Part shown: positions 1 through 64,000 of the stretch, piece by piece
Layout of the letters: every line of letters begins with the position of its first letter
How positions within the stretch are numbered: position 1 is the stretch's first letter
Assembly (NCBI RefSeq): GCF_003991155.1
Contig: NZ_CP031293.1
Length of the DNA stretch: 64,000 bases
Direction: 5' to 3' (one strand)
Source of the DNA: Escherichia coli
Lineage (GTDB): Bacteria > Pseudomonadota > Gammaproteobacteria > Enterobacterales > Enterobacteriaceae
Notes under the pieces: model-generated
What the model was told of the DNA's origin: nothing
The model's database searches: none
What the model saw: the letters and a program-made list of their open reading frames with translations, nothing else
Translations under genes and position numbers: made by a program

Positions 1-153
1 CAGTAAATCGATAAACACATCTTCACTATCCAGCAGGAACGGGTTCATGCCGGCTTTAATAATTGCTTCTTCACGATAAGCGCGAGTGGTACGTTTTACT
101 GGCTCAATAACACGAATGCGGAACGGTTCAGGGAGATGTTTAAAGTTTTCCAT
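1..153 (-). CDS. tnaA: tryptophanase, N-terminal 51 codons only (gene runs off the window start)
   Basis: Minus-strand translation from ATG at 151-153 gives [51 protein letters not shown], the TnaA N-terminus with one substitution versus the K-12 protein as recalled; an in-frame ATG also lies 15 nt upstream. Confidence 0.85.
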
Positions 154-359
154 TACGTAATCCTTCATTTATTTTAAGGACAGAAAATTACGGAGATATT
201 GCAAATGCAATACCCGATAGTTCGCTAAAATATTTGCAAGAGACATCATTTATAAAAATGAATGATAGTCTTTACAAAAGCAGAAATAAGATATGCCAAA
301 CAGACAGGTTAGATGGAATTCAATCTATTTGACAAAAATGATGGTTACAGAAAGGCAAG

Positions 360-434
360 TTAAGGGTGGTGTTCAACAATCTTGTTGTCGATATTGAACC
401 ATTTTGAGGTCACACATATATGTAAGATATTCAT
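360..434 (-). CDS. tnaC: tna operon leader peptide (24 aa, MNILHICVTSKWFNIDNKIVEHHP)
   Basis: Own translation of minus strand; W12, D16 and terminal P24 are conserved; positions 21 and 23 differ from K-12 TnaC as recalled (DHRP); ~206 nt spacer to tnaA start. Confidence 0.8.
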   Translation of the reverse strand: MNILHICVTSKWFNIDNKIVEHHP

Positions 435-509
435 AATGCACTTATCCTCGAAAGACACGAGGTTACAGTATAATACTCAAGAAATTTGTCTATCCTGAAA
501 TTGTTTAAA

Positions 510-525
510 TGTGAATCGAATCACA
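510..525 (-). promoter_or_regulatory. CRP site TGTGAATCGAATCACA upstream of tnaC, with candidate -10 (TATACT/TATTAT) near 463-478
   Basis: Perfect TGTGA-N6-TCACA palindrome about 75-90 nt upstream of the tnaC ATG; the tna operon is known to be CRP-dependent. Confidence 0.6.
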
Positions 526-1488
526 GTTGGTTATTAGTGATATAAAATGACAATGATTTTGCATCATTAAAAATATTTATCAATTACGTTGATAAAACTA
601 TTACATGCAGGTGTTAATAAATGGTGATAAAAATGGTAAATGACAGAGATGTAATGTTGAAGATGATTCCTTGATGAGAATTATGTTCTACGGAAGTGGT
701 ACATCAACTTTTTGGGAAGGTATATAAATAAAGCAGAATAGATCACGTTTGGCACACATCTGATTACTCATGTAATTAACTAATTTCAGCACGGTTTTTC
801 TTGCTTTTTTAGAGTAATTAATATACCGATGCCCAAGATGAATATCATAAGAAATACTATCAAAATAATGTCTGGAATGAAATATTATACAGATGAATGA
901 TTGCGGTTACCTGATGATTTAAATAATGAATATGTGATTTGCTTGTTATATAAGAAAATTTAAATATTGCCGATAGTGTATTGAATAGTGCCTGCTTAAC
1001 GGGGTCCCCTGTTAAGTTGTCAAGCATGTTTATGAGACTGCTGGGGGATAAAAAGTCCCGGCACACATCCTGCTAACAGGACATCACTGCACTGTCTGAG
1101 CGATAAACGCTTGGTTGTGTCGTATTCCACGGCTCATTTTACGTGTGTAGTACGTTTGGGTATTGGTTTTCGGAGAGCAGCAAAGGCTGACAGGAACAAT
1201 GCCCGTTTGATGAGTTTATTGTCTCGTCTTGGCGGATGTTCGCCACATATTGATGAACCGTAACGCTAGGTAAAAAGGGGAAGCAAGACCCCACTGTTTC
1301 ACTTCAAAAGCCTTGCTTATGTAGAGTGATGAGATGGAGTGCCAGAAGGCCTGGAGTGGCAGAATAACGACTGCGGCATGCGTACCGGGAGCGATCATGG
1401 TTTGTTGTACCAGTGCCTGAGTGATGTCTGCCGCGGGGCGTTTTTCAAGATGAGGCTCAAGCTTGCAGGGCTGCCAGCTTCTTTTCAC

Positions 1489-2883
1489 TTAGCGAAGCCA
1501 GTTTTTCCGGCCTACGGCTACTCCCCGTAAGGCGTTCTCTGCGATGTTGTTGTCGATTTCCACCCAGCCATTGCTGCAGTACACGTTCAGGCCATCCCAC
1601 TGTTTCAGCAGGTATGCGAACGCTTTTGCCGTATCTGAGTGACGCGACAGTGTTTTCATCTGTTGCTGTATCCAGTCATACAGTGACTGCATCAGTGGCG
1701 CGGCTCTGGCTTTTCTTGCCGCCAGACGCTGTTCTGCTGAACAGCCCCGGACCTCTGCCTCGATGGCATACAGTTCACCGATACGCTGCAGGGCTTCCGT
1801 GGTGATGTAGGTGGGCGCTCTTGCATGCACATCGTGGATTTTTCTCCGGGCATGAGCCATACACGCGGCTTCCGTTATTCTGCCGGATTCGTATAACGCC
1901 CGGTAACCACCGTAAGCATCGGCCTGAAGCACACCGCTGTAACCGGCCAGGTGATTTTGTGGATGGATACCTTTCCGGTCCGGACTGTACGCGAACCAGA
2001 CCGCCGGGGGCATCTGTGAACCGGCGTTACGGTCATCACGGACGTAGACCCACAGCCGGGCTGTCCGGGTTTTACCGCTGCCCGGCTCCTGGACCGGGAC
2101 GGGGATATCATCAGCATGGACTTTACCGGGCATCAGCACATACTGGCGCAGGACGTCATACAGCGGCTCCAGCAGTTCAGCAACAGCACCTGTCCAGCGC
2201 CCCAGTGTGGCACGGCTCAGCTCCACTCCCTGACGACGGTATATTTCTGACTGGCGGTATAACGGCAGATGGTCTGCATATTTCCCGGTGACAACATGGG
2301 CCAGAAGCCCCGCTCCGGCATAACTGCGTGCAATGGGTTTTGAAGGTACTGGTGCCTGCACGATATGGTCGCACCGGCAACAGGCCTGTTTCGGACGTTG
2401 TGTTTCGATAACCTTAAAGGCGCTGCTGATAAGCTCCAGTTGCTCTGACACATCACATCCCAGAGAACTGAGTTCACCACCACAGGCAGGACAGCATTCC
2501 TCTTCCGGCCGGATAACCCGGGTTTCACGGGGAAGTGAGGCCGGTAACGGTTTACGGGCTGAAGACTGGCGCAGGGCGGATGGCAGTACCGGGTCATATT
2601 GCTCACCCAGCGTTTCCGCCATTTCTTCCTGAAGTGCGCTGATTCGCTCCTGTGCTTCCTGTATCTGCCGTTCGGTTTTTGCACGAAGTTTTTCTGAGCT
2701 TTTACCGAACTGCATACGTTGCAGTTTCGCAACCAGCGCCTTCAGCCGGTTGATTTCGGAAGCATAAGCCGCCACCCGCTGTGAGAGCAGGCGGTTGTAT
2801 TCAGCCATCTGGCGGATGGTGTCCTGTTGCGTCTGCAACAGTGCCCGCAGGCGGGCGTTCTCATGAGCAAGTGAGGTGTCCAT
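1489..2883 (-). CDS. IS66-family transposase TnpC (orfC), C-terminus apparently disrupted
   Basis: 464-aa ORF with zinc-finger-like CxxC pairs and DDE-region conservation; ends at KNWLR where family members continue; a 90-aa ORF (1216..1488) lies immediately downstream in the same orientation. Confidence 0.75.
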
Positions 2884-2902
2884 ATCCTCACTTTACAACG
2901 GG

Positions 2903-3250
2903 TTATATGCGGATTCCAGCGCGTTCCGTTCGTTTCGGGTGCTTCCAGTTGATACCTTCAAGAAGCATGGATAACTGAGCCGGAGTAAGGTGCACCTTGC
3001 CGTCACGGGTGACTGGCCAGACGAAGCGGCCCCGCTCCAGGCGTTTGGTGAAGAGGCACAGTCCGTCACTGTCAGCCCACAACACTTTTATCTGGTCACC
3101 CCGGCGTCCGCGGAAGATGAACAGGTGTCCGGAGAACGGGTCATCCTTCAGGACGTTCTGAACTTTTGATGCCAGGCCGTTAAAGCCATTTCGCATATCG
3201 GTGATACCTGCAACCAGCCAGATACGCGAACCTGCAGGGAGAGATATCAT
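2903..3250 (-). CDS. IS66-family TnpB (orfB)
   Basis: 115-aa ORF MISLPAGSRIWLVAGITDMRNGFNGLA..., the characteristic IS66 Orf2 N-terminus. Confidence 0.8.
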   Translation of the reverse strand: MISLPAGSRIWLVAGITDMRNGFNGLASKVQNVLKDDPFSGHLFIFRGRRGDQIKVLWADSDGLCLFTKRLERGRFVWPVTRDGKVHLTPAQLSMLLEGINWKHPKRTERAGIRI

Positions 3251-3927
3251 CAGTGGCTGCTCCCTTTTATTTCGCGGATAAGTGTCTGTAATAACGCCGG
3301 CGTCAGTTTACCTTTAAGCCTGAGAGTTCCGGCCGGCAGAACCAGCTCACAACACAGACTGTCGGACGGTGTATTTATCTGCTCTGGTTCCTGTGCGGGG
3401 GCCGGGATTTTATTATCCGGCTCCGGCGTTAACGTCACGGGAAGCAGTGCCGGCATATTTTTTCCGGAAGGCAGCAGGCCACCTTTCCGGTATTGATGGC
3501 GCCAGTTGAAGAGCAGGTTATCGTTGATTCCGTTTTCCCGGGCGATCTGCGCCACACAGGCTCCGGGCTGCAGTGACTGCTCCACTAAGGCGATTTTAAA
3601 CTCATAAGGGAAGTTGGGCCGCCGGGGACGTTTTTTTACCACGGGGGCTTCGGATATAACGGTGCTTTCAGGACGTACGACTGGTACCGTGGAAAATTGT
3701 CCGTAAAGGCAGGCATCAAGTTCCTGCTCCGACATGCCTGCGGGCAAAGGCCACGAAAGGCCAGCTCTCCGAAAGCGCACGAACATACTACAAACTGTTG
3801 ATTTTGGTACACCCAGGCGACGCCCGGCCACAACCCGGGGTAAATGTTCTTCAAAGTGAAGACGTAAAGCTTCAGTGATCCAGGTCCGGTGTTTCATACG
3901 ATAGTGTCCATTAAAAATGATGGACAT
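3250..3927 (-). CDS. chimeric ORF: IS21-family IstA-like N-terminus (HTH + LSWPLPAGMSEQELDACLY) fused to IS66-family TnpA (orfA)
   Basis: C-terminal ~130 aa (PNFPYEFKIALVEQSLQPGACVAQIARENGINDNLLFNWR) is IS66 TnpA-like; N-terminal ~95 aa resembles IS21 IstA N-termini. Confidence 0.55.
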   Translation of the reverse strand: MSIIFNGHYRMKHRTWITEALRLHFEEHLPRVVAGRRLGVPKSTVCSMFVRFRRAGLSWPLPAGMSEQELDACLYGQFSTVPVVRPESTVISEAPVVKKRPRRPNFPYEFKIALVEQSLQPGACVAQIARENGINDNLLFNWRHQYRKGGLLPSGKNMPALLPVTLTPEPDNKIPAPAQEPEQINTPSDSLCCELVLPAGTLRLKGKLTPALLQTLIREIKGSSH

Positions 3928-3976
3928 TATTTTTGTAGAGCCGGAGGAAACAGACCAGACGGTTTAAATGAGCCGG

Positions 3977-4180
3977 TTACTTTCCCTCGCGCCATTGTTG
4001 TCGCCATTTGAACAACAGATTGGCGTTAATGCCATTTTCAAGAGCAAGTTTTGAGATGGATATCCCGGGTTCACAGGAGGCAGCAACGAGCTGCTGTTTA
4101 AATTCGGGAGGATAATTAGGGCAGCCTTTTCGCCTGCCGGGAGTCACATTTTTCTGCATATCTGACACTTTGGTTCCCAC
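3977..4180 (-). pseudogene. second IS66-family tnpA-like fragment (67 aa)
   Basis: PNYPPEFKQQLVAASCEPGISISKLALENGINANLLFKWRQQW is paralogous to the TnpA segment at 3250..3650; far shorter than intact TnpA. Confidence 0.5.
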
Positions 4181-4836
4181 TACTTATTTGGTGGACACCA
4201 CTTTGTCTAATTCGTCAGATTCTGACCAGACGGTTCAGGCTGTACGCTTACGTAGAACGCAGGTTCGTTTCGGTTCAGGATCGCGACAGTGCCCCCTCAC
4301 CTTCAGCTACAGTTCCCATAGAATTTTTTTCAGGTCAGTAATACTGGCTGCTGTTGTTGTCAGGATTTGATAGCTCATAAGCCCCGTTTGTCTTATTGGT
4401 ATAAGAGCATCTTTAAAAGCACTCTTAAAAGTACTCGTGTTGAAAAAACAGCCAGAACAAATGAAGTATGGCTCTTTCCGACAACTCTCTAAAACGTTCT
4501 GTAACACATTCTGAGCGTTTTTACGTCAGTTAGGCACGCCGCTCAGTGCTTCTGAGCGGCCTTGTTGCCGCGATCTGTTGTCCTGATCTTGATAAATGAA
4601 CATCAATACGGCGTTCCGTCAGTGTTTACAATAACTCCCAATTCATAACTACTTTTAACACATTTGTGTGATTCCCCCTTTCTGCTGAAAATATAGTTAT
4701 TTCCAATATAATCAATGAGTTTTATTAATTTGTTGATTTTTTTTTTCATGTTTTTTTTGTGATAATTATCATTTGAATGTGAATGTTGCTCCTGAATAAT
4801 GTTTATCAAAGTTGTCTGGTACGAGGGAGAAATTTC

Positions 4837-6099
4837 ATGGCTATCATCATGGGGATCATCGCTGACGATTTTACTGGCGCGACTGATATTGCCTGCTTTA
4901 TGGCAGAGAATGGTTTTCGGGTTGCGCTGTTGCCCGGTTTGCATGCACTCACGCAGTCATGGGATGAAGAGGCTGATGCAATAGTCATTTCACTGAAAAG
5001 TCGTTCATTACCCGCGAATCAGGCAATTGAGCAGACTTTGCTAAGTTATCATTGGTTGCGTGACTGTGCGGGGGCGCAGCAGATCTATTTCAAATATTGC
5101 TCAACATTTGATTCCACTGCAGATGGCAATATCGGCCCGGTCAGCGATGCACTGATGAAGGTGATGGGCACACCTTATGTCGTGCATTGTCCCGCTTTGC
5201 CCCAAAATGGCCGAACAGTTATCCATGGACATCTTTTTGTTAACGGTATACCCCTTAACGAATCCGGCATGGAAAAACACCCCCTGAATCCAATGACCGA
5301 CACTAACCTGCTGCGCGTACTGGCTGCACAAACCCCCAATAGAGTTGGTAATCTTGATCTGAGGACAGTTCAACAGGGCGAGCAAGCCATCACCACCGCA
5401 CTTTCCCGTTGTCAGGCTGAAGGGAAGCAACACATTATTGTCGATACATTAACTGAAAATGATCTGCAAAGCCTGGCAAATGTATTACGCCATACACCTT
5501 TACTGGCTGGGGGATCCGGACTGGGTGGGGCGTTAGCCGCTTTTTTACAGCAACATCCTTATACGCCAGCCTCCGCGTTTCCCAATCCTGCCAGAACGGT
5601 AATCTTCTCCGGAAGTTGTTCAGTGATGAGTAATCGACAGGTGGATGCTTATAAATCGCATGCAGCCACGCAGTTGCTTGATGTTGCTCGTTGTCTGGAC
5701 GATGGCAATAGATATATCGATCAATTACTTGAATGGACAATTGCGCACATCAATGATCCGCTTGCTCCGTTGATTTACGCCACTCAACCTGCGGATGTGT
5801 TGAAATCTATACAGCAAACCTGGGGTGAACACGCGGCAAGTAAAGCCATTGAACAAACTTTTGCGCAGCTTAGCCAAAAATTGCAGGTCGCGGGTGTCAA
5901 CACTTTTATTGTTGCTGGGGGAGAAACTTCCGGGACTGTAGTGGAAGCGCTAAATGTGAAACGGCTAACAGTGGGGAGCACTATTACGCCGGGCGTACCA
6001 TGGGTTTTTTCGGCAGAACCGCCCCTGGCACTGGCGCTGAAATCTGGCAATTTTGGGGAGCCTGATTTTTTCATTAAGGCTCAGGAGCATGGATTATGA
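4837..6099 (+). CDS. four-carbon acid-sugar kinase family protein (DUF1537; OtnK/YgbK-like 3-oxo-tetronate kinase homolog)
   Basis: N-terminal IADDFTGATD motif and overall length (420 aa) typical of DUF1537 kinases; RBS GAGGGAG upstream; stop overlaps next start. Confidence 0.75.
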   Translation: MAIIMGIIADDFTGATDIACFMAENGFRVALLPGLHALTQSWDEEADAIVISLKSRSLPANQAIEQTLLSYHWLRDCAGAQQIYFKYCSTFDSTADGNIGPVSDALMKVMGTPYVVHCPALPQNGRTVIHGHLFVNGIPLNESGMEKHPLNPMTDTNLLRVLAAQTPNRVGNLDLRTVQQGEQAITTALSRCQAEGKQHIIVDTLTENDLQSLANVLRHTPLLAGGSGLGGALAAFLQQHPYTPASAFPNPARTVIFSGSCSVMSNRQVDAYKSHAATQLLDVARCLDDGNRYIDQLLEWTIAHINDPLAPLIYATQPADVLKSIQQTWGEHAASKAIEQTFAQLSQKLQVAGVNTFIVAGGETSGTVVEALNVKRLTVGSTITPGVPWVFSAEPPLALALKSGNFGEPDFFIKAQEHGL

Positions 6100-6734
6100 G
6101 TGAACTCATCGAACAAAAATTACGTGAACAACTCGTCTATTACGGGCGTTCGCTCTTTATGCGCGGTTTCAGTAGTGGCGGTTCCGGCAATATCAGCGTC
6201 AAACTGGCTGAAGACCGTTTTTTGGTCACGCCGACCAATTCCTGTCTTGGCGAGTTAGATAGTGAAAGAGTGAGTCTTATCGATATTCATGGCAACCATA
6301 TCAGTGGTGATAAGCCGTCAAAAGAGGTGCCTATGCATCTTGCCTGGTATCGACATCGTCCGAACTGTGGAGCGGTGGTACATCTGCACTCGCCATGGCT
6401 GACGGCACTTTCGTGTTTACCTTGCACAACACCAGAGAATTGCTTACCGCCGCTCACTCCCTATTACGTGATGCGTGTGGGGAAATTACCATTATTGCCT
6501 TATTTCAAACCAGGACATGAGGATATCGCTACGGCATTAAGCCATATAGCGGCCGACTCTACCGCAGCTCTGTTGGCGAATCATGGCCCCGTTGTCAGCG
6601 GAAGAACATTGCGCGAAGCGGTATTTAATGCCGAAGAGCTGGAAGACAGTGCCCGTATCTGGCTGACCTTAAAACCACTTGGCTATGTTCCTCTTTCGGC
6701 AAAAGACATCGCTGAACTGGAACAGGCCAGATGA
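6096..6734 (+). CDS. class II aldolase/adducin-family protein (OtnC/YgbL-like decarboxylase/aldolase)
   Basis: 212 aa, SGGSGNISVK and HLHSPW metal-binding-type motifs; ATGA overlap with upstream kinase gene. Confidence 0.75.
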   Translation: MSELIEQKLREQLVYYGRSLFMRGFSSGGSGNISVKLAEDRFLVTPTNSCLGELDSERVSLIDIHGNHISGDKPSKEVPMHLAWYRHRPNCGAVVHLHSPWLTALSCLPCTTPENCLPPLTPYYVMRVGKLPLLPYFKPGHEDIATALSHIAADSTAALLANHGPVVSGRTLREAVFNAEELEDSARIWLTLKPLGYVPLSAKDIAELEQAR

Positions 6735-6749
6735 TAACGAGGTGAGAGG

Positions 6750-7556
6750 ATGATACCCGAGCAAAGGCGAGACTTTATTTACCGCTATGTCCATGAGAAA
6801 AACGTTGCTTCATTTAATGAACTGGCTGAGTTGATGAGCGTTTCGCATATGACAGTGCGTCGTGATATTCAATTACTGGAAGAAGAAGGCAAAGTTATTA
6901 CCATAAATGGCGGCGTTAAGCTGAACAACCAACTTAAATTGGAGTTACCGTGGCGAGAAAAAGCTGAACTGCATCATGATATTAAGCGTGACATGGGGCA
7001 GCTTGCTGCGATGTTGATCGAACCCGGGCAGACACTCTATTTAGATGCCGGAACCTCATTATTTGAGGTCGCAAAAGCAATCGTTGCCAGCCAGTGCTTT
7101 AATCTCACTATCGTGACAAATGATTTCTCTATCAGCCATTACCTGATGGATATGCAACATATCACGCTTTACCACACCGGGGGATTGGTAGATCAACGCA
7201 ATCGTTCTTGTTTGGGGAAAAGTGCAGCTGATTTTCTGCGCACGATTAATATCGATGTTGCATTTCTTAGCTCCTCTTCATGGGATACACAAAGAGGAAT
7301 GTCAACACCAAATGAAGGTAAAGCTACAGTGAAAGAGGCGGCGCTTACGGTCTCCCGTCGCCGCGTATTAGTGTGTGATAGCAGTAAATTCGGTAAATAC
7401 GGAATGTTCCATATATGCGAGCTCAGCCAATTGACCGATATCATTTCAGATAACCAGTTGCCTTTATCGGCGCAGGAAAGCATTACACAGCTGGGCGTGA
7501 AATTACATCTGGTTAATAGCCGGGAGGGAACGCAGCATGTTGAAGCTGGCGGCTAA
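6750..7556 (+). CDS. DeoR-family transcriptional regulator
   Basis: N-terminal HTH (FNELAELMSVSHMTVRRDIQLLEEEGKV) and C-terminal sugar-phosphate-binding-like domain. Confidence 0.8.
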   Translation: MIPEQRRDFIYRYVHEKNVASFNELAELMSVSHMTVRRDIQLLEEEGKVITINGGVKLNNQLKLELPWREKAELHHDIKRDMGQLAAMLIEPGQTLYLDAGTSLFEVAKAIVASQCFNLTIVTNDFSISHYLMDMQHITLYHTGGLVDQRNRSCLGKSAADFLRTINIDVAFLSSSSWDTQRGMSTPNEGKATVKEAALTVSRRRVLVCDSSKFGKYGMFHICELSQLTDIISDNQLPLSAQESITQLGVKLHLVNSREGTQHVEAGG

Positions 7557-8313
7557 TCTCGACTGGTTGTTCACAGAACTGCCGATGTCTGCACGGTTTC
7601 ATGCAGCCAGACGGGAGGGGTTTCGTGCTGTTGAAGGAATGTTTTTCTGTCAGCATTCTCTGGATATGCTGAGAATTGCGCAGCAAGAATCGGGAATGAG
7701 CGTGGTGCTGATGAATGCTCCGGCAGGTGACTGGCTACGAGGTGAGCGTGGCCTGGCTGCACTTCCTGGCCGCGATGATGAATACCTGAACAGTTTGCTC
7801 ATTGCCCGCCGATATGCAGGGACGCTGGGATGCAGGCAGGTTCATGTTATGGCGGGCCTTCGGGATCACTCTGTGACAGAAGATGAACAACTGGAGTTAC
7901 TGGTTAATCGCTTGTGCATAGCCTGCGATGTGCTGGCGGAAAAAGATATTACAGTATTAATCGAACCCCTGAATTCTGAAGATATGCCTGGCTATATTAT
8001 TAATAGCCTTCCTCGAGCAAAAGATATTATCCGGCGGGTTTCTCACCAAAATATTGGTTTGCAGTTTGATATTTATCATTGCCAGAAAATTCATGGTAAT
8101 GTCACCCAAAATATAGATAAATATTTATCAATAGTTAAGCATTTTCAGATTGCCTCTGTGCCTGGTCGCCACGAACCAGGTTCTGGTGAGCTAAATGATA
8201 CGTGGATATTAAATTTTATTAATCAAAAAAACTTCCAGGGCTGGATTGGCTGTGAGTATAAACCTTCCACACTGACAACCGAGTCATTACGCTGGATGAA
8301 ACCATATTTATAA
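7537..8313 (+). CDS. Hyi/OtnI-like TIM-barrel isomerase (hydroxypyruvate / 2-oxo-tetronate isomerase family)
   Basis: 258 aa; strong similarity to E. coli Hyi as recalled (AGDW..GERG, LIEPLN, GW(I/V)GCEYKP, LRWM.PY). Confidence 0.8.
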   Translation: MLKLAANLDWLFTELPMSARFHAARREGFRAVEGMFFCQHSLDMLRIAQQESGMSVVLMNAPAGDWLRGERGLAALPGRDDEYLNSLLIARRYAGTLGCRQVHVMAGLRDHSVTEDEQLELLVNRLCIACDVLAEKDITVLIEPLNSEDMPGYIINSLPRAKDIIRRVSHQNIGLQFDIYHCQKIHGNVTQNIDKYLSIVKHFQIASVPGRHEPGSGELNDTWILNFINQKNFQGWIGCEYKPSTLTTESLRWMKPYL

Positions 8314-8334
8314 AATCTTTTTCTGGAGGAAAAT

Positions 8335-9147
8335 ATGTCGGATACCGTCATAATTTCGTTGGCACCTGTGGCCGCAGACTGCACCAGAGTCATACCCGAA
8401 GAATTGGCGCAGGAAATTTTGGCTTGCGTTGAATATGGAGCAGCAATTGTTCATTTACACGTTCGTGATAAGCAAGGCAAGTTAACGCCAGATACAACCG
8501 ATTTCCAGTCAACCATTGATCTCGTCAGACATCAATCAGACTTAATTATTCAGGCTTCTACGGGCGGAGTCTCTGCCATGTCAATAGCCGAGCGTTGCGC
8601 GCCTCTGGACTGCCCTGGCGTTGAAATGGCGTCGCTGAATGTAGGGTCGGTGAACCTTGGTGATGCCGTCTACGCTAATCCAACACCGGATGTCGAATAT
8701 TGTTCACAGCAAATTACCGCGCGTAGTATTGTTCCTGAATTTGAAGTGTTTGAAATTGGAATGGTTAATAATATTTTAACCCTCAATGAAAAGATAAAAT
8801 TCAGAAACCCCATGTTATTTAATATTGTACTTGGTCATAGAGGAAGTTCTCCGGCGACAATAGATGCATTAATTGCGATGCGCAGTATGATCCCGCGAGA
8901 TGCATTATGGGGTATTACTCACTTTGGCAGAAAGAATTTTGATGTTATTGCTGCTGCGGTAGCTATGGGAGCTAGCGAGGTCAGAATTGGTTTTGAAGAT
9001 AGTTATTATTTAAGTGCAGAGGAGATGGCGGAACAAAATTATCAGCAAGTTAAAAAACTCGCCAGACTTATTCGTAGTATGGATAAACAAGTGGCCTCAC
9101 CGGAAATTGCCCGACGGATATTAAATATCCCAATCCGGCAGCAATGA
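8335..9147 (+). CDS. DUF849 / BKACE-family beta-keto acid cleavage enzyme
   Basis: 270 aa with HLHVRD motif characteristic of 3-keto-5-aminohexanoate cleavage enzyme family; good RBS (GGAGGAAAA). Confidence 0.7.
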   Translation: MSDTVIISLAPVAADCTRVIPEELAQEILACVEYGAAIVHLHVRDKQGKLTPDTTDFQSTIDLVRHQSDLIIQASTGGVSAMSIAERCAPLDCPGVEMASLNVGSVNLGDAVYANPTPDVEYCSQQITARSIVPEFEVFEIGMVNNILTLNEKIKFRNPMLFNIVLGHRGSSPATIDALIAMRSMIPRDALWGITHFGRKNFDVIAAAVAMGASEVRIGFEDSYYLSAEEMAEQNYQQVKKLARLIRSMDKQVASPEIARRILNIPIRQQ

Positions 9148-9168
9148 CGACAGACAGGACATTTTACT

Positions 9169-10479
9169 ATGACTATAACAACCCTAATACAAAAAGCAGG
9201 ACTTACAATCTGTATAGCTGGCGGTGTACTCGCGGCAACAGGCGGGTTGATGCAATCCGCTGTGCTCTGGCAACCTGGATTGGTGATGCTTACTGCAGGC
9301 TTTGCCCTCGGTGCTGGTTACTGGCCGATACTTCGAAGTTATCAATTCACGTTATGGATTATCGCAGGTTTCGTGGCTGCGATGACCTGGTCGATGGATT
9401 TGATTGTCTGGGGCGGGTTTAACATTACTCACAAATGGATCGTGTTTTTAGTCATTCAGGCAACGATGTTCAGTATGGGTACCAAACTGACGATTCAGGA
9501 TTTTATCGATGTTGCCAAAATGCCATGGGCGGTGTTTATTGGCACCTTCTGCCACTTTGTGATTATGCCGTTGCTGGGGCTAACCATTACGCTGTTATTT
9601 GATTTTCCGCCAGAAGTTGCGGTGGGGATCCTGCTCATAGGTGCCTGCCCTAGCGGTTTATCATCAACTGTTATGGTTTATATCGCTAACGCGAACCTCG
9701 CGCTGGCGGTATCAATCGCCGCAGTTTCTACGCTGGCAGCAACGGTTATGACGCCGTTGTGGGTAAATTTGCTGGCTGGCTCCATGATTGACATCCAACT
9801 TACCGCAATGGTTATGGACGTGGTGAAAATTGTCCTTATACCAATTGGTGCAGCAATTTTGCATGACTACCTGAAAACGTACGCTGGAGTTCGAGGTCGA
9901 CGAACCGTGCAGCTTCTCGCCGGGATCTGCGCCCTGTGGCTAATTTACATGAGCTCTGGTGGTTGGGACTATCTCTTTGACAACGCCAGTGCAGACGTAC
10001 AAATGTATGCCGTGGTACTGAACTTTGTCACGGGTGGCATTGTATGGGCGTTGTTCTATAACTGGCTGTACAGTCGCGTGGAAGGCATTCAAAAGATTAT
10101 GCCAACCATCTCTATGATTGGGATCATCTTCTTTACCACCACCGCTGCGGCAGCTGGTCGTGATAACCTGTTGCAGGTTGGTTTCCTGCTTTGTTTCGCC
10201 ATGTTGTTGCATAACCTTGGCGGTTTCCTGATTGGCTATCTGATGAGTCGCTGGATATTCCGCATGGACGAACAATCGTCCCGTACCGTAGCCTTTGAAG
10301 TGGGATTGCAAAACGGAGGTATGGCGTCAGGTCTGGCAGCGGCAATGGGCAAACTGGCTACAGTTGGCCTTGCCTCTGCAGTCATGACACCTCTCGGCAA
10401 TGTGAGTGGTTCGCTGTTGGCAAACTACTGGCGCAAAAAAGACGCTCGTAAAGCACAGACTGCGAATAAAGACAAATAG
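9169..10479 (+). CDS. BASS-family (bile acid:sodium symporter / SBF-like) transporter with N-terminal extension
   Basis: Highly hydrophobic 436-aa ORF, GACPSGLSSTVMVYIANANLALAVS signature region; start codon uncertain. Confidence 0.65.
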   Translation: MTITTLIQKAGLTICIAGGVLAATGGLMQSAVLWQPGLVMLTAGFALGAGYWPILRSYQFTLWIIAGFVAAMTWSMDLIVWGGFNITHKWIVFLVIQATMFSMGTKLTIQDFIDVAKMPWAVFIGTFCHFVIMPLLGLTITLLFDFPPEVAVGILLIGACPSGLSSTVMVYIANANLALAVSIAAVSTLAATVMTPLWVNLLAGSMIDIQLTAMVMDVVKIVLIPIGAAILHDYLKTYAGVRGRRTVQLLAGICALWLIYMSSGGWDYLFDNASADVQMYAVVLNFVTGGIVWALFYNWLYSRVEGIQKIMPTISMIGIIFFTTTAAAAGRDNLLQVGFLLCFAMLLHNLGGFLIGYLMSRWIFRMDEQSSRTVAFEVGLQNGGMASGLAAAMGKLATVGLASAVMTPLGNVSGSLLANYWRKKDARKAQTANKDK

Positions 10480-10514
10480 TCTGCCTGTTGTAACCTTTCA
10501 AAAGGAAACTCAAT

Positions 10515-10934
10515 ATGACGACATTGACCCTGAAACAAGCATTGCTTGCAGTAGAGTATGCGCTTGATCTTGCAGTGCAACAATATGCTGGCCGTCCTTT
10601 AAGTGTGGCAGTATGCGATGTTAATGGTGAATTGCTGAGCTTTGCCCGCATGGATAGAGCCAAACTGTTAACTATTGAATTAACGCAGCGTAAAGCACGA
10701 ACCAGTAGTCGTCTGGGCTGTACGACAGCAGCATTCTTACAGCGTCTACAAAAAGAGCAACTTGATATCAGCTATTTTGGAGATCCCCGGTTTACCGCAT
10801 TACCAGGAGGGATCCCTATTCTGGTTAAAGGAAAATGCATTGGTGCTGTTGCTGTGGGGGGATTATCCGCACGAGAAGATCATGATGCGGCACAGGCTGT
10901 CGCAGATAAACTGCTTGAGGAGATGACCAAATGA
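10515..10934 (+). CDS. GlcG/DUF336 (HbpS-like) protein
   Basis: 139 aa, typical DUF336 length and GAVAVGG glycine-rich motif. Confidence 0.6.
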   Translation: MTTLTLKQALLAVEYALDLAVQQYAGRPLSVAVCDVNGELLSFARMDRAKLLTIELTQRKARTSSRLGCTTAAFLQRLQKEQLDISYFGDPRFTALPGGIPILVKGKCIGAVAVGGLSAREDHDAAQAVADKLLEEMTK

Positions 10935-11581
10935 AAAAAATAGCCATGCTTCACACCAGTTCAGCCACGCTTGCGGTGATGCAACAACTGATAGGCGATA
11001 TCATGCCTGAGGCTGAAGTGATGCATCTGGTTGAGGAGTCTATGATTAAGCAGGTGATGAAAGCGGGCGGTGTTACGCCAGATATCGCCGCACGGATCGC
11101 TGATTACATACGGATCGCTGAAAAAGCCGACTGCGATATTTTCATTACCGCTTGTTCATCAATTGGTACTGCTGTCGAACAGTGTCAATTTATGACTTCA
11201 GTACAACTGGCACGGATTGACTGTGCGATGGTGGATGAAGCAATCAACAAAGGGGAACACATTGCTGTGCTGGCAACGGTGGCCACAACGCTGAAACCGA
11301 CGCTTGATTTTGTCCGGCGAAAAGTTCAGGAAAGTGGAAAACAGCGGATTATTACACCTGTTTTAATGGAAGAAGCCTTCCATGCGTTATTGAATGGTGA
11401 TATGGGAACGCATGACCGCATTGTGAGTGAAGGATTACAAAAGGCCTTTGGGCAGGCAGATGTTATTATGTTAGCGCAGGCATCGATGGCACGGGTGCTG
11501 CAAAATATGCCTGAGCCTCCGGTTCCGGTATTAACATCGCCAGAAAGCGGTATTCGCTGGTTGAAAACATTCGCGAGTTAA
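10931..11581 (+). CDS. AroM-like / Asp-Glu-hydantoin racemase superfamily protein
   Basis: 216 aa; architecture resembles E. coli AroM as recalled; ATGA overlap with upstream gene; family assignment tentative. Confidence 0.45.
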   Translation: MKKIAMLHTSSATLAVMQQLIGDIMPEAEVMHLVEESMIKQVMKAGGVTPDIAARIADYIRIAEKADCDIFITACSSIGTAVEQCQFMTSVQLARIDCAMVDEAINKGEHIAVLATVATTLKPTLDFVRRKVQESGKQRIITPVLMEEAFHALLNGDMGTHDRIVSEGLQKAFGQADVIMLAQASMARVLQNMPEPPVPVLTSPESGIRWLKTFAS

Positions 11582-11684
11582 GTCAGGTATAGTTTCTATA
11601 TTAAAGACGTTTACACATAATGGTGTACAGGCCCATTCAGAAACGGAACTGGGAATTTATTAACGGATAATCCGGAAACGTATT

Positions 11685-11716
11685 AAATGGCAGAAGGTAA
11701 CTACTTTCTGCCATTT
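11685..11716 (+). terminator. perfect 11-bp inverted repeat (AAATGGCAGAA / TTCTGCCATTT, 10-nt loop) ~105 nt downstream of the operon
   Basis: Seen directly; no clear T-tract follows, so terminator function is uncertain. Confidence 0.35.
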
Positions 11717-12101
11717 CACAGACAGGATGTACATATTAATCGGCCATGATGGTTGACATAAAAAATGCATCGGCAGTGATGTGGCAAGTTTTTCCCGGAC
11801 AATGTTTTTCTTCATCCCACTTGCAGAAAATATATAATATTATATTTTATATAACATTTTCTAACTCATTGAATACACTTGCAAATCTTCTCATTCTTAC
11901 TTAGAAATATTATTAATTTTAACGTTCTTTGTTGAATGTTTGTTTGGTTACAGCCATCTAATTTTTTAAATGCACAGTATCTGTGGATAACTTTGCGTAA
12001 ACACTGGGGACAGAGCTCGTTGAACCAGAGAAAGCACGCATGAAAACAAAATACTCATTCTTTAACCATTCTGTATAAGATCAGATGTCAGATCTGCTCA
12101 A

Positions 12102-12157
12102 TTCCGCTTTCCCGGTCACTGACTCGCTACGCTCGATCGTTCGGTTGCGGCGAGCGG
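12102..12157. other. ~56-bp segment resembling ColE1/pMB1-type plasmid backbone sequence
   Basis: TTCCGCTTTCCCGGTCACTGACTCGCTACGCTCGATCGTTCGGTTGCGGCGAGCGG versus pBR322/pUC backbone as recalled; roughly 50 of 56 positions match. Confidence 0.4.
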
Positions 12158-12455
12158 AGTCTCCTTTCTCAAAATCAGGCTTCGTGCATCTGGTCACAAA
12201 CCCGTATATCAATCATCATTGATGAGAAATTATCTTTATGAGGGCGTTTTTTTGGTTTCAGTTTTGCACGGAACCAGGAGATTTTTGGGAGTTGTTTTAT
12301 GTATGTTGTAAATAAAATTTTAATATTGACATCTACTGTACGTGCATAGAGTACGCCGGTGACCAACGTCAGCATTCCACTGTTCCAGTAACTAATTAAC
12401 GTAAGTGAAGTTATCGAGGAAGCAATACTGGATGGAGAAGTCGTCCTTGAGGTAT

Positions 12456-12737
12456 TCACTTTCCTTTCGTTCTGCCCATTAGTGGACAGCTAACTAGTGG
12501 CAGGACATCGGAGTACAGCACCTTCCCGTTGTTATTTATCAGCACGGCAGCTTTCTGGTTATTGACGAGCACAGTTTTCACGCCGCCGCCAAAGTTGTGG
12601 AAGACTCGCACCAGTGACTCATGGGTATGTTCAGCATCCTGTATGGGGCAGCAAAGAGATAGAAGCGACGTGAGAACCCCCTGCGTATTAGTCGCGAAGT
12701 TAATGCAGCATCGTTGTCTGACCAGTACCCCAGTCAT
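12456..12737 (-). pseudogene. IS21-family transposase IstA fragment (central DDE region, truncated)
   Basis: Translation ...QDAEHTHESLVRVFHNFGGGVKTVLVNNQKAAVLINNNGKV...GRTKGK closely parallels IS21 IstA and stops inside the TKGK(V)E motif; flanking frames 12738..13143 look like further degenerate remains. Confidence 0.6.
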
Positions 12738-13219
12738 GCTGGAGCTGGTAATCCGGCTGAGTTTTGAAGCGAACCGTTTTCTTCGATTTCCGTCTGGGAA
12801 GTAATCAGACTCAGCACGGACAAAAATTGCAGCGCCCGGATGGCACGGGTAATGGTCAGATTACCGGATGCGGATTAGGTGCCGCGTAGTGAAGCGCGCC
12901 GGATTCAGAGTCGCTAGTATGGTCATACAGCGAAGGAAAGCCGCCAATTTTTGTGCCGGACGTGGAATATACAGCGAATGCTGATGTAAAAGGCGCTCGT
13001 AATATTTTAGCTGCGGGACATACTGTGCTTGCCAGGGAAGGGATGGTGCAGTCAGACCACCCGTTGAAGCGAAATGAACCTGAACCATACGACAACCTGA
13101 AAGTAGCAGGAATCCACGCCCTGAAGGACGTGGAGGAAGTCAAATCGATGGTAGGTTGTAGGTTTATGGCAACATCTGCTTCATTAGATACATGTCGATA
13201 TACAGAACATATATCACAT

Positions 13220-13903
13220 TTATGAATTTTCTTTTATCCTGCTATTTTGGGGTTTATTGTGAAAGTAACTTTCAAGAACAGGCAGATAGTACCAGGATTC
13301 AGGATGTTTTTTCAGGAATTCATTTAAAAATGATTGCATTGTTAAATATAAATCTTTGTTATTTCCTTTATGTATAAAATCATAAATCCACACGTAATTA
13401 CTGTAATTAGAATCAAAGTATGATGCAATAAAATACGCATTAGCACCTGCGCGTCTTACAATATATTCCCAACCACCGTGCAACCATGCTTTCTTATTCA
13501 GTAGACAAGCTTCTCTTACAGAACCATAGTTTTCGCTACTATACACTGAGGGTATATCTGGTAATATAATCAAATTAGCTCCGTTTTTTACAAGCTTAAT
13601 CATGGCCTTTATTTCTGTAATGCCATTTTTTTCGAAAACAGTAATCTGATGCCCAAGTCCAGAAAGTGAATGTATTAATTCCAACTCATTGAGACCATTT
13701 ACAGAACTTCTATAAAAAATAAAATGTGAGTTAGATTTATATGAAAGTAGAATTTTATGAATGGCTGTCCAGTATTCACCAGAATGTAAAACTACAAACA
13801 CAGAATTATTAAGTGTTTTATGTAATGCATCCAAAAAACAGTCTTCATATATAAATTTTGTACGGTGTGCATACTCATGAAGGGTATTCATAGACACAAT
13901 CAT
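13220..13903 (-). CDS. hypothetical AT-rich protein with LpxL/LpxM-like (lipid A late acyltransferase family) features, lacking the usual N-terminal region
   Basis: 227 aa; H-S-G-E-Y-W and ILPDIP motifs resemble HxGxWE and LPDQD motifs of LpxL-family enzymes; markedly AT-rich. Confidence 0.35.
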   Translation of the reverse strand: MIVSMNTLHEYAHRTKFIYEDCFLDALHKTLNNSVFVVLHSGEYWTAIHKILLSYKSNSHFIFYRSSVNGLNELELIHSLSGLGHQITVFEKNGITEIKAMIKLVKNGANLIILPDIPSVYSSENYGSVREACLLNKKAWLHGGWEYIVRRAGANAYFIASYFDSNYSNYVWIYDFIHKGNNKDLYLTMQSFLNEFLKKHPESWYYLPVLESYFHNKPQNSRIKENS

Positions 13904-13983
13904 TTTAGCCCTATTACTGACAATAATGATAATTGATATTCTGAGCGTATCGAAAATAAGTCCGAATTATCAGAAGGTTTATT

Positions 13984-14756
13984 ATGAAAATACTCATTGC
14001 AGGGGCAACCGGAAGTATTGGTCTTCATGTCGTGAATACCGCTATTGAAATGGGTCATCAGCCCGTGGCGCTGGTCAGAAATAAACGCAAAGTAAAATCT
14101 CTTCCTCGTGGAACAGATGTTTTTTACGGCGATGTTTCAATGCCGGAAACACTCACCGAATTGCCGAAAGATATTGATGCCATCATCTTCACTCTCGGTT
14201 CTGATGGCCAGGGGCGTATTGGTGCCAGAGCGATCGATTACGGAGGAGTGCGTAATATTTTGCGAATATTCAGGGATACACCTGTTCGTATCAGCTAATG
14301 ACCACGATTGGCGTGACTGAGCGGCTCAGCACTTGGAATCAACGCACTGAGGTTCATGACAGGAAAAGACGTGCCGAGCGTCTGGTCAGGGCCAGCGGTC
14401 ATCCCTATATTATCGTCCGGCCCGGCTGGTTTGATTACAACAATGATGATGAACACAGGATCGTTATGCTTCAGGGGGATCGTCGCCATGCAGGAACACC
14501 GGAAGATGGTGTGATATCCCGGGAGCAAATCGCCCAGGTTCTGGTCAGTGCCCTGACCAACGACGAGGCAAAAAATAAAACGTTCGAGCTGGTGGCTGAA
14601 CGAGGTGAAGCACCACAGGATCTTACCCCACTGTTTGCAGAACTGCAGACTGATGATGCACAAAAAAATGATGGGGTTCTGGACATAGACAATATGCAGC
14701 TGAGAGAAGAACCGGAGTGCATTATTAACGAGCTGAACCTGTATTCAAAAAATTAA
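13984..14756 (+). pseudogene. NAD(P)H-binding NmrA/atypical-SDR-family oxidoreductase split by a frameshift at ~14296
   Basis: First ORF (104 aa) starts with Rossmann motif MKILIAGATGSIG; second ORF (152 aa) continues the family in another frame; junction AGCTAATGACC. Confidence 0.6.
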
Positions 14757-14897
14757 ACAATCTACAACCCTGACAATTTTGTCATATAGCGGTCAGCCTC
14801 ATGACAGTTTAAGTCTGTATATTTACATACACAAACGGGGATAGTTCCCTTGATACGAATCCAGTTTTAAACATAGATTTTAAAAGAGGTATTAAAT

Positions 14898-15149
14898 ATG
14901 AAAGCATTACTTATTACTACATTGGTCATGGGGTTTATTTCAGTGAATGCCGCATCTGCAGCTCAGGAAATTAACCATGCAGATGGGAAAGAAAAGATAG
15001 GTGTAGTCTCAGCCAGCAATGCCTATACGCTTGATGAATTATCGAATACGCTTTCTCGTAAGGCTGATGAACAAGGAGCAACATCGTTCAAAATTCTGTC
15101 AACCACGGGGAATAACCGGCTGCACGGGGTTGCTGAAATCTATAAGTAA
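14898..15149 (+). CDS. BhsA/YdgH/McbA-family (DUF1471) small secreted stress protein
   Basis: 83 aa with signal peptide and C-terminal ...LHGVAEIYK closely paralleling E. coli BhsA. Confidence 0.75.
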   Translation: MKALLITTLVMGFISVNAASAAQEINHADGKEKIGVVSASNAYTLDELSNTLSRKADEQGATSFKILSTTGNNRLHGVAEIYK

Positions 15150-15205
15150 ATCATTAGTATCCTGAGCAGGATGTGTCTTAACCCTCTTATAGCGAGCGTC
15201 GATTT

Positions 15206-15541
15206 ATGTTTAGAACAGAAGACATCATCGATGAGATAACCCAATGGATTGATTCAAATTTACATAAGCCGCTGAAGATAGAGGATGTTGCTGCGCGGGC
15301 AGGATACTCGAGGTGGCATCTTCAGCGGATTTTTGTGCAGGTGAGAGAAATTAGCCTTGGGAAGTACATAAGAGATACGAAACTTAGACTTGCAGCAAAA
15401 GATCTTATCGCGACTAATGAGCCAGTGATGGTTATCGCCTTTAAATATGGATTCGATTCACAACAAACTTTTACTCGGATTTTCTTTAAAAAATATAAAT
15501 TGCCACCATTGAAATATAGGGTAATGACTCCAACTTATTGA
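15206..15541 (+). CDS. MarA/SoxS/Rob-type small AraC-family regulator, 3' end replaced by IS1 sequence
   Basis: Two HTH regions (SRWHLQRIF... / ...QQTFTRIF) like SoxS; IS1 left end begins at 15520 inside the ORF so the last ~7 codons and the stop are IS1-derived. Confidence 0.7.
15511..15519. repeat. IS1 target-site duplication, left copy (GAAATATAG)
   Basis: Identical 9-mer directly flanks both IS1 ends. Confidence 0.8.
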
Positions 15542-16038
15542 TAGTGTTTTATGTTCAGATAATGCCCGATGACTTTGTCATGCAGCTCCACCGATTTTGA
15601 AAACGACAGCGACTTCCGTCCCAGCCGTGCCAGGTGCTGCCTCAGATTCAGGTTATGCCGCTCAATTCGCTGCGTATATCGCTTGCTGATTACGTGCAGC
15701 TTTCCCTTCAGGCGGGATTCATACAGCGGCCAGCCATCCGTCATCCATATCACCACGTCAAAGGGTGACAGCAGGCTCATAAGACGCCCCAGCGTCGCCA
15801 TAGTGCGTTCACCGAATACGTGCGCAACAACCGTCTTCCGGAGCCTGTCATACGCGTAAAACAGCCAGCGCTGGCGCGATTTAGCCCCGACGTATCCCCA
15901 CTGTTCGTCCATTTCCGCGCAGACGATGACGTCACTGCCCGGCTGTATGCGCGAGGTTACCGACTGCGGCCTGAGTTTTTTAAATGGCGGAAAATCGTGT
16001 TGAGGCCAACGCCCATAATGCGGGCGGTTGCCCGGCAT
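15535..16038 (-). CDS. insB: IS1 InsB (expressed as InsAB' by frameshift)
   Basis: 167-aa ORF matching IS1 InsB. Confidence 0.85.
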
Positions 16039-16232
16039 CCAACGCCATTCATGGCCATATCAATGATTTTCTGGTGCGTACCGGGTTGAGAAGCGGTGTA
16101 AGTGAACTGCAGTTGCCATGTTTTACGGCAATGAGAGCAGAGATAGCGCTGATGTCCGGCGGTGCTTTTGCCGTTACGCACCACTCCGTCAGTAGCTGAA
16201 CAGGAGGGACAGCTGATAGAAACAGAAGCCAC
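15957..16232 (-). CDS. insA: IS1 InsA
   Basis: [42 protein letters not shown]... Confidence 0.9.
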
Positions 16233-16287
16233 TGGAGCACCTCAAAAACACCATCATACACTAAATCAGTAAGTTGGCAGCATCACC

Positions 16288-16296
16288 GAAATATAG
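16288..16296. repeat. IS1 target-site duplication, right copy (GAAATATAG)
   Basis: Identical 9-mer directly flanks both IS1 ends. Confidence 0.8.
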
Positions 16297-16522
16297 AAAC
16301 GCGGAAAGGAGAAAAAAACTTCACCAGCCCATGTCTTAAGTTCTGTCAGTATGGCTACAGCCTGTTTGCTGAGTGGCACAAGGTGTGGTGTTCGAATCTT
16401 GGTTCCCCAATGAGAGTTCAGGCGGTGTGGGCAAATAAAAAAGAAAACATAAATAAAACCATCCGACCGTTGGTGGGGCTGGATGGTTATTCATTATTTC
16501 TATGTCACTGAACTTTCATTCA

Positions 16523-17704
16523 TCAGATCTGCTCAGAAAGTGAATCAATGTAGTCAGCATACCACTGCATCATTTCACGGCGACCATCCAGATACTGGGC
16601 ATGATTATAGGTACCTCTGATAGCGTTTTTATCCATATGAGCTAACTGCATTTCAATCCAGGCAGAATTAAAGCCCTGTTCGTGCAGAATTGTACTCATG
16701 GTGTGTCTGAAACCGTGCCCTGTGAGTCTTCCCTTATATCCTAGTAATTCAATGACTTGGTTTATGCTTTCCTTACTAATTGGTTTGCGAGGATCGTTCC
16801 TACCGATAAAGACCAGAGGATGATGTTTTGAGATTGGTTCAAGTTGCTTAAATAGCGCAATGACCTGCTCAGAGAGCGGCACAATATGAGGTCGCTTCAT
16901 CTTCATTACTTCTGCCGGGATCTCCCATAATTTTGTCTCAAAATCGATATCCTCCCAGCGTGCGAAACGCAATTCTTGAGTTCGTACACCAGTTAGCATA
17001 ATGATTTGAGTGGCTGTCTTAGTGATAATACTTCCGGTATAACCCGCCAGATCATTGAGGAAGTGGGGAAGTTCATTAGCAGTAAGAAAGGGAAAATGTA
17101 CTTTTTTCGGTGTAGCTAAAGCACTGGCAAGATCGGGAGCAGGGTTGTAGTTAGCCCGACCAGTAACAATTGCATAGCGGAACACCTCTCCACAGCGCTG
17201 GCGGACCTTACGCATTTTCTCCAGAGCTCCACGTTTTTCCATTTTACGCAATGCTTCCAGTAACTCCATTGGTTTGATTTCAGCAATAGGGCGTTTGCCA
17301 ATATAGGGAAAAATATCTTTTTCAAAGGTATCAATGATTTCATCACGATAGCGTAATGACCACCGATCGGCTTTTGACTGATGCCATTCTCGAGCAACGG
17401 CCTCAAATGTGTTTTTCAAACTCATTTGCAGCGCGATTTTTTCTTCTTTTTTTGTCTCACCCGGATCGCATCCTGCAGCGAGGATTTTCCTAGCTTCACT
17501 GCGTTTTTCGCGAGCGTCGGCTAGAGTTACATCGGGGTATACGCCAATAGAAAGCATCTTTTCTTTGCCAGCAAAGCGGTACTTCATACGCCAATATTTA
17601 GAACCATTAGTGTTAATGAGTAGATACATACCGCCACCATCAGACAGCTTATAGGGCTTTTCTTTTGGTTTTGCGGTTTTCACTTTAATATCAGTTAACG
17701 CCAT
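16523..17704 (-). CDS. P4-type (CP4-like) tyrosine integrase
   Basis: 393 aa, C-terminal HGFRHT...Y catalytic signature; lies beside the 3' end of selC in the same orientation. Confidence 0.85.
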   Translation of the reverse strand: MALTDIKVKTAKPKEKPYKLSDGGGMYLLINTNGSKYWRMKYRFAGKEKMLSIGVYPDVTLADAREKRSEARKILAAGCDPGETKKEEKIALQMSLKNTFEAVAREWHQSKADRWSLRYRDEIIDTFEKDIFPYIGKRPIAEIKPMELLEALRKMEKRGALEKMRKVRQRCGEVFRYAIVTGRANYNPAPDLASALATPKKVHFPFLTANELPHFLNDLAGYTGSIITKTATQIIMLTGVRTQELRFARWEDIDFETKLWEIPAEVMKMKRPHIVPLSEQVIALFKQLEPISKHHPLVFIGRNDPRKPISKESINQVIELLGYKGRLTGHGFRHTMSTILHEQGFNSAWIEMQLAHMDKNAIRGTYNHAQYLDGRREMMQWYADYIDSLSEQI

Positions 17705-17999
17705 GACATCCTCCGGATTTTGATGAATCCATGTTCCTGGACTTCTGCCAGTAACTGACCTGATATCCCCAATGCACCCCCATGTATAACAAAGATGTTG
17801 TTAAAAGCCGTTGTTATATATCACATTTTTTCCATTATGGGGGTGCTGATATTTTAAGAGAAAATAGTACCCCCTAAAGTACCCCCAAAAGCAACTTGAT
17901 ATGGGGTGATACCGGTTGACCTCGGGATACAAAGAAATCCTGATATACAATAGGTTATATGGAGATTGTTGATATAAGGAGAGTTCAGAAGAGGTTAAT

Positions 18000-18094
18000 T
18001 GGCGGAAGATCACAGGAGTCGAACCTGCCCGGGACCGCTGGCGGCCCCAACTGGATTTGAAGTCCAGCCGCCTCACCGGAGACGACGATCTTCC
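18000..18094 (-). tRNA. selC: tRNA-Sec (selenocysteine)
   Basis: Reverse complement reads GGAAGATCGTCGTCTCCGGTGAGGCGGCTGGACTTCAAATCCAGTTGGGGCCGCCAGCGGTCCCGGGCAGGTTCGACTCCTGTGATCTTCCGCCA (95 nt, CCA end), matching E. coli selC as recalled. Confidence 0.9.
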
Positions 18095-18386
18095 GCGCCT
18101 CGATTGCTACATGGAGGCGGGGCGCATTATAGCTACTTCCTTGAGTTTCTACATCCCCCAGATCAGTTTTTTCCGCCTAATACACGCAGCGTATTATCAC
18201 GAAAGCATTATAATTCATATAAAACCCATACTTTACAATGATATATGAGCGTAATTTACGCTACCACGATCACATAAAACAAGAATCATAAATTAATAAC
18301 CAGATATCGGAATATTCGCTCTCACAGGGATGGTTTACAAAATGCGTTATCGGTCTCAGCACCCCTATAGCATCAAGGAAAAGCAG

Positions 18387-19769
18387 ATGAAGAGTGAAGT
18401 GTTGTCCGTTAAAGAGAAAATTGGTTATGGCATGGGAGACGCCGCCAGCCACATTATTTTCGATAACGTAATGTTATATATGATGTTCTTTTATACCGAT
18501 ATTTTTGGCATTCCTGCCGGATTTGTCGGAACCATGTTTTTGGTCGCTCGTGCACTGGATGCGATTTCCGATCCTTGCATGGGGTTGTTGGCCGATCGAA
18601 CGCGCTCTCGCTGGGGTAAATTTCGTCCGTGGGTACTGTTTGGCGCACTGCCATTTGGGATCGTCTGTGTACTGGCCTATAGCACGCCAGATCTCAGTAT
18701 GAACGGAAAAATGATTTATGCAGCAATTACTTACACCCTACTTACCTTACTTTATACCATCGTTAATATCCCTTACTGCGCATTGGGTGGGGTAATCACC
18801 AATGACCCGACTCAGCGTATCTCGCTGCAATCCTGGCGTTTTGTGCTGGCGACCGCGGGAGGCATGCTCTCTACTGTTCTGATGATGCCACTGGTTAATT
18901 TAATTGGTGGTGATAATAAACCACTCGGTTTCCAGGGCGGAATCGCGGTCCTTTCCGTGGTGGCATTTATGATGCTGGCATTTTGTTTCTTCACCACTAA
19001 AGAACGCGTTGAAGCACCACCTACAACGACGTCTATGCGGGAAGATTTACGTGATATCTGGCAAAACGACCAGTGGCGTATTGTCGGTTTACTAACCATT
19101 TTCAATATTCTGGCGGTATGCGTACGCGGTGGGGCGATGATGTATTACGTCACATGGATTTTGGGTACGCCGGAAGTGTTTGTCGCTTTTCTTACCACTT
19201 ATTGCGTGGGTAACCTGATTGGTTCCGCACTGGCGAAACCGCTGACCGACTGGAAATGTAAAGTCACTATCTTCTGGTGGACGAACGCCCTGCTGGCAGT
19301 GATTAGCCTGGCGATGTTCTTTGTTCCTATGCAGGCCAGCATCACCATGTTTGTCTTCATCTTCGTGATTGGTGTGCTGCATCAACTGGTGACACCTATC
19401 CAGTGGGTAATGATGTCCGATACCGTCGATTACGGCGAGTGGTGCAATGGTAAACGCCTGACCGGGATCAGTTTTGCTGGCACGCTGTTTGTGCTCAAAC
19501 TGGGGTTGGCCTTCGGCGGCGCTCTTATCGGCTGGATGCTGGCTTATGGCGGATATGATGCGGCAGAAAAAGCGCAGAACAGCGCCACGATTAGCATCAT
19601 TATTGCGCTATTCACGATTGTTCCGGCGATCTGTTATTTGCTGAGCGCGATTATCGCTAAACGCTACTACTCACTCACGACGCACAATCTGAAAACCGTT
19701 ATGGAACAGCTGGCCCAGGGCAAACGCCGTTGCCAGCAACAATTCACCTCTCAAGAAGTGCAGAACTAA
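18387..19769 (+). CDS. yicJ: GPH-family glycoside-pentoside-hexuronide:cation symporter
   Basis: 460 aa from MKSEVLSVKEK...; conserved position next to yicI. Confidence 0.85.
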   Translation: MKSEVLSVKEKIGYGMGDAASHIIFDNVMLYMMFFYTDIFGIPAGFVGTMFLVARALDAISDPCMGLLADRTRSRWGKFRPWVLFGALPFGIVCVLAYSTPDLSMNGKMIYAAITYTLLTLLYTIVNIPYCALGGVITNDPTQRISLQSWRFVLATAGGMLSTVLMMPLVNLIGGDNKPLGFQGGIAVLSVVAFMMLAFCFFTTKERVEAPPTTTSMREDLRDIWQNDQWRIVGLLTIFNILAVCVRGGAMMYYVTWILGTPEVFVAFLTTYCVGNLIGSALAKPLTDWKCKVTIFWWTNALLAVISLAMFFVPMQASITMFVFIFVIGVLHQLVTPIQWVMMSDTVDYGEWCNGKRLTGISFAGTLFVLKLGLAFGGALIGWMLAYGGYDAAEKAQNSATISIIIALFTIVPAICYLLSAIIAKRYYSLTTHNLKTVMEQLAQGKRRCQQQFTSQEVQN

Positions 19770-19778
19770 GGAACGGCA

Positions 19779-22097
19779 ATGAAAATTAGCGACGGAAACT
19801 GGTTGATTCAACCTGGCCTCAATTTGATTCACCCGCTTCAGGTGTTCGAGGTTGAACAGCAGGGTAATGAAATGGTGGTCTATGCTGCCCCTCGTGATGT
19901 GCGTGAACGTACCTGGCAGCTTGATACGCCTTTATTTACGCTGCGCTTTTTCTCCCCACAGGAAGGTATTGTCGGTGTACGGATTGAGCATTTTCAGGGG
20001 GCGCTGAATAACGGTCCTCATTATCCGCTCAATATTTTGCAGGACGTGAAGGTCACAATCGAAAACACAGAACGTTACGCTGAGTTTAAAAGTGGCAACT
20101 TAAGCGCGCGTGTCAGCAAAGGTGAGTTCTGGTCACTGGATTTTCTGCGCAACGGCGAACGTATTACCGGTAGTCAGGTGAAAAATAACGGCTACGTGCA
20201 GGACACGAATAATCAACGAAATTATATGTTTGAGCGGCTGGATCTTGGCGTTGGCGAAACAGTTTACGGTCTGGGAGAGCGCTTTACTGCCCTGGTGCGC
20301 AATGGCCAGACGGTAGAGACCTGGAACCGGGACGGCGGCACAAGTACTGAACAGGCGTATAAAAATATTCCGTTCTATATGACTAACCGTGGTTATGGGG
20401 TACTGGTCAATCATCCTCAATGCGTCTCTTTTGAAGTGGGATCGGAGAAAGTCTCCAAAGTGCAGTTCAGCGTTGAGAGTGAATATCTCGAATACTTTGT
20501 TATCGACGGCCCGACGCCGAAAGCGGTACTTGATAGTTATACCCGTTTTACTGGTCGTCCGGCGCTGCCGCCCGCGTGGTCCTTCGGCCTGTGGCTAACC
20601 ACTTCATTTACCACCAACTACGACGAAGCGACGGTAAACAGCTTTATCGATGGTATGGCGGAACGCAATCTGCCGCTGCATGTTTTCCACTTTGACTGTT
20701 TCTGGATGAAAGCCTTCCAGTGGTGCGATTTTGAGTGGGACCCGCTGACTTTCCCGGACCCGGAAGGGATGATCCGCCGCCTGAAAGCGAAAGGGCTAAA
20801 AATCTGCGTCTGGATTAACCCCTATATCGGGCAAAAATCCCCTGTCTTTAAAGAGTTACAAGAGAAAGGTTATTTACTCAAACGCCCGGACGGTTCGCTG
20901 TGGCAGTGGGATAAATGGCAGCCAGGTCTGGCGATTTATGACTTTACCAATCCGGATGCCTGCAAATGGTACGCCGACAAACTGAAAGGTCTGGTCGCGA
21001 TGGGCGTTGATTGCTTTAAGACCGACTTTGGCGAACGTATTCCAACCGATGTTCAATGGTTTGATGGTTCCGATCCGCAGAAAATGCATAACCATTATGC
21101 GTACATCTACAACGAACTGGTGTGGAACGTGCTCAAGGAAACCGTTGGCGAGGAAGAAGCCGTCTTGTTTGCCCGCTCGGCCTCCGTCGGTGCGCAGAAA
21201 TTCCCGGTACATTGGGGTGGCGACTGTTACGCTAACTACGAATCAATGGCGGAAAGCCTGCGCGGTGGTTTGTCTATTGGCCTTTCTGGTTTTGGCTTCT
21301 GGAGCCACGATATCGGCGGCTTTGAGAATACCGCTCCGGCGCACGTTTACAAACGCTGGTGCGCGTTTGGTTTGCTCTCCAGCCATAGCCGTTTACACGG
21401 CAGCAAATCTTATCGTGTGCCGTGGGCCTATGATGATGAGTCCTGTGATGTGGTGCGCTTCTTCACGCAACTGAAATGCCGCATGATGCCGTATCTGTAT
21501 CGTGAAGCTGCACGTGCAAACGCCCGGGGTACCCCGATGATGCGGGCCATGATGATGGAGTTCCCGGACGATCCGGCTTGTGATTACCTTGACCGTCAAT
21601 ACATGTTAGGCGATAACGTGATGGTTGCTCCGGTGTTCACTGAAGCGGGCGATGTGCAGTTCTACCTGCCGGAAGGTCGCTGGACACACCTGTGGCACAA
21701 CGATGAACTCGACGGTAGTCGCTGGCATAAACAGCAGCACGGCTTCCTGAGTCTGCCCGTTTATGTGCGTGATAACACCCTACTGGCGCTGGGCAACAAC
21801 GAGCAACGTCCCGATTACGCGTGGCACGAAGGCACGGCATTCCAGCTCTTTAATCTGCAAGACGGGCATGAAGCCATCTGTGAAGTGCCCGCTGCCGATG
21901 GTTCCGTTCTTTTCACCCTGAAAGCGGCGCGTACTAGCAACACAATTACTGTGACTGGTGCGGGCGTGGCGAAGAACTGGACGCTGTGCTTGCGCAATGT
22001 TGTGAAAGTAAATGGTCTGCAAGGCGGTTCGCAGGCTGAAAGTGAGCAGGGGCTGGTGGTGACGCCTCAAGGGAATGCGCTGACAATTACGTTGTAA
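19779..22097 (+). CDS. yicI: alpha-xylosidase (GH31)
   Basis: 772 aa, GH31 catalytic region (WIDMNE-like / KTDFGE motifs). Confidence 0.9.
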
Positions 22098-22111
22098 TCT
22101 ATTGAAGAATG

Positions 22112-22142
22112 CCGGATACGAATGGTTTTGTGTCGTATCCGG
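22112..22142. repeat. perfect 10-bp inverted repeat (CCGGATACGA / TCGTATCCGG) downstream of yicI
   Basis: Seen directly; REP-like or terminator hairpin without T-tract. Confidence 0.4.
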
Positions 22143-22391
22143 TAAATAATCTCACATCTGGTAATAAATATTTCTTCCATCGTATTTGCGAGCATGATCA
22201 CGATTATTCATCACGAAAATGTGATCTGTGCTGAAAAATATCCCTTAACCGCCTTGCTTTGTTTTATCACTGTCCGGATTACGGACATATTTTAGTATTG
22301 TTGTGAAATTATTCTGCTTTATATTTACCCTCAGAGATGGCAACTGAAGCTCTTCCTCATAGGGCTTCTTAATCTGTGATAAGGGTAAAAA

Positions 22392-23945
22392 ATGCAAATG
22401 ATTACCTCGCGACAAAACAGATTATTACGATTCCTTTTACCTCGAAGGGAATATACGACTATTGTTACGATTGCCGGCTATTTAAATGTTTCGGAAAAAA
22501 CCATTCAACGTGATTTACGTTTACTTGAGCAATGGCTGGGGCAATGGAGAATAAATGTTGAGAAGCGTGCTGGCGCGGGTGTGATGTTAAGCGCGGAGAA
22601 TATTGCTGATTTGCTGCATCTTGATCATTTGTTGGGAGCAGAATGTGAAGAGATTGATGGTGTAATGAATAATGCCAGGCGCGTTAAAATAGCGTCGCAG
22701 TTATTAAGTGAAACACCGAATGAAACGTCGATCAGTAAATTGTCAGAACGCTACTTTATCAGCGGAGCCTCTATTGTTAATGACCTGAGAGTAATTGAGT
22801 CCTGGCTTGCGCCGTTGGGGTTATCATTGATCCGCAGCCCAAGTGGTACGCATATTGAAGGTAGTGAAGGGCAAGTCCGACAGGCAATGGCATTACTGAT
22901 TAACGGCATTATTAACCATAATGAGCCGCAAGGTGTCGTGTATTCACGTCTGGATCCCGGAAGTTATAAAGCATTAGTCCATTATTTTGGAGAAGAAGAG
23001 GTGTTATTTGTCCAGTCATTGTTACTGGATATGGAAAATGAATTAAGTTGGTCTTTGGGAGAGCCTTATTACGTTAACATTTTTACTCACATCCTTATTA
23101 TGATGTATCGCAACACGCACGGGAATGCGTTATCCAGAGAAGAAGATCAAACCAGGCAATATGATGAAAATATCTTTAATGTTGCCAGTCAGATGATTCA
23201 TAAGATAGAACAACGAATTGCACATACATTGCCCGATGATGAAGTCTGGTTTATTTATCAATATATCATTTCATCAGGTGTGGCGATTGATGGACAAAAA
23301 GATGTGAGCATTATTTCACATATGCAGGCCAGCAATGAAGCGCGTCTGATTACCTGGCGTTTAATTACGGTATTCAGTGACATCGTGGACTGCGATTTTA
23401 GTGAAGACAGCGCATTATATGATGGCTTGTTGGTTCATATTAAGCCGCTGATTAACCGACTAAATTATCGCATTCATATCCGTAATCCATTGCTGGAAGA
23501 TATTAAAGCAGAATTAGCGGATGTCTGGCGGTTGACGCAATATGTGGTGAATCAGGTATTTAAAACCTGGGGTGAGAATGCAGTGAGCGAGGATGAAGTG
23601 GGTTACCTGACCGTTCATTTTCAGGCTGCGATGGAGCGGCAAATTGCCCGTAAACGCGTATTACTGGTCTGTTCAACCGGAATCGGAACTTCGCATCTAC
23701 TGAAAAGCCGTATTCTGCGAGCGTTTCCTGAATGGACGATTGTTGATGTTATTTCAGCAGCGAATTTATCACAGGTTTTGCCTGACAATATCGAACTGAT
23801 TATTTCGACCATTAATTTGCCTACAGTCACTATGCCGGTCGCTTATGTTACCGCTTTTTTTAATGATGCCGATATTAAGCGGGTCACTGAAATGGTGATT
23901 ACGGAAAAATTACATCATGCGACGTCTCGGGTCGTTGAAATTTAA
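22392..23945 (+). CDS. PRD-containing transcriptional regulator (BglG/MtlR/LicR-type activator with EIIB/EIIA-like domains), frz-like operon
   Basis: 517 aa; N-terminal HTH, central PRD-like regions, C-terminal CSTGIGTSHLL EIIB-like motif. Confidence 0.7.
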   Translation: MQMITSRQNRLLRFLLPRREYTTIVTIAGYLNVSEKTIQRDLRLLEQWLGQWRINVEKRAGAGVMLSAENIADLLHLDHLLGAECEEIDGVMNNARRVKIASQLLSETPNETSISKLSERYFISGASIVNDLRVIESWLAPLGLSLIRSPSGTHIEGSEGQVRQAMALLINGIINHNEPQGVVYSRLDPGSYKALVHYFGEEEVLFVQSLLLDMENELSWSLGEPYYVNIFTHILIMMYRNTHGNALSREEDQTRQYDENIFNVASQMIHKIEQRIAHTLPDDEVWFIYQYIISSGVAIDGQKDVSIISHMQASNEARLITWRLITVFSDIVDCDFSEDSALYDGLLVHIKPLINRLNYRIHIRNPLLEDIKAELADVWRLTQYVVNQVFKTWGENAVSEDEVGYLTVHFQAAMERQIARKRVLLVCSTGIGTSHLLKSRILRAFPEWTIVDVISAANLSQVLPDNIELIISTINLPTVTMPVAYVTAFFNDADIKRVTEMVITEKLHHATSRVVEI

Positions 23946-23971
23946 TGTCAGAATTTTATGAGGTATGACGA

Positions 23972-24442
23972 ATGGACATAACAAAAATCCTGAATACGAA
24001 TCGCGTTATTTTAGATATGCAAGCGACGAATAAAGCGGAGGCGATTGAAGAATTAACTAATCTTCTCAAAAAAGATGGTGCGATCGATTGTCGGGAAACC
24101 TTTATTAAAGATGTCTGGCAGCGCGAAGCGGAAGGCTCGACTGGTTTTGAAAATCATATTGCGATCCCGCATGGTAAATCTTCTGCGGTAATTAATACTA
24201 CGCTGGCAATTGGCCGTACCCGCCAGGATATTCCCTGGGAAACGCTGGATGGCAGTAGCGTGCGCTGTATTATTTTATTTGCGGTACGTCTTGAAGATCA
24301 AAATACCACTCATATCCGTTTACTTTCCCAGGTCGCGGGCGCGCTGGCGGATGATGACATCATAGAACAATTGTTAGTTGAGACGAGTCCGCAAAAAATC
24401 ATTGATCTCTTTAGTCAGTATGCACAATCCGATGTCTGCTAA
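23972..24442 (+). CDS. PTS EIIA component (fructose/mannitol family)
   Basis: 156 aa with HIAIPHGK phosphorylation-site motif. Confidence 0.8.
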   Translation: MDITKILNTNRVILDMQATNKAEAIEELTNLLKKDGAIDCRETFIKDVWQREAEGSTGFENHIAIPHGKSSAVINTTLAIGRTRQDIPWETLDGSSVRCIILFAVRLEDQNTTHIRLLSQVAGALADDDIIEQLLVETSPQKIIDLFSQYAQSDVC

Positions 24443-24459
24443 ATAACAGGGAGTATGTC

Positions 24460-24774
24460 ATGAATATTGTCTGTGTTGCCGCCTGTACGGCGGGTATTGC
24501 TCATACCTATATTGCTCGTGAAAAGTTAATCAAAGGAGCAAAAGCTCTGGGCCATACCATTAAAGTTGAAACCCAGGGAACCATTGGTACAGAAAATGAA
24601 TTACAGGCGGCAGATATCTCTGCTGCTGACGTCGTGATTCTTGCTGTAGATGTGAAAATAAAAGGAGAAGAACGCTTCACCAATAAACGTATTGTGCGAG
24701 TAAAGACAGAGATCGTCATTAAATCGCCCGTTCAATTTCTTGAAAAGGTCGAAAAATCACTGGGAAACAAATGA
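24460..24774 (+). CDS. PTS EIIB component (fructose-like)
   Basis: 104 aa, N-terminal VAACTAGIAHTY cysteine phosphorylation motif. Confidence 0.8.
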   Translation: MNIVCVAACTAGIAHTYIAREKLIKGAKALGHTIKVETQGTIGTENELQAADISAADVVILAVDVKIKGEERFTNKRIVRVKTEIVIKSPVQFLEKVEKSLGNK

Positions 24775-24798
24775 TCCTTATACTGGAGGGATCTTAAT

Positions 24799-25890
24799 AT
24801 GAAAGACAATAAAATTCCGGTTTCACAGGAAATTAAAAAACATTTATTAACCGGCATCTCGTGGATGATACCCCTTATTGTGGCCGCCGGGATATGTATT
24901 GCGTTGGGGCAAGTTCTTGGCGGTACAGATGTTGGTGAAAAAACAGGAACAATCCCGTGGATGCTTAATCAGATTGGCGGCTGGGGAATGGGGCTGATTG
25001 TGCCGCTGATTAGCGCGGCAATTGCCTATTCTATTGCCGATCGTCCCGGATTTGCCCCGGGTCTGATTGTCGGCTTTCTCTGTGGGCAAATCCATACCGG
25101 ATTTATTGGCGGTATGTTGGGTGGTTTCCTGGTGGGCTACACCATTTTGCTACTTAAACGCTATATCCGCCTGCCGCAGTCGATGCAAGGACTCATGCCA
25201 ATCATGGTGTTGCCGGTATTAAGCACCATTATCGGTGGGCTGTTAATGATGACGCTGATTGGTAAACCCATCGCCTGGTTACAAGAAGCACTGATTCATT
25301 TGCTCGAGTCGATGCAGGGCGGATCGCGCTTCCTGATGGGGGCCATACTTGGCGCGATGGCAACCTTCGATTTCGGTGGTCCGGTCAACAAAACCATGTC
25401 GCTGTTTTCCGATGGCTTGCTGGTCAGTGGCGTCTACGGACCAGAAGCCGTGAAATTTGTCGGCTCAATCATCCCTCCGTTTGGCATCACACTTTCGTTC
25501 TTACTGACACGCCATAAATACACCCGTGCGGAGCGCGAGGCGCTGAAAGCCGCGTTTCCGATGGGGATCTGCATGATCACTGAAGGAGTCATTCCGATCG
25601 CCGCGCGTGACCTGCTGCGAGTAGTGGGATCTTGTGTGGTGGCATCGGCGGTCGCGGGCGGCTTAATCATGGTGTGGGGCGTGGAGAGTCCGGTTCCGCA
25701 TGGCGGCATGTTTGTTGTGCCTCTGTTCACCCATCCTCTGCTGTTTTGCCTGGCGCTGGGTATAGGCACGGTGATTTGTGGCGTGATGCTTTCACTCTGG
25801 AAGAAACCGGTAACGGAACGCGACGAAGAGTTTGACGAACTGAGCGATCAAAAGCTGAAAGATGAAGAGATCACTTTCACCCTCGAATAA
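24799..25890 (+). CDS. PTS EIIC permease (fructose-like)
   Basis: 363 aa polytopic membrane protein following EIIA/EIIB. Confidence 0.8.
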   Translation: MKDNKIPVSQEIKKHLLTGISWMIPLIVAAGICIALGQVLGGTDVGEKTGTIPWMLNQIGGWGMGLIVPLISAAIAYSIADRPGFAPGLIVGFLCGQIHTGFIGGMLGGFLVGYTILLLKRYIRLPQSMQGLMPIMVLPVLSTIIGGLLMMTLIGKPIAWLQEALIHLLESMQGGSRFLMGAILGAMATFDFGGPVNKTMSLFSDGLLVSGVYGPEAVKFVGSIIPPFGITLSFLLTRHKYTRAEREALKAAFPMGICMITEGVIPIAARDLLRVVGSCVVASAVAGGLIMVWGVESPVPHGGMFVVPLFTHPLLFCLALGIGTVICGVMLSLWKKPVTERDEEFDELSDQKLKDEEITFTLE

Positions 25891-25901
25891 CCGGAGGCCC
25901 T

Positions 25902-26753
25902 ATGTTTGCCGATATGAAAAGTATGGTGATGAAAGCCTGGCATGAACATTACGCCTTACTGGCGATCAACTGTATGAATCTGGAAAGTGCTCACGCAGCT
26001 ATCCGCGTGGCGGAGAAGAATCGCGCTCCGATCATTCTCAATCTCTATCAGGGGCATCTGGCGCATTTTCCAGCACCCGTCGCGGCGGCAGTGGTTAAAA
26101 CGCTCGCGGAATCTGCCTCAGTACCGGTCGCTCTGGCGCTTGATCATGGCAAAAATCCGGACTGTATTCGTCAGGCGTTTCGTGCTGGTTTCAGCGGATT
26201 AATGATTGATGCTTCTGCTTTTCCCCTGGAGGAAAACGTGCGCCAGACCAGGGCGGTGGTGGAACTCGCCGCCAGCGTGCAGCTCTGCGTGGAAGGCGAA
26301 CTGGGCCATCTGGCAGATGCGCCGCGTTACGACCAGGCCGCCAATGCAGACCTGATGACGCAACCCACTGATGTGGAACCGTTTATCGCGCAGACAGGCA
26401 TTGATCTACTGGCCGTCTCGGTAGGCACGGCGCACGGCATGTACGCGCCTGGTGTTGTACCTGCTATTGATTTTCAGCGTCTGGCGGAGATTTTCCACTG
26501 CTCGAGCGTGCCTCTGGCATTACATGGCGGTAGCGGTACGCCGTTCGATCAGCTCCAGCTCTGTACGACGCTGGGGGTAGCAAAAATCAACGTGGGGGCG
26601 GCCATTTTTGAACGGGGGAAATCCGCGCTCCTGCATACCCTCTGTCACGATATATCCATTGAACTGGTGGACGCGCTGAAAGCTATGGAACTGGCCTTCG
26701 AAGAAGCGATTACACCGTATTTACAGGCGAGCGGCTCTATCGGCAAAGCCTGA
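25902..26753 (+). CDS. class II ketose-bisphosphate aldolase (GatY/KbaY-like)
   Basis: 283 aa, LDHG and HGGSG motifs. Confidence 0.8.
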   Translation: MFADMKSMVMKAWHEHYALLAINCMNLESAHAAIRVAEKNRAPIILNLYQGHLAHFPAPVAAAVVKTLAESASVPVALALDHGKNPDCIRQAFRAGFSGLMIDASAFPLEENVRQTRAVVELAASVQLCVEGELGHLADAPRYDQAANADLMTQPTDVEPFIAQTGIDLLAVSVGTAHGMYAPGVVPAIDFQRLAEIFHCSSVPLALHGGSGTPFDQLQLCTTLGVAKINVGAAIFERGKSALLHTLCHDISIELVDALKAMELAFEEAITPYLQASGSIGKA

Positions 26754-26833
26754 TTCATTTTCTGTCATGGCCTTTATGCCAGTGCAATAACGCACCGGCA
26801 GGGCGGACTACACGCTGAAACTGGAGATTTAAC

Positions 26834-27694
26834 ATGTTAGTTTCGATGAAAGAATTACTGCAACCTACCCGCCAGCACGGCTTTGCCATTGGCGCATTTA
26901 ATGTGGCGGATAACTGTTTCCTTCGCGCAGTCGTGGATGAAGCAGAAGCGACAAATACTCCGGCGATTATTGCCATCCATCCCAGCGAACATGATTTTGT
27001 GGGCGATGCCTTTTTCGCTCACGTTCGCGAAATTACCCAGCGTAGTCCGGTCCCGTTTGTACTGCACCTCGATCATGGTGCCTCTGTAGAGCATGTTTTG
27101 CGTGCGATTCGCTGCGGATTTACCTCAGTAATGATCGACGGTTCGCTGCTGCCGTATGAAGAAAACGTGGCGCTGACCGCAGAAGTGGTTCGCCTCGCTC
27201 ACGCGGTTGGAGTGTCGGTTGAGGGTGAACTGGGAACCATCGGACAAACAGGAACGTCGGTAGAAGGTGGTGTTTCACAAGTGACCTACACAGATCCGGC
27301 GCAGGCCGCCGATTTTATTGCTCGTACAGGTGCCGACACTCTGGCTGTGGCGATTGGTACAGCACATGGCATCTATCCAAAAGGGATGCAGCCGAAGCTG
27401 CAAATGGACATTTTGCGCGACATTGCCGGACGTATTGATATTCCGCTGGTGCTACACGGTGGTTCGGCAAACCCGGACGCGGAGATTGCTGAATCAGTTA
27501 CGCTCGGCGTCGGCAAAATCAATATCTCCAGCGATATGAAATACGCCTATTTCCAGAAAGTGCGTGAAATTCTCGCTAAAGAGAGCTGGTGGGACCCGAA
27601 CGTCATCTATCCGGATGCGATTAACGCGGCGCGGGAAGTCATTCGCCACAAAATGAAACTGTTCGGTTCGCTCGGTAAAGCATCACTGTACTAA
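26834..27694 (+). CDS. class II ketose-bisphosphate aldolase, second copy
   Basis: 286 aa, same family motifs (HLDHG, LHGGS). Confidence 0.8.
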   Translation: MLVSMKELLQPTRQHGFAIGAFNVADNCFLRAVVDEAEATNTPAIIAIHPSEHDFVGDAFFAHVREITQRSPVPFVLHLDHGASVEHVLRAIRCGFTSVMIDGSLLPYEENVALTAEVVRLAHAVGVSVEGELGTIGQTGTSVEGGVSQVTYTDPAQAADFIARTGADTLAVAIGTAHGIYPKGMQPKLQMDILRDIAGRIDIPLVLHGGSANPDAEIAESVTLGVGKINISSDMKYAYFQKVREILAKESWWDPNVIYPDAINAAREVIRHKMKLFGSLGKASLY

Positions 27695-27708
27695 GCCAGA
27701 AGGGCGGG

Positions 27709-28674
27709 GTGACCCGCCTTTTACGCAACAAGGAACGAGAAATGCACTATCTGGGGTTGGATATTGGTGGGACCAAAATCGCCGCCGTCGTCATGGATGC
27801 GCATGGCTGGGAGATTCGCCGTTACCGCTGCCCGACGCAAAAGTCGACATATCAACAATTTGTCTCATGTGTTGTGGCGCTTATCGAGCAGATTAGGCGG
27901 GACGTTCAACGACCGATGCTGACAGGGATCGCCTTACCCGGCAGTATCTCGCCACTCACTGGCCTGATTAAAAACGCGAATATTCAGGTGATTAACGGTC
28001 ATGCGTTACAGGCTGATTTGCAGCAATTGCTTGGGCAACCGGTGGTGATAGCCAATGATGGTAACTGTTTCGCGCTATCAGAAGCTTGCGACGGTGCCGG
28101 GCAAGATTATGACGTGGTATTTGGTATTACGCTTGGTACGGGCTGCGGCGGTGGCATTGCCATCAAGCAACGACCGTTTATAGGGGCCTGGGGAAATGCT
28201 GCCGAATGCGGTCATATCACGTTGCCAGGCTATACGGAGCAGGAAGATGGTCCATCAGTCAGTTGCTATTGCGGCAAACACAACTGCGTGGAGTCGTTTG
28301 TTTCCGGCAGCGGTTTTAGTGAACGCTATCAACAGATGACTGGTAACTTGCTCACTCCTGCGGCGATTGTCACCCTGGCACAACGTGGTGATGCTGGTGC
28401 CATGCAGCAGGTGGCACGTTTTCGCCAACAGCTTGCCCGCACGCTGGCAACCATCGTTAATGTTGTTGACCCTGGCGTGATTGTGATCGGCGGCGGGCTT
28501 TCGAATGTGGAACTGCTTATCACCGATCTGAACGCAGAAGTTGCTCCACTGGTTTTCACCGATCAATTCACCACTCCCATTGTAAAAGCACAGCACGGCG
28601 ACAGTAGCGGAATGCGTGGCGCTGCCTGGCTTGCTATGCGCAACGGAGAAGCCAATGAAACGTTCACAAATTAA
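27709..28674 (+). CDS. ROK-family sugar kinase
   Basis: LGLDIGGTKI ATP motif and CxCGxxxC zinc motif; start may be the internal ATG at 27742. Confidence 0.8.
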   Translation: MTRLLRNKEREMHYLGLDIGGTKIAAVVMDAHGWEIRRYRCPTQKSTYQQFVSCVVALIEQIRRDVQRPMLTGIALPGSISPLTGLIKNANIQVINGHALQADLQQLLGQPVVIANDGNCFALSEACDGAGQDYDVVFGITLGTGCGGGIAIKQRPFIGAWGNAAECGHITLPGYTEQEDGPSVSCYCGKHNCVESFVSGSGFSERYQQMTGNLLTPAAIVTLAQRGDAGAMQQVARFRQQLARTLATIVNVVDPGVIVIGGGLSNVELLITDLNAEVAPLVFTDQFTTPIVKAQHGDSSGMRGAAWLAMRNGEANETFTN

Positions 28675-29335
28675 TTATGTTATTGATAAAGCACATGCCA
28701 TTGCGCAGACCTTCCGCGTTTGTTTGCCAGAGTTCGCCTATTTTACGGTGGATGACTGGCTGCAGCGGGAACGGGATAACTGGCAAGAAGTGGTCGACTT
28801 ACAGCTCGGTTGGGATATCACCGATTTTGGTCGTGGTGATTTCAACCAAACGGGACTAACACTGCTAACGATGCGCAACGGCGCGCTGGGGTCGGCGGCA
28901 TATCCAAAACCGTATGCTGAGAAAATGTTGCAGATCCAACAAGATCAGCAGACTCCCTGGCATTTTCACACCCACAAAATGGAAGATATCCTCAATCGGG
29001 GCGGTGGAGACTTATGCATGCAGTTGGCCTGGGCCAACGAAGCCAATCTCTGTGATGATCAACGAGTCATTACCGTGAGTGTTGATGGTCAGCGGCGTAC
29101 CATGAAACCTGGTGAAACGCTGGTGCTAAAGCCGGGGCAGGGCATTTGCCTGCCGCCGCGTCTGTATCATCGCTTCTGGGCGGAAAAAGCGTTTGTTCTC
29201 GGCTGGGAAATTTCGATGGTAAATGATGACCAACACGATAATTATTTTCTTGAGCCGGGAGGACGTTTTCCGGCGATAGAAGAAGATGAACCGGTGAAAT
29301 GGTTATTGTGCAGTGAGTATGGAATTTTGCGCTAA
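28655..29335 (+). CDS. cupin-superfamily sugar isomerase (D-lyxose/D-mannose isomerase-like)
   Basis: Histidine cluster WHFHTHKMEDI; start taken at ATG 28655 with RBS GGAGAA, overlapping the kinase stop. Confidence 0.65.
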   Translation: MKRSQINYVIDKAHAIAQTFRVCLPEFAYFTVDDWLQRERDNWQEVVDLQLGWDITDFGRGDFNQTGLTLLTMRNGALGSAAYPKPYAEKMLQIQQDQQTPWHFHTHKMEDILNRGGGDLCMQLAWANEANLCDDQRVITVSVDGQRRTMKPGETLVLKPGQGICLPPRLYHRFWAEKAFVLGWEISMVNDDQHDNYFLEPGGRFPAIEEDEPVKWLLCSEYGILR

Positions 29336-29344
29336 TAACGGGGA

Positions 29345-29372
29345 ACGCTAGCGCTGATATCCGCTAGCGTCC
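29345..29372. terminator. hairpin between convergent cupin gene and yicH
   Basis: GAACGCTAGCG...CGCTAGCGTCC imperfect inverted repeat followed by TTATTTTT. Confidence 0.5.
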
Positions 29373-29378
29373 TTATTT

Positions 29379-31088
29379 TTACTGCACCGGCTCCGTCGAC
29401 GTAACTTCACCACTGGAAACGACGCCCGCATTTATGGTTTGAGTCACTTGCTGCTTTGCGGCATTCACGGCATGCAATTGCCCGCTAACCGTAGGTTTCA
29501 GCGGGACATTGGCCTGAATATCGCCACTGGCGGTAAGCTGAATATTGCCGTCGCCAGTCAACGGTAATTCAGGCCATCCCCAATGTTGCAAAATATTCAC
29601 CGGCACACCGCGTCCATTCAGGCTGATATGGGTCTGACGTTGTGGCGTTTGTGAAACACTGGCGGTGGCTTCCAGAATGCCTTTTTCAGTAAATGCACTC
29701 AGTTCGCTGATATTCACCGTGCTGCTGTTGGCGGTCAGCGCCAGCGATGGGCGACGAACATCAACACGATTGAATGTCGCGGCGGCGGCATTCAGATTCG
29801 CCGAACCACTCCAGACGCCCCATTTATGATCGGTAACCAGCGTCAGGTTGGCACCGTAACCATCGAGCGCGGTGAGCTGCCACGGGAAGTCAGGGTCGAT
29901 ATCAATGATCAGATTGCGGCTGGCGCTAAATCTCTTCAGTTGCAGGCTGTTTAACCAACCGGGTGTCGTTTCCATCCACAACTGTTGCCAGTTTTTTGGC
30001 AAGGTATATTCCAGTCCGGCAATTGCCGCATCATCGAGGATCAACATTTTCCCGTCACGCAACCAGTTCCCTGACGTTCTGACCATGCCCCCTTCCCAGC
30101 GGCTGGTGAACTGGCGCAGTGCTACGCCCTGCGGGGAAAATTCCGCGTTTATAATCGGGTCAAATAAATGCAGCGAACCATAAATGAACTCGCTGGCGTT
30201 CATCGACAGTTTGCCTTCCTGTGTCTGCCAGTCATCTTTACTGAAGGTCATGTTGCGCAAGCTGAGATCGAGGTCGGTCACCGCCCAGTCCGGACCTTGC
30301 AAACGAGCATCGATCACTTCCAGGCGACCAATCTGCAACGACGGGACAGAGCGTAATGGCGCAAAGAAGTCGGTTAGCGATTTTTCGCTTTGTAGACGGA
30401 TATCCGCCATGCGCAGATTTTCCACTTGCCAGCTGCCGTCGGCGTTACGCTGCGCGTTTCCGGTTAATGTCCCGCGGGCGATGTCGGCACCCAGGTTAGT
30501 CAGCGTAACGCGATCGTTATCAATACTGCCTTCAATCAGTACATTGGTGGCAGGAACATCATTGAGCGAAAGCGATCCGGCACTAAACTGAATCTGCGCC
30601 TTCGTACCCAGCACTTTACCGGCTTCTGGTGACCACGGAACCACGCCGCCATTTACCCGCTGCGCGCTCAGTTTCCATTCGCTATTCGGGCTATTAAACG
30701 CCATATTACGCAGTTGCAGACGATCGGCTTTGAACGGTAGCGGCGCGGTCTGGTCGGTGAGATTCAGCGTCCCGTTTTCCAGCAGGATGGTATCGACATG
30801 GCGTGGTTCGGTCAGTTGCCGACTGCTTAGCGCAATGTCGACACTTTTTGCCACCAGGGTCGCGGGCTGGCCATCACGACCAAACGTGACGTTCTCCAGC
30901 ACGATATGAGATGGCGCGGAAAAACGGTGATCCATCGCCCCGAAGGCCAGATGATAGTCGCTATTCTCGGAAACCCATGCGCTGATATGTTCTGCTCCCC
31001 AGCGAGTTTGCAGAAGAAAATAGAGGCCAGCGATCACCACTAACAGAGCGATGAGAATGTAGAGAAGCAGCTTCCCAATAAATTTCAT
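29379..31088 (-). CDS. yicH: AsmA-family protein
   Basis: 569 aa from MKFIGKLLLYILIALL... Confidence 0.9.
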   Translation of the reverse strand: MKFIGKLLLYILIALLVVIAGLYFLLQTRWGAEHISAWVSENSDYHLAFGAMDHRFSAPSHIVLENVTFGRDGQPATLVAKSVDIALSSRQLTEPRHVDTILLENGTLNLTDQTAPLPFKADRLQLRNMAFNSPNSEWKLSAQRVNGGVVPWSPEAGKVLGTKAQIQFSAGSLSLNDVPATNVLIEGSIDNDRVTLTNLGADIARGTLTGNAQRNADGSWQVENLRMADIRLQSEKSLTDFFAPLRSVPSLQIGRLEVIDARLQGPDWAVTDLDLSLRNMTFSKDDWQTQEGKLSMNASEFIYGSLHLFDPIINAEFSPQGVALRQFTSRWEGGMVRTSGNWLRDGKMLILDDAAIAGLEYTLPKNWQQLWMETTPGWLNSLQLKRFSASRNLIIDIDPDFPWQLTALDGYGANLTLVTDHKWGVWSGSANLNAAAATFNRVDVRRPSLALTANSSTVNISELSAFTEKGILEATASVSQTPQRQTHISLNGRGVPVNILQHWGWPELPLTGDGNIQLTASGDIQANVPLKPTVSGQLHAVNAAKQQVTQTINAGVVSSGEVTSTEPVQ

Positions 31089-31208
31089 GGTCTTCCATCC
31101 CGTGAAATGCACATAAGGGAGTTATGCACGATTTACGCGCAATCCTCAAGGCGGGAATGGTGAAAGAGGTGAGACTGCGGCGGTAATTATCTTACCGCCG
31201 CCAGTGAA

Positions 31209-32600
31209 TTACTGTTTTTCTGGTGGGAAAATCAGATTCAGCACGATGGCAGTAATACCGCCCGCGGCGATCCCGGAGGAGAGCAGGTTTTTCAGCCATT
31301 CAGGGGCAAACTGCAAAATCAGCGGCTGCTGAGACACGCCCAGACCGACCGCCAGCGACAGCGCGATAATCAGAATCGCCCGGCGGTTCAGCGGCTCACG
31401 AGAAACGATACGCACACCGGAGGCGGCGATGGTGCCAAACATTACAAGCGTTGCGCCGCCCAGAACCGGTTCTGGAATGTGTTGTACAAAACCGCTCACT
31501 GCCGGGAACAGACCCAGCACGATCAACATCAGCGCGACGACAAAACCGACATAGCGGCTGGCAACACCGGTTAACTGGATCACCCCGTTGTTCTGCCCGA
31601 AGCAGGAGTTCGGGAAGGTATTAAATACCGCCGAGACAAACGAGTTCAGGCCGTTTGCCAGCACGCCGCCTTTCAGGCGTTTCATGTACAGCGGACCGGA
31701 AACCGGCTGTTCGGAAACGTCAGAGGTCGCCGTGATATCGCCAATGGTTTCCAGCGAAGTGATCATAAAGACCAGCATCAGCGGCAGCAGCAGACTCCAT
31801 TCAATGCCAAGACCGTAATAGAGCGGCGTTGGCACCATAATCAGTTCTTGCGTCATCGGTTCGTTGCTTTCTGGCAACATGTCCATAAACCACGCCAGCG
31901 CATATCCAGCCGCCATCGCAATCACCAGTGAGGCCACGCGTAAGTAAGGGTTACGTTGACGGTTAAGCAGGATAATTAAGGCTAAGACCACGCCTGCCAG
32001 CAGCAGATTTTTCGGTGCGCCGAAGGTGTTATCGCTCATGGCTGCGTAACCGCCGCCAATGGAGGTCAGTCCAACCTGAATTAGCGACAGGCCGATAATC
32101 ATCACCACAACGCCAGAAACCAGCGGCGTAATAATGCGGCGTGCCAGATGCAGAACGCGGGAGATCACCATCTCGGTACAACTTGCCAGCATCAACGTGC
32201 CGAACAAAGCCGCCATCATGGTAGGAACATCAGCACCACCGGTCTTCAGCGCTGTGCCGCCCATAATCAGCGGAGCAACAAAGTTGAAGCTGGTGCCCTG
32301 AATAGACAACAACCCGGAGCCAACCGGACCCCAGGCCTTAATTTGAATAATCGATGCCACACCGGAGGCAAACAGCGACATACTAATAATGTGTTGCGTG
32401 TCTTGTGCCGGTAAACCCAGCGCCTGGCAGATTAATAGCGCTGGCGTGATCACCGCAACGAACATCGCCAGCAAATGCTGACAGGCGGCAAACAGGGTTT
32501 GAGGAAGCGGCGGACGATCTTCAAGACGGTAAATCAGTTCGCTGTTTTGAGTCTGCGCAACCGGTTGCGCATTTTCTGACTCGAGGGTGGAAACAGACAT
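31209..32600 (-). CDS. xanP: xanthine permease (NCS2 family)
   Basis: 463 aa from [16 protein letters not shown]... Confidence 0.9.
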
Positions 32601-32879
32601 CGAAAACAATCCCGTGGTAGCAAAGCGGGCATTTTAGCTGACCGAAAGAGAAAAGCAAACGTTTGCCACATCCTCATCTAAATATTTAAATGAGATAAAT
32701 GTACTTTTTTATATAACTTTTAGTTGTTTTCTGCTTAAAATCCATGCCATTTTTCTAGTTTCAGCTAAGAATTCGAACCAGGAAAGCATGACTCGATACT
32801 CGTCATATTTCGCCTTACTGCAAATGCGCGATGAAGTATGACGAGTATGAAAGAGTGATGCGGACACAAAGGAGTAACT

Positions 32880-34085
32880 ATGTTTCATCTCGATACTTTA
32901 GCAACGCTTGTTGCCGCAACGCTGACGTTGCTGCTCGGGCGCAAGTTGGTCCATTCCGTCTCCTTTTTGAAGAAATACACCATACCGGAACCTGTTGCGG
33001 GTGGTTTATTAGTGGCGCTGGCGCTGCTGATACTGAAAAAAAGCATGGGCTGGGAAGTCAACTTTGATATGTCCCTGCGCGATCCGTTGATGCTGGCTTT
33101 CTTCGCCACCATTGGCCTGAACGCCAACCTTGCCAGTTTGCGTGCCGGTGGGCGTGTGGTTGGCATCTTCTTGATTGTGGTTGTTGGTCTGTTGGTGATG
33201 CAAAATGCCATTGGCATTGGTATGGCTAGCCTGTTAGGGCTTGATCCGCTGATGGGGCTGTTGGCCGGTTCTATTACGCTTTCCGGCGGTCACGGTACGG
33301 GCGCTGCGTGGAGTAAATTGTTCATTGAACGTTATGGCTTCACCAATGCGACAGAAGTGGCGATGGCCTGTGCAACGTTCGGTTTGGTGCTGGGCGGCTT
33401 GATTGGCGGTCCGGTGGCACGCTATCTGGTGAAACACTCTACCACACCGAACGGTATTCCGGATGACCAGGAAGTTCCGACCGCGTTCGAAAAGCCGGAT
33501 GTGGGCCGCATGATCACCTCGCTGGTGTTGATTGAAACTATCGCGCTGATTGCTATCTGCCTGACGGTGGGGAAAATTGTTGCGCAACTTTTGGCTGGTA
33601 CTGCTTTTGAACTACCGACCTTCGTCTGTGTACTATTTGTTGGCGTGATTCTGAGCAACGGTCTGTCAATGATGGGCTTTTACCGCGTCTTTGAGCGAGC
33701 GGTATCCGTGCTGGGTAACGTAAGCCTGTCGTTGTTCCTGGCGATGGCGTTGATGGGGCTGAAACTGTGGGAGCTGGCTTCGCTGGCGCTGCCGATGCTG
33801 GCGATTCTGGTGGTACAGACCATCTTCATGGCGTTGTATGCCATCTTCGTTACCTGGCGCATGATGGGCAAAAACTACGATGCGGCAGTGCTGGCTGCGG
33901 GTCACTGTGGCTTTGGCCTTGGCGCAACGCCAACAGCAATCGCCAACATGCAGGCGATCACTGAACGCTTTGGCCCGTCGCACATGGCGTTCCTGGTAGT
34001 GCCGATGGTCGGTGCGTTCTTTATCGATATCGTCAATGCGCTGGTGATTAAGCTGTATTTGATGTTGCCGATTTTTGCCGGTTAA
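32880..34085 (+). CDS. gltS: sodium/glutamate symporter
   Basis: 401 aa polytopic protein; conserved position between xanP and recG. Confidence 0.9.
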   Translation: MFHLDTLATLVAATLTLLLGRKLVHSVSFLKKYTIPEPVAGGLLVALALLILKKSMGWEVNFDMSLRDPLMLAFFATIGLNANLASLRAGGRVVGIFLIVVVGLLVMQNAIGIGMASLLGLDPLMGLLAGSITLSGGHGTGAAWSKLFIERYGFTNATEVAMACATFGLVLGGLIGGPVARYLVKHSTTPNGIPDDQEVPTAFEKPDVGRMITSLVLIETIALIAICLTVGKIVAQLLAGTAFELPTFVCVLFVGVILSNGLSMMGFYRVFERAVSVLGNVSLSLFLAMALMGLKLWELASLALPMLAILVVQTIFMALYAIFVTWRMMGKNYDAAVLAAGHCGFGLGATPTAIANMQAITERFGPSHMAFLVVPMVGAFFIDIVNALVIKLYLMLPIFAG

Positions 34086-34091
34086 CCGATG

Positions 34092-34118
34092 AAGCGGCGG
34101 TATTCTCACCGCCGCCTT
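34092..34118. terminator. hairpin between convergent gltS and recG
   Basis: AAGCGGCGGT...ACCGCCGCCTT inverted repeat followed by TTTAC. Confidence 0.55.
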
Positions 34119-36200
34119 TTACGCATTCGAGTAACGTTCCGTCTCCGGCATCCAGCGTTCTATCAGGGCTTTTGCCTGTTGTGGGTAACGTTCGTGAATA
34201 TGTCGCGCCAGGCGCTGAACTTCCGGGATCATCGCCTGATCGCGCAGTAAATCCGCCACTTTAAATTCAGCATTACCCGTCTGACGCGTACCTAACAGTT
34301 CACCCGGTCCGCGAATCTCTAAGTCTTTCTGTGCAATCACAAAACCGTCGTTGCTGTCGCGCAGCACTTGCAGCCGAATTTGCGCGGTTTTGGAGAGCGG
34401 CGTTTTGTAGAGCAGCACGCAGTGAGAAGCCACCGCACCACGACCTACACGCCCGCGAAGCTGGTGTAACTGCGCCAGACCCAGACGCTCAGGGTTTTCG
34501 ATAATCATCAGACTGGCGTTAGGCACATCAACACCGACTTCAATAACGGTAGTGGCAACCAGCAGGTGTAACTCGCCTTGTTTAAATGATGCCATGACGG
34601 CCTGCTTCTCGGCTGGTTTCATCCGTCCGTGTACCAGACCAACATTCAACTCTGGTAGCGCCAGTTTCAACTCTTCCCAGGTAGCTTCCGCCGCCTGTGC
34701 TTCCAGTAATTCTGATTCTTCAATGAGTGTGCACACCCAGTACGCCTGACGCCCTTCAGTCATACAGGCGTGGCGCACGCGGTCGATAATGTCGTTGCGG
34801 CGGGTATCCGGGATTGCCACTGTCGTCACTGGCGTGCGGCCTGGCGGCAGCTCATCTATCACCGAGGTATCGAGATCGGCATATGCAGTCATTGCCAGCG
34901 TGCGGGGGATCGGCGTGGCGGTCATGATCAACTGATGCGGATGGAAGCCCTGCTGCTGGCCTTTCTCCCATAACGCCAGACGCTGATGCACGCCAAAACG
35001 ATGCTGTTCGTCGATAATCACCAGCGCCAGGCCGTTAAACTGCACCTGTTCCTGGAAGATGGCGTGTGTACCGACAATCATCTGCACCTGACCGCTGGCG
35101 ATGGCTTCCTGCTGTGCCAGTCGTGCTTTACCTTTCTGTTTACCGGCGAGCCAGCCCACTTCGATACCGAGCGGAGCAAACCAGTTACGGAAGTTATTGG
35201 CGTGCTGCTCGGCGAGTAATTCGGTTGGTGCCATCAATGCCACCTGTTTGCCGTGCGCAATCGCACGCAACGCGGCGAGGGCGGCGACCAGCGTTTTACC
35301 GGAACCTACATCGCCCTGCACCAGGCGCATCATTGGCACATCCAGCGCCATATCGCGCTCGATCTCCGCCACTACGCGTGCCTGTGCGCCCGTTGGTTTG
35401 AACGGTAAGGCGGCGAGGAGTTTATTTTTCAGCGCGTCATTGGCGCTCAGCGGCTGGGCATGAAAACGCTGTGCTCCGGCACGTAAGGCTAACATGCTGA
35501 GGTTGTGCGCCAGCAACTCTTCCAGAATCAGCCGGCGTTGTGCCGGATGCTGCCCGGTTTCGAGATCGCTAAGCTGTAGCGTCGGCGGCGGGCGGTGCAA
35601 AGTGCGCAACGCTTCCGGTAGCGTCATCATTCCTTGTGACAGTTCCGGCGGCAGGAGTTCTTCAATGGCGCATGTGTCGAGCAGATCCAGCGCCTGGTCG
35701 GTTAATTTACGCAGCGTAGCCTGCTTTACGCCTTCCGTAGTTGGATAAACCGGTGTAAGCGTTTCCTGCAACTCTGGCGTACTGAGATCGCCCTGCACGC
35801 GGTATTCCGGGTGGATCATCTCCGCACCATATTTGCCGCGCTTTGCTTCTCCATAGGCCAGCACGCGGCGGCCCGTCGCCAGGCTATTTTTCATTGCCGC
35901 GTTGAAGTTGAAAAAGCGCATGGTGAGAATGCCGGAACCGTCGCTGATCTGGCAGGTCATCATCCGCCGACCGCCGAAGGAGATATTGCAGTTCAGCACT
36001 TCGCCTTCCACCGTGGCATAAACACCCGGCAGTAGTTCACCGATGGGGTAGAGATGGGTGCGATCTTCGTAGCGCAGAGGAAGGTGTAAGAGCAAATCCT
36101 GTACGGTATGCAGGTTGATTTTCGCCAGCTTGTTACTAAGCGCTGCGCCAACGCCCGTTAGGGAACTGAGCGGGACAGCATCTAACAGGCGACCTTTCAT
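34119..36200 (-). CDS. recG: ATP-dependent DNA helicase RecG
   Basis: 693 aa from MKGRLLDAVPLSSLTGVGAA...; Walker A GDVGSGKT; DEQH box. Confidence 0.95.
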   Translation of the reverse strand: MKGRLLDAVPLSSLTGVGAALSNKLAKINLHTVQDLLLHLPLRYEDRTHLYPIGELLPGVYATVEGEVLNCNISFGGRRMMTCQISDGSGILTMRFFNFNAAMKNSLATGRRVLAYGEAKRGKYGAEMIHPEYRVQGDLSTPELQETLTPVYPTTEGVKQATLRKLTDQALDLLDTCAIEELLPPELSQGMMTLPEALRTLHRPPPTLQLSDLETGQHPAQRRLILEELLAHNLSMLALRAGAQRFHAQPLSANDALKNKLLAALPFKPTGAQARVVAEIERDMALDVPMMRLVQGDVGSGKTLVAALAALRAIAHGKQVALMAPTELLAEQHANNFRNWFAPLGIEVGWLAGKQKGKARLAQQEAIASGQVQMIVGTHAIFQEQVQFNGLALVIIDEQHRFGVHQRLALWEKGQQQGFHPHQLIMTATPIPRTLAMTAYADLDTSVIDELPPGRTPVTTVAIPDTRRNDIIDRVRHACMTEGRQAYWVCTLIEESELLEAQAAEATWEELKLALPELNVGLVHGRMKPAEKQAVMASFKQGELHLLVATTVIEVGVDVPNASLMIIENPERLGLAQLHQLRGRVGRGAVASHCVLLYKTPLSKTAQIRLQVLRDSNDGFVIAQKDLEIRGPGELLGTRQTGNAEFKVADLLRDQAMIPEVQRLARHIHERYPQQAKALIERWMPETERYSNA

Positions 36201-36205
36201 GGCAC

Positions 36206-36895
36206 TTATCCTGCAGCCTGCATGGTAGCCCACCAGTCGGCATCAGCTTCAATTTCGCCCTGCTGATTGACGTGGGGGTAAGGCAGGCCTTTGCGTTTTG
36301 CGACTTTCGCCAGCACCGGATAGCCGCCTTCAAACAACAGGCGTTGTTGCTCTGCTTCCGGCAACATGCTGTTTTCACGCAGGTACATGCCCGCATTTTG
36401 CCGCTGGCGCTGGGCTTCGTAAAGAATGAGGGCTGAGGCAACGGAAACATTCAGCGATTGCACCATGCCAATCATCGGAATGATGATGTCCCGATCCGCC
36501 AGGGCCAACGCTTCCTGCGTGATGCCTGTTTTCTCCTGTCCCATCAAAATACAGGTCGGGCGAGTGTAATCAATTTCGCGGAAATCGACAGCGTTATCAG
36601 AAAGATGGGTTGCCAGAATCTGCATGCCCTGGCCTTTCAGATGAGCGACGGCATCGCCAATGGTGCGGTGCGTTTTCACCTGTACCCAGCTGTTACTACC
36701 CGCAGCTGCCGAAGCCATGGTGCGCATCCGGCTACCAGGCCAGACAGCATGAACTTCATGTACACCAACGGCATCTGCGGTACGAATAATCGCAGAAACG
36801 TTATGAGGTTTGTGGACCTGCTCCATGCAGACGGTCAGATCAGGCTGCCGCCTGGCGAGCATTTCGCAGATACGTGCATAACGTGTTGGGTTCAT
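36206..36895 (-). CDS. trmH: tRNA (Gm18) 2'-O-methyltransferase
   Basis: 229 aa SpoU-family methyltransferase between spoT and recG. Confidence 0.9.
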   Translation of the reverse strand: MNPTRYARICEMLARRQPDLTVCMEQVHKPHNVSAIIRTADAVGVHEVHAVWPGSRMRTMASAAAGSNSWVQVKTHRTIGDAVAHLKGQGMQILATHLSDNAVDFREIDYTRPTCILMGQEKTGITQEALALADRDIIIPMIGMVQSLNVSVASALILYEAQRQRQNAGMYLRENSMLPEAEQQRLLFEGGYPVLAKVAKRKGLPYPHVNQQGEIEADADWWATMQAAG

Positions 36896-36901
36896 AAAAC
36901 A

Positions 36902-39010
36902 TTAATTTCGGTTTCGGGTGACTTTAATCACGTCTGGCATCACGCGGATTTTGCGCATGATATTCGCCAGATGCACACGGTCACGGGCGGTCAGACGAAT
37001 AAAGGCGCTGTAGACGCGACCATCTTTCTCTTCCGTATTCAAACTTTGAATATTCGAGGTCGTGGTGTTAATTGCCGCTGTCAGGTTTGCCAGCGCGCCC
37101 TGATGATTGAACATCTCCACCTTGATTTCGGTGATGAACTCCTGCGCCGTCTCTTTATCCCATTCCACAGCCATAAACTTCTCTGGCTCTTTCTGGTAGC
37201 CACGGATGTTACGGCAGGATTCATGGTGGATCACCAGACCTTTACCGGGGCTCACGTGGGCGATAATCGGGTCGCCAGGAATAGGGCGGCAGCATTTCGC
37301 AAAGGTGATCAGCACGCCATCGGCACCTTTAATGGGCAGATGTCCGTGACTTTGGGTTGCCGGTGGAATGGAGGCGTCCCCATGTTGCAGATTTTTCGCG
37401 ACCACCACGCTCATTGCGTTACCAAGGCCGATTTCAGCCAGCAGATCGTCAAGCGTTGCCAGCTTCATGCGGTCCAGCTCGCGCTGAATATTTTCCTGCG
37501 GGATTTCATTGAGCTTACGGCTACCACCCAACGCATGGTTGAGCAGACGACGTCCCAGGCTTACAGAATCATCACGCTTGAGGTTTTTCAGCAACTGACG
37601 AATTTTGGCGCGCGCTTTCGAGCTGACGACAAAGTTCAGCCACGCGGCATTCGGGCGAGCGCCCGGTGCGGTAATGATTTCAACGGTTTGACCGCTGGTA
37701 AGCGGCTGCGACAGCGGGTAAGGCTGACGGTCGACACGCGCGCCCACGCAGGCATGACCGATATCGGTATGCACCGCATAAGCGAAGTCGACGGGCGTTG
37801 CACCGGCAGGCAGTTCGACAATGCGCCCTTCCGGTGTGAAAACGTAAATCTCATCCGGGAAGAGATCGGATTTAACGCTCTCGATAAATTCAAACGAGCT
37901 ACCGGCACTCTGTTGCAGCTCCAGCAGGCTTTGCATCCAGCGCTGGGCGCGGATTTGCGCGGTGGTGCTGGTTTCGCCGTGCTCTTTATAAGCCCAGTGC
38001 GCGGCAACACCCATCTCCGCCATCTGATCCATATCTTCGGTACGGATTTGGACCTCAACCGGCACGCCGTGCGGGCCAATCATCGAGGTGTGCAAAGACT
38101 GATAGCCGTTCGCTTTTGGAATGGCGATGTAGTCTTTCACGCGACCCGGACGCGGCTTGTACAGGCTATGCATTTGCCCGAGCACGCGATAACAGGTGTC
38201 GGAATCATTGACGATCACGCGGAAAGCGTAGATGTCCATGATTGAGTGAAAACGCTGCTCTTTGAGCACCATTTTGCAGTAGATCGAATAAAGATGCTTC
38301 TCGCGACCACTGACGCGGCACGGTATTCCCGCTTCCTGCAAACGCCCTTCGATTTCAGAGAGGATTTTTTGGATCATCTCTTTACGGTTGCCGCGTGCGG
38401 CTTTCACCACTTCTTTGATTACGCGGTAACGGTTGGGATACAGCGCCTCAAAACCCAGCTCTTCGAGTTCGGTTTTAATGTGGTGGATACCTAAACGGTG
38501 CGCCAGCGGGCTGTAAATTTCGAGTGTTTCACGGGCGATGCGGCGACGTTTGTCCGGGCGAAGTGAGCCCAGCGTGCGCATGTTGTGGGTACGGTCGGCA
38601 AGTTTGATGAGAATGACGCGGATATCCTGCACCATCGCCATAATCATCTTGCGAAAGTTTTCGGCCTGCGCCTCTTTCTTATCGCGGAACTTGAGCTTAT
38701 CAAGTTTCGACACCCCCTCTACCAGCTCGGCGACGCTTTTACCAAAAAGCTGTTCCATGTCCTGGTAGGTGGCGGGAGTATCTTCAATCACGTCATGCAG
38801 CAGCGCCGCCATCAGCGTTTCATAGTCGAGTTTCATCTCGGCCAGAATGCAGGCAACCGCCACCGGGTGCGTGATATAGGGTTCACCGCTTGAACGTGTT
38901 TGCCCCTCGTGAGCATCACGTGCAACGAGATACGCCTGCCGCAGACGCTTGATTTGGTCTTCCGGCAGGTAGGTTTGAATCAGTTGATTCAGGCTTTCAA
39001 ACAGATACAA
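36902..39010 (-). CDS. spoT: bifunctional (p)ppGpp synthetase/hydrolase
   Basis: 702 aa; HD domain, synthetase domain, TGS and ACT regions. Confidence 0.95.
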   Translation of the reverse strand: MYLFESLNQLIQTYLPEDQIKRLRQAYLVARDAHEGQTRSSGEPYITHPVAVACILAEMKLDYETLMAALLHDVIEDTPATYQDMEQLFGKSVAELVEGVSKLDKLKFRDKKEAQAENFRKMIMAMVQDIRVILIKLADRTHNMRTLGSLRPDKRRRIARETLEIYSPLAHRLGIHHIKTELEELGFEALYPNRYRVIKEVVKAARGNRKEMIQKILSEIEGRLQEAGIPCRVSGREKHLYSIYCKMVLKEQRFHSIMDIYAFRVIVNDSDTCYRVLGQMHSLYKPRPGRVKDYIAIPKANGYQSLHTSMIGPHGVPVEVQIRTEDMDQMAEMGVAAHWAYKEHGETSTTAQIRAQRWMQSLLELQQSAGSSFEFIESVKSDLFPDEIYVFTPEGRIVELPAGATPVDFAYAVHTDIGHACVGARVDRQPYPLSQPLTSGQTVEIITAPGARPNAAWLNFVVSSKARAKIRQLLKNLKRDDSVSLGRRLLNHALGGSRKLNEIPQENIQRELDRMKLATLDDLLAEIGLGNAMSVVVAKNLQHGDASIPPATQSHGHLPIKGADGVLITFAKCCRPIPGDPIIAHVSPGKGLVIHHESCRNIRGYQKEPEKFMAVEWDKETAQEFITEIKVEMFNHQGALANLTAAINTTTSNIQSLNTEEKDGRVYSAFIRLTARDRVHLANIMRKIRVMPDVIKVTRNRN

Positions 39011-39028
39011 GGGCGACCCGCTTTGTGA

Positions 39029-39304
39029 TTAACGACGACCTTCAGCAATAGCGGTAACGGCTTGTAATTCAGCGGCTTCCTGCTCTTGCTGTTCCTGGCG
39101 TTCACGAACGTCGAGGATCTGGTTGTTGATCAGACCTTCTTCGATTTCGCGCAGCGCGATTACAGTGGTTTTATCGTTTTCTTCCGGTACCAGCGGATCC
39201 TTTCCGCCTACCTGCATCTGACGAGCGCGACGCGCGGCGACCAGTACCAGGTCAAAACGGTTACCAATTTTCTCTACAGCGTCCTGAACAGTTACGCGTG
39301 CCAT
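39029..39304 (-). CDS. rpoZ: RNA polymerase omega subunit
   Basis: 91 aa [29 protein letters not shown]... Confidence 0.95.
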
Positions 39305-39358
39305 ACTTAAAAAGCTCCACAGGTGAAGAAATGACTGGGCATGATACTGAAATCAGGT

Positions 39359-40146
<788 letters not shown>

Positions 40147-40147
40147 C

Positions 40148-42536
<2,389 letters not shown>

Positions 42537-42826
42537 GGTTCTCTCCCTAAAAATCTGTCTGGCAGGGTAGCGATTTGTGCGTATTGTCACGATTGAGATT
42601 TTTTAAGGTGAGAGGAAATTGATAACTTTTAGTTATGTGAAATCGCTATTTTCTGTAGCGTAGATGTATTCTTCTGACTTCTTGTCTGAGAAAATGCATA
42701 AGAAAAAATAGGTTAAAATTGAGGGTGGAAAAGAAAGGTGCAATGTTTAGCCATTGTGTTCACCGCACCTGGACTTTGGCTTACGCATCGGGTATCTCAA
42801 TCAACAAAAAGAGTTTTTAGTTTCTG

Positions 42827-43651
42827 CTATTTCTTCTCTGTAATTTTTACACTGTTTTCCAACTGCTTGATGCTGACCTGCGGGGTCGGCAACTCTTCAG
42901 GCATGGTTCCGCCAAGTTCCTGAATGGTTTGCCTCACCTTGCTACCCACGTCAAAGTGTGTGGTATTAGCTTGCTGTTTTGAATTCACGCCATCCCGCTT
43001 GAGTTTTTCTTCTGTTTGGGTAGCTCGAAAGAGATTAGCCGCCAGTTCTGTTGAACCCATATGATCCAGGATCTTCTGACTCTTTTTCAGCCCCTTCCGC
43101 TGATGGATGGCTTTCTGATCTAATCCACCATACAGTCCCCGGTAACCATGATTCTGAAATATGGCGAAATCGGTAGCTGTCGCTACCCCAGCTTGCTGCG
43201 CTGCCTCAACTAATTGTTTGTTATGTTCTTTCAACTCATTTCTCAGAAAAAGACGCTTTTCGTCTTCACGAAGTTGCCTGAAAGCTTCATCGTCAGCCAG
43301 CTCCTGCCGTCGGGTCTGGATAGCAAAATAAGTTTGCCCTGCCGCAATAACCGGTTTCGCAGGGTCGCCGTTTTGTACTACCAGGTAACAGGCATAGCGG
43401 GAGAGATGAACATCTTCAAGTTCTCGTTGAGCCCCTGAACCTAATACAACCATTTTGGTGGTTTCAACGAAATGGTCAGATGCAGCTTGATTGCTGGCTT
43501 CGCACGCTTGAGTCGCGCGGGCCAGTACCTTTTGAAAATTGCGCCAGTCCCGATAATCCAGTAACGGAGCCAATTCTCTCGCTGACCAAAATTCTTGCCC
43601 TTCAGTGCCATAATGCCGTATTTCTTCAAAAGGTTGATGATGTTCGTTCAT
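42827..43651 (-). CDS. dinD: DNA damage-inducible protein D
   Basis: 274 aa from MNEHHQPFEEIRHYG...; LexA box upstream. Confidence 0.85.
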   Translation of the reverse strand: MNEHHQPFEEIRHYGTEGQEFWSARELAPLLDYRDWRNFQKVLARATQACEASNQAASDHFVETTKMVVLGSGAQRELEDVHLSRYACYLVVQNGDPAKPVIAAGQTYFAIQTRRQELADDEAFRQLREDEKRLFLRNELKEHNKQLVEAAQQAGVATATDFAIFQNHGYRGLYGGLDQKAIHQRKGLKKSQKILDHMGSTELAANLFRATQTEEKLKRDGVNSKQQANTTHFDVGSKVRQTIQELGGTMPEELPTPQVSIKQLENSVKITEKK

Positions 43652-43694
43652 TGCCCACTCCATGTGATATCGATTGCAAGGAAAGTAAGTTTAC

Positions 43695-43714
43695 AACTGT
43701 GTTTATATACAGTT
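43695..43714 (-). promoter_or_regulatory. LexA (SOS) box AACTGTGTTTATATACAGTT upstream of dinD
   Basis: CTGT-N8-ACAG palindrome 44-63 nt upstream of the dinD start. Confidence 0.75.
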
Positions 43715-43872
43715 GTGAGTATCTCACGTTCTCACTGCGCTGGGCAAAAAAACATCGCAAAATCTGGAGCAGGCACGCAAAACAGAATTGAATGTTGCGG
43801 GGAGGAAAAATGCCGCTCTGTTTGAGTGGGCGGCATTTGTGAAGGCTGAAAAGGAAGAATTGGCGTTACGAG

Positions 43873-44736
43873 TTATTCAATGTTCTGAATCTGCTCGCGC
43901 ATCTGCTCAATCAACACTTTCAGCTCAATCGCGGAGTTTGTCACTTCGGCATTGATAGACTTCGAAGCAAGAGTGTTCGACTCGCGGTTGAACTCCTGCA
44001 TCATAAAGTCCAGACGACGGCCAACCGCTTCTTTTTTCTTCAGAATGTTGTAGGTCTCTTTGACATGCGCTTCGAGGCGATCCAGTTCTTCGGCAACGTC
44101 AATTCGTTGTGCCAGCAGAACCAACTCCTGCTCCAGACGGTTGTTTTCCAGTTGCACCTGAGCATCTTCCAGCTTCGCGACCAGACGCTCACGCTGCCAT
44201 TGCAGGATTTCCGGCATATGGGCGCGGACTTTGACCACTTCGGCGCTGACGCCTTCCAGACGCTGCTCAATCAACACTTTCAGCGCCTGACCTTCGGTTT
44301 CACGTGCGATGATAAAGTCGTCCAGCGTACCATCCAACGCCGCGAGAATTTCAGCGGCAATCGCGTCGAGATCCTGCTCCTGGGCTGCCATCACGCCCGG
44401 CCAGCGTAGAATATCAACCGGATTGATTTCCCCTTCGTCACTCTGCATTTTTACCCAGTTCGCGGCAGTTACCAGCTGTTTAGCCAGTTTTTCGTTGAGG
44501 ATCAGCTCACCTTGCGCGCTAACATCTGGCTCATAGCGCAGGGTACATTCCACTTTACCGCGCGTCAGGCGAGAACGAATACGCTCACGAACGACAGGTT
44601 CAAGGCTACGGAACTGCTCCGGCAGACGAAAGTAAGTTTCCAGATAACGCTGGTTTACCGAGCGCATTTCCCAGGTTGCGCTCCCCCATTCACCCTTGAT
44701 TTCACGCCGGGCGTAGGCGGTCATACTGCGGATCAT
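43873..44736 (-). CDS. yicC: YicC-family stress-induced protein
   Basis: 287 aa MIRSMTAYARREIKGEWGSATWEMRSVNQRYLE... Confidence 0.9.
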   Translation of the reverse strand: MIRSMTAYARREIKGEWGSATWEMRSVNQRYLETYFRLPEQFRSLEPVVRERIRSRLTRGKVECTLRYEPDVSAQGELILNEKLAKQLVTAANWVKMQSDEGEINPVDILRWPGVMAAQEQDLDAIAAEILAALDGTLDDFIIARETEGQALKVLIEQRLEGVSAEVVKVRAHMPEILQWQRERLVAKLEDAQVQLENNRLEQELVLLAQRIDVAEELDRLEAHVKETYNILKKKEAVGRRLDFMMQEFNRESNTLASKSINAEVTNSAIELKVLIEQMREQIQNIE

Positions 44737-44862
44737 AGACGTTCCTGTTTATAAAAGGAGAGGTGGAAGGATTATAGCCATCGATGCCTTGTCAGGATAG
44801 GAATAACCGCCGGAAGTCCGTATAATGCGCAGCCACATTTGTTTCAAGCCGGAGATTTCAAT

Positions 44863-45579
44863 ATGCGTCCAGCAGGCCGTAGCAATAATCAGGTGCGTCC
44901 CGTTACCCTGACTCGTAACTATACAAAACATGCAGAAGGCTCGGTGCTGGTCGAATTTGGCGATACCAAAGTATTGTGTACCGCCTCTATTGAAGAAGGC
45001 GTGCCGCGCTTCCTGAAAGGTCAGGGCCAGGGCTGGATCACCGCAGAGTACGGCATGCTGCCACGTTCTACCCACACCCGTAACGCGCGTGAAGCAGCGA
45101 AAGGTAAGCAGGGTGGGCGCACAATGGAAATCCAGCGTCTGATCGCCCGTGCTCTTCGCGCAGCAGTAGATTTGAAAGCGCTGGGTGAGTTCACTATTAC
45201 GCTGGACTGCGACGTGCTTCAGGCTGATGGTGGCACGCGTACCGCGTCGATTACGGGTGCCTGCGTGGCGCTGGCAGATGCGCTACAGAAGCTGGTGGAA
45301 AACGGCAAGCTGAAAACCAACCCGATGAAAGGGATGGTAGCCGCAGTTTCTGTCGGCATTGTCAACGGCGAAGCGGTTTGCGATCTGGAATACGTTGAAG
45401 ACTCAGCCGCAGAGACCGACATGAACGTAGTGATGACCGAAGACGGGCGCATCATTGAAGTGCAGGGGACGGCAGAAGGCGAACCGTTCACCCACGAAGA
45501 ATTACTCACCTTGTTGGCGCTGGCCCGAGGGGGAATCGAATCCATTGTAGCGACGCAGAAGGCGGCGCTGGCAAACTGA
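44863..45579 (+). CDS. rph: ribonuclease PH (intact 238-aa form)
   Basis: From [16 protein letters not shown]... to ...ATQKAALAN; no rph-1-type frameshift. Confidence 0.95.
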
Positions 45580-45585
45580 TTTTTA

Positions 45586-45612
45586 AGGCGACTGATGAGT
45601 CGCCTTTTTTTT
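45586..45612 (+). terminator. pyrE attenuator (intrinsic terminator between rph and pyrE)
   Basis: GGCGACT-GATG-AGTCGCC hairpin followed by T8. Confidence 0.8.
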
Positions 45613-45644
45613 GTCTGTAGAAAAGTAAGATGAGGAGCGAAGGC

Positions 45645-46286
45645 ATGAAACCATATCAGCGCCAGTTTATTGAATTTGCGCTTAGCAAGCAGGTGTTAAA
45701 GTTTGGCGAGTTTACGTTGAAGTCCGGGCGCAAAAGCCCCTATTTCTTCAACGCCGGGCTGTTTAATACCGGGCGCGATCTGGCACTGTTAGGCCGTTTT
45801 TACGCTGAAGCATTGGTGGATTCCGGCATTGAGTTCGATCTGCTGTTTGGCCCTGCTTACAAAGGGATCCCGATTGCCACCACAACTGCCGTGGCGCTGG
45901 CGGAGCATCATGACCTGGACCTGCCGTACTGCTTTAACCGCAAAGAAGCAAAAGACCATGGTGAAGGTGGCAATCTGGTCGGTAGCGCGTTACAAGGACG
46001 CGTAATGCTGGTGGATGATGTGATCACCGCCGGAACGGCGATCCGCGAGTCGATGGAAATTATTCAGGCCAATGGCGCGACGCTTGCTGGCGTATTGATT
46101 TCGCTCGATCGTCAGGAACGGGGGCGCGGCGAGATTTCGGCAATTCAGGAAGTTGAGCGTGATTACAACTGCAAAGTGATCTCTATCATCACCCTGAAAG
46201 ACCTGATTGCTTACCTGGAAGAGAAGCCGGAAATGGCGGAACATCTGGCGGCGGTTAAGGCCTATCGCGAAGAGTTTGGTGTTTGA
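45645..46286 (+). CDS. pyrE: orotate phosphoribosyltransferase
   Basis: 213 aa from [23 protein letters not shown]... Confidence 0.95.
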
Positions 46287-46290
46287 TAAA

Positions 46291-46318
46291 AAACGCCGGA
46301 TGGTAAATCATCCGGCGT
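46291..46318. terminator. hairpin between convergent pyrE and slmA
   Basis: CGCCGGATGG...ATCCGGCG inverted repeat. Confidence 0.5.
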
Positions 46319-46322
46319 CATC

Positions 46323-46919
46323 TTACTGCAACTGCGCAGCAATCAGTGGCCAGCGGGCGTCAAAATCATCCGTCGGGCGGTATTTAAATTCGCTGCGGAC
46401 AAAGCGTGACAGCATACCTTCACAAAATGCCAGCAACTGGCTTGCCAGCAGCGTTTCATCGGTGGTGTAACCTTCACCCTCACGCATTCTCTTTTCACGC
46501 AATACCTGACGCAACTGCGCCTCAATACGCTCGAACAGCTGGTTGATGCGCCCTTGCAGGCGATCCTGTTCAAACATTAGCGCATGACCAGTGAGGATGC
46601 GGGTCAGGCCAGGATTACGCTCACCAAAACCGAGAAGCAGCAACACAATCAGACGCAGGCGCGCTGTGGTGTCCTTCTCATCTTTCAGAATCAGATTGAT
46701 GCGAGTAATCAGGCTATCTTCGATAAACTCAATCAGGCTATCGAACATGCGGGTCTTACTGGGGAAGTGGCGATACAGTGCCGCTTCGGAAACGCCGACA
46801 GAGGCGGCCAGTTTTGCCGTCGTGATACGTTGGCTTCCATCGCTGGATTCCAGCATCAGCGCCAGAGACTGAAGTATTTCCTCGCGACGGTTCCTTTTCG
46901 CAGTTTGTTTTTCTGCCAT
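46323..46919 (-). CDS. slmA: nucleoid occlusion factor SlmA (TetR family)
   Basis: 198 aa from [20 protein letters not shown]... Confidence 0.95.
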
Positions 46920-47025
46920 GTTACAAAATACCCCTGAAAATAAGCACTTGCCAGGCGGCACCCACGCTATGACCGCAAACGAAATGTTTGCGGCTATGTT
47001 ATGACGTTATTCGGATGCGTATGTG

Positions 47026-47481
47026 TTACTGACGACCAGAGTGACCAAAGCCGCCTTCACCGCGGTCGGTGGCGTCGAAATCTTCCACCAGATTAAATTC
47101 AGCCTGTACTACCGGAACAAAAATCATCTGGGCGATGCGTTCGCCTGGTTGAATGGTGAAGCTGTCCTGACCACGGTTCCACACGGAAATCATCAACTGG
47201 CCCTGATAGTCAGAATCGATCAATCCTACCAGGTTACCAAGCACGATACCGTGCTTATGTCCCAATCCGGAGCGCGGCAGCATCATTGCCGCCAGTGAAG
47301 GATCGGCAATATGAATCGCCAGCCCGGTCGGAACCAGCGTAGTGTCACCCGGAGCCAGTTCTACGGCGTCGTCGAGACAGGCACGCAGGTCAAGTCCGGC
47401 AGAGCCAGAGGTGGCATAAGTCGGGAGCGGAAATTCCTTCCCAACGCGCGGGTCCAGAATCTTAACGTCGATTTTTTTCAT
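47026..47481 (-). CDS. dut: dUTP diphosphatase
   Basis: [34 protein letters not shown]... Confidence 0.95.
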
Positions 47482-48682
47482 CATAACGGGTCACGATCTC
47501 GTCGAGTAATAATTGGCCAAGGAGCTCTTTGCGCTCAAGCGGTAAGACTTTATCTCCGTCCTGCCAGAAAAGGTGTAATGCGTTGTTGTCGCTGTTAAAT
47601 CCTTGAGTTGGCTGGGAAACATCGTTCGCGCAGATCAGATCAAGGTTTTTACGGATACGTTTTTGCCGAGCGTATTCTTCCACATTATTTGTTTCGGCGG
47701 CAAATCCAACGACGTAGGGTCGATGGTCTTTTAGTGCGGCAACGCCTGCGACGATATCGGGGTTTTTAACCATTTTTATTGTTAATTCATCACCCTGCGT
47801 GGCCTGCTTTTTGATTTTCTCTGGGGCCACGGTAGCTGCGCGATAATCCGCCACGGCGGCGCAACCGATAAAAATATTTTGCTGCTGTACAGATGCATTC
47901 ACGGCGGCTTCCATTTCCAGCGCGGTCATCACATCAACACGGTTAACAAACGGTGGCGTCGGTAGTGAAACCGGACCTGATACCAGCGTGACGTTCGCGC
48001 CACGACGGGCTGCGGCGGCGGCGATAGCAAAACCCATCTTGCCGGAGCTGTGATTAGAGATATAACGCACGGGATCGAGCGGTTCACGCGTCGGACCGGC
48101 GGTAATCATAATGTTCAGATGTTTCAGGTCGTTGACGGGCGAAAAATGCGCCACCGCCATATCCACAATGGTTAACGGATCGAGCATTCGCCCTGGGCCG
48201 ATATCACCACAAGCCTGACTGCCGCTGTCTGGCCCCCAGATGAGCAAACCACGGGAAGCAAGCACCTCTAAATTATGCTGCGTGGCAGCGGCACGGTACA
48301 TCTGCTGGTTCATGGCGGGGAGCACGGCTACAGGCGCAGGTGTAGCCAGACAAATCGTCGATACCAGGTCATTCGCCATTCCGGCAGCAACACGGGCAAT
48401 CAAATCTGCCGTGGCAGGGGCGAGAATCACTAAATCAGCCCATTTACCCAGCTCAATATGGCCCATAGCGGCTTCGGCTGCCGGGTCCAGCAGACTGTCG
48501 GAAACGGGATAACCAGAAACCGCCTGCAAGCTAAGTGGGGTGATAAAGGCTTTTGCCGCTTCGGTCATGGCTACGCGGACGTCGGCCCCGCGATCGCGCA
48601 AACGACGCACCAGTTCAGGGGTTTTATAGGCAGCAATACCGCCGCTGACGCCGAGAACGATTTTTTTACCGGCCAGGCTCAT
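47462..48682 (-). CDS. coaBC: phosphopantothenoylcysteine decarboxylase / phosphopantothenate-cysteine ligase
   Basis: 406 aa from [20 protein letters not shown]... Confidence 0.95.
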
Positions 48683-48847
48683 GATGATTTTTCCTGTTGG
48701 GTGACACCAGAAGTTGGCGATTTTATCACAATACTTTTGTTGTCGTGCCTTCACCTGAGAATCACTTTGCGAGGCGCTTTCCAGGATTGAAAACTGGCCG
48801 TCGATTTAACGGAACGGCTATGACAGGATGCGAGCACCACAAAGGAG

Positions 48848-49522
48848 GTGAAGGTGAAAAACAATGCACAGCTGTTGATGCCGCGCGAAAAAATGCTGAA
48901 GTTTGGTATTAGCGCCTTAACGGATGTCGAGCTGCTGGCGCTATTTCTGCGTACCGGAACGCGCGGTAAAGATGTATTAACCCTGGCAAAAGAGATGCTG
49001 GAGAATTTCGGCTCTCTTTATGGCTTGTTAACCTCTGAATATGAACAGTTTAGTGGCGTTCATGGAATTGGCGTGGCGAAATTCGCCCAGTTAAAGGGGA
49101 TTGCCGAACTGGCGCGGCGTTACTACAACGTGCGGATGCGTGAAGAAAGCCCTTTACTCAGCCCGGAGATGACGAGGGAATTTTTACAAAGCCAGCTTAC
49201 GGGCGAGGAGCGGGAGATCTTTATGGTGATCTTTCTCGACTCACAACACCGGGTTATAACGCATAGCCGTCTTTTTTCCGGCACGCTAAACCATGTTGAA
49301 GTCCATCCTCGGGAAATTATCCGCGAAGCGATAAAAATAAATGCCTCGGCGCTGATCCTTGCACATAATCACCCTTCGGGTTGTGCTGAACCCAGTAAAG
49401 CGGATAAACTCATTACTGAACGGATAATAAAGAGTTGTCAGTTCATGGATTTACGCGTGCTCGACCATATCGTGATTGGGCGTGGAGAGTATGTTTCTTT
49501 TGCCGAACGCGGCTGGATTTAA
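48848..49522 (+). CDS. yicR: RadC-family (JAB/MPN domain) protein
   Basis: HNHPSG JAMM-like motif; GTG start at 48848 or 48854. Confidence 0.85.
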
Positions 49523-49717
49523 CCCGCTATGCGCGATCCTTCGGGATCTTTGTCTGTTCGGGACTTGAGCACATCGCTGAGTCAGCGTATACTACGCCAC
49601 CTTTGAGAATCTCGGGTTTGGCATTTGGGCCTGGCAATCGAGAGTTCACATAGAACTGCGATGACCGGGCTGTAAAGCCTGACGAGGCGCCAATACCCCA
49701 TACGAAGCTCGAGCTAA

Positions 49718-49975
<258 letters not shown>

Positions 49976-49992
49976 GTACTTAGAGGAAATAA

Positions 49993-50163
<171 letters not shown>

Positions 50164-50185
50164 TTCTCGCTTTGATGTAACGAAA

Positions 50186-50211
50186 AACCTCGCTCCGGCG
50201 GGGTTTTTTGT
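50186..50211 (+). terminator. intrinsic terminator after rpmG
   Basis: GC-rich hairpin CTCGCTCCGGCGGGG followed by TTTTTTG. Confidence 0.6.
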
Positions 50212-50260
50212 TATCTGCTTGCCCCCATATTGACTGCATCTGTTCATTCCTGGAGATGCT

Positions 50261-51070
50261 ATGCCTGAATTACCCGAAGTTGAAACCAGCCGTCGCGGCA
50301 TAGAACCGCATCTCGTTGGTGCAACCATTCTTCATGCGGTGGTGCGCAACGGACGCTTGCGCTGGCCGGTTTCAGAAGAGATCTACCGTTTAAGCGACCA
50401 ACCAGTGCTTAGCGTGCAGCGCCGGGCTAAATATCTGCTGCTGGAGCTGCCTGAGGGCTGGATTATCATTCATTTGGGGATGTCTGGCAGCCTGCGCATC
50501 CTTCCAGAAGAACTTCCCCCTGAAAAGCATGACCATGTGGATTTGGTGATGAGCAACGGCAAAGTGCTGCGCTACACCGATCCGCGCCGCTTTGGTGCCT
50601 GGCTATGGACCAAAGAGCTGGAAGGGCACAACGTTCTGGCCCATCTTGGACCGGAGCCGCTTAGTGACGATTTCAACGGTGAGTACCTGCATCAGAAGTG
50701 CGCGAAGAAAAAAACGGCGATTAAACCGTGGCTGATGGATAACAAGCTGGTGGTAGGGGTAGGGAATATCTATGCCAGCGAATCTCTGTTTGCGGCGGGG
50801 ATCCATCCGGATCGGCTGGCGTCATCACTGTCGCTGGCAGAGTGTGAATTGTTAGCTCGGGTGATTAAAGCGGTGTTGCTGCGTTCGATTGAGCAGGGTG
50901 GTACAACGCTGAAAGATTTTCTGCAAAGTGATGGTAAACCGGGCTATTTCGCGCAGGAATTGCAGGTTTACGGGCGAAAAGGCGAGCCGTGTCGGGTGTG
51001 CGGTACGCCGATTGTGGCGACTAAACATGCGCAGCGGGCAACGTTTTATTGTCGGCAGTGCCAGAAGTAA
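50261..51070 (+). CDS. mutM: formamidopyrimidine-DNA glycosylase
   Basis: 269 aa [16 protein letters not shown]..., C-terminal zinc finger CRVCGTPI...CRQC. Confidence 0.95.
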
Positions 51071-51077
51071 TTGATGC

Positions 51078-51099
51078 GAGCCGGATGGCATACCATCCG
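51078..51099. terminator. hairpin between convergent mutM and coaD
   Basis: GCCGGATGG...CCATCCGGC inverted repeat. Confidence 0.5.
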
Positions 51100-51108
51100 G
51101 CATAAACG

Positions 51109-52873
<1,765 letters not shown>

Positions 52874-53224
52874 AGTAAATAGCTGACTTATGGATGTGCT
52901 GGGGATTCTATGTATTTAGCTGTGGCTTTACCATTACTTTTCCCGTTTTTGACTTAAATAGCAATTTACCCGCCAATTCTTGCTGAACATCTATACTTTT
53001 TTTGTATTTTTATGCGATTCATTGATTTCTGCAGTACGTGCAGGAAGGAATCGCAGAGCAACAGTAAAAGAATATGGTTGCTAATGATTTTATTTGATTG
53101 ATTTCTTTATTGAAAATCAACAATGTGCTTAAAAATCATTCGGGTCGGATTGCCGCGAAAGAAGTGATACACTAGCGCGTCAATATCAGTGCGGTATCAG
53201 TATTCAGGTAGCTGTTGAGCCTGG

Positions 53225-53236
53225 GGCGGTAGCGTG
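53225..53236 (+). promoter_or_regulatory. ops element GGCGGTAGCGTG in the waaQ operon leader (RfaH recruitment site)
   Basis: Exact 12-mer ~50 nt upstream of waaQ start on the coding strand. Confidence 0.8.
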
Positions 53237-53285
53237 CTTTTTCTGCTTCACCTTAATCGGATAATCTCAACAAAAAGAGTTACTT

Positions 53286-54344
53286 GTGGATAAGCCATTT
53301 CGAAGAATTTTGCTCATTAAGATGCGTTTTCATGGGGATATGTTATTAACTACTCCCGTCATTAGTTCGCTGAAAAAAAATTACCCTGACGCAAAAATCG
53401 ATGTGCTGCTTTATCAGGACACCATCCCGATCCTGTCTGAAAATCCAGAGATTAACGCGCTCTACGGCATAAAAAATAAAAAAGCAAAAGCCTCAGAAAA
53501 AATTGCCAACTTTTTCCATCTCATCAAGATATTACGTGCCAATAAGTATGACCTTATCGTTAATCTTACCGATCAATGGATGGTTGCTATACTGGTTCGC
53601 TTATTAAATGCCCGTGTGAAAATTTCCCAGGATTATCATCATCGGCAGTCTGCTTTTTGGCGTAATAGTTTCACTCATTTGGTGCCGTTGCAGGGTGGAA
53701 ATGTGGTGGAAAGTAACTTATCCGTGCTGACGCCATTGGGACTTGAATCGTTGGTGAAGCAGACAACCATGAGTTACCCGCCTGCAAGCTGGAAACGTAT
53801 GCGTCGCGAACTTGATCACGCTGGTGTTGGACAAAATTATGTGGTTATCCAACCTACGGCGCGGCAAATCTTCAAATGCTGGGACAACGCCAAGTTTTCC
53901 GCTGTGATTGATGCCTTACATGCTCGTGGTTATGAAGTCGTTCTGACGTCCGGCCCAGATAAAGACGATCTGGCCTGCGTCAATGAAATTGCGCAGGGAT
54001 GCCAGACGCCACCAGTAACGGCGCTGGCCGGAAAGGTGACCTTCCCGGAACTTGGTGCGTTAATCGATCATGCGCAGCTGTTTATTGGCGTTGATTCCGC
54101 ACCGGCGCATATTGCCGCTGCAGTTAATACGCCGCTGATATCGCTGTTTGGTGCGACAGACCATATTTTCTGGCGTCCCTGGTCAAATAACATGATTCAA
54201 TTCTGGGCGGGAGATTACCGGGAAATGCCAACGCGCGATCAGCGTGACCGAAATGAGATGTATCTTTCGGTTATTCCGGCGGCAGATGTCATTGCAGCTG
54301 TCGATAAATTACTTCCCTCCTCCACGACAGGTACGTCGTTATGA
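53286..54344 (+). CDS. waaQ: LPS heptosyltransferase III (GT9)
   Basis: First gene after ops; GTG at 53286 or internal ATG as start. Confidence 0.85.
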   Translation: MDKPFRRILLIKMRFHGDMLLTTPVISSLKKNYPDAKIDVLLYQDTIPILSENPEINALYGIKNKKAKASEKIANFFHLIKILRANKYDLIVNLTDQWMVAILVRLLNARVKISQDYHHRQSAFWRNSFTHLVPLQGGNVVESNLSVLTPLGLESLVKQTTMSYPPASWKRMRRELDHAGVGQNYVVIQPTARQIFKCWDNAKFSAVIDALHARGYEVVLTSGPDKDDLACVNEIAQGCQTPPVTALAGKVTFPELGALIDHAQLFIGVDSAPAHIAAAVNTPLISLFGATDHIFWRPWSNNMIQFWAGDYREMPTRDQRDRNEMYLSVIPAADVIAAVDKLLPSSTTGTSL

Positions 54345-55465
54345 TCGTTGCTTTTTGTTTATATAAATATTTTCCCTTTGGCGGTTTGCAGCGCGATTTT
54401 ATGCGCATTGCTCAGACAGTTGCCGCCCGAGGTCATCATGTTCGGGTTTATACCCAGTCGTGGGAAGGCGAATGCCCTGATGTATTTGAACTGATCAAAG
54501 TGCCGGTTAAATCGCATACCAATCACGGGCGCAATGCGGAATATTTTGCCTGGGTGCAAAAACATTTACGTGAACACCCCGTCGATAGAGTCGTTGGATT
54601 TAATAAAATGCCGGGGCTGGACGTTTATTATGCCGCTGATGTTTGTTATGCCGAGAAAGTAGCGCAGGAGAAAGGCTTTTTCTATCGCCTGACGTCACGT
54701 TATCGCCATTATGCCGCCTTTGAGCGGGCAACCTTCGAACAGGGCAAGCCGACACAGCTGCTGATGCTGACAGATAAGCAAATCGCCGATTTCCAGAAAC
54801 ATTATCAGACTGAGGCGGAGCGTTTTCATATTCTGCCACCGGGGATTTATCCTGATCGTAAATATAGCCAGCAACCAGCGAATAGCCGTGAAATCTTCCG
54901 TAAGAAGAATGGAATAACCGAACAACAATATTTATTGTTGCAGGTCGGTTCAGACTTCACGCGTAAAGGTGTCGATCGTTCCATTGAAGCACTTGCTTCG
55001 TTACCGGATTCGCTGCGCCACAACACATTACTATATGTTGTTGGGCAGGATAAACCGCGAAAATTTGAGGCGCTGGCAGAAAAACGCGGCGTGCGCAGTA
55101 ATGTTCACTTCTTCTCGGGGCGCAACGATGTCTCGGAATTAATGGCGGCGGCGGATTTATTACTTCATCCTGCCTACCAGGAAGCGGCGGGAATTGTGTT
55201 GCTGGAAGCGATAACTGCAGGATTACCGGTACTAACAACAGCCGTTTGTGGCTATGCGCATTATATTGTCGACGCCAATTGCGGCGAGGCTATTGCTGAG
55301 CCATTCCGCCAGGAAACATTGAATGAGATTTTACGCAAAGCGTTAACGCAATCTTCATTGCGCCAGGCCTGGGCGGAAAATGCGCGACATTATGCTGATA
55401 CACAAGATTTATACAGTCTGCCAGAGAAAGCGGCGGACATCATAACGGGTGGTCTGGATGGTTGA
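54341..55465 (+). CDS. waaG: LPS glucosyltransferase I (GT4)
   Basis: 374 aa; conserved position and GT4 features. Confidence 0.9.
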
Positions 55466-56255
55466 ACTTAAAGAGCCGTTTGCCACGTTATGGCGCGGTA
55501 AAGATCCTTTTGAGGAAGTTAAAACCTTGCAGGGTGAGGTATTTCGTGAACTGGAAACTCGCCGCACTCTGCGCTTTGAAATGGCGGGCAAAAGCTATTT
55601 TCTCAAATGGCATCGCGGCACGACCCTGAAAGAGATAATCAAAAATTTACTCTCATTGCGGATGCCAATATTAGGCGCAGACCGCGAATGGAATGCGATT
55701 CATCGACTGCGGGATGTCGGCGTTGATACTATGTATGGGGTGGCATTCGGCGAAAAAGGCATTAATCCGCTGACCAGAACCTCGTTTATTATTACCGAAG
55801 ATCTGACACCAACCATCAGTCTGGAAGATTACTGTGCTGACTGGGCGACCAACCCACCAGATGTTCGCGTAAAGCGTATGCTTATTAAGCGTGTCGCGAC
55901 GATGGTGCGCGATATGCATGCTGCGGGCATTAACCACCGTGACTGTTATATCTGTCATTTCCTGCTGCACTTGCCTTTTTCCGGTAAGGAAGAGGAGTTA
56001 AAAATTTCAGTAATTGACCTGCACCGGGCGCAGCTTCGCACGCGCGTTCCACGTCGTTGGCGCGATAAAGATCTTATTGGACTTTATTTTTCTTCGATGA
56101 ATATTGGCCTGACTCAACGGGATATCTGGCGGTTTATGAAAGTGTATTTTGTCGCCCCGCTTAAAGACATTCTCAAGCAGGAACAAGGGCTGCTGTCGCA
56201 AGCAGAAGAAAAAGCCACAAAAATCAGGGAAAGAACGATTCGAAAATCGTTGTAA
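55458..56255 (+). CDS. waaP: LPS core heptose(I) kinase
   Basis: 265 aa from [21 protein letters not shown]... Confidence 0.9.
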
Positions 56256-56270
56256 TTTCCGGAGAGAAAT

Positions 56271-57287
56271 ATGAGTGCCCACTATTTTAATCCACAAGAG
56301 ATGATCAATAAGACAATCATCTTCGATGAAAGGCCAGAGGCGTCAGTGGCATCATCATTCCATGTTGCTTATGGCATTGATCAGAACTTTCTTTTTGGTT
56401 GTGGTGTTTCAATCACGTCAGTTTTGTTACATAACAACGACGTGAGTTTTGTCTTCCACGTTTTTATTGATGATATCCCTGACGCCGATATCCAGCGTTT
56501 ATCCCAATTGGCGAAAAGCTATCATACCTGTATCCAGATCCATCTGGTAAATTGTGAACGGCTTAAGGTATTACCGACGACCAAAAATTGGTCTATTGCC
56601 ATGTATTTCCGTTTTGTAATTGCAGATTACTTTATTGATCAACAAGATAAGATCCTGTACCTGGATGCTGATATCGCCTGTCAGGGAACCTTAAAACCGC
56701 TGATAACAATGGATCTTGCCAATAGCGTTGCTGCTGTTGTTACTGAACGCGATGCTAACTGGTGGTCGTTACGGGCTCAAAGTCTGCAGTGTAATGAACT
56801 TGAAAAGGGTTACTTTAATTCAGGTGTCCTGTTAATTAATACACCTGCGTGGGCGCAGGAGTCCGTTTCTGCTAAAGCGATGTCGATGCTTGCTGATAAA
56901 GCCGTCGTTTCCCGTTTAACCTATATGGATCAAGATATACTAAATCTTATCCTGTTAGGGAAAGTTAAATTCATTGATGCTAAATACAATACGCAATTTA
57001 GTTTAAATTATGAATTAAAAAAATCATTTATTTGTCCAATTAATGATGAAACCGTATTAATTCATTATGTCGGCCCGACAAAACCCTGGCATTACTGGGC
57101 CGGTTATCCAAGCGCGCAGCCATTTATCAAAGCCAAAGAAGCATCGCCCTGGAAAAATGAACAGTTAATGCGGCCAATTAACTCAAATTATGCTCGTTAT
57201 TGCGCCAAGCATAATTTTAAACAAAATAAACCAATTAACGGGATAATGAATTATATTTATTATTTTTATTTAAAGATAATAAAATGA
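56271..57287 (+). CDS. waaO: GT8 LPS core alpha-1,3-glucosyltransferase (R1-type waaO position)
   Basis: 338-aa GT8 protein directly after waaP; gene order fits R1/R4 core types. Confidence 0.6.
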   Translation: MSAHYFNPQEMINKTIIFDERPEASVASSFHVAYGIDQNFLFGCGVSITSVLLHNNDVSFVFHVFIDDIPDADIQRLSQLAKSYHTCIQIHLVNCERLKVLPTTKNWSIAMYFRFVIADYFIDQQDKILYLDADIACQGTLKPLITMDLANSVAAVVTERDANWWSLRAQSLQCNELEKGYFNSGVLLINTPAWAQESVSAKAMSMLADKAVVSRLTYMDQDILNLILLGKVKFIDAKYNTQFSLNYELKKSFICPINDETVLIHYVGPTKPWHYWAGYPSAQPFIKAKEASPWKNEQLMRPINSNYARYCAKHNFKQNKPINGIMNYIYYFYLKIIK

Positions 57288-57303
57288 CATTGAGAAAAGT
57301 TAA

Positions 57304-58299
57304 ATGAATGAATTTATAAAAGAACGGTTTTCGTATTTAGCAGATAATAAAAAAGAAAACGTCCCAGAGCTAAATGTTTCCTACGGTATCGATAAGAATT
57401 TTTTGTATGGTGCTGGCGTTTCAATTTCTTCCGTTTTGATTAATAATTCAGATATTAATTTTGTCTTTCATGTTTTCACTGATTATGTGGATGATGATTA
57501 TTTAAAGTCATTTAATGAAACAGCAAAACAATTTAATACCTCAATTATTGTATATTTAATTGACCCAAAATACTTTGCTGATCTGCCGACGTCACAGTTT
57601 TGGTCGTACGCGACATACTTCAGGGTATTGTCCTTTGAATATCTGAGTGAAAGTATTTCCACACTGCTGTATCTGGATGCCGATGTCGTTTGTAAAGGAA
57701 GTCTGAAACCTCTCACAAAAATTATATTTAAAGATGAGTTTGCTGCGGTTATTCCTGACAATGATAGTACTCAGGCGGCATGTGCAAAACGTCTTAACAT
57801 TCCCGAAATGAATGGACGTTATTTCAATGCAGGCGTTATCTATGTCAATCTTAAAAAATGGCATGAAGCAAATTTGACACCGTATTTACTCACGCTTTTA
57901 CGAGGGGAAACTAAATATGGCTCTCTTAAATATTTAGATCAGGATGCGTTGAATATCGCATTTAATATGAATAATATCTACCTCGCGAAGGATTTTGATA
58001 CTATTTATACCCTGAAAAACGAACTTCATGATCGTAGTCATCGAAAGTATCAGCAAACCATTACCGATAAAACAGTATTGATTCACTATACAGGGATAAC
58101 TAAACCATGGCATAGCTGGGCTGGATATCCGTCTGCATCATACTTTAATATCGCGCGTGAACAATCTCCCTGGAAGAAATATCCTCTTAAAGAGGCGCGG
58201 ACTGTTGCAGAAATGCAGAAACAATATAAGCATCTGTTTGCCCATGGTGAGTATATAAAAGGCATAACTTCATTAATTAAGTACAAGCTTAAGAAATAA
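57304..58299 (+). CDS. waaT: GT8 LPS core alpha-1,2-galactosyltransferase (R1-type waaT position)
   Basis: 331-aa GT8 protein second after waaP, before waaY. Confidence 0.55.
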   Translation: MNEFIKERFSYLADNKKENVPELNVSYGIDKNFLYGAGVSISSVLINNSDINFVFHVFTDYVDDDYLKSFNETAKQFNTSIIVYLIDPKYFADLPTSQFWSYATYFRVLSFEYLSESISTLLYLDADVVCKGSLKPLTKIIFKDEFAAVIPDNDSTQAACAKRLNIPEMNGRYFNAGVIYVNLKKWHEANLTPYLLTLLRGETKYGSLKYLDQDALNIAFNMNNIYLAKDFDTIYTLKNELHDRSHRKYQQTITDKTVLIHYTGITKPWHSWAGYPSASYFNIAREQSPWKKYPLKEARTVAEMQKQYKHLFAHGEYIKGITSLIKYKLKK

Positions 58300-58308
58300 A
58301 TTACTCTT

Positions 58309-59001
58309 ATGATTACAAGTATACGTTACCGCGGCTTCTCATTTTATTACAAAAATAATGATAATAAATATAAAGAAATCTTTGATGAAATACTGGCCTA
58401 TAATTTTAAAACAGTAAAAGTATTACGTAATATTGATGATACCAAAGTATCGTTGATTGATACGAAATATGGTCGCTATGTTTTTAAAGTCTTTGCTCCG
58501 AAAACGAAAAGGAATGAACGTTTTTTAAAATCTTTTGTAAAAGGTGACTACTATCAGAATTTGATCGTTGAAACCGATCGTGTCAGAAGTGCAGGTCTTA
58601 CTTTTCCTAATGATTTTTATTTTCTGGCTGAGCGTAAAATTTTCAATTATGCCAGTGTTTTTATCATGCTTATCGAGTATGTCGAGGGCGTAGAGCTCAA
58701 TGATATGCCGATTATTCCAGAAGATGTTAAAGCAGAAATTAAGGCTTCAATGGAAAAATTGCATGCCTTAAATATGCTATCGGGCGACCCACACCGGGGT
58801 AACTTTATCGTTAGTAAAGATGGTGTCAGGATAATTGACCTATCCGGTAAAAGCTGTACGGCAGAGCGTAAAGCTCGTGATCGTCTGGCCATGGAACGTC
58901 ACCTGGGTATTGCCAACGAAATAAAAGATTATGGCTACTATTCAGTAATCTACAGAACCAAACTACGCAAATTTATTAAAAAATTAAAAGGCAAAGCGTA
59001 A
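58309..59001 (+). CDS. waaY: LPS core heptose(II) kinase
   Basis: 230 aa, WaaY-like kinase (MITSIRYRGFSFYYKNND...). Confidence 0.75.
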   Translation: MITSIRYRGFSFYYKNNDNKYKEIFDEILAYNFKTVKVLRNIDDTKVSLIDTKYGRYVFKVFAPKTKRNERFLKSFVKGDYYQNLIVETDRVRSAGLTFPNDFYFLAERKIFNYASVFIMLIEYVEGVELNDMPIIPEDVKAEIKASMEKLHALNMLSGDPHRGNFIVSKDGVRIIDLSGKSCTAERKARDRLAMERHLGIANEIKDYGYYSVIYRTKLRKFIKKLKGKA

Positions 59002-59026
59002 ACCACACAGTCAAAACGGAACCAAC

Positions 59027-60055
59027 ATGGATTTATTAGCTGAGAGTATTACTGAAGTCGCTGTCTCTGGGGAAATTGCTAACACCGATCGTGTGTTAAA
59101 TATCGCTTACGGTATTGACCGCAACTTTTTATTTGGTGCAGCAGTATCTATGCAATCAGTTGTTATGCATAACCCGGATCTTGCGGTTAAGTTTCATCTC
59201 TTTACTGACTACATTGATGAAGATTATCTACAACGTGTTAATGCTTTTACCAGCAAAAATGCTAACGTTGAAGTAAGAATTTATAAAGTATCCAGTGCCT
59301 TTATTGATATCTTCCCCAGCCTGAAACAGTGGTCTTATGCAACATTCTTCCGTTTAGTTGCGTTCCAGTATCTGAGTGAAACTATTGAAAATCTGTTATA
59401 TATCGATGCTGATGTCATCTGTAAAGGCTCATTAGCTGGATTGCTTGATATTAATTTTGATGGCGATAAATTCGCAGCTGTTATTAAAGATGTGCCTTTT
59501 ATGCAGGAAAAACCAGCGAAGCGTCTGGCTATAGAGGGGCTTCCAGGGAATTATTTCAACGCCGGTGTAGTATATCTGCAGCTTGAAGCGTGGGCGAAAA
59601 ATGATTTTATGAATAAAGCCATTGCTATGCTGGCAAGTGACCCGCAGCACACGAAGTATAAATGCCTTGATCAGGATATTTTAAATATTCTGTTCTTTGG
59701 TCATTGTATTTTTATTAGCGGCGATTATGATTGCTTTTATGGCATTGACTATGAGTTAAAAAATAAAAGCGATGAAGATTATAAAAAGACCATTACCGAT
59801 GATACTAAGCTGATTCATTATGTTGGCGTAACGAAGCCCTGGAACGACTGGACGAATTATCCCTGCCAGAAGTATTTTAATGAGGCTTATCAGGCTTCTT
59901 GCTGGAATGATGTGGCGTTTATTCCAGCCACGAATGAAAAGCAGTATCAAGTGAAATACCAACATGCAAAGAAAAATGGTGATACGTTTAACGCTTTTAT
60001 TTACTTCATTAAATTCAAATTAAATAAGTATAAAAGAAAACTATTTAGGCAATAA
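59027..60055 (+). CDS. waaW: GT8 LPS core glycosyltransferase (R1-type waaW position)
   Basis: 342-aa GT8 protein after waaY. Confidence 0.55.
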   Translation: MDLLAESITEVAVSGEIANTDRVLNIAYGIDRNFLFGAAVSMQSVVMHNPDLAVKFHLFTDYIDEDYLQRVNAFTSKNANVEVRIYKVSSAFIDIFPSLKQWSYATFFRLVAFQYLSETIENLLYIDADVICKGSLAGLLDINFDGDKFAAVIKDVPFMQEKPAKRLAIEGLPGNYFNAGVVYLQLEAWAKNDFMNKAIAMLASDPQHTKYKCLDQDILNILFFGHCIFISGDYDCFYGIDYELKNKSDEDYKKTITDDTKLIHYVGVTKPWNDWTNYPCQKYFNEAYQASCWNDVAFIPATNEKQYQVKYQHAKKNGDTFNAFIYFIKFKLNKYKRKLFRQ

Positions 60056-60136
60056 TAAAAATTATGGATGTCTAAGTTACAATAATAATTAAGGATGAGT
60101 CCTATCATATTTTATTAGTTCAGGCAAGAGAACACG

Positions 60137-61120
60137 ATGAGCAATGATTACCCTTTAGTATCCATAATAATACCGACGTATAATTCATCTGATTACATTA
60201 CTGAAACTCTAACGAAATTAGAAAAACAAACTTACCCAAATTTTGAAATTGTTATTGTTAATGATGGTTCTAAAGATAACACATCAAATGTTTTGAGAGA
60301 GTATGGGTTAACCCACTCTCGATTAATTATTATCAATAAAGAAAATGGCGGTGTTTCGTCTGCCAGGAATACAGGTATCCGCAAGGCGCAAGGACAGTTT
60401 ATATGTTTTATGGATGATGATGATGAGATAGATCCTAACTATCTGCTGAAGATGTATTCCAGACAACATGAGACGGGAGGGGATGCGATTTATTGTGGGC
60501 TTTATGGACATCATATAAAAAATGGTGTTACTTACTCACCTATAAATACAGATTTTAATGAAGGGTCTTTACTTTTCGATTTTTTTTATAAAAAGGTCAG
60601 ATTCCATATAGGGTGCTTGTTTATAAGAAAACAACTCCTGGAAGATAATAATCTTTTTTTTGATGAAGATTTACGACTAGGAGAAGATCTGGATTTTATC
60701 TATCGACTGCTAATTACATGCGATATGTATGCGGTTCCATATTATATGTATAAGCATAACTATAGAGAAAATTCCCTAATGAACTCATGTAGAACCATCA
60801 CTCATTATCGACATGAGTCATTTGCGCACGAAAGAATCTACTCTTCTGTGATGCAGTTATACAAAGGTAACCGGAAAGAAGAAATTCATACATTATTGAG
60901 TAAAAATAGAACTTATCATAAAACTCGTTATTTATGGAATGTTCTACTTAATGGCGATTTTGAATTATTAAATCAATTAGTTGAAAGCAATGAAAAAGAA
61001 TTGAAAGATTGTAATCTTCTTGGCAAGAGAGATAAGAGGCGAGCAAAAATATTAGCATCAAAAAACTATATTCTCTGGAGGATGGTAAGACTGGTAAATA
61101 GAAAAAAGAATAAACGTTAG
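60137..61120 (+). CDS. waaV: GT2 LPS outer-core beta-glycosyltransferase (R1-type waaV position)
   Basis: 327 aa with GT2 motifs (IIIPTYNSSDYI, VNDGSKDNT, DDDDEID). Confidence 0.5.
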   Translation: MSNDYPLVSIIIPTYNSSDYITETLTKLEKQTYPNFEIVIVNDGSKDNTSNVLREYGLTHSRLIIINKENGGVSSARNTGIRKAQGQFICFMDDDDEIDPNYLLKMYSRQHETGGDAIYCGLYGHHIKNGVTYSPINTDFNEGSLLFDFFYKKVRFHIGCLFIRKQLLEDNNLFFDEDLRLGEDLDFIYRLLITCDMYAVPYYMYKHNYRENSLMNSCRTITHYRHESFAHERIYSSVMQLYKGNRKEEIHTLLSKNRTYHKTRYLWNVLLNGDFELLNQLVESNEKELKDCNLLGKRDKRRAKILASKNYILWRMVRLVNRKKNKR

Positions 61121-61165
61121 GTCTTGCATTAAATAACCCATCCTCGTAGCATAGGTTGAAATTAT

Positions 61166-62419
61166 ATGTCGTTTTGTTGGAAAGAAATTAACTCTGGTGT
61201 CAAGTCTTTAATTCTCATATTATGTATGTTGTCTTTAATGACTTTGTCTTTGTGGGATGATGTTGCAACAAAGTTTCTTCATGCAGCTGGAATTATATCT
61301 GCATTATATTTTCTAGCGACAGCAAAAAAAACAATAACTAATAATCCTACTTTGTTAATTTTTATCTCATTATGTCTTTTGGGTATCGTTAATATCATCT
61401 GGTATTCACATTATAAAGTTTCAGGCTCGGTTTATACCAATGCATATCGTGGCCCAATGGAAACTGGAAAAATTGCCTTGTGTAGTGCTTTTATTTTCTT
61501 AGTTCTTTTTGCTAAAGATGAGATGAGAACAAAAATAAAATTTGGGAAACTAATTCTGTTCGCATCCCTGGCAACGCAGTTACTTTTTTTTGCGCATGCC
61601 ATGTGGCAACATTTCTATTTAAACGTAGACCGTGTTGCATTATCAGCTTCCCACGCTACAACAGCAGGCTACATCATCCTTTTCCCTTCTTTACTGGCAT
61701 CAATTCTCATTTTAAAATGCGACTTTAGACATAAAACAACATTATATACAATTAACTTCATGCTTAGCTTATGTGCTGTCATAGTAACTGAAACGCGTGC
61801 AGCCATATTAGTGTTTCCATTCTTTGCGTTACTATTAATCGTAATGGATAGTTATATTAATAAGCGAATTAATTATAAGTTATATTGTTTTATTGCGATT
61901 GCATTATTAGCAGGTGTGTTTTCTTTTAAAGATACATTGCTTATGAGAATGAATGACTTAAATAACGATTTAGTTAATTATTCGCATGATAACACCAGAA
62001 CTTCAGTCGGTGCCCGTCTGGCAATGTATGAAGTTGGTTTAAAAACATATTCTCCAATAGGACAATCACTGGAAAAACGCGCGGAAAAAATACATGAACT
62101 AGAAGAGAAAGAGCCTAGATTAAGTGGCGCTTTACCCTTTGTAGATTCTCATTTGCATAACGATCTCATAGATACGTTATCAACGCGTGGTATTCCTGGA
62201 GTAGTATTAACAATTTTAGCCTTTTCAGCAATATTCATATATGCCTTAAGAACTGCTAAAGAACCTTATATTTTAATCTTGCTTTTTTCACTACTGGTAG
62301 TAGGCCTAAGTGATGTAATACTCTTTTCTAAACCGGTTCCGACTGCTGTGTTTGTCACCATAATATTGCTTTGTGCTTATTTTAAAGCACAATCGGACCA
62401 ATGTTTATTAGATAAGTAA
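61166..62419 (+). CDS. waaL: O-antigen ligase
   Basis: 417-aa polytopic membrane protein at the end of the waaQ-direction gene string. Confidence 0.75.
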   Translation: MSFCWKEINSGVKSLILILCMLSLMTLSLWDDVATKFLHAAGIISALYFLATAKKTITNNPTLLIFISLCLLGIVNIIWYSHYKVSGSVYTNAYRGPMETGKIALCSAFIFLVLFAKDEMRTKIKFGKLILFASLATQLLFFAHAMWQHFYLNVDRVALSASHATTAGYIILFPSLLASILILKCDFRHKTTLYTINFMLSLCAVIVTETRAAILVFPFFALLLIVMDSYINKRINYKLYCFIAIALLAGVFSFKDTLLMRMNDLNNDLVNYSHDNTRTSVGARLAMYEVGLKTYSPIGQSLEKRAEKIHELEEKEPRLSGALPFVDSHLHNDLIDTLSTRGIPGVVLTILAFSAIFIYALRTAKEPYILILLFSLLVVGLSDVILFSKPVPTAVFVTIILLCAYFKAQSDQCLLDK

Positions 62420-62429
62420 TGAATATGTG

Positions 62430-62461
62430 AAATAAAATCAGCAAGGAAGCTGATTTTATTT
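62430..62461. terminator. perfect 13-bp inverted repeat between convergent waaL and waaC (bidirectional terminator candidate)
   Basis: AAATAAAATCAGC-AAGGAA-GCTGATTTTATTT, A/T runs on both sides. Confidence 0.7.
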
Positions 62462-62488
62462 CAAAATTATCTATTAAAGAGTTGTAAT

Positions 62489-63469
62489 TTAAATCATGGC
62501 AGCTTTTTCAGCGTTTTCTTCAATGAATTGCTTAACAGCATTTGCTGTCAATTGAGACAACTCATTCCCCGGAGCCCTACAAACCATCTGATTCTTCCCA
62601 TACCCGCCAATTAATCCCGGATCGGTAGGTCCATAAACCGTGATATTGGGTCTATCCAGTGCCGCCGTTAAATGGCTTAACCCCGTATCCACCGACACTA
62701 CAAATTTAGCTCCGGCCAGCACGCGGGCAACGCCTTCCAGACTCATCTTCGGCAATACTTCAACATAAGCAAATCCTTCCGCCAGTCGTTTCGCCCGTTC
62801 TTCCTCATGCGGCGCGCCCCACGGAAGTTTAATCCGTATTCCTGAATCAGCCAGTAAACCAATCAATTCTCGCCAGTGTTCTTCCGGCCAGTGTTTATCA
62901 TCACGGGTCGTCGCATGAAGAAATACGGCATATTCGCCAGCATCTGTAGGCCGGTTCGTCAGGAAATGCTGTGCGATAGCATAATCGCCCTGGGTTTGCG
63001 GTTTGCTATAGCCCAGACTTTTGGCAAACAGTTCGCGGGTGCGTTCTACGGCGTGCTGCTGTTTTGCAATATGATGCTTACGATTGTAAAACAGGCTGGC
63101 TAAAGGTTCGCGAGCGGTTTGCCAGTCCATGCCATGCTTTACGCCATGCGCCAGACGCGTCACCAGCGCCGCGCTTTTTACCAGCCCCTGAGCATCGATA
63201 ACTGCGTCATAGTTCTCTGCTTGTAGCGCTTCACGAAACGCTTTGCGTTCAGCTTTTATGGGGGCCGAGAACCAGGCTTTACGCCAGCGACGTATTGCCA
63301 CAGGAATAACTCGCTCAACGGCAGCGTGCCAGGAAGGAATCTGTGCGAACCCTTCTTCCACCACCCAGTCAAACTTAATTCCTGGGATTGCCTGCTGGGC
63401 ATCAGTGAGTGCGGGCAACGTATGGAGAACATCGCCCATCGACGATGTTTTAACGATCAAAACCCGCAT
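62489..63469 (-). CDS. waaC: LPS heptosyltransferase I
   Basis: MRVLIVKTSSMGDVLHTLPALTDAQQAIPGIKFDWVVEEGF... Confidence 0.95.
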   Translation of the reverse strand: MRVLIVKTSSMGDVLHTLPALTDAQQAIPGIKFDWVVEEGFAQIPSWHAAVERVIPVAIRRWRKAWFSAPIKAERKAFREALQAENYDAVIDAQGLVKSAALVTRLAHGVKHGMDWQTAREPLASLFYNRKHHIAKQQHAVERTRELFAKSLGYSKPQTQGDYAIAQHFLTNRPTDAGEYAVFLHATTRDDKHWPEEHWRELIGLLADSGIRIKLPWGAPHEEERAKRLAEGFAYVEVLPKMSLEGVARVLAGAKFVVSVDTGLSHLTAALDRPNITVYGPTDPGLIGGYGKNQMVCRAPGNELSQLTANAVKQFIEENAEKAAMI

Positions 63470-63472
63470 CCG

Positions 63473-64000
63473 TCAGGCTTCCTCTTGTAACAATAGCGCG
63501 TTGAGTTCTTCCAGTACGCGCTGGGGAGTAATGTCGATCAAGCTCTGGTGATAACCCTCCGCAGCGTCACCTTTACGCACTTTGTGATAGCCGGTAATCA
63601 GGCGGATCACGCGCGCTTTATGGGATAGCGGCGGTGTGAAGTCTGGGCTACTCGGACCATACAGGGCAACCAGCGGACGATTGAGCGCCGCCGCAACGTG
63701 CATCAGGCCAGAATCGTTAGTGACAATGGCTTTACAGGCTGCAATCAGGATAACCGCTTGATCAAGCTGTGTTTCCCCCGCCAGGTTACGACACCATGCC
63801 TGCTGCTCGGTATTCAAAGCGGCAAGAATCTCATTGCCCGCTTCATGATCTTTCGCCGAGCCAAACAGAACCACCTGATAACCTTCATCAATCAGCTGCT
63901 TTGCCAGCTCCGCATAGTGGTAGTGTGGCCAGCGTTTTGCCGGACCAAACTCCGCTCCGGGGCAAAAGCCAATCATCGGACGTTCTGATGAGAGCGAAAA
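63473..64000 (-). CDS. waaF: LPS heptosyltransferase II, C-terminal part only (gene runs off the window end)
   Basis: GT9 C-terminal region immediately upstream of waaC on the same strand. Confidence 0.85.
   Translation of the reverse strand, partial: FSLSSERPMIGFCPGAEFGPAKRWPHYHYAELAKQLIDEGYQVVLFGSAKDHEAGNEILAALNTEQQAWCRNLAGETQLDQAVILIAACKAIVTNDSGLMHVAAALNRPLVALYGPSSPDFTPPLSHKARVIRLITGYHKVRKGDAAEGYHQSLIDITPQRVLEELNALLLQEEA

Follow-up and report, generated by a model that had tools for sequence, protein, structure and literature searches.

A BKACE enzyme kept with a DUF1537 kinase and a racemase-like protein in a mobile Escherichia coli cluster: a possible pathway for L-aceric acid

Why does a gene for a BKACE (DUF849) enzyme lie among genes for an isomerase, a kinase and a decarboxylase of four-carbon acid sugars? 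The question is raised by a 64,000-nucleotide stretch of Escherichia coli DNA from contig NZ_CP031293.1, hereafter referred to as the window. The initial annotation read the arrangement as a branch point, at which 3-oxo-tetronate made by the Hyi/OtnI-type isomerase would have two alternative fates: phosphorylation and decarboxylation, or cleavage with acetyl-CoA. The pairing of genes has stood and the catalytic residues are intact, but the two fates of 3-oxo-tetronate are not supported. We tentatively propose, giving it rather less than an even chance, that the BKACE is an obligatory in-line enzyme of a mobile catabolic module, free of dehydrogenases, that imports and degrades an acidic rare sugar, most likely L-aceric acid.

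Organization of the gene cluster

The cluster and its surroundings comprise the following features (window coordinates and strand).

1489–3927 (−): IS66-family element (ISCro1-like transposase, TnpB, TnpA) to the left of the cluster, from the annotation of the identical region in NZ_CP029747
4783–6099, RefSeq start 4837 (+): OtnK-like kinase of four-carbon acid sugars (DUF1537); 510 bits on NCBIfam OxoTetrKin (cut-off 350)
6096–6734 (+): class II aldolase-fold 3-oxo-tetronate 4-phosphate decarboxylase, OtnC-like; NCBIfam OxoTetrPhDc 289 bits (cut-off 250)
6750–7556 (+): DeoR/GlpR-family regulator, YgbI-like; NCBIfam YgbI 261 bits, under the cut-off of 400
7537–8313 (+): Hyi/OtnI-like TIM-barrel isomerase; OtnI 282 bits (cut-off 325), Hyi 275 bits (cut-off 353)
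8335–9147 (+): BKACE (DUF849) family zinc TIM-barrel enzyme, 270 residues; matches to Pfam PF05853 and to Kce (PDB 2Y7D)
9169–10479 (+): PanS-like transporter of the BASS (bile acid:sodium symporter) family; sub-cut-off matches to NCBIfam PanS (172 bits) and TIGR00841 (171 bits)
10515–10934 (+): HbpS/GlcG-like (PF03928) small protein; weak NCBIfam matches, Pfam HbpS-like in orthologous loci
10931–11581 (+): divergent member of PF01177 (Asp/Glu racemase fold) in which a single Cys is conserved; Pfam Asp_Glu_race in orthologs
16523–17704 (−): tyrosine integrase of the island; 393-residue open reading frame, equal in length to the annotated tyrosine recombinase beside tRNA-Sec
18000–18094 (−): tRNA-Sec (selC), attachment site of the island; ARAGORN and annotation

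The eight genes of the cluster, from OtnK through OtnC, DeoR, OtnI-like, BKACE, BASS and HbpS-like to the racemase-like PF01177 gene, all lie on the + strand and either overlap or are separated by at most 35 bp. Promoters and terminators are no commoner here than in shuffled sequence, so the reading as a single operon rests on spacing and strand. The isomerase, kinase and decarboxylase are as the initial annotation had described them. The kinase, annotated otnK, shares 48% identity with the OtnK of the canonical E. coli cluster and scores 134 bits on the OiaK model (cut-off 700); the decarboxylase is 52% identical to YgbL, the regulator 44% identical to YgbI, and the isomerase, at 39% identity to YgbM, is the most diverged Otn paralog of the cluster. 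The PF01177 protein returned no match in a sequence search against the PDB and was placed by fold search alone: its AF2 model (pLDDT 94) has the racemase fold, with a TM score of about 0.78 at 12–18% identity. C75 and S185 are invariant in this protein, and one of the two catalytic Cys is lost. The BASS transporter presumably imports the acid substrate; in other taxa, Succinatimonas and Clostridium among them, a TRAP DctPQM system stands in its place, the solute-binding protein of which has only generic DctP/SiaP relatives in the PDB (at most 140 bits) that give no clue to its ligand.

The cluster is located on the selC island, which is present in 21 of 5,426 complete E. coli genomes; strain 2016C-3878 is among the carriers of the cluster. 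Mosaic in structure, the region is rich in IS fragments and pseudogenes, as would be expected if the BKACE gene and the three genes downstream of it were unrelated island cargo that came to lie beside an otn-like operon. The identical eight-gene order, however, occurs in Klebsiella, Yersinia, Budvicia, Citrobacter, Atlantibacter and Edaphovirga, with different flanking genes in each; the adjacency is thus not due to chance. Since these occurrences, in at least six other enterobacterial genera, are at non-island sites, and since the pairing recurs across phyla (see below), fortuitous adjacency is refuted by the conservation data, and we give it virtually no credence.

The BKACE protein

The open reading frame at 8335–9147 corresponds to the RefSeq CDS WP_061092938.1, named '3-keto-5-aminohexanoate cleavage protein', and its match to Pfam BKACE (E = 3e-69; residues 20–264 against positions 24–273 of the 274 in the model) bears out the original assignment to this family. 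Kce (2Y7D) is its top sequence match in the PDB (E = 4.7e-39) and its nearest relative among solved and curated BKACEs. The zinc site, formed by an HxH motif on strand 1 and the Glu of the C-terminal FED motif, is intact, as the initial annotation had suggested be checked against Kce: H40, H42 and E221 align with the ligands of Kce and BKACE15 and are unchanged in all 20 subfamily members aligned. The Kce residue numbers used here reportedly come from Bellinzoni et al. (2011). E171, the catalytic base of BKACE15, is matched by E137, and R254 of that enzyme by R217. All seven residues (H40, H42, S75, E137, R217, E221 and D222) are invariant across the subfamily. Members of the G7 group of the family are inactive and miss a catalytic residue (NetSyn preprint); the window protein keeps the catalytic Glu and Arg.

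The automated names of these genes are a different matter. The window protein falls under all four curated BKACE equivalog cut-offs in NCBIfam: 243 bits for Kce (NF052387; cut-off 382), 146 for the 3-oxoadipate model (350), 162 for the 3,5-dioxohexanoate model (430) and 180 for KAL-CLE (725). Ten members of its subfamily score 180–229 bits on NF052387. The two loci of lowest identity, both from Intestinimonas, were considered as true Kce controls and rejected, as they lie on short contigs and reach only some 180 bits with the Kce model. The lysine-fermentation neighbourhood (aminomutases, Kdd, Kal) is absent around the window gene, the neighbours being OtnK, OtnC, OtnI, the transporter, the HbpS-like gene and the PF01177 gene. 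In addition, the polar residues Y113, H168 and H196 are invariant in the subfamily, where five solved BKACEs have hydrophobic or small residues. It is almost certain that the genes are misnamed as '3-keto-5-aminohexanoate cleavage protein' and 'aspartate/glutamate racemase'.

Conservation of the BKACE–kinase pairing

We collected 57 related loci from several phyla, each with at least 5 kb of flank on both sides. The survey of DUF849 and DUF1537 co-occurrence proposed earlier yields a strongly conserved pairing: the kinase is present in 53 of the 57 loci (93%), the PF01177 gene in 54 and both in 51. The HbpS-like gene is found in 9 of 54 full-flank loci. In the literature searched, no publication on the BKACE–DUF1537 pairing was found, in keeping with the initial annotation, which knew of no such description. 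One locus (L025) has a tartronate-semialdehyde-reductase-like gene in the place of the kinase, which the scheme proposed below does not predict.

In Firmicutes, PF01177, kinase and BKACE are constant, and OtnI, OtnC, a cupin and class II FBP-aldolase-like genes are optional; the DUF1537 kinase of these loci has diverged far, scoring 43 bits on DtnK. Firmicutes loci that keep the trio have neither OtnI nor OtnC in the fetched flanks, which indicates that the BKACE is independent of an OtnI-type isomerase. Because the kinase and PF01177 gene stay with the BKACE even where OtnI and OtnC are not nearby, the BKACE appears to be a fixed partner of the kinase and not a side exit. The conserved neighbour families of the related loci include no dehydrogenase, thioesterase, CoA-transferase or acetoacetate gene and no PdxA-family gene (ApnO oxidoisomerase), and there is no LtnD/DenD 2-dehydrogenase in the window cluster or in orthologous clusters. 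Genes for CoA or acetoacetate steps are likewise absent from the window cluster.

Association with GH127 and pectin RG-II

The Firmicutes trio is located in glycosidase loci, adjoining a cytoplasmic GH127 gene. Across the 57 loci, GH127 is present in 24 and a carboxylate importer (TRAP or BASS) likewise in 24; one or the other occurs in 46 and both together in just 2. The window cluster follows the second pattern, with a BASS importer and no GH127 or other glycosidase. In six loci GH127 is fused to the DUF1537 kinase immediately upstream of the BKACE gene; Lachnospiraceae bacterium M18-1 has one such fusion. The trio and the GH127::kinase fusions define a widespread uncharacterized pathway, whatever its substrate.

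GH127 enzymes are mostly beta-L-arabinofuranosidases. The top PDB match of the GH127 proteins considered here is 5MQO, 'Glycoside hydrolase BT_1003' (552 bits, the next at 349), to which they are 38% identical, compared with 31–32% for the next solved relatives; an identity at this level falls short of proving a shared specificity. BT1003 is the aceric-acid hydrolase of rhamnogalacturonan II (RG-II; PMC5698469, PMC10850190). Neighbouring GH42, GH78 and GH140-like genes fit the Gal-AceA-Rha-Api core of RG-II chain B; for the GH78 and GH140-like proteins the PDB gives generic matches, to a rhamnosidase from Streptomyces and to an unnamed glycoside hydrolase from Bacteroides, so that these neighbours are compatible with RG-II but not diagnostic of it. 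The AceA-Rha-Api trisaccharide is secreted by Bacteroides thetaiotaomicron (bioRxiv 10.64898/2026.03.13.711244). We found no paper, in the literature searched, that describes what becomes of aceric acid once RG-II has been broken down, or the pathway proposed here.

A possible route for L-aceric acid

L-aceric acid, 3-C-carboxy-5-deoxy-L-xylose, is known only from pectin RG-II. In the proposed route, every chemical step of which we infer, the free acid would enter through the BASS transporter and undergo a redox-neutral aldose-to-ketose isomerization, catalysed by the one-Cys PF01177 protein and/or the Hyi/OtnI-like isomerase, to give HOCH2-CO-C(OH)(COO−)-CH(OH)CH3. This keto form would be a 2-substituted 3-oxo-tetronate, that is, a beta-keto acid with a quaternary C2, and would be bound by the BKACE zinc. 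The usual BKACE substrates lose a proton to form a zinc-stabilized C2 enolate; as C2 is quaternary here, the enolate would arise instead by retro-aldol loss of acetaldehyde, and the products, formed without CoA, would be acetaldehyde and 3-oxo- or 2-oxo-tetronate. The OtnI-like protein, OtnK and OtnC would then take the oxo-tetronate to dihydroxyacetone phosphate (DHAP) and CO2 by the steps of the established tetronate route. BKACE and PF01177 would thereby stand in for LtnD/DenD as the source of oxo-tetronate, and the BKACE would provide no second exit.

The assignment of L-aceric acid draws on gene context, and the E. coli cluster would be tied to this substrate through orthology, at 50–54% identity. 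Of the rare sugars of RG-II that we compared (aceric acid, apiose/apionate, Dha and Kdo), aceric acid appears to fit best, as it carries a carboxylate, is released by a GH127 enzyme and would reach a beta-keto acid without oxidation. We rated apionate, Dha and Kdo as less likely. Dha and Kdo, as 2-keto-3-deoxy acids, do not belong to the beta-keto acids; apionate depends on an oxidoreductase, the NAD-dependent ApnO; and GH127 is not known to release any of the three. 3-oxo-isoapionate is a known substrate of DUF1537 enzymes (PMC12994016), and the keto form of aceric acid would be its methyl homologue.

Several observations sit less well with the route. The window protein fully keeps the catalytic set of canonical CoA-dependent BKACE chemistry, and we know of no precedent for a CoA-independent retro-aldol reaction in any BKACE. 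The Firmicutes trio loci have no OtnC equivalent in the fetched flanks, and the PF01177, HbpS-like and Firmicutes cupin and class II FBP-aldolase-like genes can be fitted into the scheme only loosely. The complete assignment, in which DUF1537, BKACE and one-Cys PF01177 proteins form the missing L-aceric acid pathway and the BKACE is a CoA-independent zinc aldolase acting at a quaternary alpha carbon, is the boldest form of our proposal and somewhat unlikely.

Alternative explanations

The branch point first suggested for this locus would have 3-oxo-tetronate made by OtnI react with acetyl-CoA to form glycolyl-CoA and 2-hydroxyacetoacetate, in competition with the kinase. 3-oxo-tetronate is indeed a beta-keto acid, the genes are co-operonic and the BKACE residues are in place, but the cluster has no LtnD or DenD to make the 2-oxo-tetronate that feeds OtnI, and the canonical E. 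coli threonate cluster (ygbI-ltnD-otnK-ygbL-ygbM-ygbN) has LtnD and no BKACE. 3-oxo-tetronate bears a 2-hydroxyl group, whereas the BKACE substrates described so far have an unsubstituted methylene at C2. A CoA-dependent side branch would need a thioesterase, CoA-transferase or acetoacetate gene; as genes for glycolyl-CoA or acetoacetate-type products are not conserved, such a branch is unsupported. The persistence of the trio in Firmicutes, where OtnI and OtnC were not found in the fetched flanks, also speaks against it, and a competing drain fails to account for co-occurrence in 93% of the loci. We regard the branch point as very improbable; more probably, the BKACE works on the same line as the kinase, at a step before it.

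A contender that we rate as rather unlikely is a canonical acetyl-CoA-dependent BKACE (beta-keto acid and acetyl-CoA giving acyl-CoA and acetoacetate) in a pathway for another imported acid sugar, such as a derivative of Dha, Kdo or apionate or a host or plant C5–C7 acid, with the CoA ester and acetoacetate left to housekeeping enzymes. The conservation of all residues for the usual chemistry and the proximity to genuine Kce favour it, and there is genetic precedent in deoxyribonate catabolism, in which the CoA and acetoacetate steps are likewise encoded outside the cluster (10.1101/205583). Known pathways of this kind, however, form the 3-keto group by an adjacent dehydrogenase (an SDR for deoxyribonate), and none is conserved here; the GH127 association, including the fusions, points to a GH127 product, which Dha and Kdo are not known to be; and ApnO for apionate is absent. 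Alternatively, aceric acid could be the substrate with another role or order of the enzymes, a reading that we consider quite improbable: the DUF1537 kinase might act first, the BKACE following as an aldolase, decarboxylase or isomerase of the phosphorylated beta-keto acid, or the BKACE might be the aldose-ketose isomerase and the PF01177 protein an epimerase of 3-oxo-tetronate. As the trio alone is constant in Firmicutes, it must there cover both isomerization and C-C or C-CO2 cleavage; the divergent Firmicutes kinase may differ from OtnK in substrate, and the loss of one catalytic Cys in the PF01177 protein fits a one-base isomerase or epimerase. Against this, E. coli OtnK and OtnC exceed the equivalog cut-offs for 3-oxo-tetronate chemistry, which favours cleavage to a C4 acid before phosphorylation, at least in Proteobacteria.

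Implications

Should the assignment to L-aceric acid hold, three candidate enzymes, one regulator and two transporter types would be named that are testable directly in E. coli. The BKACE family would extend to polyhydroxylated or branched substrates, possibly with CoA-independent C-C cleavage, and zinc aldolase activity without CoA would be a new reaction type for it. The tetronate (OtnK/OtnC) route would gain a dehydrogenase-free entry. The selC island would let a rare E. coli lineage scavenge aceric acid freed by primary gut pectin degraders, as several Klebsiella, Yersinia and Citrobacter relatives would do likewise, and the cluster would be a marker for cross-feeding on RG-II fragments among Bacteroides, Lachnospiraceae and Enterobacterales.

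Comparison with known systems

The DUF849 fold of cis-epoxysuccinate hydrolase (PDB 5ZMU/5ZMY) is homologous to that of the window BKACE (E about 2e-12). This hydrolase depends on zinc and is not known to use CoA, which suggests that CoA-independent chemistry on small hydroxy or dicarboxylic acids lies within reach of the fold; it is, however, a distant relative and hydrolyses an epoxide. With Kce, the founding member of the family, the window protein shares the TIM barrel, the HxH and Glu zinc site, the catalytic Glu, Arg and Asp and the STGG motif. It differs in having polar Y113, H168 and H196 for hydrophobic pocket-lining residues, and in having a DUF1537 kinase and a PF01177 protein as partners instead of a lysine-fermentation context. 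The 2-deoxy-D-ribonate BKACE PS417_07250 (Price et al., 10.1101/205583) also belongs to a sugar-acid pathway with its CoA-ester and acetoacetate steps outside the cluster, but there the adjacent SDR dehydrogenase makes the beta-keto acid, the C2 methylene of which is free, and this BKACE has no kinase or PF01177 partner.

Among pathways, the closest is the four-step degradation of L-threonate and D-erythronate by LtnD or DenD, OtnI, OtnK and OtnC (PMC12994016). The window cluster has OtnK, OtnC, an OtnI-like isomerase and a YgbI-like DeoR repressor in common with it, its Otn-type proteins being 39–52% identical to the canonical ygb proteins, and its end products are probably the same, DHAP and CO2. 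Unlike the ygb cluster, it lacks LtnD/DenD and the GntP permease and adds the BKACE, BASS, HbpS-like and PF01177 genes. The oxidative D-apionate pathway (ApnO, OiaK, OiaC/OiaX), which degrades the RG-II sugar apiose, also has a plant cell-wall source, and in it a DUF1537 kinase phosphorylates 3-oxo-isoapionate, a 3-oxo-tetronate that is branched and 2-substituted, with decarboxylation as the next step; the window cluster has no ApnO, OiaX, lactonase or any dehydrogenase, and BKACE and PF01177 are foreign to the apionate pathway. Finally, BT1003, from the RG-II polysaccharide utilization locus of B. thetaiotaomicron, is the solved enzyme most similar to the Firmicutes GH127 proteins that adjoin or are fused with the kinase; it is a glycosidase with no counterpart in the E. 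coli cluster, which has a carboxylate importer in its place.

BKACE protein

The 270-aa ORF at window 8335-9147 (+) matches the Pfam BKACE family (PF05853, E 3e-69) across almost the entire model. The initial annotation had placed a BKACE there, and the ORF, the Pfam match and the neighbouring genes bear it out. The closest solved relative in a PDB sequence search is Kce, the founding enzyme (2Y7D, E 4.7e-39). By alignment to Kce and BKACE15 (8RIO), H40 and H42 (HxH motif) and E221 are the zinc ligands, and D222 and the STGG motif also align with both; E137 matches the catalytic base E171 of BKACE15, of which the E171L mutant is inactive (PMC11961710), and R217 matches R254. All of these residues are invariant in 20 diverse subfamily members, so the zinc-binding residues singled out for checking in the initial annotation are indeed conserved. 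Because the catalytic residues all align and are invariant, the protein lies outside the catalytically defective "G7" group described within the BKACE family (NetSyn preprint).

The protein belongs to the BKACE family and to no functionally defined BKACE subfamily. It reaches the cut-off of none of four NCBIfam models (Kce, 243 bits versus 382; KAL-CLE, 180 versus 725; dioxohexanoate, 162 versus 430; 3-oxoadipate, 146 versus 350), and ten subfamily relatives likewise score below the cut-offs of the curated BKACE models. Three polar residues, Y113, H168 and H196, are invariant or nearly so across the subfamily, at positions where five solved BKACEs carry Phe/Val, Val/Leu/Ile and Gly/Ala/Ser, respectively; we infer from sequence that they line the substrate pocket.

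Gene cluster and genomic setting

BKACE is the fifth of eight genes on the forward strand at window 4783-11581, separated by gaps of at most 35 bp or overlapping.

Genes of the cluster in order, with bit scores versus model cut-offs
Gene 1: DUF1537 kinase, OtnK (NCBIfam, 510 versus 350)
Gene 2: class II aldolase-fold decarboxylase, OtnC (NCBIfam, 289 versus 250)
Gene 3: YgbI-like DeoR regulator (NCBIfam, 261 versus 400)
Gene 4: Hyi/OtnI-like isomerase (OtnI, 282 versus 325; Hyi, 275 versus 353)
Gene 5: BKACE (below the cut-off of all four curated BKACE models)
Gene 6: BASS/PanS-like transporter (about 172 versus 400)
Gene 7: HbpS/GlcG-like protein, 139 aa (weak NCBIfam matches only)
Gene 8: PF01177 (Asp/Glu racemase family) protein, 216 aa (no NCBIfam match)

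No dehydrogenase is present in the cluster. An SDR oxidoreductase, which the annotation of the identical E. coli region marks as frameshifted, appears as adjacent ORFs of 104 and 152 aa at window 13984-14756. It lies 2.4 kb past the cluster, beyond RepA and TnpB pseudogene fragments, and is not found beside orthologous clusters; for these reasons it was rejected as the missing dehydrogenase.

The PF01177 protein (window 10931-11581) is predicted to adopt the racemase fold (pLDDT 94; TM about 0.78 in a fold search). In an alignment of PF01177 proteins, C75 (CSS motif) is the sole invariant cysteine, and the position of the second catalytic cysteine is an invariant serine, Ser185 (QxSM). With one catalytic cysteine retained and the second replaced by serine, a classical two-base racemase is unlikely, and RefSeq's label 'aspartate/glutamate racemase family protein' probably misleads. 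These features suggest a one-base isomerase or epimerase that would act somewhere in the upper pathway.

Of 5426 complete E. coli genomes, 21 carry the cluster region at 100% identity, on the chromosome in every case. It lies on a mosaic island bounded by IS66-family elements and an integrase adjoining tRNA-Sec. One of the 21 carriers, strain CDE6306 (NZ_CP191552.1), has an IS5-like ISKpn26 inserted within the cluster, splitting the 4600-11700 match in two; its kinase bears just the name 'four-carbon acid sugar kinase family protein'. At its left end, the window (1-434 and 1084-4160; positions transferred from NZ_CP029747, where the identical region is annotated, with an offset of 4401) holds the tnaA start and tnaC leader (reverse strand), then IS110 and IS66 (ISCro1) elements and a gene for a small transposase. 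The integrase ORF lies at window 16523-17704, versus 15746-16927 expected by offset from strain 2016C-3878; being 777 bp farther from the cluster, it indicates an extra island segment downstream, at approximately 15200-16500.

Conservation of the neighbourhood

The same eight-gene order is found in Klebsiella, Yersinia frederiksenii, Budvicia, Citrobacter, Atlantibacter and Edaphovirga, with different flanking genes each time. A subfamily-profile scan of one genome per species yielded 80 loci (44-96% identity; individual loci carry L numbers below). Neighbouring ORFs were called and clustered de novo, HMMs built from the clusters were used for searching, and counts were restricted to loci that were non-redundant and had 5 kb or more of sequence on each side of BKACE, 57 in all. 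The DUF1537 kinase lies near BKACE in 53/57 loci, which answers the co-occurrence survey proposed in the initial annotation; the PF01177 protein does so in 54/57, and both in 51/57. OtnC and OtnI are each near BKACE in 10/57, and it is only in Proteobacteria that they join the trio. The conserved neighbours include no dehydrogenase, thioesterase, CoA-transferase or acetoacetate-handling family. What stays constant is therefore the set of kinase, BKACE and PF01177 protein. This constancy is difficult to square with BKACE as a dispensable branch off the OtnI product, and so with the two alternative fates suggested in the initial annotation.

No OtnC equivalent was found in the fetched flanks of the Firmicutes trio loci. 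Several Firmicutes/Spirochaete loci (L024, L029 and L044, from Pelosinus and related genomes; L041, L037 and L048) carry beside BKACE a class II ketose-bisphosphate aldolase-like gene (cbbA subfamily, 253 bits versus a cut-off of 216) and/or a 117-aa cupin. Such genes may take over the functions of OtnC and OtnI, and their presence in some Firmicutes loci suggests a different step order there. In one Clostridia MAG, a 2-hydroxy-3-oxopropionate (tartronate semialdehyde) reductase-like gene (L025:10821-11705; 406 bits versus 397) follows BKACE in the slot normally held by the kinase, which hints at a reductive form of the pathway.

GH127 and a candidate substrate

A carboxylate importer (TRAP DctPQM or BASS) is encoded in 24/57 loci, and a GH127 without signal peptide, alongside oligosaccharide ABC transporters and other glycosidases, in 24/57. 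One or the other is present in 46/57 and both in only 2/57, a near-exclusivity that would be expected for the breakdown of an acidic monosaccharide, which would be either taken up free or set free inside the cell by GH127. The nearest PDB entry to this GH127 is 5MQO, titled "Glycoside hydrolase BT_1003" (552 bits versus 349 for the next match); in Foldseek the predicted structure matches 5MQO with E 3e-49 and 38% identity, which is not proof of aceric-acid specificity, and characterised beta-L-arabinofuranosidases at 31-32% identity. In the RG-II system of B. thetaiotaomicron, BT1003 acts as the aceric-acid hydrolase; among characterised GH127 enzymes it alone is not an arabinofuranosidase (PMC5698469, PMC10850190).

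In six Lachnospiraceae-type loci, GH127 and the kinase form a single polypeptide of 1105-1132 aa directly upstream of BKACE, with the BT1003-like GH127 at residues 1-652 and DUF1537 from about residue 655.

GH127::DUF1537 fusions
L054:6662-9979 (+)
L057:4783-8151 (+)
L059:6614-9958 (+)
L060:6602-9958 (+)
L075:6617-9958 (+)
L080:6184-9582 (+)

The accompanying glycosidases match the RG-II chain-B core, Gal-AceA-Rha-Api: near the trio are a GH42-type beta-galactosidase (8/57 loci, assigned by reading of a representative sequence), a GH78 rhamnosidase (13/57) and a GH140/apiosidase-like gene (10/57). According to a 2026 preprint (10.64898/2026.03.13.711244), 10-50% of the AceA-Rha-Api trisaccharide made by B. 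thetaiotaomicron is secreted, which would be a source for cross-feeders. The E. coli cluster is tied to GH127 only via orthologs at 50-54% identity.

A family of 574-591 aa proteins lies beside the trio in Paenibacillus and Anaerocolumna-type loci without GH127 (L042:10820-12574, L009:6044-7768, L020:5633-7357, L026:5949-7724, L051:10806-12563 and L079:10885-12639). It has no significant match in Pfam, NCBIfam or PDB and only weak similarity to GH127 (hhalign probability 63%, beta-sandwich region; Pfam GH127 E 0.98), and may be a glycosidase replacing GH127, to which it would be very remotely related.

Proposed route and its rival

By a redox-neutral aldose-ketose shift, aceric acid (CHO-CHOH-C(OH)(COOH)-CHOH-CH3) would become HOCH2-CO-C(OH)(COO-)-CH(OH)CH3, a beta-keto acid and the methyl homologue of 3-oxo-isoapionate, itself a known phosphorylation substrate of a DUF1537 kinase (PMC12994016). 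The alpha carbon of this keto isomer is quaternary, and the canonical first step of BKACE, C2 deprotonation, is therefore impossible; the same zinc-stabilised enolate could form on BKACE by retro-aldol loss of acetaldehyde. Its protonation would give 3-oxo-tetronate or 2-oxo-tetronate, which the OtnI-like isomerase, OtnK and OtnC would turn into DHAP and CO2, an established route (PMC12994016).

This inferred scheme would account for five observations: the dehydrogenase is absent, CoA-related genes are absent too, OtnK and OtnC score at equivalog level, the isomerase has diverged more strongly, and BKACE and the kinase form a fixed pair. Chemistry without CoA has a precedent in the DUF849 fold: cis-epoxysuccinate hydrolase, a homologue recovered in the PDB sequence search with the window BKACE, works without it. 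Ordinary acetyl-CoA-dependent cleavage of another beta-keto acid is a serious rival, since the complete canonical catalytic set is retained; the deoxyribonate pathway, moreover, uses a sugar-acid BKACE with the CoA steps encoded elsewhere (10.1101/205583). The replacement of the kinase by a reductase-like gene in the Clostridia MAG does not fit the aceric-acid scheme.

Comparison with known pathways

In the literature searched, of which coverage is incomplete so that absence is not proof, we found no paper on BKACE and DUF1537 together, one review naming DUF849 and DUF1537 separately, and no pathway paper on aceric acid catabolism; the pairing, of which the initial annotation knew no description, appears undescribed there. 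If the aceric-acid assignment holds, the cluster offers a set of directly testable E. coli genes for how bacteria consume this sugar acid. Known enzyme families are joined here in a pathway not described before, and the reaction of BKACE in it may be of a type new to the family. The canonical E. coli tetronate cluster (ygbI, and ltnD-otnK-ygbL-ygbM-ygbN) has the L-threonate dehydrogenase LtnD and neither a BKACE nor a PF01177 gene, and its proteins are distant paralogs of those of the island (OtnK 48%, YgbL 52%, YgbI 44% and YgbM 39% identity). The island cluster resembles the four-step tetronate pathway but lacks the dehydrogenase that defines it, and with the apionate pathway it shares only the logic.

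Follow-up and report, generated by a model that had tools for sequence, protein, structure and literature searches.

A long BASS-family transporter with two added helical hairpins, the only permease of an Escherichia coli selC-island operon, and its candidate plant-derived acid-sugar substrate

The window analysed here is a 64,000 nucleotide stretch of an Escherichia coli genome (assembly GCF_003991155.1, contig NZ_CP031293.1). Within it, eight tightly packed genes (4783 bp–11,581 bp) form an operon on the selC island, and one of them encodes a BASS-family protein of unusual length. The locus therefore raises the question of what this transporter carries into the cell and where its extra residues lie. 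As originally predicted, it is the sole permease of the operon, as no other transporter was encoded among the eight genes. Among 5426 complete E. coli genomes, 21 (approximately 0.4%) carried the mobile selC island with the operon, which suggests a niche-specific nutrient trait; 2016C-3878 and MRY15-117 are island-carrying strains. The features of the operon and of the transporter are listed in Table 1.

Table 1. Features of the operon and of the long BASS transporter (positions are those of the window; aa, residues of the transporter)
Feature	Position	Strand	Basis or comment
DUF1537 kinase, OtnK-like	4783..6099	+	NCBIfam 3-oxo-tetronate kinase, 510 bits (above 350 cut-off); PGAP start 4837
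Class II aldolase-family, OtnC-like decarboxylase	6096..6734	+	NCBIfam 3-oxo-tetronate 4-phosphate decarboxylase, 289 bits (above 250 cut-off)
DeoR-family regulator, YgbI-like	6750..7556	+	Pfam HTH_DeoR, DeoRC; NCBIfam YgbI, 261 bits (below 400 cut-off)
Xylose-isomerase-like TIM-barrel isomerase, OtnI/hydroxypyruvate-isomerase-like	7537..8313	+	NCBIfam 2-oxo-tetronate isomerase, 282 bits (below 325 cut-off)
BKACE-family gene	8335..9147	+	Pfam BKACE, E 2.5e-69
AGGA Shine-Dalgarno-like motif	9156..9159	+	9 nt 5′ of the transporter ATG; read from sequence
Long-form BASS transporter CDS, 436 aa, stop codon included	9169..10479	+	ORF list; Pfam SBF; PGAP
N-terminal extension, aa 1-58	9169..9342	+	Predicted helices aa 3-27 and 31-51 before BASS TM1; absent from ASBT_NM
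BASS TM1-TM6, aa 59-232	9343..9864	+	Aligns to ASBT_NM residues 14-181
Crossover helix TM4, GACPSGLSST, discontinuous, aa 158-167	9640..9669	+	
Internal insertion, aa 233-303	9865..10077	+	Predicted helices aa 241-270 and 275-303 between TM6 and TM7; gap in ASBT_NM
BASS TM7-TM10, aa 304-428	10078..10452	+	Aligns to ASBT_NM residues 180-312
Crossover helix TM9, motif EVGLQNGG, aa 377-384	10297..10320	+	Equivalent to ASBT_NM E260-G267
GlcG/HbpS-like protein	10515..10934	+	Pfam HbpS-like, E 3e-31
Divergent Asp/Glu/hydantoin-racemase-family protein ('R')	10931..11581	+	Pfam Asp_Glu_race, E 3e-16

Analysis of the 436-codon ORF, which begins with ATG, against Pfam revealed a match to SBF (PF01758; TC 2.A.28) of 101.8 bits (gathering cut-off 24.3, E 5e-29) covering amino acids 95–261, and ASBT_NM (3ZUY) was matched in the PDB with an E value of 4e-46. 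The AF2 model (mean pLDDT 83.6, pTM 0.82) was aligned by Foldseek to the solved bacterial structures with target-normalised TM-scores of 0.74–0.90 (0.88–0.90 on ASBT_Yf 4N7X/6LH1 and 0.74–0.76 on ASBT_NM). Broken helices were predicted at amino acids 148–158/164–172 and 368–379/383–393, giving the ten-helix BASS fold, built of two inverted five-helix repeats, with the discontinuous crossover helices TM4 and TM9 of ASBT_NM and ASBT_Yf. These matches bear out the assignment to the BASS family, and on the predicted model the protein is a secondary carrier that has the elevator fold of BASS (SLC10-type) proteins and belongs to a distinct long subfamily. ASBT_NM, ASBT_Yf and Salmonella PanS are 10-helix Na+-coupled elevator carriers, of which ASBT_NM binds pantoate. 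Compared to these three, the long BASS had approximately 26–28% identity and four more predicted helices, arranged as two hairpins; it is a variant of a known transporter family with four predicted additional membrane helices, in a subfamily uncharacterised before.

The top NCBIfam match was PanS (NF047939, ketopantoate/pantoate/pantothenate transporter) and the top PDB matches were ASBT_NM and ASBT_Yf, as would be expected if the protein were a PanS- or ASBT-like carrier of pantoate, ketopantoate or bile acids that lies in the operon by chance. The PanS score was 172.5 bits, far below the cut-off of 400, and the general 'bass' profile (TIGR00841) scored 170.7 bits against a cut-off of 326.3 with its match split into two stretches. 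Additionally, Thr112, which contacts pantoate, is replaced by an invariant Leu in the long subfamily, and in 77 of the 80 genomes compared the gene keeps a strictly conserved place among genes for sugar-acid enzymes. Identity with PanS was rejected on the score and the Leu substitution, and a chance neighbour of this kind appears very improbable.

The transporter was approximately 110–130 amino acids longer than the solved bacterial BASS proteins (307–332 aa) and than the two NCBIfam profiles, which span 299 and 321 positions, in agreement with the surplus of about 100 amino acids that had been noted originally. The alignment with ASBT_NM fell into two blocks, as residues 59–232 and 296–428 of the query aligned to residues 14–181 and 180–312 of the chain respectively. 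This places approximately 45–58 surplus residues at the N-terminus and approximately 63 internally, between BASS TM6 and TM7, where the insertion measured 63–71 residues. The surplus had been ascribed to an extended N-terminus; extra N-terminal helices do exist, but about half of the surplus is the internal two-helix insertion. RefSeq/PGAP annotated coordinates identical to those of the ORF (WP_061092939.1, 'bile acid:sodium symporter family protein'). The stop codon of the BKACE gene (9145 bp–9147 bp) left a 21 nt gap before the transporter ATG, which is compatible with co-transcription. A scan of 4000 bp–12,500 bp for promoters and terminators found sites no commoner than in shuffled sequence; a promoter-like site with 10 of 12 matches, at 4685 bp–4712 bp and 5′ of the first operon gene, is only suggestive.

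The alternative that the start codon was mis-called, the true product being a standard BASS protein of approximately 310 amino acids, has the unusual length as the one observation in its favour and is scarcely credible. Long-BASS homologues from at least four phyla start within three residues of the same position and share L12, G25, W34, L55 and Y58 in their N-terminal region, W34 being invariant. The same ATG was kept in close relatives, and comparison with Citrobacter gave synonymous and nonsynonymous changes of 29:10 over codons 1–58, which indicates purifying selection on this stretch. The insertion (aa 233–303) gave 29:16, so that both hairpins had a synonymous excess between E. coli and other Enterobacterales. 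An AGGA motif precedes the ATG and PGAP chose the same start. Furthermore, the insertion of 63 amino acids persists for any choice of start, and a standard protein of approximately 310 amino acids is therefore impossible from any downstream start.

Both hairpins were conserved in 24 sequences from at least four phyla, ranging from Enterobacterales to Bacteroidota, Verrucomicrobiota and Planctomycetota, and were modelled with high pLDDT (90–97 for the N-terminal extension and 88–96 for the insertion). An HDYLK motif, which is conserved, and an Arg-rich turn on the cytoplasmic side lie ahead of the inserted helices, and D233, Y234, L235, A239, W257, W266 and F286 were invariant in the insertion among the long-BASS homologues. 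Lys/Arg-rich loops at amino acids 236–245 and at the C-terminus are compatible with an N-in/C-in topology. The long BASS is accordingly predicted to have 14 helices, a cytoplasmic N- and C-terminus and an intact canonical 10-helix core-and-panel arrangement. Both hairpins are joined to panel-domain helices, and we infer that they would provide a larger static scaffold for the moving, substrate-carrying core. Comparison by hhalign of the N-terminal hairpin with the inserted one, and of each with the core helices, gave probabilities of no more than 2%, which does not point to an internal duplication as the origin of the hairpins. A search with the 79 amino acid insertion alone against 1.8 billion representative proteins returned 13 matches, all weak or fragmentary.

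In BASS proteins, the substrate is expected to bind where the crossover helices have their N-termini. The crossover motifs were conserved in the long BASS, which retains S114 and the E260, V261, Q264 and N265 motif of ASBT_NM as EVGLQNGG. Two positions discriminate between BASS types, being Thr112/Asn265 in the pantoate type and Gln/Ser in the plant keto-acid/glycolate type; in the long subfamily they are an invariant Leu/Asn. His294 of ASBT_NM was also replaced, by Gly or Met. The plant plastid proteins BASS1 (pantoate), BASS2 (pyruvate), BASS5 (2-keto acids) and BASS6 (glycolate) belong to the same family and carry small organic anions; unlike the long BASS they have 10 helices. As the substrate-site residues of the long BASS resemble neither the pantoate nor the plant keto-acid type, the original reading of a 2-oxo acid substrate found no specific support. 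The two sodium sites of ASBT_NM are formed by S114, N115, S128, T132 and E260 (Na1) and by Q77, E260, V261, M263 and Q264 (Na2). The Na1 positions of the E. coli transporter were S166, T167, A180, A184 and E377, so that three of five ligands were replaced in its proteobacterial clade (type A: N115 to T, S128 to A and T132 to A). All five were intact in 55 of 55 Bacteroidota-type (type B) sequences. Na2 was mostly retained, with Q77 replaced by H129. These residues suggest that the Bacteroidota form is probably coupled to Na+ and that the E. coli form, with its degraded Na1 site, may be coupled to a single Na+ or to H+.

The genetic organisation of the operon resembles that of the E. coli ygbI-N cluster for L-threonate/D-erythronate, which is DeoR-regulated and has a single permease, YgbN, together with OtnK-, OtnC- and OtnI-type genes. 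YgbN, whose place as permease is taken by the long BASS in the island operon, belongs to the GntP family, which is unrelated to BASS. The island operon also differs in having no dehydrogenase and in carrying additional BKACE, GlcG-like and racemase-like genes. Neither an LtnD/DenD-type 2-dehydrogenase nor a GntP-type permease was present among the eight operon genes or among the families conserved in the 24 proteobacterial-type loci that were clustered. The shared regulator and enzyme types would fit a non-orthologous replacement of YgbN, with import of L-threonate or D-erythronate. We regard this as improbable, given that the dehydrogenase which starts tetronate catabolism was missing in 23 of 23 proteobacterial-type loci, that the DeoR regulator scored below the YgbI equivalog cut-off (261 against 400 bits) and that the cluster carries the three additional genes.

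Direct entry of a 2-oxo acid such as 2-oxo-tetronate, feeding straight into the reactions of the OtnI-like isomerase, OtnK and OtnC, would account for a conserved cluster without a dehydrogenase. The OtnK and OtnC scores above their NCBIfam cut-offs, the presence of an OtnI-like isomerase and the transport of 2-keto acids by some BASS proteins are in keeping with it. However, the isomerase scored 282 bits against a cut-off of 325 and nearly equally as a hydroxypyruvate isomerase, the binding site has Leu/Asn and not the plant Gln/Ser, and this reading gives no role to the BKACE, GlcG-like and racemase-like genes. Moreover, an orthologous pair of transporter and racemase-like genes also occurs in operons that lack OtnI and encode OiaK-like and RuBisCO-like enzymes. 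The conserved partners of the transporter across phyla are the racemase-like protein and two types of DUF1537 kinase, not a 2-oxo-tetronate isomerase, and a 2-oxo acid substrate is unlikely.

The linkage was analysed in 80 species genomes with a long BASS gene; these loci are phylogenetically related and their counts are not independent events. A racemase-like gene lay beside the long BASS gene in 77 of the 80, the other three loci being cut by contig ends. It was the most constant partner and lay no more than 700 nt away in 76 loci; a DUF1537 kinase was nearby in 73. No NCBIfam or PDB sequence relative was found for the racemase-like protein, which has only one conserved Cys. Two operon types were distinguished. 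The proteobacterial type encodes OtnK/OtnC-like enzymes, an isomerase, a BKACE protein and a GlcG-like protein; when aligned to Kce (2Y7D), the BKACE protein retained the HxH, E and GFED residues. The Bacteroidota/Verrucomicrobiota type encodes a RuBisCO-like protein and an OiaK-like kinase, often beside an orthologue of BT1003 and other rhamnogalacturonan-II side-chain enzymes. The transporters (48% identity) and the racemase-like proteins (38% identity to a Pedobacter copy) were orthologous between the types, whereas the DUF1537 kinases shared only 22% identity and belonged to different subtypes.

Among the 49 loci from Bacteroidota, Verrucomicrobiota and Planctomycetota, the RuBisCO-like protein, the kinase, the racemase-like protein and BASS were the only families present in all. 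At least one of GH127, GH106, GH2, GH78-like, DUF5703 and SASA was encoded in 36 of the 49. A GH127 gene was present in 21 and directly adjacent in 18, and the side of the module that carries it varied between lineages. This GH127 was orthologous to BT_1003 (5MQO, taken as BT_1003 from the title of the PDB entry; 849 bits, 52% identity), compared to 28–34% identity with arabinofuranosidase GH127s. BT1003 is the aceric acid hydrolase. No glycosidase neighbours were found in the E. coli-type operon. The Bacteroidota-type kinase scored 436 bits against OiaK and the RuBisCO-like protein 505 bits against OiaX, both below cut-offs of 700.

D-Apionate catabolic modules combine the kinase OiaK with the RuBisCO-like OiaC/OiaX (Carter et al. 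2018), and a branched 3-oxo acid sugar is reported as the substrate of OiaK and OiaX. The Bacteroidota/Verrucomicrobiota operons with the orthologous transporter encode the proteins most closely related to OiaK and OiaX. D-apiose and D-apionate were rejected as substrates, given the enzymes that are missing and the neutrality of apiose. Compared to the D-apionate modules, the Bacteroidota-type operons lacked the apionate oxidoisomerase (ApnO), dehydrogenase and lactonase and had the racemase-like enzyme added; they encode an anion carrier, whereas the D-apionate modules use an ABC system for apiose, a neutral sugar. Rhamnogalacturonan-II also contains apiose.

The long BASS recurs in several phyla with the same pair of enzyme genes as neighbours, and in soil bacteria with pectin-degrading enzymes nearby, which suggests that it is probably an importer of a rare plant-wall acid sugar. 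The neighbouring genes and analogies of chemistry point to a branched acid sugar derived from the plant cell wall as the most likely substrate, and L-aceric acid, from side chain B of rhamnogalacturonan-II, is the leading, unproven candidate. Taken as a whole, the comparisons make it reasonably probable that the protein is a BASS-fold importer which supplies the operon with an anionic acid sugar of plant origin, L-aceric acid being the leading candidate. As the presumed uptake step, the transporter would bring in the anionic acid sugar, on which the racemase-family enzyme encoded nearby would act first. The E. coli route would then run through the BKACE protein, the isomerase, the OtnK-like kinase and the OtnC-like decarboxylase and end at dihydroxyacetone phosphate; Bacteroidota and Verrucomicrobiota would use the OiaK-like kinase and the RuBisCO-like protein instead.

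A more specific proposal, which we put forward tentatively, is that the 14-helix BASS is an inner-membrane importer of L-aceric acid and that the linked genes encode an undescribed pathway for its catabolism. L-Aceric acid is 3-C-carboxy-5-deoxy-L-xylose, a rare branched acid sugar of rhamnogalacturonan-II and, to our knowledge, among the last sugars of that polymer without a known catabolic route. The single-Cys racemase-family enzyme would convert it to a ketose form, the methyl homologue of 3-oxo-isoapionate, although we know of no chemistry connecting proteins of this kind with aceric acid. The OiaK-like kinase and RuBisCO-like protein of Bacteroidota and Verrucomicrobiota would then give 3-phosphoglycerate and lactate, or a 5-deoxypentulose phosphate. 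In Enterobacterales, including the E. coli island, the BKACE-family enzyme would remove the two-carbon branch, and the OtnK-like and OtnC-like enzymes would complete the route to dihydroxyacetone phosphate and CO2. Since glycosidase genes do not flank the E. coli-type operon and its kinase and decarboxylase scored as C4 (3-oxo-tetronate) enzymes, E. coli and the Bacteroidota form could have different substrates. A literature search for links between aceric acid and RuBisCO-like, DUF1537 or BASS proteins found nothing relevant.

BASS/SLC10 carriers are models of elevator transport and include the drug targets NTCP and ASBT. A natural 14-helix BASS with an enlarged scaffold, one clade of which lacks most Na1 ligands, offers a comparison for the evolution of the panel domain and of ion coupling. 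The strict linkage of the transporter with the racemase-like enzyme and DUF1537 kinases marks a conserved, unassigned acid-sugar pathway, which in soil Bacteroidota adjoins a BT1003-type aceric-acid hydrolase, and makes bacterial use of aceric acid a question directly testable with a small gene set. If the proposal is true, island-carrying E. coli would be cross-feeders on aceric acid freed by pectin-degrading gut Bacteroidota.

Analysis of the transporter ORF revealed the gene to be real and correctly annotated. An AGGA motif lies 9 nt 5′ of its ATG, the stop of the preceding gene is 21 nt upstream, and RefSeq uses the identical start with the product name 'bile acid:sodium symporter family protein'. 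The BASS family membership proposed in the original prediction was confirmed by Pfam SBF (101.8 bits, E = 5e-29), with which the PDB and fold matches agreed. A phmmer search of PDB sequences matched the solved 10-helix transporters ASBT_NM (3ZUY; E = 4e-46) and ASBT_Yf (E = 5e-44), and an AlphaFold2 model for which 24 homologues were used (mean pLDDT 83.6, pTM 0.82) gave target-normalised TM-scores of 0.74–0.90 with both. By domain and fold the assignment is solid.

Positions of the features in the window and of one neighbouring gene from a type B locus
Feature	Position	Strand	Remarks
BASS transporter ORF	9169-10479	+	436 codons, ATG start (ORF list)
Changed Na1 region of the transporter (aa 166-184)	9664-9720
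C-terminal tail of the window allele	10453-10479		ends ...AQTANKDK*
OtnK-like DUF1537 kinase	within 4783-11581		first ATG 4783; RefSeq otnK start 4837 (420 aa)
OtnC-like class II aldolase-family protein	within 4783-11581
DeoR regulator	within 4783-11581
OtnI-like isomerase	within 4783-11581
BKACE-family enzyme	within 4783-11581
GlcG/HbpS-like protein	within 4783-11581
Asp/Glu-racemase-family (racemase-like) protein	10931-11581
Mosaic island	1-4700, 11600-17700
tRNA-Sec	18000-18094
DUF5703 protein of type B locus L045	L045:12695-15055

Solved bacterial BASS proteins are 307–332 aa long, and the two NCBIfam profiles span 299 and 321 positions. The alignment with ASBT_NM fell into two blocks (query 59–232 with chain 14–181; query 296–428 with chain 180–312), and the surplus is therefore split into approximately 45–58 residues before TM1 and approximately 63 residues between TM6 and TM7. 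The extended N-terminus that had been predicted thus accounts for only part of the extra length, half of which is an internal insertion. The extra N-terminal helices were found in the model (aa 3–27 and 31–51), as were two helices in the insertion (aa 241–270 and 275–303). The pLDDT of the extra helices (88–97) was equal to or above that of the core, and these four and the ten canonical helices make up the 14 predicted, with the broken crossover helices at 148–172 and 368–393. A topology of N-in/C-in with both hairpin tips in the periplasm fits the Arg/Lys-rich turn at 236–245 and the basic C-terminus. By their positions (one before TM1, the other between TM6 and TM7), both hairpins would attach to panel-domain helices and probably make the elevator's static scaffold larger. 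Comparison of the hairpins with each other and with the core helices using hhalign showed no detectable similarity (probability ≤2%) and no evidence of internal duplication.

This long form, carrying the two hairpins, is a large family: 2716 matches had E ≤ 1e-10, of which the top 120 are 400–450 aa long with 90–100% query coverage. The N-termini agreed within three residues in an alignment of long-form proteins from Enterobacterales, an alphaproteobacterial MAG, Bacteroidota and Verrucomicrobiota. Invariant or nearly invariant residues were present in the N-terminal hairpin (L12, G25, W34, L55 and Y58) and in the insertion (D233, Y234, L235, A239, W257, W266 and F286). A codon comparison with Citrobacter amalonaticus gave synonymous to nonsynonymous ratios of 29:10 for the N-terminal hairpin and 29:16 for the insertion, compared to 87:4 and 55:8 for the two core blocks; translation of both hairpins and purifying selection on them follow from these ratios, the selection being looser than in the core. 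The shared N-termini across phyla, the conserved residues and the selection on the hairpin codons argue against a mis-called start, the other explanation offered for the extra length, and the internal insertion excludes a standard product of ~310 aa for any start. The C-terminal tail of the window allele is 7–13 residues shorter than that of the 443–449-aa alleles of other E. coli and Enterobacterales, a difference confined to the poorly conserved cytoplasmic tail. One 89% identical relative, P0007 (563 aa, on a contig of 5.2 Mb), is a BASS protein fused to the downstream GlcG/HbpS-like protein via an altered C-terminal tail; this single sequence looks more like a frameshift or lost stop than a conserved fusion.

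The transport site residues of ASBT_NM were mapped on 78 long-form sequences. The TM9 crossover motif (E260, V261, Q264 and N265 of ASBT_NM; EVGLQNGG in the long form) and the first Na1 ligand, S114, were invariant, while Q77 of Na2 was mostly replaced by His. All five Na1 ligands (S114, N115, S128, T132 and E260) were kept in 55/55 Bacteroidota-type sequences, which include those of Verrucomicrobiota. Within the Enterobacterales clade N115 was replaced by Thr in 22/23 sequences, S128 by Ala in 21/23 and T132 by Ala in 15/23, the corresponding E. coli residues being T167, A180 and A184; the alphaproteobacterial orthologue mostly kept the Na1 ligands. At the sequence level, these replacements suggest altered ion coupling within one orthologous group, and the coupling of the E. 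coli form may differ from that of the Bacteroidota form. Pantoate bound at the crossover of ASBT_NM touches Thr112 and Asn265, and plant keto-acid and glycolate BASS carriers have Gln and Ser at these positions. In the 78 long-form sequences the positions were occupied by invariant Leu and Asn, and the site therefore fits neither the pantoate class nor the plant keto-acid/glycolate class. The 2-oxo acid substrate that had been proposed from BASS membership is thus without residue-level support, the signature being Leu/Asn rather than Gln/Ser.

The BASS gene is the only transporter gene among the eight tightly spaced or overlapping genes at 4783–11581, as had been predicted. The shorter RefSeq start of the kinase is plausible because the first 22 residues of the long version lie outside the NCBIfam match. 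The operon lies on an E. coli accessory island, with IS66 remnants on one side and an integrase and tRNA-Sec on the other. Of 5426 complete E. coli genomes, 21 carried the 7.3-kb cluster at ≥99% identity, on the chromosome every time. The island is a mosaic. In the matching RefSeq record, the stretch 5′ of the operon has tnaC and the beginning of a second tna operon, together with a fragment of IS110 and an IS66-family element (ISCro1, tnpA/tnpB) that is truncated; between operon and integrase there are IncFII RepA gene fragments, a fragment of TnpB and an SDR oxidoreductase with a frameshift.

A scan of one genome per species yielded 519 relatives, and 80 loci were retrieved, their ORFs called and compared with the operon proteins. 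In 77/80 loci a racemase-family gene lay no more than 8 kb from the BASS gene (no more than 700 nt in 76); in the remaining three the BASS gene was at a contig edge. A DUF1537 kinase was found in 73/80. Two operon types were seen. Type A (kinase, aldolase-II-family protein, DeoR, isomerase, BKACE, BASS, GlcG-like and racemase-like proteins) was present in Enterobacterales, in Gilliamella and, with the gene order shuffled, in an alphaproteobacterial MAG, while type B (RuBisCO-like protein, kinase, racemase-like protein and BASS) was found at 49 loci in Bacteroidota, Verrucomicrobiota and one Pirellulales MAG. Identity between the types was 48% for the transporter, 38% for the racemase-like protein and only 22% for the kinases, which belong to different subtypes. 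The kinase of E. coli is OtnK-like, its 510 bits exceeding the cut-off of 350, and that of Pedobacter (type B) is OiaK-like, with 436 bits against a cut-off of 700. The type B RuBisCO-like protein is nearest to OiaX but also falls below its cut-off (505 against 700 bits). Transporter and racemase-like enzyme thus form the constant core, followed by alternative downstream chemistries, as expected if the transporter supplies a substrate that the racemase-like enzyme handles first. Two partial modules were also seen: L018 (Winslowiella arboricola) had the DeoR, BKACE, BASS, GlcG-like and racemase-like genes with no kinase, aldolase-family or isomerase gene nearby, and L065 (Verrucomicrobia MAG) had the racemase-like and BASS genes only. 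The absent genes may be elsewhere in the genome, or the clusters may be decaying.

Neither an NCBIfam model nor a PDB sequence relative was found for the racemase-like protein. Across its orthologues (L002–L085, the loci of the scan) there is one invariant Cys (CSSIG), and the position of the second racemase Cys reads LAQASM; with its single Cys, it cannot work by the two-thiol mechanism of classical racemases. Its reaction could, speculatively, be a 1,2-proton shift by a single base or resemble that of AMDase.

For the 49 type B loci, every ORF was clustered and the recurrent families were annotated. These were GH127 (21 loci, directly adjoining the module in 18), GH106 (16), DUF5703 (15), GH2 (15), a SASA-type esterase (12), GH78-like proteins (9) and SusC/SusD pairs, with at least one of the glycan-degrading families in 36/49 loci. 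Type A loci had no glycosidase neighbours. In Sphingobacteriaceae and Chitinophagaceae GH127 lies 5′ of the module, and in Segetibacter and a Verrucomicrobia MAG it lies 3′; its linkage therefore outlasted rearrangement. The type B GH127 matched PDB 5MQO with 849 bits, and the best Foldseek match of its model was also 5MQO ('Glycoside hydrolase BT_1003'; 52% identity), compared to 28–34% identity with characterised beta-L-arabinofuranosidase GH127s. BT1003 alone among GH127 proteins has been characterised as an aceric acid hydrolase, and its target is the AceA-Rha linkage in side chain B of rhamnogalacturonan-II (RG-II). The GH106 neighbour matched 5MQM/5MWK (1188 bits), which we take to be BT0986, the side-chain-B rhamnosidase. 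The DUF5703 neighbour, with orthologues in 15 type B loci, matched the recent structure 9HYQ (982 bits), named just 'DUF5703 domain-containing protein', and may be another RG-II side-chain enzyme. According to a recent preprint, Bacteroides thetaiotaomicron grown on RG-II secretes part of the AceA-Rha-Api trisaccharide, and the pathways for several RG-II products are unknown; both statements are compatible with a possible cross-feeding role.

We infer that the E. coli protein imports an anionic acid sugar, with L-aceric acid as the leading candidate; the single Cys of the racemase-like protein and the lack of glycosidases near type A operons weaken this reading. Aceric acid is the sole carboxylated sugar of RG-II side chain B. 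The ketose isomer of this sugar, HOCH2-CO-C(OH)(COO-)-CH(OH)CH3, corresponds to a methyl homologue of 3-oxo-isoapionate, which Carter et al. (2018) reported as the substrate of OiaK. In type B the ketose would be phosphorylated and then converted by OiaX-type transcarboxylation and hydrolysis to 3-phosphoglycerate and lactate, a route for which the three enzymes encoded there would suffice. In type A a two-carbon branch would be removed, speculatively by the BKACE-family enzyme, to give 3-oxo-tetronate, which the OtnK-like and OtnC-like enzymes would take as substrate. The Zn ligands and catalytic residues of Kce are conserved in the BKACE-family enzyme.

The transporter scored 171 bits against the TIGR00841 'bass' subfamily (cut-off 326) and 172 bits against PanS (cut-off 400), and is neither a member of the former nor an equivalog of the latter. 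Its operon is similar to the Ltn/Den-Otn tetronate pathway, but the dehydrogenase and GntP permease are absent; type B operons are similar to the D-apionate pathway, but all scores were below the cut-offs and the oxidoisomerase is absent. In the non-subscription literature searched, no description of the long BASS form, its linkage or a catabolic pathway for aceric acid was found. The protein is a new structural and contextual variation within the BASS transporter family, and the long form offers a testable link to the catabolism of RG-II acid sugars.

Follow-up and report, generated by a model that had tools for sequence, protein, structure and literature searches.

Introduction

The catabolism of L-threonate and D-erythronate, reportedly worked out by Zhang et al. 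in 2016, proceeds through LtnD or DenD together with OtnI, OtnK and OtnC. A pathway for D-apionate, with the kinase OiaK and the RuBisCO-like proteins OiaC/OiaX, is said to have been described by Carter et al. in 2018. Enzymes of the Asp/Glu racemase superfamily normally take a proton from the carbon alpha to the carbonyl group of a carboxylate or an amide. Arylmalonate decarboxylase has a single Cys at the second catalytic position (Cys188) and Gly at the first, and maleate cis-trans isomerase uses a Cys pair, as nucleophile plus acid/base.

Here, we analysed a stretch of 64,000 nucleotides of Escherichia coli DNA (the window), in which Otn-type genes share an operon with genes for a BKACE/DUF849 enzyme, a GlcG/DUF336 protein and an Asp/Glu-racemase-like protein. 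In the literature searched, no description was found of gene sets that combine BKACE with DUF336, DUF1537 with a racemase and DUF849, or a RuBisCO-like protein (RLP) with DUF1537 and a racemase.

Results

The GlcG-like and racemase-like genes close an eight-gene operon

The operon spans positions 4783–11581 on the plus strand. Its first gene (4783–6099) encodes OtnK, a 3-oxo-tetronate kinase of the DUF1537 type (Pfam SBD_N and NBD_C; NCBIfam OxoTetrKin, 510 bits against an equivalog cut-off of 350), the start of which lies at about 4837 in the RefSeq annotation. OtnC, a 3-oxo-tetronate 4-phosphate decarboxylase of the class II aldolase fold (6096–6734), also passes its equivalog cut-off (NCBIfam OxoTetrPhDc, 289 bits against 250). 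These genes are followed by that of a DeoR/YgbI-like regulator (6750–7556; Pfam HTH_DeoR and DeoRC), which scores 261 bits with NCBIfam YgbI, below the cut-off of 400, and by that of an OtnI-like isomerase of the hydroxypyruvate isomerase family (7537–8313), which falls below both the equivalog cut-off for OxoTetrIsom (282 bits against 325) and the cut-off for OH-pyruv-isom (275 bits against 353). The next two genes encode the BKACE/DUF849 enzyme (8335–9147; 234 bits with Pfam BKACE and 243 bits with NCBIfam Kce, the cut-off of which is 382) and a BASS-family transporter (9169–10479; Pfam SBF), which is predicted to import an acid sugar. No tetronate 2-dehydrogenase (LtnD or DenD) was found among the eight genes.

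The last two genes encode a GlcG/DUF336 (HbpS-like) protein of 139 residues (10515–10934) and a one-Cys protein of the Asp/Glu racemase superfamily of 216 residues (10931–11581; Pfam PF01177). Residues 4–130 of the former cover positions 1–127 of the 128 in PF03928 (108.4 bits against a gathering cut-off of 25, E = 3e-31), in agreement with the DUF336 assignment of the original prediction. The translational coupling of the two genes at the 3' end of the operon, which had also been predicted, was seen as an ATGA overlap at 10931–10934, in which the ATG at 10931–10933 starts the racemase-like gene and the TGA at 10932–10934 ends the GlcG-like gene. A Shine-Dalgarno-like hexamer for the racemase-like gene, GAGGAG, lies at 10917–10922, within the GlcG-like gene.

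Both ORFs are real genes rather than chance ORFs, because their Pfam scores exceed the cut-offs, both are annotated in RefSeq, and homologues are numerous. A word-indexed search returned 743 proteins at E <= 1e-5. For the racemase-like protein, 2317 cluster representatives were found at E <= 1e-3, and relatives occur in at least 575 species genomes. Profile searches assigned neither ORF to an unrelated, well-characterised family, and both families proved to be as poorly characterised as had been stated.

A 14-bp hairpin on the plus strand at 11685–11716 (dG −18.8 kcal/mol, z = −5.6; none of 200 shuffled sequences reached this stability), 104 nt past the last stop codon of the operon, is a possible terminator with no T-run; the terminator scan called neither this hairpin nor any terminator directly 3' of the racemase-like stop codon. 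Only mobile-element debris and minus-strand ORFs lie 3' of the operon, which is located within a selC island carried by 21 of the 5426 complete E. coli genomes.

The racemase-like protein has a Cys/Gln signature

The racemase-like protein scores 60.3 bits with PF01177 (Asp_Glu_race; gathering cut-off, 31). A single-sequence search of the PDB returned noise only (gephyrin, E = 0.66). The AF2 model of the protein (pLDDT 95.3) matched the Asp racemase 3S81 in Foldseek (E = 1e-8, TM 0.78), and this predicted structure confirms the two-domain alpha/beta Asp/Glu racemase fold. The protein had been introduced as AroM-like with an Asp/Glu racemase fold; the fold is upheld, and AroM membership was ruled out, with no Pfam match to PF07302 even at E <= 10.

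The catalytic positions were placed by profile alignment to glutamate, allantoin and hydantoin racemases. C75, which is kept in 261 of 263 subfamily sequences, falls on the Cys of the first catalytic position in 2EQ5, 1B73 and 3QVJ. The position of the second catalytic Cys is occupied by Q183 (LAQASMA against LGCGGMA of 5LFD and 3QVJ), which is Gln in 260 of the 263 sequences. H8, T9, R55, D97, T116, H161, S185, and S203 are also conserved. The racemase-like protein defines a large uncharacterised subfamily with a Cys/Gln signature.

Because the second catalytic Cys is replaced by Gln, the protein is unlikely to be a classical two-thiol racemase, and this pattern ruled out membership of the canonical racemases. 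Maleate cis-trans isomerase was ruled out by the presence of one conserved Cys instead of a Cys pair, and arylmalonate decarboxylase by the reversed pattern, with Cys at the first position and Gln at the second. The conserved Cys pair named for comparison in the original prediction is therefore absent from this protein.

A reaction like that of arylmalonate decarboxylase, in which a sugar acid of the malonate type (a gem-dicarboxylate) is decarboxylated and Cys75 donates the proton to the enediolate, would make use of the single-thiol site, and the arylmalonate decarboxylases 2VLB and 3DTV are among the structural matches (ranks 38 and 42). Moreover, an engineered G74C/C188S arylmalonate decarboxylase, with its thiol on the same side as in the racemase-like protein, reportedly retains activity. 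However, the Cys lies opposite to that of the natural enzyme, a decarboxylase (OtnC or the RLP) is already present in every context, and the neighbouring genes suggest no natural gem-dicarboxylate sugar, which makes this reaction very unlikely.

Distant relatives of the racemase-like protein lie beside a kinase

Relatives of the racemase-like protein at about 40% identity occur in a conserved cassette with an RLP, a DUF1537 kinase, and a BASS transporter. In 65 species loci with racemase-like relatives at 36–43% identity, the DUF1537 kinase lies beside the racemase-like gene in 52, the RLP is present in 45 and the BASS transporter in 44, and neither BKACE nor GlcG was found in any. The cassette kinase and RLP resemble OiaK and OiaX (421–513 and 496–500 bits, respectively, both below the cut-off of 700), and the OiaK/OiaX-like scores across the clusters range from 304 to 513 bits against this equivalog cut-off. 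The BASS transporter of the window is 45% identical to that of a Flavobacterium RLP-kinase-racemase-like cassette.

Since the racemase-like gene accompanies the kinase and the transporter in loci that have no BKACE, its product would act upstream of phosphorylation, and not after cleavage. This argues against the earlier suggestion that the GlcG-like/racemase-like pair processes the cleavage product. In addition, the conserved cassette contains no redox enzyme, and the racemase-like protein, as the one enzyme in it with no assigned step, would therefore have to make the 3-oxo substrate of the kinase from an isomer. With no redox enzyme in the conserved cassettes, 2-carboxyarabinitol (hamamelonate) and apionate were set aside as substrates.

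Alternatively, 2- or 3-oxo-tetronate, or a related 3-oxo acid, might be the substrate of the racemase-like protein, which would then be a true epimerase, a racemase, or a keto-enol tautomerase. With Cys75 and a non-thiol second base, it would bring the wrong stereoisomer into the OtnK and OtnC steps, which are stereospecific; this comes close to the role in setting stereochemistry that the original prediction suggested. The protein has kept the racemase fold, the Cys of the first catalytic position and the Ser/Thr motifs that bind a carboxylate, the conserved His8, His161 or Asp97 could serve as the second base, the C2-H of 3-oxo-tetronate is doubly activated, and OtnK and OtnC are both encoded in the operon. 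Such an activity would, however, leave the pathway incomplete in the RLP/OiaK-like cassettes, which have no other enzyme for the 3-oxo acid. In an aceric- or isoapionate-type substrate the alpha carbon would be quaternary and not epimerisable, and symmetric two-base chemistry is hard to reconcile with an invariant Gln at the site of the second thiol. We therefore consider the epimerase-type activity unlikely.

A GH127 gene lies near the cassette in 19 of the 65 loci, usually immediately upstream of it and in the same orientation, and is flanked by GH78-like, GH106, GH141, GH2, SASA esterase, and DUF5703 genes. The encoded protein matches PDB 5MQO, which we take to be BT1003, an aceric-acid-releasing hydrolase, with 812 bits, compared with 388 bits for the next GH127. 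BT1003 (GH127) is an aceric acid hydrolase (PMC10850190; also the RG-II preprint), and 'secreted L-AceAf' from B. thetaiotaomicron cultures on rhamnogalacturonan-II (RG-II) is mentioned in the RG-II preprint. The GH127-cassette loci are RG-II side-chain-B-type loci.

Window-type loci always contain BKACE

BKACE was found in all 15 window-type loci, OtnK, OtnC, and OtnI in 11, and GlcG in 11, with GlcG absent from the remaining 4. The 4-nt ATGA overlap is kept only in Enterobacteriaceae (Klebsiella, Citrobacter, Raoultella, and Trabulsiella); in Yersinia, Gilliamella, Brenneria, and Propionivibrio, the GlcG-like and racemase-like genes are adjacent with gaps of 4–37 nt. The relatives in Burkholderiaceae have a different gene context. 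The Klebsiella deoxyribonate pathway was found to be unrelated to this operon.

In Brenneria, Propionivibrio, and a soil MAG, a TRAP transporter takes the place of the BASS transporter. The TRAP binding protein is 52% identical (392 bits) to 4OAN (RPB_2686), in which the density is presumably modelled as (S)-2-acetolactate; the structure model of the binding protein is poor (pLDDT 67), and nothing beyond the title of 4OAN was taken from it. The protein is also 58–59% identical to the binding proteins of TRAP/VOC-fold/RLP/DUF1537 clusters in Paraburkholderia and Bosea, in which a VOC/glyoxalase-fold protein occupies the place of the racemase-like protein.

The HxH (HLH) and GFED metal-site motifs of the window BKACE align with those of Kce (2Y7D). 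The relatives of its fold include cis-epoxysuccinate hydrolase (5ZMU), a known case of a DUF849 fold that works without CoA. Since OtnK and OtnC pass their equivalog cut-offs, a side chain would have to come off ahead of phosphorylation, a step for which BKACE is the sole candidate. We propose that the window BKACE is a CoA-independent retro-aldolase. It may act canonically with acetyl-CoA, because the metal and catalytic motifs of Kce are kept and every BKACE characterised so far depends on acetyl-CoA (Price et al. preprint).

With a canonical BKACE, the operon could degrade another acid, for example an ascorbate/diketogulonate breakdown product or another 3-oxo sugar acid, and would yield acetoacetate and an acyl-CoA from acetyl-CoA, with the GlcG-like/racemase-like pair performing ancillary steps. 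Consistent with this, the enterobacterial operons have no RG-II hydrolases nearby, and ascorbate is the source of L-threonate, on which the Otn pathway classically acts. In contrast, no CoA-transferase, thiolase or acyl-CoA-handling gene was found in any of the 15 window-type loci, the operon has no dehydrogenase that would form the oxo acid from threonate or erythronate, and the transporter homology links the operon to the RLP cassettes. Degradation of such another acid thus appears quite unlikely.

The GlcG-like protein belongs to a dedicated gene set

The PDB chains nearest to the GlcG-like protein are NahX (9JTH), 4NKP, and EfgA (6BWS), and no signal peptide is evident. When aligned with the ligand site of EfgA, K60 and D122 correspond to K57 and D121, respectively, and G115 occupies the position of S114. 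All of the close homologues examined occur in this one gene set, directly 5' of the racemase-like gene even where the position of BKACE shifts. EfgA binds formaldehyde and showed no acetaldehyde binding (PMC8153426); with S114 not kept and with acetaldehyde not bound by EfgA, EfgA-like formaldehyde sensing was set aside for the GlcG-like protein. DUF336 proteins have repeatedly been linked to pathways that form aldehydes. The GlcG-like protein appears to be an accessory small-ligand-binding protein of the BKACE branch and not a core catalyst. Its probable role is to bind or buffer a reactive carbonyl (an aldehyde or a labile beta-keto acid) or to assist a neighbouring enzyme.

Its family name and its RefSeq product name, 'heme-binding protein', would suit a haem- or corrinoid-binding sensor that is merely co-transcribed with the operon, as would the binding of haem or cobalamin by HbpS and PduO (PMC8153426), the latter through a C-terminal domain of the same kind. 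However, Pfam identified no haem or B12 enzyme in the operon, and the translational coupling to the racemase-like gene, together with the constant position of the close homologues within one gene set, argues for a function tied to its neighbours. A haem or corrinoid sensor is therefore highly improbable.

A proposed route for L-aceric acid

We propose, with a probability of about 0.4, that the operon serves the catabolism of an imported branched-chain acid sugar, most likely L-aceric acid, and that the racemase-like protein is a one-base isomerase. L-Aceric acid is 3-C-carboxy-5-deoxy-L-xylose, from RG-II. The gene identities, the one-Cys signature, and the conserved gene linkages are observations; what the racemase-like, BKACE, and GlcG-like proteins do, and on which substrate, is our inference. 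Because no glycoside hydrolase lies near the window-type operons, L-aceric acid is carried over to them as the putative substrate from relatives at 41–45% identity and from the homology of the transporters.

In the proposed route, the BASS transporter would import the aceric acid anion. The racemase-like protein, with Cys75 as a single-thiol one-base catalyst, would move a proton through a C1-C2 enediol and yield the 3-oxo acid HOCH2-CO-C(OH)(COO-)-CH(OH)CH3, a one-carbon homologue of 3-oxo-isoapionate. BKACE would then hold this beta-keto acid at its metal and release the 1-hydroxyethyl branch as acetaldehyde by a retro-aldol reaction, leaving 2- or 3-oxo-tetronate, which the OtnI-like protein, OtnK, and OtnC would convert to dihydroxyacetone phosphate and CO2. 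The GlcG-like protein would be accessory and tied to the BKACE branch. We know of no precedent for an aldose-ketose isomerase in the Asp/Glu racemase fold; a thiol base in sugar isomerases has precedent in another fold (RpiB/LacAB). The OtnI-like protein itself may be the aldose-ketose isomerase of the operon.

Discussion

The release of aceric acid from RG-II is well studied. No catabolic route for aceric acid was found in the literature searched, and we know of none that has been described. If the proposal is correct, the gene set would close this gap, and it would show what becomes of a sugar acid secreted by B. thetaiotaomicron in the gut. A wider and more doubtful extension is that the operon, the Bacteroidota RLP/DUF1537/racemase-like/BASS cassette, and the TRAP/VOC/RLP/DUF1537 clusters of soil Proteobacteria constitute the first L-aceric acid catabolic pathways. 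In that case, enterobacteria such as rare E. coli strains, members of the Klebsiella oxytoca group, Citrobacter, and Gilliamella would cross-feed on aceric acid from pectin-degrading Bacteroides.

This wider reading would also entail three new functions, namely a one-Cys aldose-ketose isomerase with a racemase fold, a BKACE that acts as a retro-aldolase without CoA and sets acetaldehyde free, and a DUF336 protein dedicated to a reactive carbonyl. A large uncharacterised subfamily of Asp/Glu racemases would thereby gain a function, and its Cys/Gln signature would mark a two-base racemase scaffold turned into a one-base enzyme. BKACE chemistry would extend past acetyl-CoA-dependent Claisen reactions, and DUF336/GlcG, a long-standing orphan family, would gain a defined genetic partner. 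Candidate functions would follow for the OiaK-like kinases and OiaX-like RLPs of these clusters.

The individual proteins resemble known ones to different extents. The racemase-like protein shares the two-domain fold of the Asp/Glu/hydantoin/allantoin racemases (MurI, HpxA/AllR; 3S81, 3QVJ, 5LFD; TM 0.66–0.78), an equivalent C-S-S motif at the first Cys, and equivalent Thr/Ser-rich substrate-binding loops, whereas its identity to them is 13–18%, its second catalytic Cys is an invariant Gln, and its gene lies beside those of sugar-acid kinases and transporters rather than genes of amino-acid or purine metabolism. With arylmalonate decarboxylase (2VLB, 3DTV) it has the superfamily and the single catalytic thiol in common, but the thiol sits across the active site from that of the decarboxylase and the context offers no malonate-type substrate.

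The window BKACE, like Kce (2Y7D), is a TIM-barrel DUF849 protein with the HxH and GFED metal site, and it differs in scoring below the Kce equivalog cut-off and in the lack of CoA-handling neighbours in window-type loci. The GlcG-like protein comprises the full-length DUF336 domain of EfgA (6BWS), NahX (9JTH), GlcG, HbpS, and the PduO C-terminal domain; it shares the ligand-site Lys and Asp with EfgA, and, as for GlcG, NahX, and PduO, its gene is part of a catabolic operon. In contrast to these proteins, to which it is about 25–30% identical, it has G115 where EfgA has Ser114 and forms a dedicated clade found only with BKACE and the racemase-like gene.

With the L-threonate/D-erythronate pathway (E. 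coli ygbJKLM), the operon shares the OtnK and OtnC equivalogs, an OtnI-like protein, and a YgbI-like regulator. It differs in having neither a tetronate dehydrogenase nor a GntP transporter, in the place of which are BKACE, a BASS (or TRAP) transporter, and the GlcG-like and racemase-like proteins. The likeness to the D-apionate pathway (OiaK, OiaC/OiaX; NF042436, NF042437) lies in the OiaK-like and OiaX-like proteins of the distant cassettes and in the proposed 3-oxo acid, which would be 3-oxo-isoapionate plus one methyl group, whereas the apionate oxidoisomerase of that pathway is replaced by a racemase-fold or VOC-fold protein.

The gene pair and its operon

The GlcG-like ORF (10515-10934, +; 139 aa) matches Pfam HbpS-like/DUF336 (PF03928, 108 bits, full-length) and the racemase-like ORF (10931-11581, +; 216 aa) matches Asp_Glu_race (PF01177, 60 bits), placing them in DUF336 and the Asp/Glu racemase superfamily, respectively. 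RefSeq names them 'GlcG/HbpS family heme-binding protein' and 'aspartate/glutamate racemase family protein'. The ATG of the second gene lies on the TGA of the first (ATGA, 10931-10934, +), and a ribosome-binding-like hexamer, GAGGAG, lies within the GlcG-like gene (10917-10922, +). The original prediction of a DUF336 gene translationally coupled to its neighbor at the operon's end is thus borne out, the pair being the last two of eight genes (4783-11581, +). The 'AroM-like' label was dropped, since AroM gave no match even at E ≤ 10; no NCBIfam model matched the racemase-like protein.

The preceding genes encode OtnK (NCBIfam, 510 bits; cut-off, 350), OtnC (NCBIfam, 289 bits; cut-off, 250), a DeoR/YgbI-like regulator (Pfam HTH_DeoR and DeoRC), an OtnI-like isomerase (282 bits, below the cut-off of 325), BKACE/DUF849 (Pfam, 234 bits), and a BASS transporter (Pfam SBF). 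OtnK and OtnC, scoring above their cut-offs, are true equivalogs. The operon does not encode a complete Otn pathway, because the OtnI-like protein is below its cut-off and tetronate dehydrogenase, the normal feeder of OtnI, is absent from the eight genes. A terminator scan found none after the operon; a perfect 14-bp hairpin at 11685-11716, 104 nt past the last stop (dG -18.8 kcal/mol, z -5.6), has no T-run and was not picked up.

The operon is part of a mosaic island (1489-3927, -; 16523-17704, -; 18000-18094, -) adjoining tRNA-Sec (selC; 18000-18094, -), with a tyrosine integrase, IS66 TnpA/TnpB/transposase remnants, RepA and TnpB fragments, and a frameshifted SDR gene. The island also holds, 3' of the operon, a 227-aa ORF (13220-13903, -; RefSeq hypothetical protein). 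Among 5426 complete E. coli genomes, 21 carry the operon, each at an identity of 99% or more.

The racemase-like protein retains one catalytic cysteine

A profile from a 72-sequence alignment was aligned to solved hydantoin, allantoin, glutamate, and aspartate racemases. C75 corresponds to their first catalytic Cys and Q183 to the second (LAQASMA versus LGCGGMA); both residues are invariant in the 72 sequences, with identities down to 29%, and are kept in 261 and 260, respectively, of a larger set of 263, in which conservation is likewise high at D97, T116, S185, S203, H161, T9, R55, and H8. The AlphaFold model (pLDDT 95.3) reaches TM 0.75-0.78 against Asp and Glu racemases, at sequence identities of only 13-18%, in agreement with the predicted racemase fold, whereas the conserved Cys pair expected alongside it is not there. 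Judged by sequence, the racemase-like protein falls in a subfamily of its own within the superfamily, marked by a single catalytic cysteine. It is not a canonical racemase, because two thiols define those enzymes and it keeps only the first, nor an arylmalonate decarboxylase, in which the Cys pattern is reversed; maleate isomerase was also rejected. With one base, suprafacial proton transfer by an isomerase or tautomerase would be a better fit than racemization.

The racemase-like gene accompanies a transporter and a kinase

In 15 close species loci (racemase-like identity 58-93%), including Klebsiella, Citrobacter, Raoultella, Trabulsiella, Edaphovirga, Budvicia, Propionivibrio, soil MAGs, and the termite-gut Adiutrix, BKACE is always present, OtnK, OtnC, and OtnI are found in 11, and BASS is found in nine, with TRAP in most of the remainder. 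Conversely, none of 65 distant species loci (36-43%; Bacteroidota, Verrucomicrobiota, Planctomycetota, Chloroflexota, and Actinomycetota) contains BKACE or GlcG. There, a DUF1537 kinase adjoins the racemase-like gene in 52 loci, a RuBisCO-like protein (RLP) is found in 45, and BASS in 44; all three occur near it in 38 of these loci (L021-L085; e.g., L025:7283-12074 and L034:7255-12134), commonly in the order RLP, kinase, racemase-like, BASS. This four-gene cassette is conserved in Bacteroidota, Verrucomicrobiota, Planctomycetota, and Chloroflexota. It contains no redox step, and the racemase-like protein is its sole enzyme without an assigned role.

The presence of kinase and transporter without BKACE ties the racemase-like gene to transport and a 3-oxo-acid kinase, and not to BKACE, so that the earlier placement of the pair at the cleavage product did not stand. 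We estimate a probability of roughly 0.55-0.6 that the protein is a one-base enzyme other than a racemase, working after transport and before phosphorylation or cleavage of a 3-oxo acid sugar.

Relatives of ~40% identity in Caballeronia/Burkholderia (L044, L052, and L059) lie in a different cluster (MFS, Zn-ADH, aldehyde dehydrogenase, MmgE/PrpD, cupin, HpcH/HpaI aldolase, 2-hydroxyacid dehydrogenase, and LysR), 5 kb from an OtnK-like kinase; this different context suggests that the subfamily may act on more than one substrate.

Aceric acid is the probable substrate

A GH127 gene is found near the cassette in 19 of the 65 distant loci, usually immediately upstream on the same strand, and its product scores 812 bits against PDB 5MQO, which we take to be BT1003, versus 388 for other GH127 structures. 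The flanking GH78-like, GH106, GH141, GH2, SASA esterase, DUF5703, and SusC/D-like genes presumably match the enzyme set for side chain B of rhamnogalacturonan-II (RG-II). A BASS or TRAP importer fits, because aceric acid, alone among the sugars of this chain, is anionic. BT1003 is an aceric acid hydrolase, freeing L-aceric acid from AceA-Rha-Api (PMC10850190), and an RG-II preprint mentions 'secreted L-AceAf' from RG-II-grown B. thetaiotaomicron. The RLP/DUF1537/racemase-like/BASS cassette is therefore a candidate aceric-acid utilization module, and the substrate of cassette and operon is probably aceric acid.

Aceric acid has no primary hydroxyl. Its aldose-to-ketose isomerization would yield HOCH2-CO-C(OH)(COO-)-CH(OH)CH3; an OiaK-like kinase and an OiaX-like RLP would be obvious enzymes to act on this product.

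The operon's proteins are related to those of the RLP-type clusters: the racemase-like and BASS proteins share 41% and 45% identity, respectively, with their counterparts in a Flavobacterium cassette. The TRAP binding proteins replacing BASS in some close relatives are 58-59% identical to those of a third cluster type in Paraburkholderia (L089:9001-15286) and Bosea (L090:9001-15225), comprising LacI, TRAP DctP/DctQM, a VOC/Glyoxalase_4 protein (179-184 aa; no NCBIfam model), an OiaX-like RLP, and an OiaK-like DUF1537 kinase. The BASS and TRAP homologies, in two unrelated transporter families, tie the BKACE-type operon to the RLP-type clusters. In the proteobacterial clusters, the gene for the VOC-fold protein takes the racemase-like gene's position, suggesting non-orthologous displacement of an isomerase. 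The DctP family (7674 proteins at E ≤ 1e-60) has a solved member, PDB 4OAN (R. palustris RPB_2686), which the close relatives' TRAP binding proteins match at 392 bits and 52% identity. Its density was presumably modeled as (S)-2-acetolactate, a tertiary alpha-hydroxy beta-keto acid sharing its skeleton with the proposed 3-oxo acid.

The GlcG-like protein is most likely accessory

GlcG is present in 11 of the 15 close loci and missing from the other four and from every RLP-type cassette, indicating that the pathway's core catalysis does not depend on it. Its occurrence tracks BKACE, and its position tracks the racemase-like gene. Homologues of at least 56% identity in Gilliamella, Brenneria, and Yersinia have an identical gene set around them, with GlcG always immediately 5' of the racemase-like gene. 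This adjacency is kept even where BKACE is relocated (GlcG/racemase-like/BKACE in Brenneria; BKACE/GlcG/racemase-like in Propionivibrio). Gilliamella has a second Asp_Glu_race-family gene ~2 kb 3' of the operon copy (L086:12181-12873).

Among solved structures, NahX, 4NKP, and the formaldehyde sensor EfgA are closest to the GlcG-like protein. K57 and D121 of EfgA are kept (K60 and D122), and the S114 position is Gly. EfgA does not bind acetaldehyde, and DUF336 genes recur in aldehyde-forming pathways (PMC8153426). With low confidence, the GlcG-like protein most likely binds a reactive carbonyl in an accessory role or is a partner of its neighboring enzyme. The haem-binding label reflects nothing more than the name of the family.

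A proposed pathway and its relation to known systems

Tentatively, E. coli would import the sugar acid by BASS, and the Cys75 isomerase would make the 3-oxo acid. On the BKACE metal, this beta-keto acid would undergo retro-aldol cleavage, releasing acetaldehyde. The OtnI-like isomerase would bring the oxo-tetronate left by this cleavage to its 3-oxo tautomer, which OtnK and OtnC would convert to DHAP and CO2. BKACE might instead use canonical acetyl-CoA chemistry, its Kce catalytic motifs being intact; the DUF849 fold includes a CoA-independent precedent, cis-epoxysuccinate hydrolase, and none of the 15 close loci has CoA-handling genes. With retro-aldol cleavage, the three cluster types would differ in a permuted order of phosphorylation, decarboxylation, and C-C cleavage. 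The pathway is probably undescribed, no description of this gene set, nor any of aceric acid catabolism, being found in the searchable literature, which covers the key papers only in part.

A related known system is the D-apionate pathway: the cassette kinase and RLP resemble its OiaK and OiaX, with scores far below the equivalog cut-offs, and 3-oxo-isoapionate has CH2OH where the proposed 3-oxo acid would have CH(OH)CH3.

What the first reader, a model, noticed from the sequence alone, without database searches (positions are those of the whole stretch)
12102..12157. Short plasmid-backbone-like segment (ColE1/pMB1 type) inside the island
About 56 bp match, with a handful of mismatches, a stretch I recall from pBR322/pUC backbones (CTTCCGCTTCCTCGCTCACTGACTCGCTGCGCTCGGTCGTTCGGCTGCGGCGAGCGG). 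Similarity fades on both sides. This could be a scar of an integrated mobilisable replicon or a conserved structured site. Because the sequence is common in vectors, contamination or chimeric assembly must also be considered.
Basis: partly seen in the sequence, partly recalled or inferred. Interest (0 to 1): 0.4.

Follow-up and report, generated by a model that had tools for sequence, protein, structure and literature searches.

The report
Orphan plasmid primosome-assembly site relic
The 56-bp "vector-like" stretch is real chromosomal DNA: it is the conserved core of a plasmid priming signal (a PriA-type primosome assembly site), left in a decayed scrap of an IncX-like plasmid inside an E. coli genomic island, which is an ordinary relic and not contamination.

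Summary
Window 12102-12157 matches the pMB1/pUC origin-proximal sequence at 50/56 positions, far beyond chance.

- **What the 56-mer is.** It is the near-invariant core of the phiX174-type (PriA-dependent) primosome assembly site, called ssiA or n'-pas. This core is shared by ColE1-like, IncX1, IncX4 and other small enterobacterial plasmids.
- **Closest relatives.** They are IncX1 plasmids, not ColE1. Window 11968-12178 aligns at about 80% to the IncX1 segment that carries a DnaA box and the PAS just beyond the iterons. It joins directly, across a roughly 850-bp deletion, to a fragment of the neighbouring relE/parE toxin gene.
- **What is missing.** There are no iterons, no rep gene, and no RNAI/RNAII.
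- **Setting.** The scrap lies among other debris: a dqlB remnant and IS21, IncFII RepA and TnpB fragments. All of it sits in an island next to tRNA-Sec (selC).
- **Not an artefact.** The region is 100% identical in 21 independent complete E. coli chromosomes, so contamination and chimeric assembly are excluded.
- **Structure and function.** Hairpin and covariation tests were inconclusive. Function here is most likely nil.

Known kind of element, low interest.

The parts
12102..12157 (-). 56-nt conserved core of a phiX174-type (PriA-dependent) primosome assembly site (ssiA / n'-pas type). The minus strand carries the AAGCGG motif (plus-strand CCGCTT at 12104-12109).
   Evidence: 50/56 identities to pMB1. 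51/56 to the consensus of 16 plasmid copies from ColE1-like, IncX1, IncX4 and other plasmids. It occupies the ssiA position in pMUT1, about 85-156 bp beyond the inferred RNA/DNA switch. GAAGCGG is present in the phiX174 viral-strand F-G intergenic hairpin.
12096..12178 (-). Extended PAS similarity, including the IncX-type flank (minus strand TTTTGAGAAAGGAGAC).
   Evidence: 91% over 78 bp to IncX1 pMTY12355, 85% over 72 bp to pMUT1.
11968..12178 (+). Block homologous to the distal edge of the IncX1 (R6K-like) iteron origin: second DnaA box through the PAS.
   Evidence: 80.3% over 213 bp to L002 4918-5129; 78-79% to three other IncX1 records and four contigs. In L002 the order is rep(-) 3513-4349, 22-bp iterons 4494-4719, AT-rich segment, DnaA boxes at about 4893 and 4932, PAS 5052-5129.
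11982..11990 (-). Perfect DnaA box (TTATCCACA on the minus strand; TGTGGATAA on the plus strand).
   Evidence: Regex search. The 20-mer CTGTGGATAACTTTGCGTAA is shared exactly with IncX1 origins.
12171..12278 (+). Degenerate fragment of a relE/parE-family toxin gene (stbDE module), joined directly to the PAS block. 12171-12178 is a short microhomology at the deletion junction.
   Evidence: DNA 81-87% over 59-68 bp to relE of IncX1, IncX4 and IncF plasmids. tblastn against RelE residues 52-81: 42% over 36 aa, E 4e-4. About 850 bp (stbD plus 5' relE) are missing relative to IncX1.
4253..4594 (-). A second piece of an stbDE module (stbD codons 1-43, frameshifted, plus upstream region). It is inverted and lies on the far side of the 7-kb metabolic operon.
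   Evidence: 80% over 374 bp to L002 5338-5710, 87% to IncX4 L011, 82-89% to IncF plasmids L032/L033.
11636..11804 (+). Remnant of the 3' end and downstream region of a dqlB (DinQ-like type I toxin) locus of IncI/K-type conjugative plasmids. The toxin ORF is not intact.
   Evidence: 73% over about 170 bp.
12354..12787 (.). IS21-family istA fragment.
   Evidence: 73% to ISEc62 istA. RefSeq annotates it as a pseudogene or IS21 family transposase.
12782..12874 (-). IncFII RepA gene fragment (31 codons).
   Evidence: RefSeq annotation of the identical sequence in NZ_CP041996.1.
12921..13084 (+). InsQ/TnpB gene fragment.
   Evidence: RefSeq annotation.

Best explanation
The 56 bp are the conserved core of a plasmid single-strand initiation signal of the phiX174 type, i.e. 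a PriA-dependent primosome assembly site homologous to ColE1/pMB1 ssiA. On plasmids the site sits next to the origin. When origin unwinding makes its AAGCGG-bearing strand single-stranded, PriA recognises it and recruits PriB, DnaT, DnaB/DnaC and DnaG to prime DNA synthesis (established for ColE1 and phiX174; inferred for IncX). The window copy belongs to a roughly 260-bp decayed scrap of an IncX1-like plasmid backbone: DnaA box, PAS, then a microhomology-mediated deletion, then a relE fragment. The scrap has lost its iterons and rep gene. It lies in a patch of plasmid and IS debris in a genomic island next to selC in one E. coli lineage. It is genuine chromosomal sequence and most probably an inert relic.
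For: Shown by tools:
- Homology to thousands of plasmid copies.
- In 5,426 complete E. coli genomes, 2,933 of 2,980 matching places are on plasmids.
- The same core sits at the ssiA position of a ColE1-type plasmid, anchored by the Rfam RNAI hit, and between rep/iterons and stbDE in IncX1 and IncX4 plasmids.
- The 56-nt core is nearly invariant across replicon families while the flanks diverge.
- Window 11968-12178 is about 80% identical to the IncX1 origin edge, including a perfect DnaA box, and 12171-12229 matches relE in the IncX order and orientation.
- The window has no pir-like rep, no iteron motif and no RNAI.
- The region is 100% identical in 21 complete chromosomes, next to an integrase gene and tRNA-Sec.

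From the literature: ssiA/n'-pas is exposed by Pol I extension and recruits PriA (PMC3167613). ColE1-like plasmids carry an approximately 82-nt ssi beside oriV (PMC5935869). ssi signals were reported in F, R6K, R100 and ColE2 (Nomura 1991, as cited in PMC7690428). A 66-bp 'phiX174 primosome assembly site' was identified in the small E. coli plasmids pColZ and pHUSEC2011-3 (PMC6668396).
Against: - No structural signal could be demonstrated. DNA folding energies of either strand are no better than shuffles, with z between -0.6 and +0.8.
- Covariation on 17 sequences is not significant, and RNAalifold prefers a different pairing.
- The strand assignment rests on ColE1 geometry, a recalled AAGCGG consensus and the phiX174 sequence.
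- No plasmid closer than about 80% was found for the IncX-like block, so the donor lineage is unidentified.
- stbDE modules also occur on IncF plasmids without the PAS. The relE fragment is in fact slightly closer to the relE of IncF plasmid L032 (86.8% over 68 bp) than to IncX4 (83%) or IncX1 (81%) relE, which weakens it as evidence for IncX ancestry.
- The core keeps 51/56 consensus positions, two of the changes could be a compensatory G-C to A-T pair, and AAGCGG is intact. Residual activity therefore cannot be excluded.
Confidence: 0.82

Rival explanations
1. Scar of an integrated ColE1/pMB1-type mobilisable replicon.
For: The 56-mer is 89% identical to pMB1 and 85% identical over 72 bp to ColE1-type pMUT1. 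3,299 of the top 5,000 plasmid hits are predicted mobilizable, and the small ones inspected are ColE1-like.
Against: ColE1-type similarity stops at the PAS, covering 72 bp. There is no RNAI hit even at E<=1 and no rop or mob gene. The left flank (DnaA box) and the right flank (relE) match the IncX1 backbone in order and orientation.
Confidence: 0.04
2. Cloning-vector contamination or a chimeric assembly junction.
For: The sequence family is present in nearly all pMB1-derived vectors.
Against: There are 6 mismatches to pMB1 within 56 bp and no further vector sequence. The 2.5-kb region is 100% identical in 21 independently sequenced complete chromosomes at the same locus. The window-specific variant is absent from all plasmids searched: none of the top 5,000 plasmid hits reaches 95% identity.
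Confidence: 0.01
3. A still-functional PAS retained by the island. It could serve as a PriA loading or re-priming site on the chromosome, or prime complementary-strand synthesis if the island is excised and transferred as single-stranded DNA.
For: The core diverged much less than its flank (5/56 against about 20%), AAGCGG is intact, and two substitutions (G>A at 12121, C>T at 12136 on the minus strand, alignment columns 42 and 51) keep a possible pair. An integrase gene is present in the island.
Against: Slower core divergence is equally explained by selection while the sequence was still on a plasmid. Everything around it is truncated debris. No transfer or replication genes are annotated in the part of the island examined. 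GC skew and the position relative to dnaA put the AAGCGG strand on the leading-strand template, which is not routinely single-stranded. The site is confined to one lineage, 21 of 5,426 genomes.
Confidence: 0.1
4. Part of the IncFII replicon whose RepA fragment lies about 625 bp to the right, i.e. an IncFII origin-associated priming site.
For: An IncFII RepA fragment lies at 12782-12874 on the minus strand, so the PAS would be 'downstream' of repA. IncF plasmids are reported to carry ssi signals (PMC7690428).
Against: An IS21 fragment separates the two. The 213-bp block around the PAS matches IncX1 origins next to pir-like rep genes and 22-bp iterons, not IncFII. The PAS abuts a relE fragment, as in IncX. 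IncFII reference plasmids were not examined directly.
Confidence: 0.03

Closest known systems
ColE1/pMB1 ssiA (n'-pas, the 'L-strand' primosome assembly site about 150 bp downstream of ori)
   Same: Same 56-nt core: 50/56 identities to pMB1 and 51/56 to the family consensus, with the AAGCGG motif. The presumed mechanism is the same: PriA recognises the single-stranded site and then loads DnaB and DnaG.
   Different: The window has no ColE1 origin (RNAII/RNAI), rop or mob. Its flanks are of IncX type. The copy is an orphan on a chromosome.
Origin-proximal PAS of IncX1/IncX4 plasmids (the R6K family, in which ssi signals were reported by Nomura et al. 1991)
   Same: Closest relatives. The order and orientation DnaA box - PAS - (stbD) - relE are the same. 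Identity is about 80% over 213 bp and 91% over the 78-bp PAS.
   Different: Iterons, the AT-rich opening region (not recognisably conserved), the pir-like rep gene, stbD and most of relE are missing. No plasmid closer than about 80% was found. In IncX the polarity implies that a primer made at the site is extended away from the iterons (leading-strand-type priming), which is an inference and was not tested.
phiX174 complementary-strand origin (n' / PriA recognition hairpin in the F-G intergenic region)
   Same: Same functional class (the prototype PAS). It shares the GAAGCGG motif on the recognised strand.
   Different: There is no alignable similarity beyond the heptamer, and the hairpin architecture differs.
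G4-type (primase-only) and Frpo-type (RNA polymerase) ssi signals of conjugative plasmids
   Same: They are also single-strand initiation signals near origins or in leading regions.
   Different: They use different recognition proteins and have no sequence similarity. They are not what is present here.

Membership tests
phiX174-type primosome assembly site (ssiA / n'-pas) of enterobacterial plasmids | Sequence homology to the ColE1/pMB1 ssiA core | tested here: met
   50/56 to pMB1, 51/56 to the 16-plasmid consensus, BLAST E down to 9e-24.
phiX174-type primosome assembly site (ssiA / n'-pas) of enterobacterial plasmids | AAGCGG motif on the recognised single strand (consensus recalled from the literature) | tested here: met
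   The minus strand reads GGAAAGCGGAAT (plus-strand CCGCTT at 12104-12109). GAAGCGG is present on the phiX174 viral strand.
phiX174-type primosome assembly site (ssiA / n'-pas) of enterobacterial plasmids | Stable hairpin structure of the single strand | tested here: inconclusive
   A CGCTCG/CGAGCG hairpin with an inner 3-bp stem can be drawn. However, folding z-scores are about 0, covariation does not exceed the shuffles, and RNAalifold proposes another pairing. The sequences are too conserved to decide.
phiX174-type primosome assembly site (ssiA / n'-pas) of enterobacterial plasmids | Position beside a replication origin, so that origin unwinding exposes it | tested here: not met
   This is met in the plasmid relatives. 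In the window only a DnaA box remains: no iterons, no rep, no RNAII.
phiX174-type primosome assembly site (ssiA / n'-pas) of enterobacterial plasmids | PriA-dependent conversion of single-stranded to double-stranded DNA, or PriA ATPase effector activity | not testable with these tools
   This needs an M13 ori-defective plaque assay or a PriA biochemical assay.
ColE1/pMB1-type replicon | RNAI/RNAII primer-antisense pair | tested here: not met
   Rfam RNAI is found in pMUT1 but not in the window, either at gathering score or at E<=1.
ColE1/pMB1-type replicon | rop, mob or cer accessory functions, or backbone similarity beyond the PAS | tested here: not met
   None are annotated. ColE1-type similarity is limited to 12102-12173.
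IncX (R6K-like) plasmid backbone | Synteny DnaA box - PAS - stbD - relE on the side of the iteron origin away from rep | tested here: met
   Order and orientation are kept, with an internal deletion of about 850 bp.
IncX (R6K-like) plasmid backbone | 22-bp iterons and a pir-like initiator gene | tested here: not met
   No iteron family was found in 11583-12300. No iteron motif and no tblastn hit to IncX1 or IncX4 Rep was found anywhere in the window. It is therefore a remnant, not a replicon.

The most novel reading that the evidence does not exclude
The orphan PAS may still be active. Sitting on the leading-strand template of the chromosome, or on an excised island strand, it could act as a sequence-specific PriA entry or re-priming site. 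More broadly, the 56-nt core may behave as a horizontally exchanged 'priming cassette': it is identical in otherwise unalignable replicons (IncX1 pMTY12355 versus ColE1-like pMRSN346595_5.3), and islands can capture it.
Probability: 0.07. Interest if true: 0.4.

Novelty: already known. Interest (0 to 1): 0.1.

Why it matters
It matters little biologically. It adds one more example of plasmid debris in an E. coli genomic island.

The practical value is for annotation and quality control. A short, near-vector-identical motif in a chromosome need not signal contamination, because the ssiA/PAS core is shared by many natural plasmid families and can survive as an orphan. The core also went unannotated in every record inspected. 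The 'annotated features under the match' column reads 'none' for almost all hits, although PLSDB's gene table lists only protein-coding genes. A simple model of the 56-nt core would label thousands of plasmid origins.

Tried and rejected
Alignment was used instead.
- **Single-sequence DNA folding** of both strands of the window, IncX1 and pMUT1 copies gave z-scores of about 0 and no usable signal.
- **Covariation** on a 17-sequence alignment with a hand-drawn four-helix model gave 80% of cells paired, but no measure exceeded the shuffles. RNAalifold gave a different structure with no compensatory pairs. The structure is left open.
- **Search for a closer donor plasmid:**
  - The viral-contig scan gave 3 loci. 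One was spurious (L009) and none was closer.
  - The genome-contig scan with the DnaA-box 20-mer gave 9 loci, the best at 78-79%.
  - The metagenome scan for the window-specific 28-mer gave 0.
- **Reference records not held** in the collections: R6K (LT827129), pCS36-4CPA (KM373703) and pHUSEC2011-3 (HE610902).
- **Literature dead ends.** The supplement with the annotated ssiA sequence is not held. A literature search for AAGCGG returned only incidental primer sequences.
- **Is the metabolic operon plasmid cargo?** It has no plasmid match.
- **A single inversion** that would reunite the stbD fragment at 4253-4594 with the relE fragment at 12171 was considered. No single inversion restores the IncX order, so two stbDE copies or several events are needed. 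This was not resolved.
- **Apparent paradox** of tnaA lying next to selC. It was partly resolved by seeing that the record starts at dnaA and runs toward selC.

Full report
**Observation**

The window at 12102-12157 reads TTCCGCTTTCCCGGTCACTGACTCGCTACGCTCGATCGTTCGGTTGCGGCGAGCGG. A local alignment shows why: there are 50/56 identities, so 6 mismatches, and the alignment extends to 12096-12173. The recalled pMB1/pUC sequence is genuine, since a 287-nt version hits real records at 100%.

The match is not chance. The core pattern occurs once in the window and never in 100 shuffles.

**Source of the window, and the contamination question**

The 2.5 kb around the site is 100% identical, over its full length, in 21 of 5,426 complete E. 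coli genomes. In all 21 it lies on the chromosome at the same locus. The strains come from humans, cattle, dogs, pigs, sheep, mink and wastewater.

In NZ_CP041996.1 the site falls in an unannotated gap. On one side is a metabolic operon, running from otnK to an aspartate/glutamate racemase-family gene. On the other side is a run of pseudogene fragments, followed by a tyrosine integrase gene and tRNA-Sec. Rfam places tRNA-Sec at window 18004-18094 on the minus strand.

The copy differs from pMB1 at 6 of 56 positions, and no other vector sequence is present. Contamination and chimeric assembly are therefore excluded as far as can be judged without reads.

**What the 56-mer is**

- **ColE1-type plasmids.** In pMUT1 (L004) the match at 1050-1121 lies between rop (790-984) and the origin. 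Rfam places RNAI at 1651-1752. RNAI starts about 445 nt upstream of the RNA/DNA switch (established knowledge of ColE1). This puts the origin near 1206 and the match about 85-156 bp downstream of it, in the direction of leading-strand synthesis. That is where ssiA, the n'-pas primosome assembly site, lies.
- **Literature.** Pol I extension exposes ssiA, and PriA then assembles the primosome (PMC3167613). ColE1-like plasmids carry an approximately 82-nt ssi beside oriV (PMC5935869). A 66-bp 'phiX174 primosome assembly site' was identified in the small E. coli plasmids pColZ and pHUSEC2011-3 (PMC6668396). ssi signals were reported for F, R6K, R100 and ColE2 (Nomura 1991, cited in PMC7690428).
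- **Conservation.** I aligned 17 copies on the minus strand. The 56-nt core is CCGCTCGCCGCAGCCGAACGACCGAGCGTAGCGAGTCAGTGAGCGAGGAAGCGGAA. Most ColE1-like, IncX1, IncX4 and other small-plasmid copies show 0-3 differences from it, while both flanks diverge beyond recognition.
- **Distribution.** In complete E. coli genomes the family occurs at 2,980 places, of which 2,933 are on plasmids and 47 on chromosomes. Twenty-one of the chromosomal places are this island.

**Which strand is recognised**

In ColE1 the site must act on the displaced strand, the lagging-strand template. That strand has RNAII polarity, which is the minus strand in the window's orientation. This strand carries GGAAGCGGAA. The AAGCGG hexamer is the motif I recall as common to n' sites. 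The phiX174 viral strand does carry GAAGCGG in its F-G intergenic hairpin. The strand assignment is therefore an inference supported from two sides.

**Not ColE1 but IncX-like**

- **Extent of similarity.** ColE1-type similarity is confined to 72 bp. The best matches are IncX1 plasmids. Window 11968-12178 aligns to pMTY12355 (L002) 4918-5129 at 80.3% over 213 bp, and similarly to three more IncX1 records.
- **Layout in IncX1.** In L002 the order is: the pir-like rep gene (3513-4349, minus strand), six 22-bp iterons (4494-4719), an AT-rich segment, two DnaA boxes, then the PAS.
- **What the window keeps.** It retains a perfect DnaA box at 11982-11990 within a 20-mer shared exactly with IncX1.
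- **The relE junction.** Immediately after the PAS, window 12171-12229 matches L002 5977-6033 inside the relE/parE gene, at 81% on DNA. By tblastn the match is 42% over 36 aa. About 850 bp comprising stbD and 5' relE are therefore missing. The two alignments overlap by 8 bp (AAAAYCA-type microhomology), as expected for an illegitimate deletion.
- **IncX4.** These plasmids show the same synteny: rep, then the PAS, then a relE-family toxin gene, with stbD annotated between them in one of the two annotated records.
- **What is absent.** The window has no iteron family. It has no iteron motif and no Rep, and the only StbD homologue lies elsewhere in the window. It has no RNAI, even at E<=1.
- **Donor not found.** No closer donor turned up. 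All relatives stay at about 78-80% in PLSDB, in the complete E. coli genomes, and in the nine loci returned by a scan of the GTDB species-representative genome contigs. The window-specific 28-mer is absent from the metagenome collection.

**Surroundings**

The site sits in a patchwork of mobile-element debris:

| Window coordinates | What it is |
|---|---|
| 11636-11804 | 3' remnant of a dqlB type I toxin locus of IncI/K plasmids |
| 12354-12787 | IS21 istA fragment |
| 12782-12874 | IncFII RepA fragment |
| 12921-13084 | TnpB fragment |
| 4253-4594 | Second stbDE piece (stbD codons 1-43 plus upstream), inverted |

The second stbDE piece lies on the other side of the metabolic operon. This interval falls inside the segment deleted between the PAS and relE, and no single inversion restores the IncX order. 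The island therefore probably received more than one stbDE-bearing fragment. stbDE also occurs on IncF plasmids without the PAS. The metabolic operon itself has no plasmid counterpart.

**State of the copy**

The window core differs from the consensus at 5 of 56 positions, against about 20% divergence in the adjacent IncX-like flank. Two of the changes (alignment columns 42 G>A and 51 C>T) would convert a possible G-C pair into A-T. Other plasmids vary the neighbouring pair in a compatible way: T-A in four, C-G in one. AAGCGG is intact.

The structure cannot be established from these data. Folding energies of either strand are no better than shuffles. No covariation measure exceeds the controls. 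RNAalifold prefers a different helix, which the window's G>C change would break. The slower divergence of the core is adequately explained by selection while the sequence was still on a plasmid.

**Likely function here**

GC skew is positive along the whole window. The record starts at dnaA and runs toward selC. Chromosomal forks therefore move left to right, and the AAGCGG strand is the leading-strand template, which is not routinely single-stranded. With no origin, no initiator and no transfer genes nearby, the most likely status is an inert relic. Residual PriA binding cannot be excluded without an assay.

**A note on IncX polarity (inference)**

With the iterons to the left and the recognised strand being the minus strand, a primer made at the PAS would be extended away from the iterons, while DnaB loaded there would move toward them. 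This resembles leading-strand priming downstream of the origin, as I recall for the G-site of plasmid R1, rather than the ColE1 lagging-strand arrangement. It was not tested.

**Verdict**

The stretch is plasmid-derived and is a conserved site. It is not a ColE1 scar and not an artefact. It is a known kind of element, the ssiA-type primosome assembly site, surviving as an orphan in an IncX-like scrap within a selC island. Novelty: already known. Interest: low.

Noticed in passing
window 15518-16287: An IS1 copy (98.8% to IS1A of L002) is present in the window but absent from NZ_CP041996.1. It explains why tRNA-Sec is at 18004-18094 here rather than about 17223-17317, as the reference record's coordinates would predict.
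   Followed up: partly
window 4253-4594 (minus strand): A frameshifted stbD 5' half plus its upstream region lies between an IS66 remnant and otnK, inverted relative to the relE fragment at 12171-12278. It is 80-89% identical to IncX1, IncX4 and IncF stbDE modules. The 7-kb metabolic operon is thus bracketed by pieces of stbDE modules, and no single inversion restores an intact module.
   Followed up: partly
window 11636-11804: A 73%-identical remnant of the 3' end and downstream hairpin region of a dqlB (DinQ-like type I toxin) locus typical of IncI/K conjugative plasmids. The toxin ORF is not intact.
   Followed up: partly
window 1-434: tnaA (5' part) and tnaC lie at the left end of the window, about 95 kb from dnaA on the selC side. 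In K-12 the tna operon lies on the other side of dnaA (my recollection). This is either a second or relocated tna copy, or part of a roughly 65-kb insertion between dnaA and selC.
   Followed up: partly
window 12175-12375 (minus strand): RefSeq annotates a 66-aa hypothetical protein (WP_061092942.1) that overlaps the relE remnant on the opposite strand. It is probably a spurious ORF call in debris.
   Followed up: no
L002 5052-5129, L011 2501-2569, L014 301-373 and other plasmid loci: The 56-nt PAS core is identical in IncX1 pMTY12355 and in ColE1-like and other small plasmids whose flanks are unalignable. This suggests either extreme constraint from host PriA or exchange of the site as a module. 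The site carried no annotated feature in almost all hit records, although PLSDB's gene table lists only protein-coding genes.
   Followed up: partly
L002 4494-5129; L011 838-2569: In IncX plasmids the AAGCGG strand of the PAS is oriented so that a primer made there would be extended away from the iterons. This is opposite to the ColE1 lagging-strand geometry and implies a different use of the same signal (an inference).
   Followed up: no
window 53198-53236 and 56001-64000: There is a JUMPstart RNA element (Rfam RF01707, 55 bits), followed by a low-GC stretch (0.37-0.40). It probably marks a polysaccharide or LPS-core operon.
   Followed up: no
L006 (CP023137.2) 145-239: The IncX1 copy in K. 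pneumoniae KpvK54 has 14 differences in the 3' half of the core, including an indel. It is either a degenerate copy or a sequence-quality problem in that unannotated linear record.
   Followed up: no

Follow-up and report, generated by a model that had tools for sequence, protein, structure and literature searches.

The open reading frame (ORF) at positions 13220-13903 on the minus strand of the Escherichia coli DNA analyzed here, a stretch of 64,000 nucleotides termed the window (GCF_003991155.1, NZ_CP031293.1), is, with a probability of about 0.85, the 5'-truncated and orphaned remnant of a gene for an acyltransferase with the LpxL/PatA fold, of which the 3' three-quarters are left. The gene has been cut at a recognizable junction, has lost its operon partners and encodes a protein homologous to full-length acyltransferases. 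As the N-terminal helical domain, the exporter and the peptide partner are all missing, the remnant is most probably non-functional; that it is entirely inert deserves somewhat less confidence than the reading as a whole. Its parent is an unnamed, unannotated and very rare family, defined in this analysis, of acyltransferases coupled to C39-peptidase ABC exporters (PCATs).

Translation yields a frame with an ATG start and, as reported in the preliminary description, a length of 227 codons. The ORF is chimeric, with borrowed 5' codons preceding the truncated acyltransferase gene. In identical E. coli chromosomes, RefSeq calls it from the second Met (13220-13891, 223 aa, WP_176398622.1) as a "hypothetical protein", and the product carries no precomputed Pfam domain. 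A frame of 227 codons has a chance of about 1e-8 of staying open at this base composition, and the ORF thus descends from a real gene. The AT content is, as had been noticed, well above that of the surroundings, with a GC fraction of 0.313 for the ORF against 0.50 for 12400-13200, 0.485 for the neighboring gene and 0.481 over the whole window. This is no sign of decay, since the composition is inherited from a parent operon of 31-32% GC, the value found in the enteric clusters. Being AT-rich foreign DNA, the remnant is probably poorly expressed. A promoter scan found promoter-like sites at a frequency not above that in shuffled sequence, and a weak AGGG lies 6-9 nt upstream of the ATG, the latter counting against the remnant reading. 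Zero matches were obtained with the PADLOC defence models.

Two motifs had suggested a lipid A-type acyltransferase, and both are present. HSGEYW (residues 40-45; 13769-13786, minus strand) contains a His, H40 here and H116 in the full-length protein P0006, and a Gly that are both invariant in the family, and ILPDIP (residues 113-118; 13550-13567, minus strand) holds the family-invariant Asp, D116 here and D192 in the full-length protein; His and Asp are 76 residues apart. While the presence and spacing of the motifs were confirmed, HSGEYW is no copy of HxGxWE, as its acid stands at +3 and a Trp at +5, and the H-x4-(D/E) dyad is therefore absent from the remnant protein. In the alignment the acid is found at +3 from the invariant His in most family members and at +6 in two. 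Presumably, the invariant Asp 76 residues downstream could replace the dyad acid, as in the charge relay of PatA.

Profile searches link the remnant protein to the lipid A late acyltransferases at scores below the curated cut-offs. Pfam PF03279 (Lip_A_acyltrans) matches it over profile positions 98-289 of 295 with an E-value of 5e-4 and 19.8 bits, under the gathering score of 22.3, and NCBIfam PRK08419 over positions 87-284 of 298 with an E-value of 2.8e-6 and 26.9 bits, the cut-off being 248. Two distant relatives do pass the PF03279 threshold (Erwinia, 31.2 bits; P0018, 25.5 bits). When the remnant protein alone was compared with PDB sequences, nothing meaningful was retrieved (best E-value 0.34, unrelated proteins); a profile of the family retrieved PatA as the best match (8e-4) and LpxM at 0.23, the family consensus H-t-G-e-Y-w aligning on PatA HSGNWD with His on His. 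AF2 models were obtained for the full-length homologue P0006 (pLDDT 87, pTM 0.88) and for the remnant protein, whose core is confident (pLDDT 86), a result that is silent on stability and counts against the remnant reading. With both models, all 14 Foldseek matches in the PDB at E-values of 1e-3 or less were LpxM or PatA, the best being LpxM for the full-length homologue (3.5e-10, 294 columns) and, for the remnant protein, PatA (1.8e-9) followed by LpxM (6.4e-9). The remnant is thus tied to PatA and LpxM only through the family profile and the fold searches, not through its own sequence, and the fold of its predicted core is the LpxM/PatA-type alpha/beta acyltransferase fold. The protein is genuinely, if distantly, homologous to the acyltransferases of the LpxL/LpxM/PatA fold. 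Both in silico checks that had been proposed, the Lip_A_acyltrans search and a structure prediction, therefore favored the postulated relationship, and the adverse outcome named beforehand, no significant profile hit, did not arise.

An N-terminus some 80-90 aa short of that of LpxL had been proposed, in agreement with the PF03279 and PRK08419 alignments, which both skip approximately the first 90 profile positions; the N-terminal helical, membrane-anchoring region of about 90 residues is lacking. When 1.84 billion representative proteins were searched exhaustively with phmmer, only 24 had E-values below 1e-3. Some of these are large proteins and probably spurious; the genuine relatives, one 92-aa fragment excepted, are 277-340 aa long and matched from their residue ~72-138 onward, and bear 70-135 additional N-terminal residues. 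The closest (P0006-P0009, from Yersinia enterocolitica and metagenomes) have 294-299 aa and 76-78% identity. Over the Yersinia, E. coli-plasmid and metagenome members the identity is 74-82%, with all invariant columns kept. Candidate short forms were examined and rejected: the 253-256-aa E. coli proteins P0003 and P0004 have miscalled starts, as L014 and L017 encode the full N-terminus in frame, and on plasmid pEntYN10 the RefSeq protein of 197 aa likewise owes its length to a miscalled start, not to a natural truncation. In the P0006 model, which aligns to LpxM over its whole length of 294 columns, residues 2-88 form five helices; averaged in blocks of 10 residues, pLDDT is 93-97 between residues 21 and 70. 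All five helices are absent from the remnant protein.

The site of the truncation can be located by comparing the two sides of the ORF with their respective relatives. The acyltransferase-derived segment (13254-13877, minus strand) corresponds to residues ~83/87-293 of the 295-aa full-length protein and shows 78-79% nucleotide identity to the Yersinia and metagenome genes and 86.7% to the gene on ETEC plasmids. Against the full-length genes, protein homology begins at 13885 (residue 83 of 295; tblastn) and DNA homology at 13877 (blastn), extending down to 13253, and against the ETEC plasmid allele DNA homology reaches ~13896. In the opposite direction, hundreds of other E. coli genomes align with the window at 85-89% identity through their SDR locus, from the SDR gene down to 13875/13869. 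The acyltransferase homology consequently fades, and the SDR-upstream homology takes over, in a junction zone at 13869-13896, within which the alignments place the crossover most likely at 13869-13877. The overlap of 20-28 bp may be a microhomology used in the rearrangement or a short acyltransferase vestige common to the SDR loci. Positions 13878-13983, which hold the ATG with the opening ~8-10 codons (MIVSMNTLHE) as well as an 80-bp spacer, are native to the SDR locus; the same ATGATTGTGTCTATGAAYACCCTTCATGA is found in NZ_CP012631 (L019). That chromosome holds ATGATTGTGTCTATGAACACCCTTCATGA, i.e., the MIVSMNTLHE codons, followed by unrelated sequence with no acyltransferase behind. The SDR block is therefore the source of the ATG, of the ~10 codons with which the frame opens and of the 80-bp spacer, loci of this type carrying these codons without an acyltransferase. 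It was also correctly pointed out beforehand that these 80 bp, which end at the start of the divergent NmrA-like gene (13984), leave no room for a longer 5' end. A stretch of about 100 bp upstream of the SDR gene (13873-13990) recurs by itself and unannotated, at 72-82% identity, in several hundred E. coli chromosomes, that of O157:H7 among them; it could be either a small conserved element or what is left of the same locus.

The neighborhood of the remnant consists largely of similar debris. The divergent NAD(P)H-binding/NmrA-like SDR gene (13984-14756, plus strand), whose earlier assignment was confirmed by matches to NAD_binding_10 and NmrA, is broken by a frameshift at 14298 into pieces of 104 and 152 aa, while an intact homologue of 260 aa exists in other E. 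coli genomes (L019, 3110-3892). Directly 3' of the remnant lie fragments of an IncFII RepA gene (12782-12874) and of an IS605-type TnpB gene (12921-13084), both annotated as pseudogenes in identical genomes (coordinates are those of the L001 annotation minus 7201). They are plasmid-derived debris in a chromosomal selC island, and the RepA fragment fits an origin of the acyltransferase fragment from an IncF plasmid. The selC end of the island is marked by a tyrosine integrase gene (16523-17704, minus strand) and by tRNA-SeC (selC; 18000-18094, minus strand), and the remnant lies ~4 kb inside this integrase-bearing island. An IS1 copy (15535-16232, minus strand; InsB 15535-16038, InsA 15957-16232) abuts and overlaps the 3' end of an AraC-type HTH gene (15206-15541) and is absent from the otherwise identical locus of NZ_CP041996, as seen from a coordinate shift of 777 bp. 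Further into the island, ~1-11600 (4600-18782 in L001) holds a second tnaC-tnaA-tnaB tryptophanase operon, cut by the window start, a cluster of otnK, aldolase, DeoR, hydroxypyruvate isomerase, bile-acid:Na+ symporter and Asp-Glu racemase genes, and IS66 and IS110 debris.

The partners with which an acyltransferase of this family is normally encoded are missing from this setting. A tblastn search with the peptide, the membrane-fusion protein and the PCAT gave no match within the 64-kb window, and where a C39 exporter gene would be expected upstream, with membrane-fusion protein and double-glycine-leader peptide genes nearby, the unrelated SDR locus is found. The arrangement occurs in 21 out of 5426 complete E. 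coli genomes, all of them 100% identical over 2 kb; AR Bank #0349 and 2016C-3878 are examples of carrier strains.

These data can be accommodated by a simple sequence of events. A rearrangement in the selC island would have cut an intact gene of ~295 codons, the last or next-to-last of a small, AT-rich and horizontally mobile operon, at about codon 83-87 and joined what follows to DNA upstream of the NmrA-like gene, where an in-frame ATG is present by chance. Lost in this way are the first ~82-86 codons, encoding the five helices predicted at the N-terminus, together with everything upstream in the operon, and what is left encodes the alpha/beta catalytic core with its conserved His and Asp. 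Besides the truncation at the junction and the lost operon partners, further inactivating variants are known among sister alleles of the truncated form, P0005 having a premature end and P0002 a C-terminal frameshift; in P0001 the His motif bears W45L. Against the remnant reading count the intact frame over 227 codons, the retention of the invariant residues H40, G42, D116, G144 and W204, and a dN/dS of 0.09-0.23 relative to the full-length genes. A rough three-point estimate gives ~0.35 for the branch of the remnant, raised but not neutral, and 0.13 and 0.20 for two intact alleles, and dN/dS fits equally well a recent truncation that has so far led to only slight relaxation.

The preliminary description left the choice between a soluble truncated domain and a decayed gene, and the latter is retained here. 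A functional soluble or peripheral acyltransferase, exapted after loss of its N-terminus and acting on an E. coli lipid or metabolite, would account for the intact ORF, the kept catalytic His and Asp, a predicted core that folds like PatA and LpxM, and a dN/dS below 1. This is nevertheless improbable, as no short natural homologue exists among the 1.84 billion representative proteins, the start codon comes from unrelated DNA, the sister alleles are broken further and carriage is clonal (the 21 of 5426 genomes above). Moreover, the helices at the N-terminus of the full-length model can be aligned with LpxM, and in LpxM and PatA such helices contribute to membrane and acyl-chain binding.

Still less credible is a lipid A late acyltransferase paralogue of the LpxL/LpxM/LpxP kind that modifies lipid A, the role implied at the outset. 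The weak matches to Lip_A_acyltrans and PRK08419 and the fold match to LpxM speak for it; both scores are nonetheless under the curated cut-offs (19.8 versus 22.3 and 26.9 versus 248 bits), the identity to LpxM is 13-16%, and the +5 acid and the N-terminal region are absent. Every intact relative is encoded in a PCAT export operon rather than an LPS locus; the parent gene belongs to peptide export and not to LPS biosynthesis, and the lipid A role is not upheld. As for an open frame or annotation artefact without any genic ancestry, the bare RefSeq label "hypothetical protein" and the missing precomputed Pfam domain are what it would predict, but the ~1e-8 probability, the 74-82% protein identity to genes of a conserved operon, the tblastn and blastn homology and the dN/dS of 0.09-0.23 refute it and leave it a negligible likelihood. 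A truncated pseudogene, not a lipid A enzyme, is hence the appropriate annotation, and counts of lpxL and lpxM paralogues in the E. coli strains that carry the remnant should leave it out. In itself it is ordinary, another decayed fragment in a mosaic selC island, and matters little. The useful by-product is its parent family, in which an export operon of the microcin type includes an acyltransferase of the lipid A type.

Members of this family share H-x-G-x-Y, D-(L/I)-P and a C-terminal W...E..F(H), all of which are found in the remnant, and have ~280-340 aa with an N-terminal helical domain, whereas the remnant is truncated at about residue 83-87 of 295. Ten distinct intact relatives with readable neighborhoods were examined, including those of Yersinia, pEntYN10 and Erwinia, with identities to the remnant protein down to ~21%. 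In all ten, the acyltransferase gene lies +3 to -14 nt from the end of the ABC exporter gene, a spacing that suggests translational coupling. The C39 peptidase domain of the exporter was confirmed wherever the contig reaches its N-terminus, and the PCATs retain the ECGLAC, HFVVLE and DPA motifs of the C39 triad. An HlyD-type membrane-fusion protein and double-glycine-leader peptides are encoded in every locus with enough upstream DNA. The order of the operon is double-glycine-leader peptide(s), membrane-fusion protein, PCAT, acyltransferase and sometimes a TolC-like protein, the gene for this outer-membrane protein following and overlapping the acyltransferase gene in three clusters. No conserved immunity-type ORF was found between the peptide and membrane-fusion protein genes.

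The precursors are encoded by one to three small genes per operon where enough sequence is available and measure 41-65 aa where complete, one being cut by the contig end. Their leaders end in ...(I/V)(R/S)GG and their cores are short, hydrophobic and Gly/Ala-rich, as in ...ELDMEACKEISGG/FLGALCLGMALAGGAIIGTGLGMTVSG, ...TVRGG/FAFIPLIAAGIGAASAGVGLGVAVHKASSSK and ...EIRGG/WGSGWGGGIIGALGG... (leader/core); the peptide of the pEntYN10 cluster is FLGALCLGMALAGSAIIGAGVGMTVSG. An aromatic residue directly follows the GG site in seven of nine precursors. That it always does so is ruled out by L021 (Val-Phe) and L022 (Gly-Pro-Gly).

Intact four-gene clusters are rare. In E. coli they reside on ~145-kb IncF virulence plasmids of ETEC (pEntYN10 of O169:H41; O27:H7) and were found in 7 of the 5426 complete genomes and in 9 plasmids of PLSDB; on pEntYN10 the cluster occupies 111.6-116.1 kb of NZ_AP014654. 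Further carriers are Y. enterocolitica, Salmonella enterica, Erwinia phyllosphaerae and Pseudoxanthomonas, and a contig scan with a narrower family alignment added a single locus, that of E. phyllosphaerae. In Y. enterocolitica (L006-L009), the peptide-membrane-fusion protein-PCAT-acyltransferase cluster sits in a region rich in mobile elements, near genes for an AIDA-type autotransporter and a TibC-like glycosyltransferase, a HopF/AvrPphF-family effector gene, hha and group II intron fragments. Annotated members are all "hypothetical", save one IMG entry named "lauroyl/myristoyl acyltransferase". NCBIfam has no model for the full-length acyltransferases or precursor peptides tested; at E-values up to 0.01 its matches were far under cut-off, with P0016 matching a lysophospholipid acyltransferase model (19.9 versus 281 bits) and an unrelated model matching the Erwinia peptide. 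The intact in-frame ORF of 296-302 aa starts 3 nt past the PCAT stop and is annotated from internal starts, giving 197 aa in RefSeq (L020, pEntYN10, NZ_AP014654, 12962-13555) and 253-256 aa with other callers (L014, 9194-9955). Owing to these internal starts, the family is systematically mis-annotated as too short.

With regard to activity, analogy with the PatA and LpxM families suggests that the parent enzyme, which has their fold and an invariant His and Asp, is active and transfers acyl groups from acyl-ACP or acyl-CoA on the cytoplasmic side of the inner membrane. It can tentatively be proposed, at somewhat less than even odds, that the family fatty-acylates the double-glycine-leader cargo in a reaction coupled to export, in analogy to HlyC and HlyA; this is favored by the joining of the gene to that of the PCAT and not to that of the peptide. 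The acylation site might be the new, usually aromatic N-terminus, or a Ser, Thr or Lys, modified before or during export. The aromatic residue after GG in seven of nine precursors is a weak hint at recognition of the new N-terminus. If cargo is acylated, this would constitute a new route to ribosomal lipopeptides and a new subclass of microcins. Somewhat less likely is that the acyltransferase instead confers self-immunity on the producer by acylating membrane lipids, a reading kept in play by the minimal cluster without a conserved immunity-type ORF; with lipids as the substrate, a new kind of bacteriocin immunity would be at hand. Taken together, an LpxL-fold enzyme tailoring PCAT cargo or giving immunity, maybe the first enzyme of the LpxL/PatA fold dedicated to a ribosomal peptide, is a speculative proposal that we would put at clearly below an even chance. 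If true, the copy in the window would be the fossil of a peptide-tailoring system acquired from a plasmid.

Among known systems, LpxM (5KN7, 5KNK), LpxL and LpxP, the late acyltransferases of Kdo2-lipid IVA grouped in PF03279, have the fold in common with the remnant and its relatives. As in LpxL and LpxM, the His-Gly motif and the downstream Pro-Asp motif are kept in the family at similar spacing, and the full-length relatives keep the N-terminal "P...R...QNL" region. In contrast, the identity to LpxM is low, Trp takes the place of the acid at +5 from the His, the genomic surroundings are those of a peptide exporter instead of LPS genes, and the window copy is without the entire N-terminal third. 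The N-terminal segment of the parent family is also only moderately hydrophobic (maximum Kyte-Doolittle 19-residue mean 1.28) and is probably not a true transmembrane helix. PatA (5F2T, 5F2Z, 5OCE), the mycobacterial phosphatidylinositol-mannoside acyltransferase and top fold match of the remnant protein, is peripheral and lacks a transmembrane helix, as predicted for the parent family. Unlike the latter, it acylates a glycolipid from acyl-CoA and has no link to an exporter, and the identity is 10-15%.

Regarding the operon, class II microcin systems consist of a CvaAB-type PCAT with a membrane-fusion protein and TolC (PMC9746304) and resemble the parent operon in its peptides, PCAT and HlyD-type membrane-fusion protein. 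Class II microcin clusters have a small immunity gene and no LPLAT-fold acyltransferase, while the reverse holds for the parent operon. In hlyCABD, as in the parent operon, an acyltransferase, HlyC, is co-operonic with a type 1 ABC exporter and its cargo, an arrangement that suggests acylation of the cargo before or during export. HlyC itself is a TAAT-family protein whose fold is unrelated. The cargo in that system, a large RTX protein, carries its signal at the C-terminus, and the exporter is without an active C39 peptidase. No LpxL/LPLAT-type acyltransferase in microcin, PCAT or RiPP clusters, and no such peptide sequence, was found in the literature covered, which largely excludes subscription journals and is thus no proof of absence. 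The microcin clusters with acyltransferases described so far encode HlyC-like lysine acyltransferases (PMC13101503). Ribosomal lipopeptides known so far rely on GNAT enzymes, as in the selidamides, leader-bearing ribosomal peptides fatty-acylated by a dedicated GNAT-type enzyme of their cluster (PMC8784127); the role hypothesized for the parent family would be alike, but performed by an enzyme of the LpxL/PatA fold.
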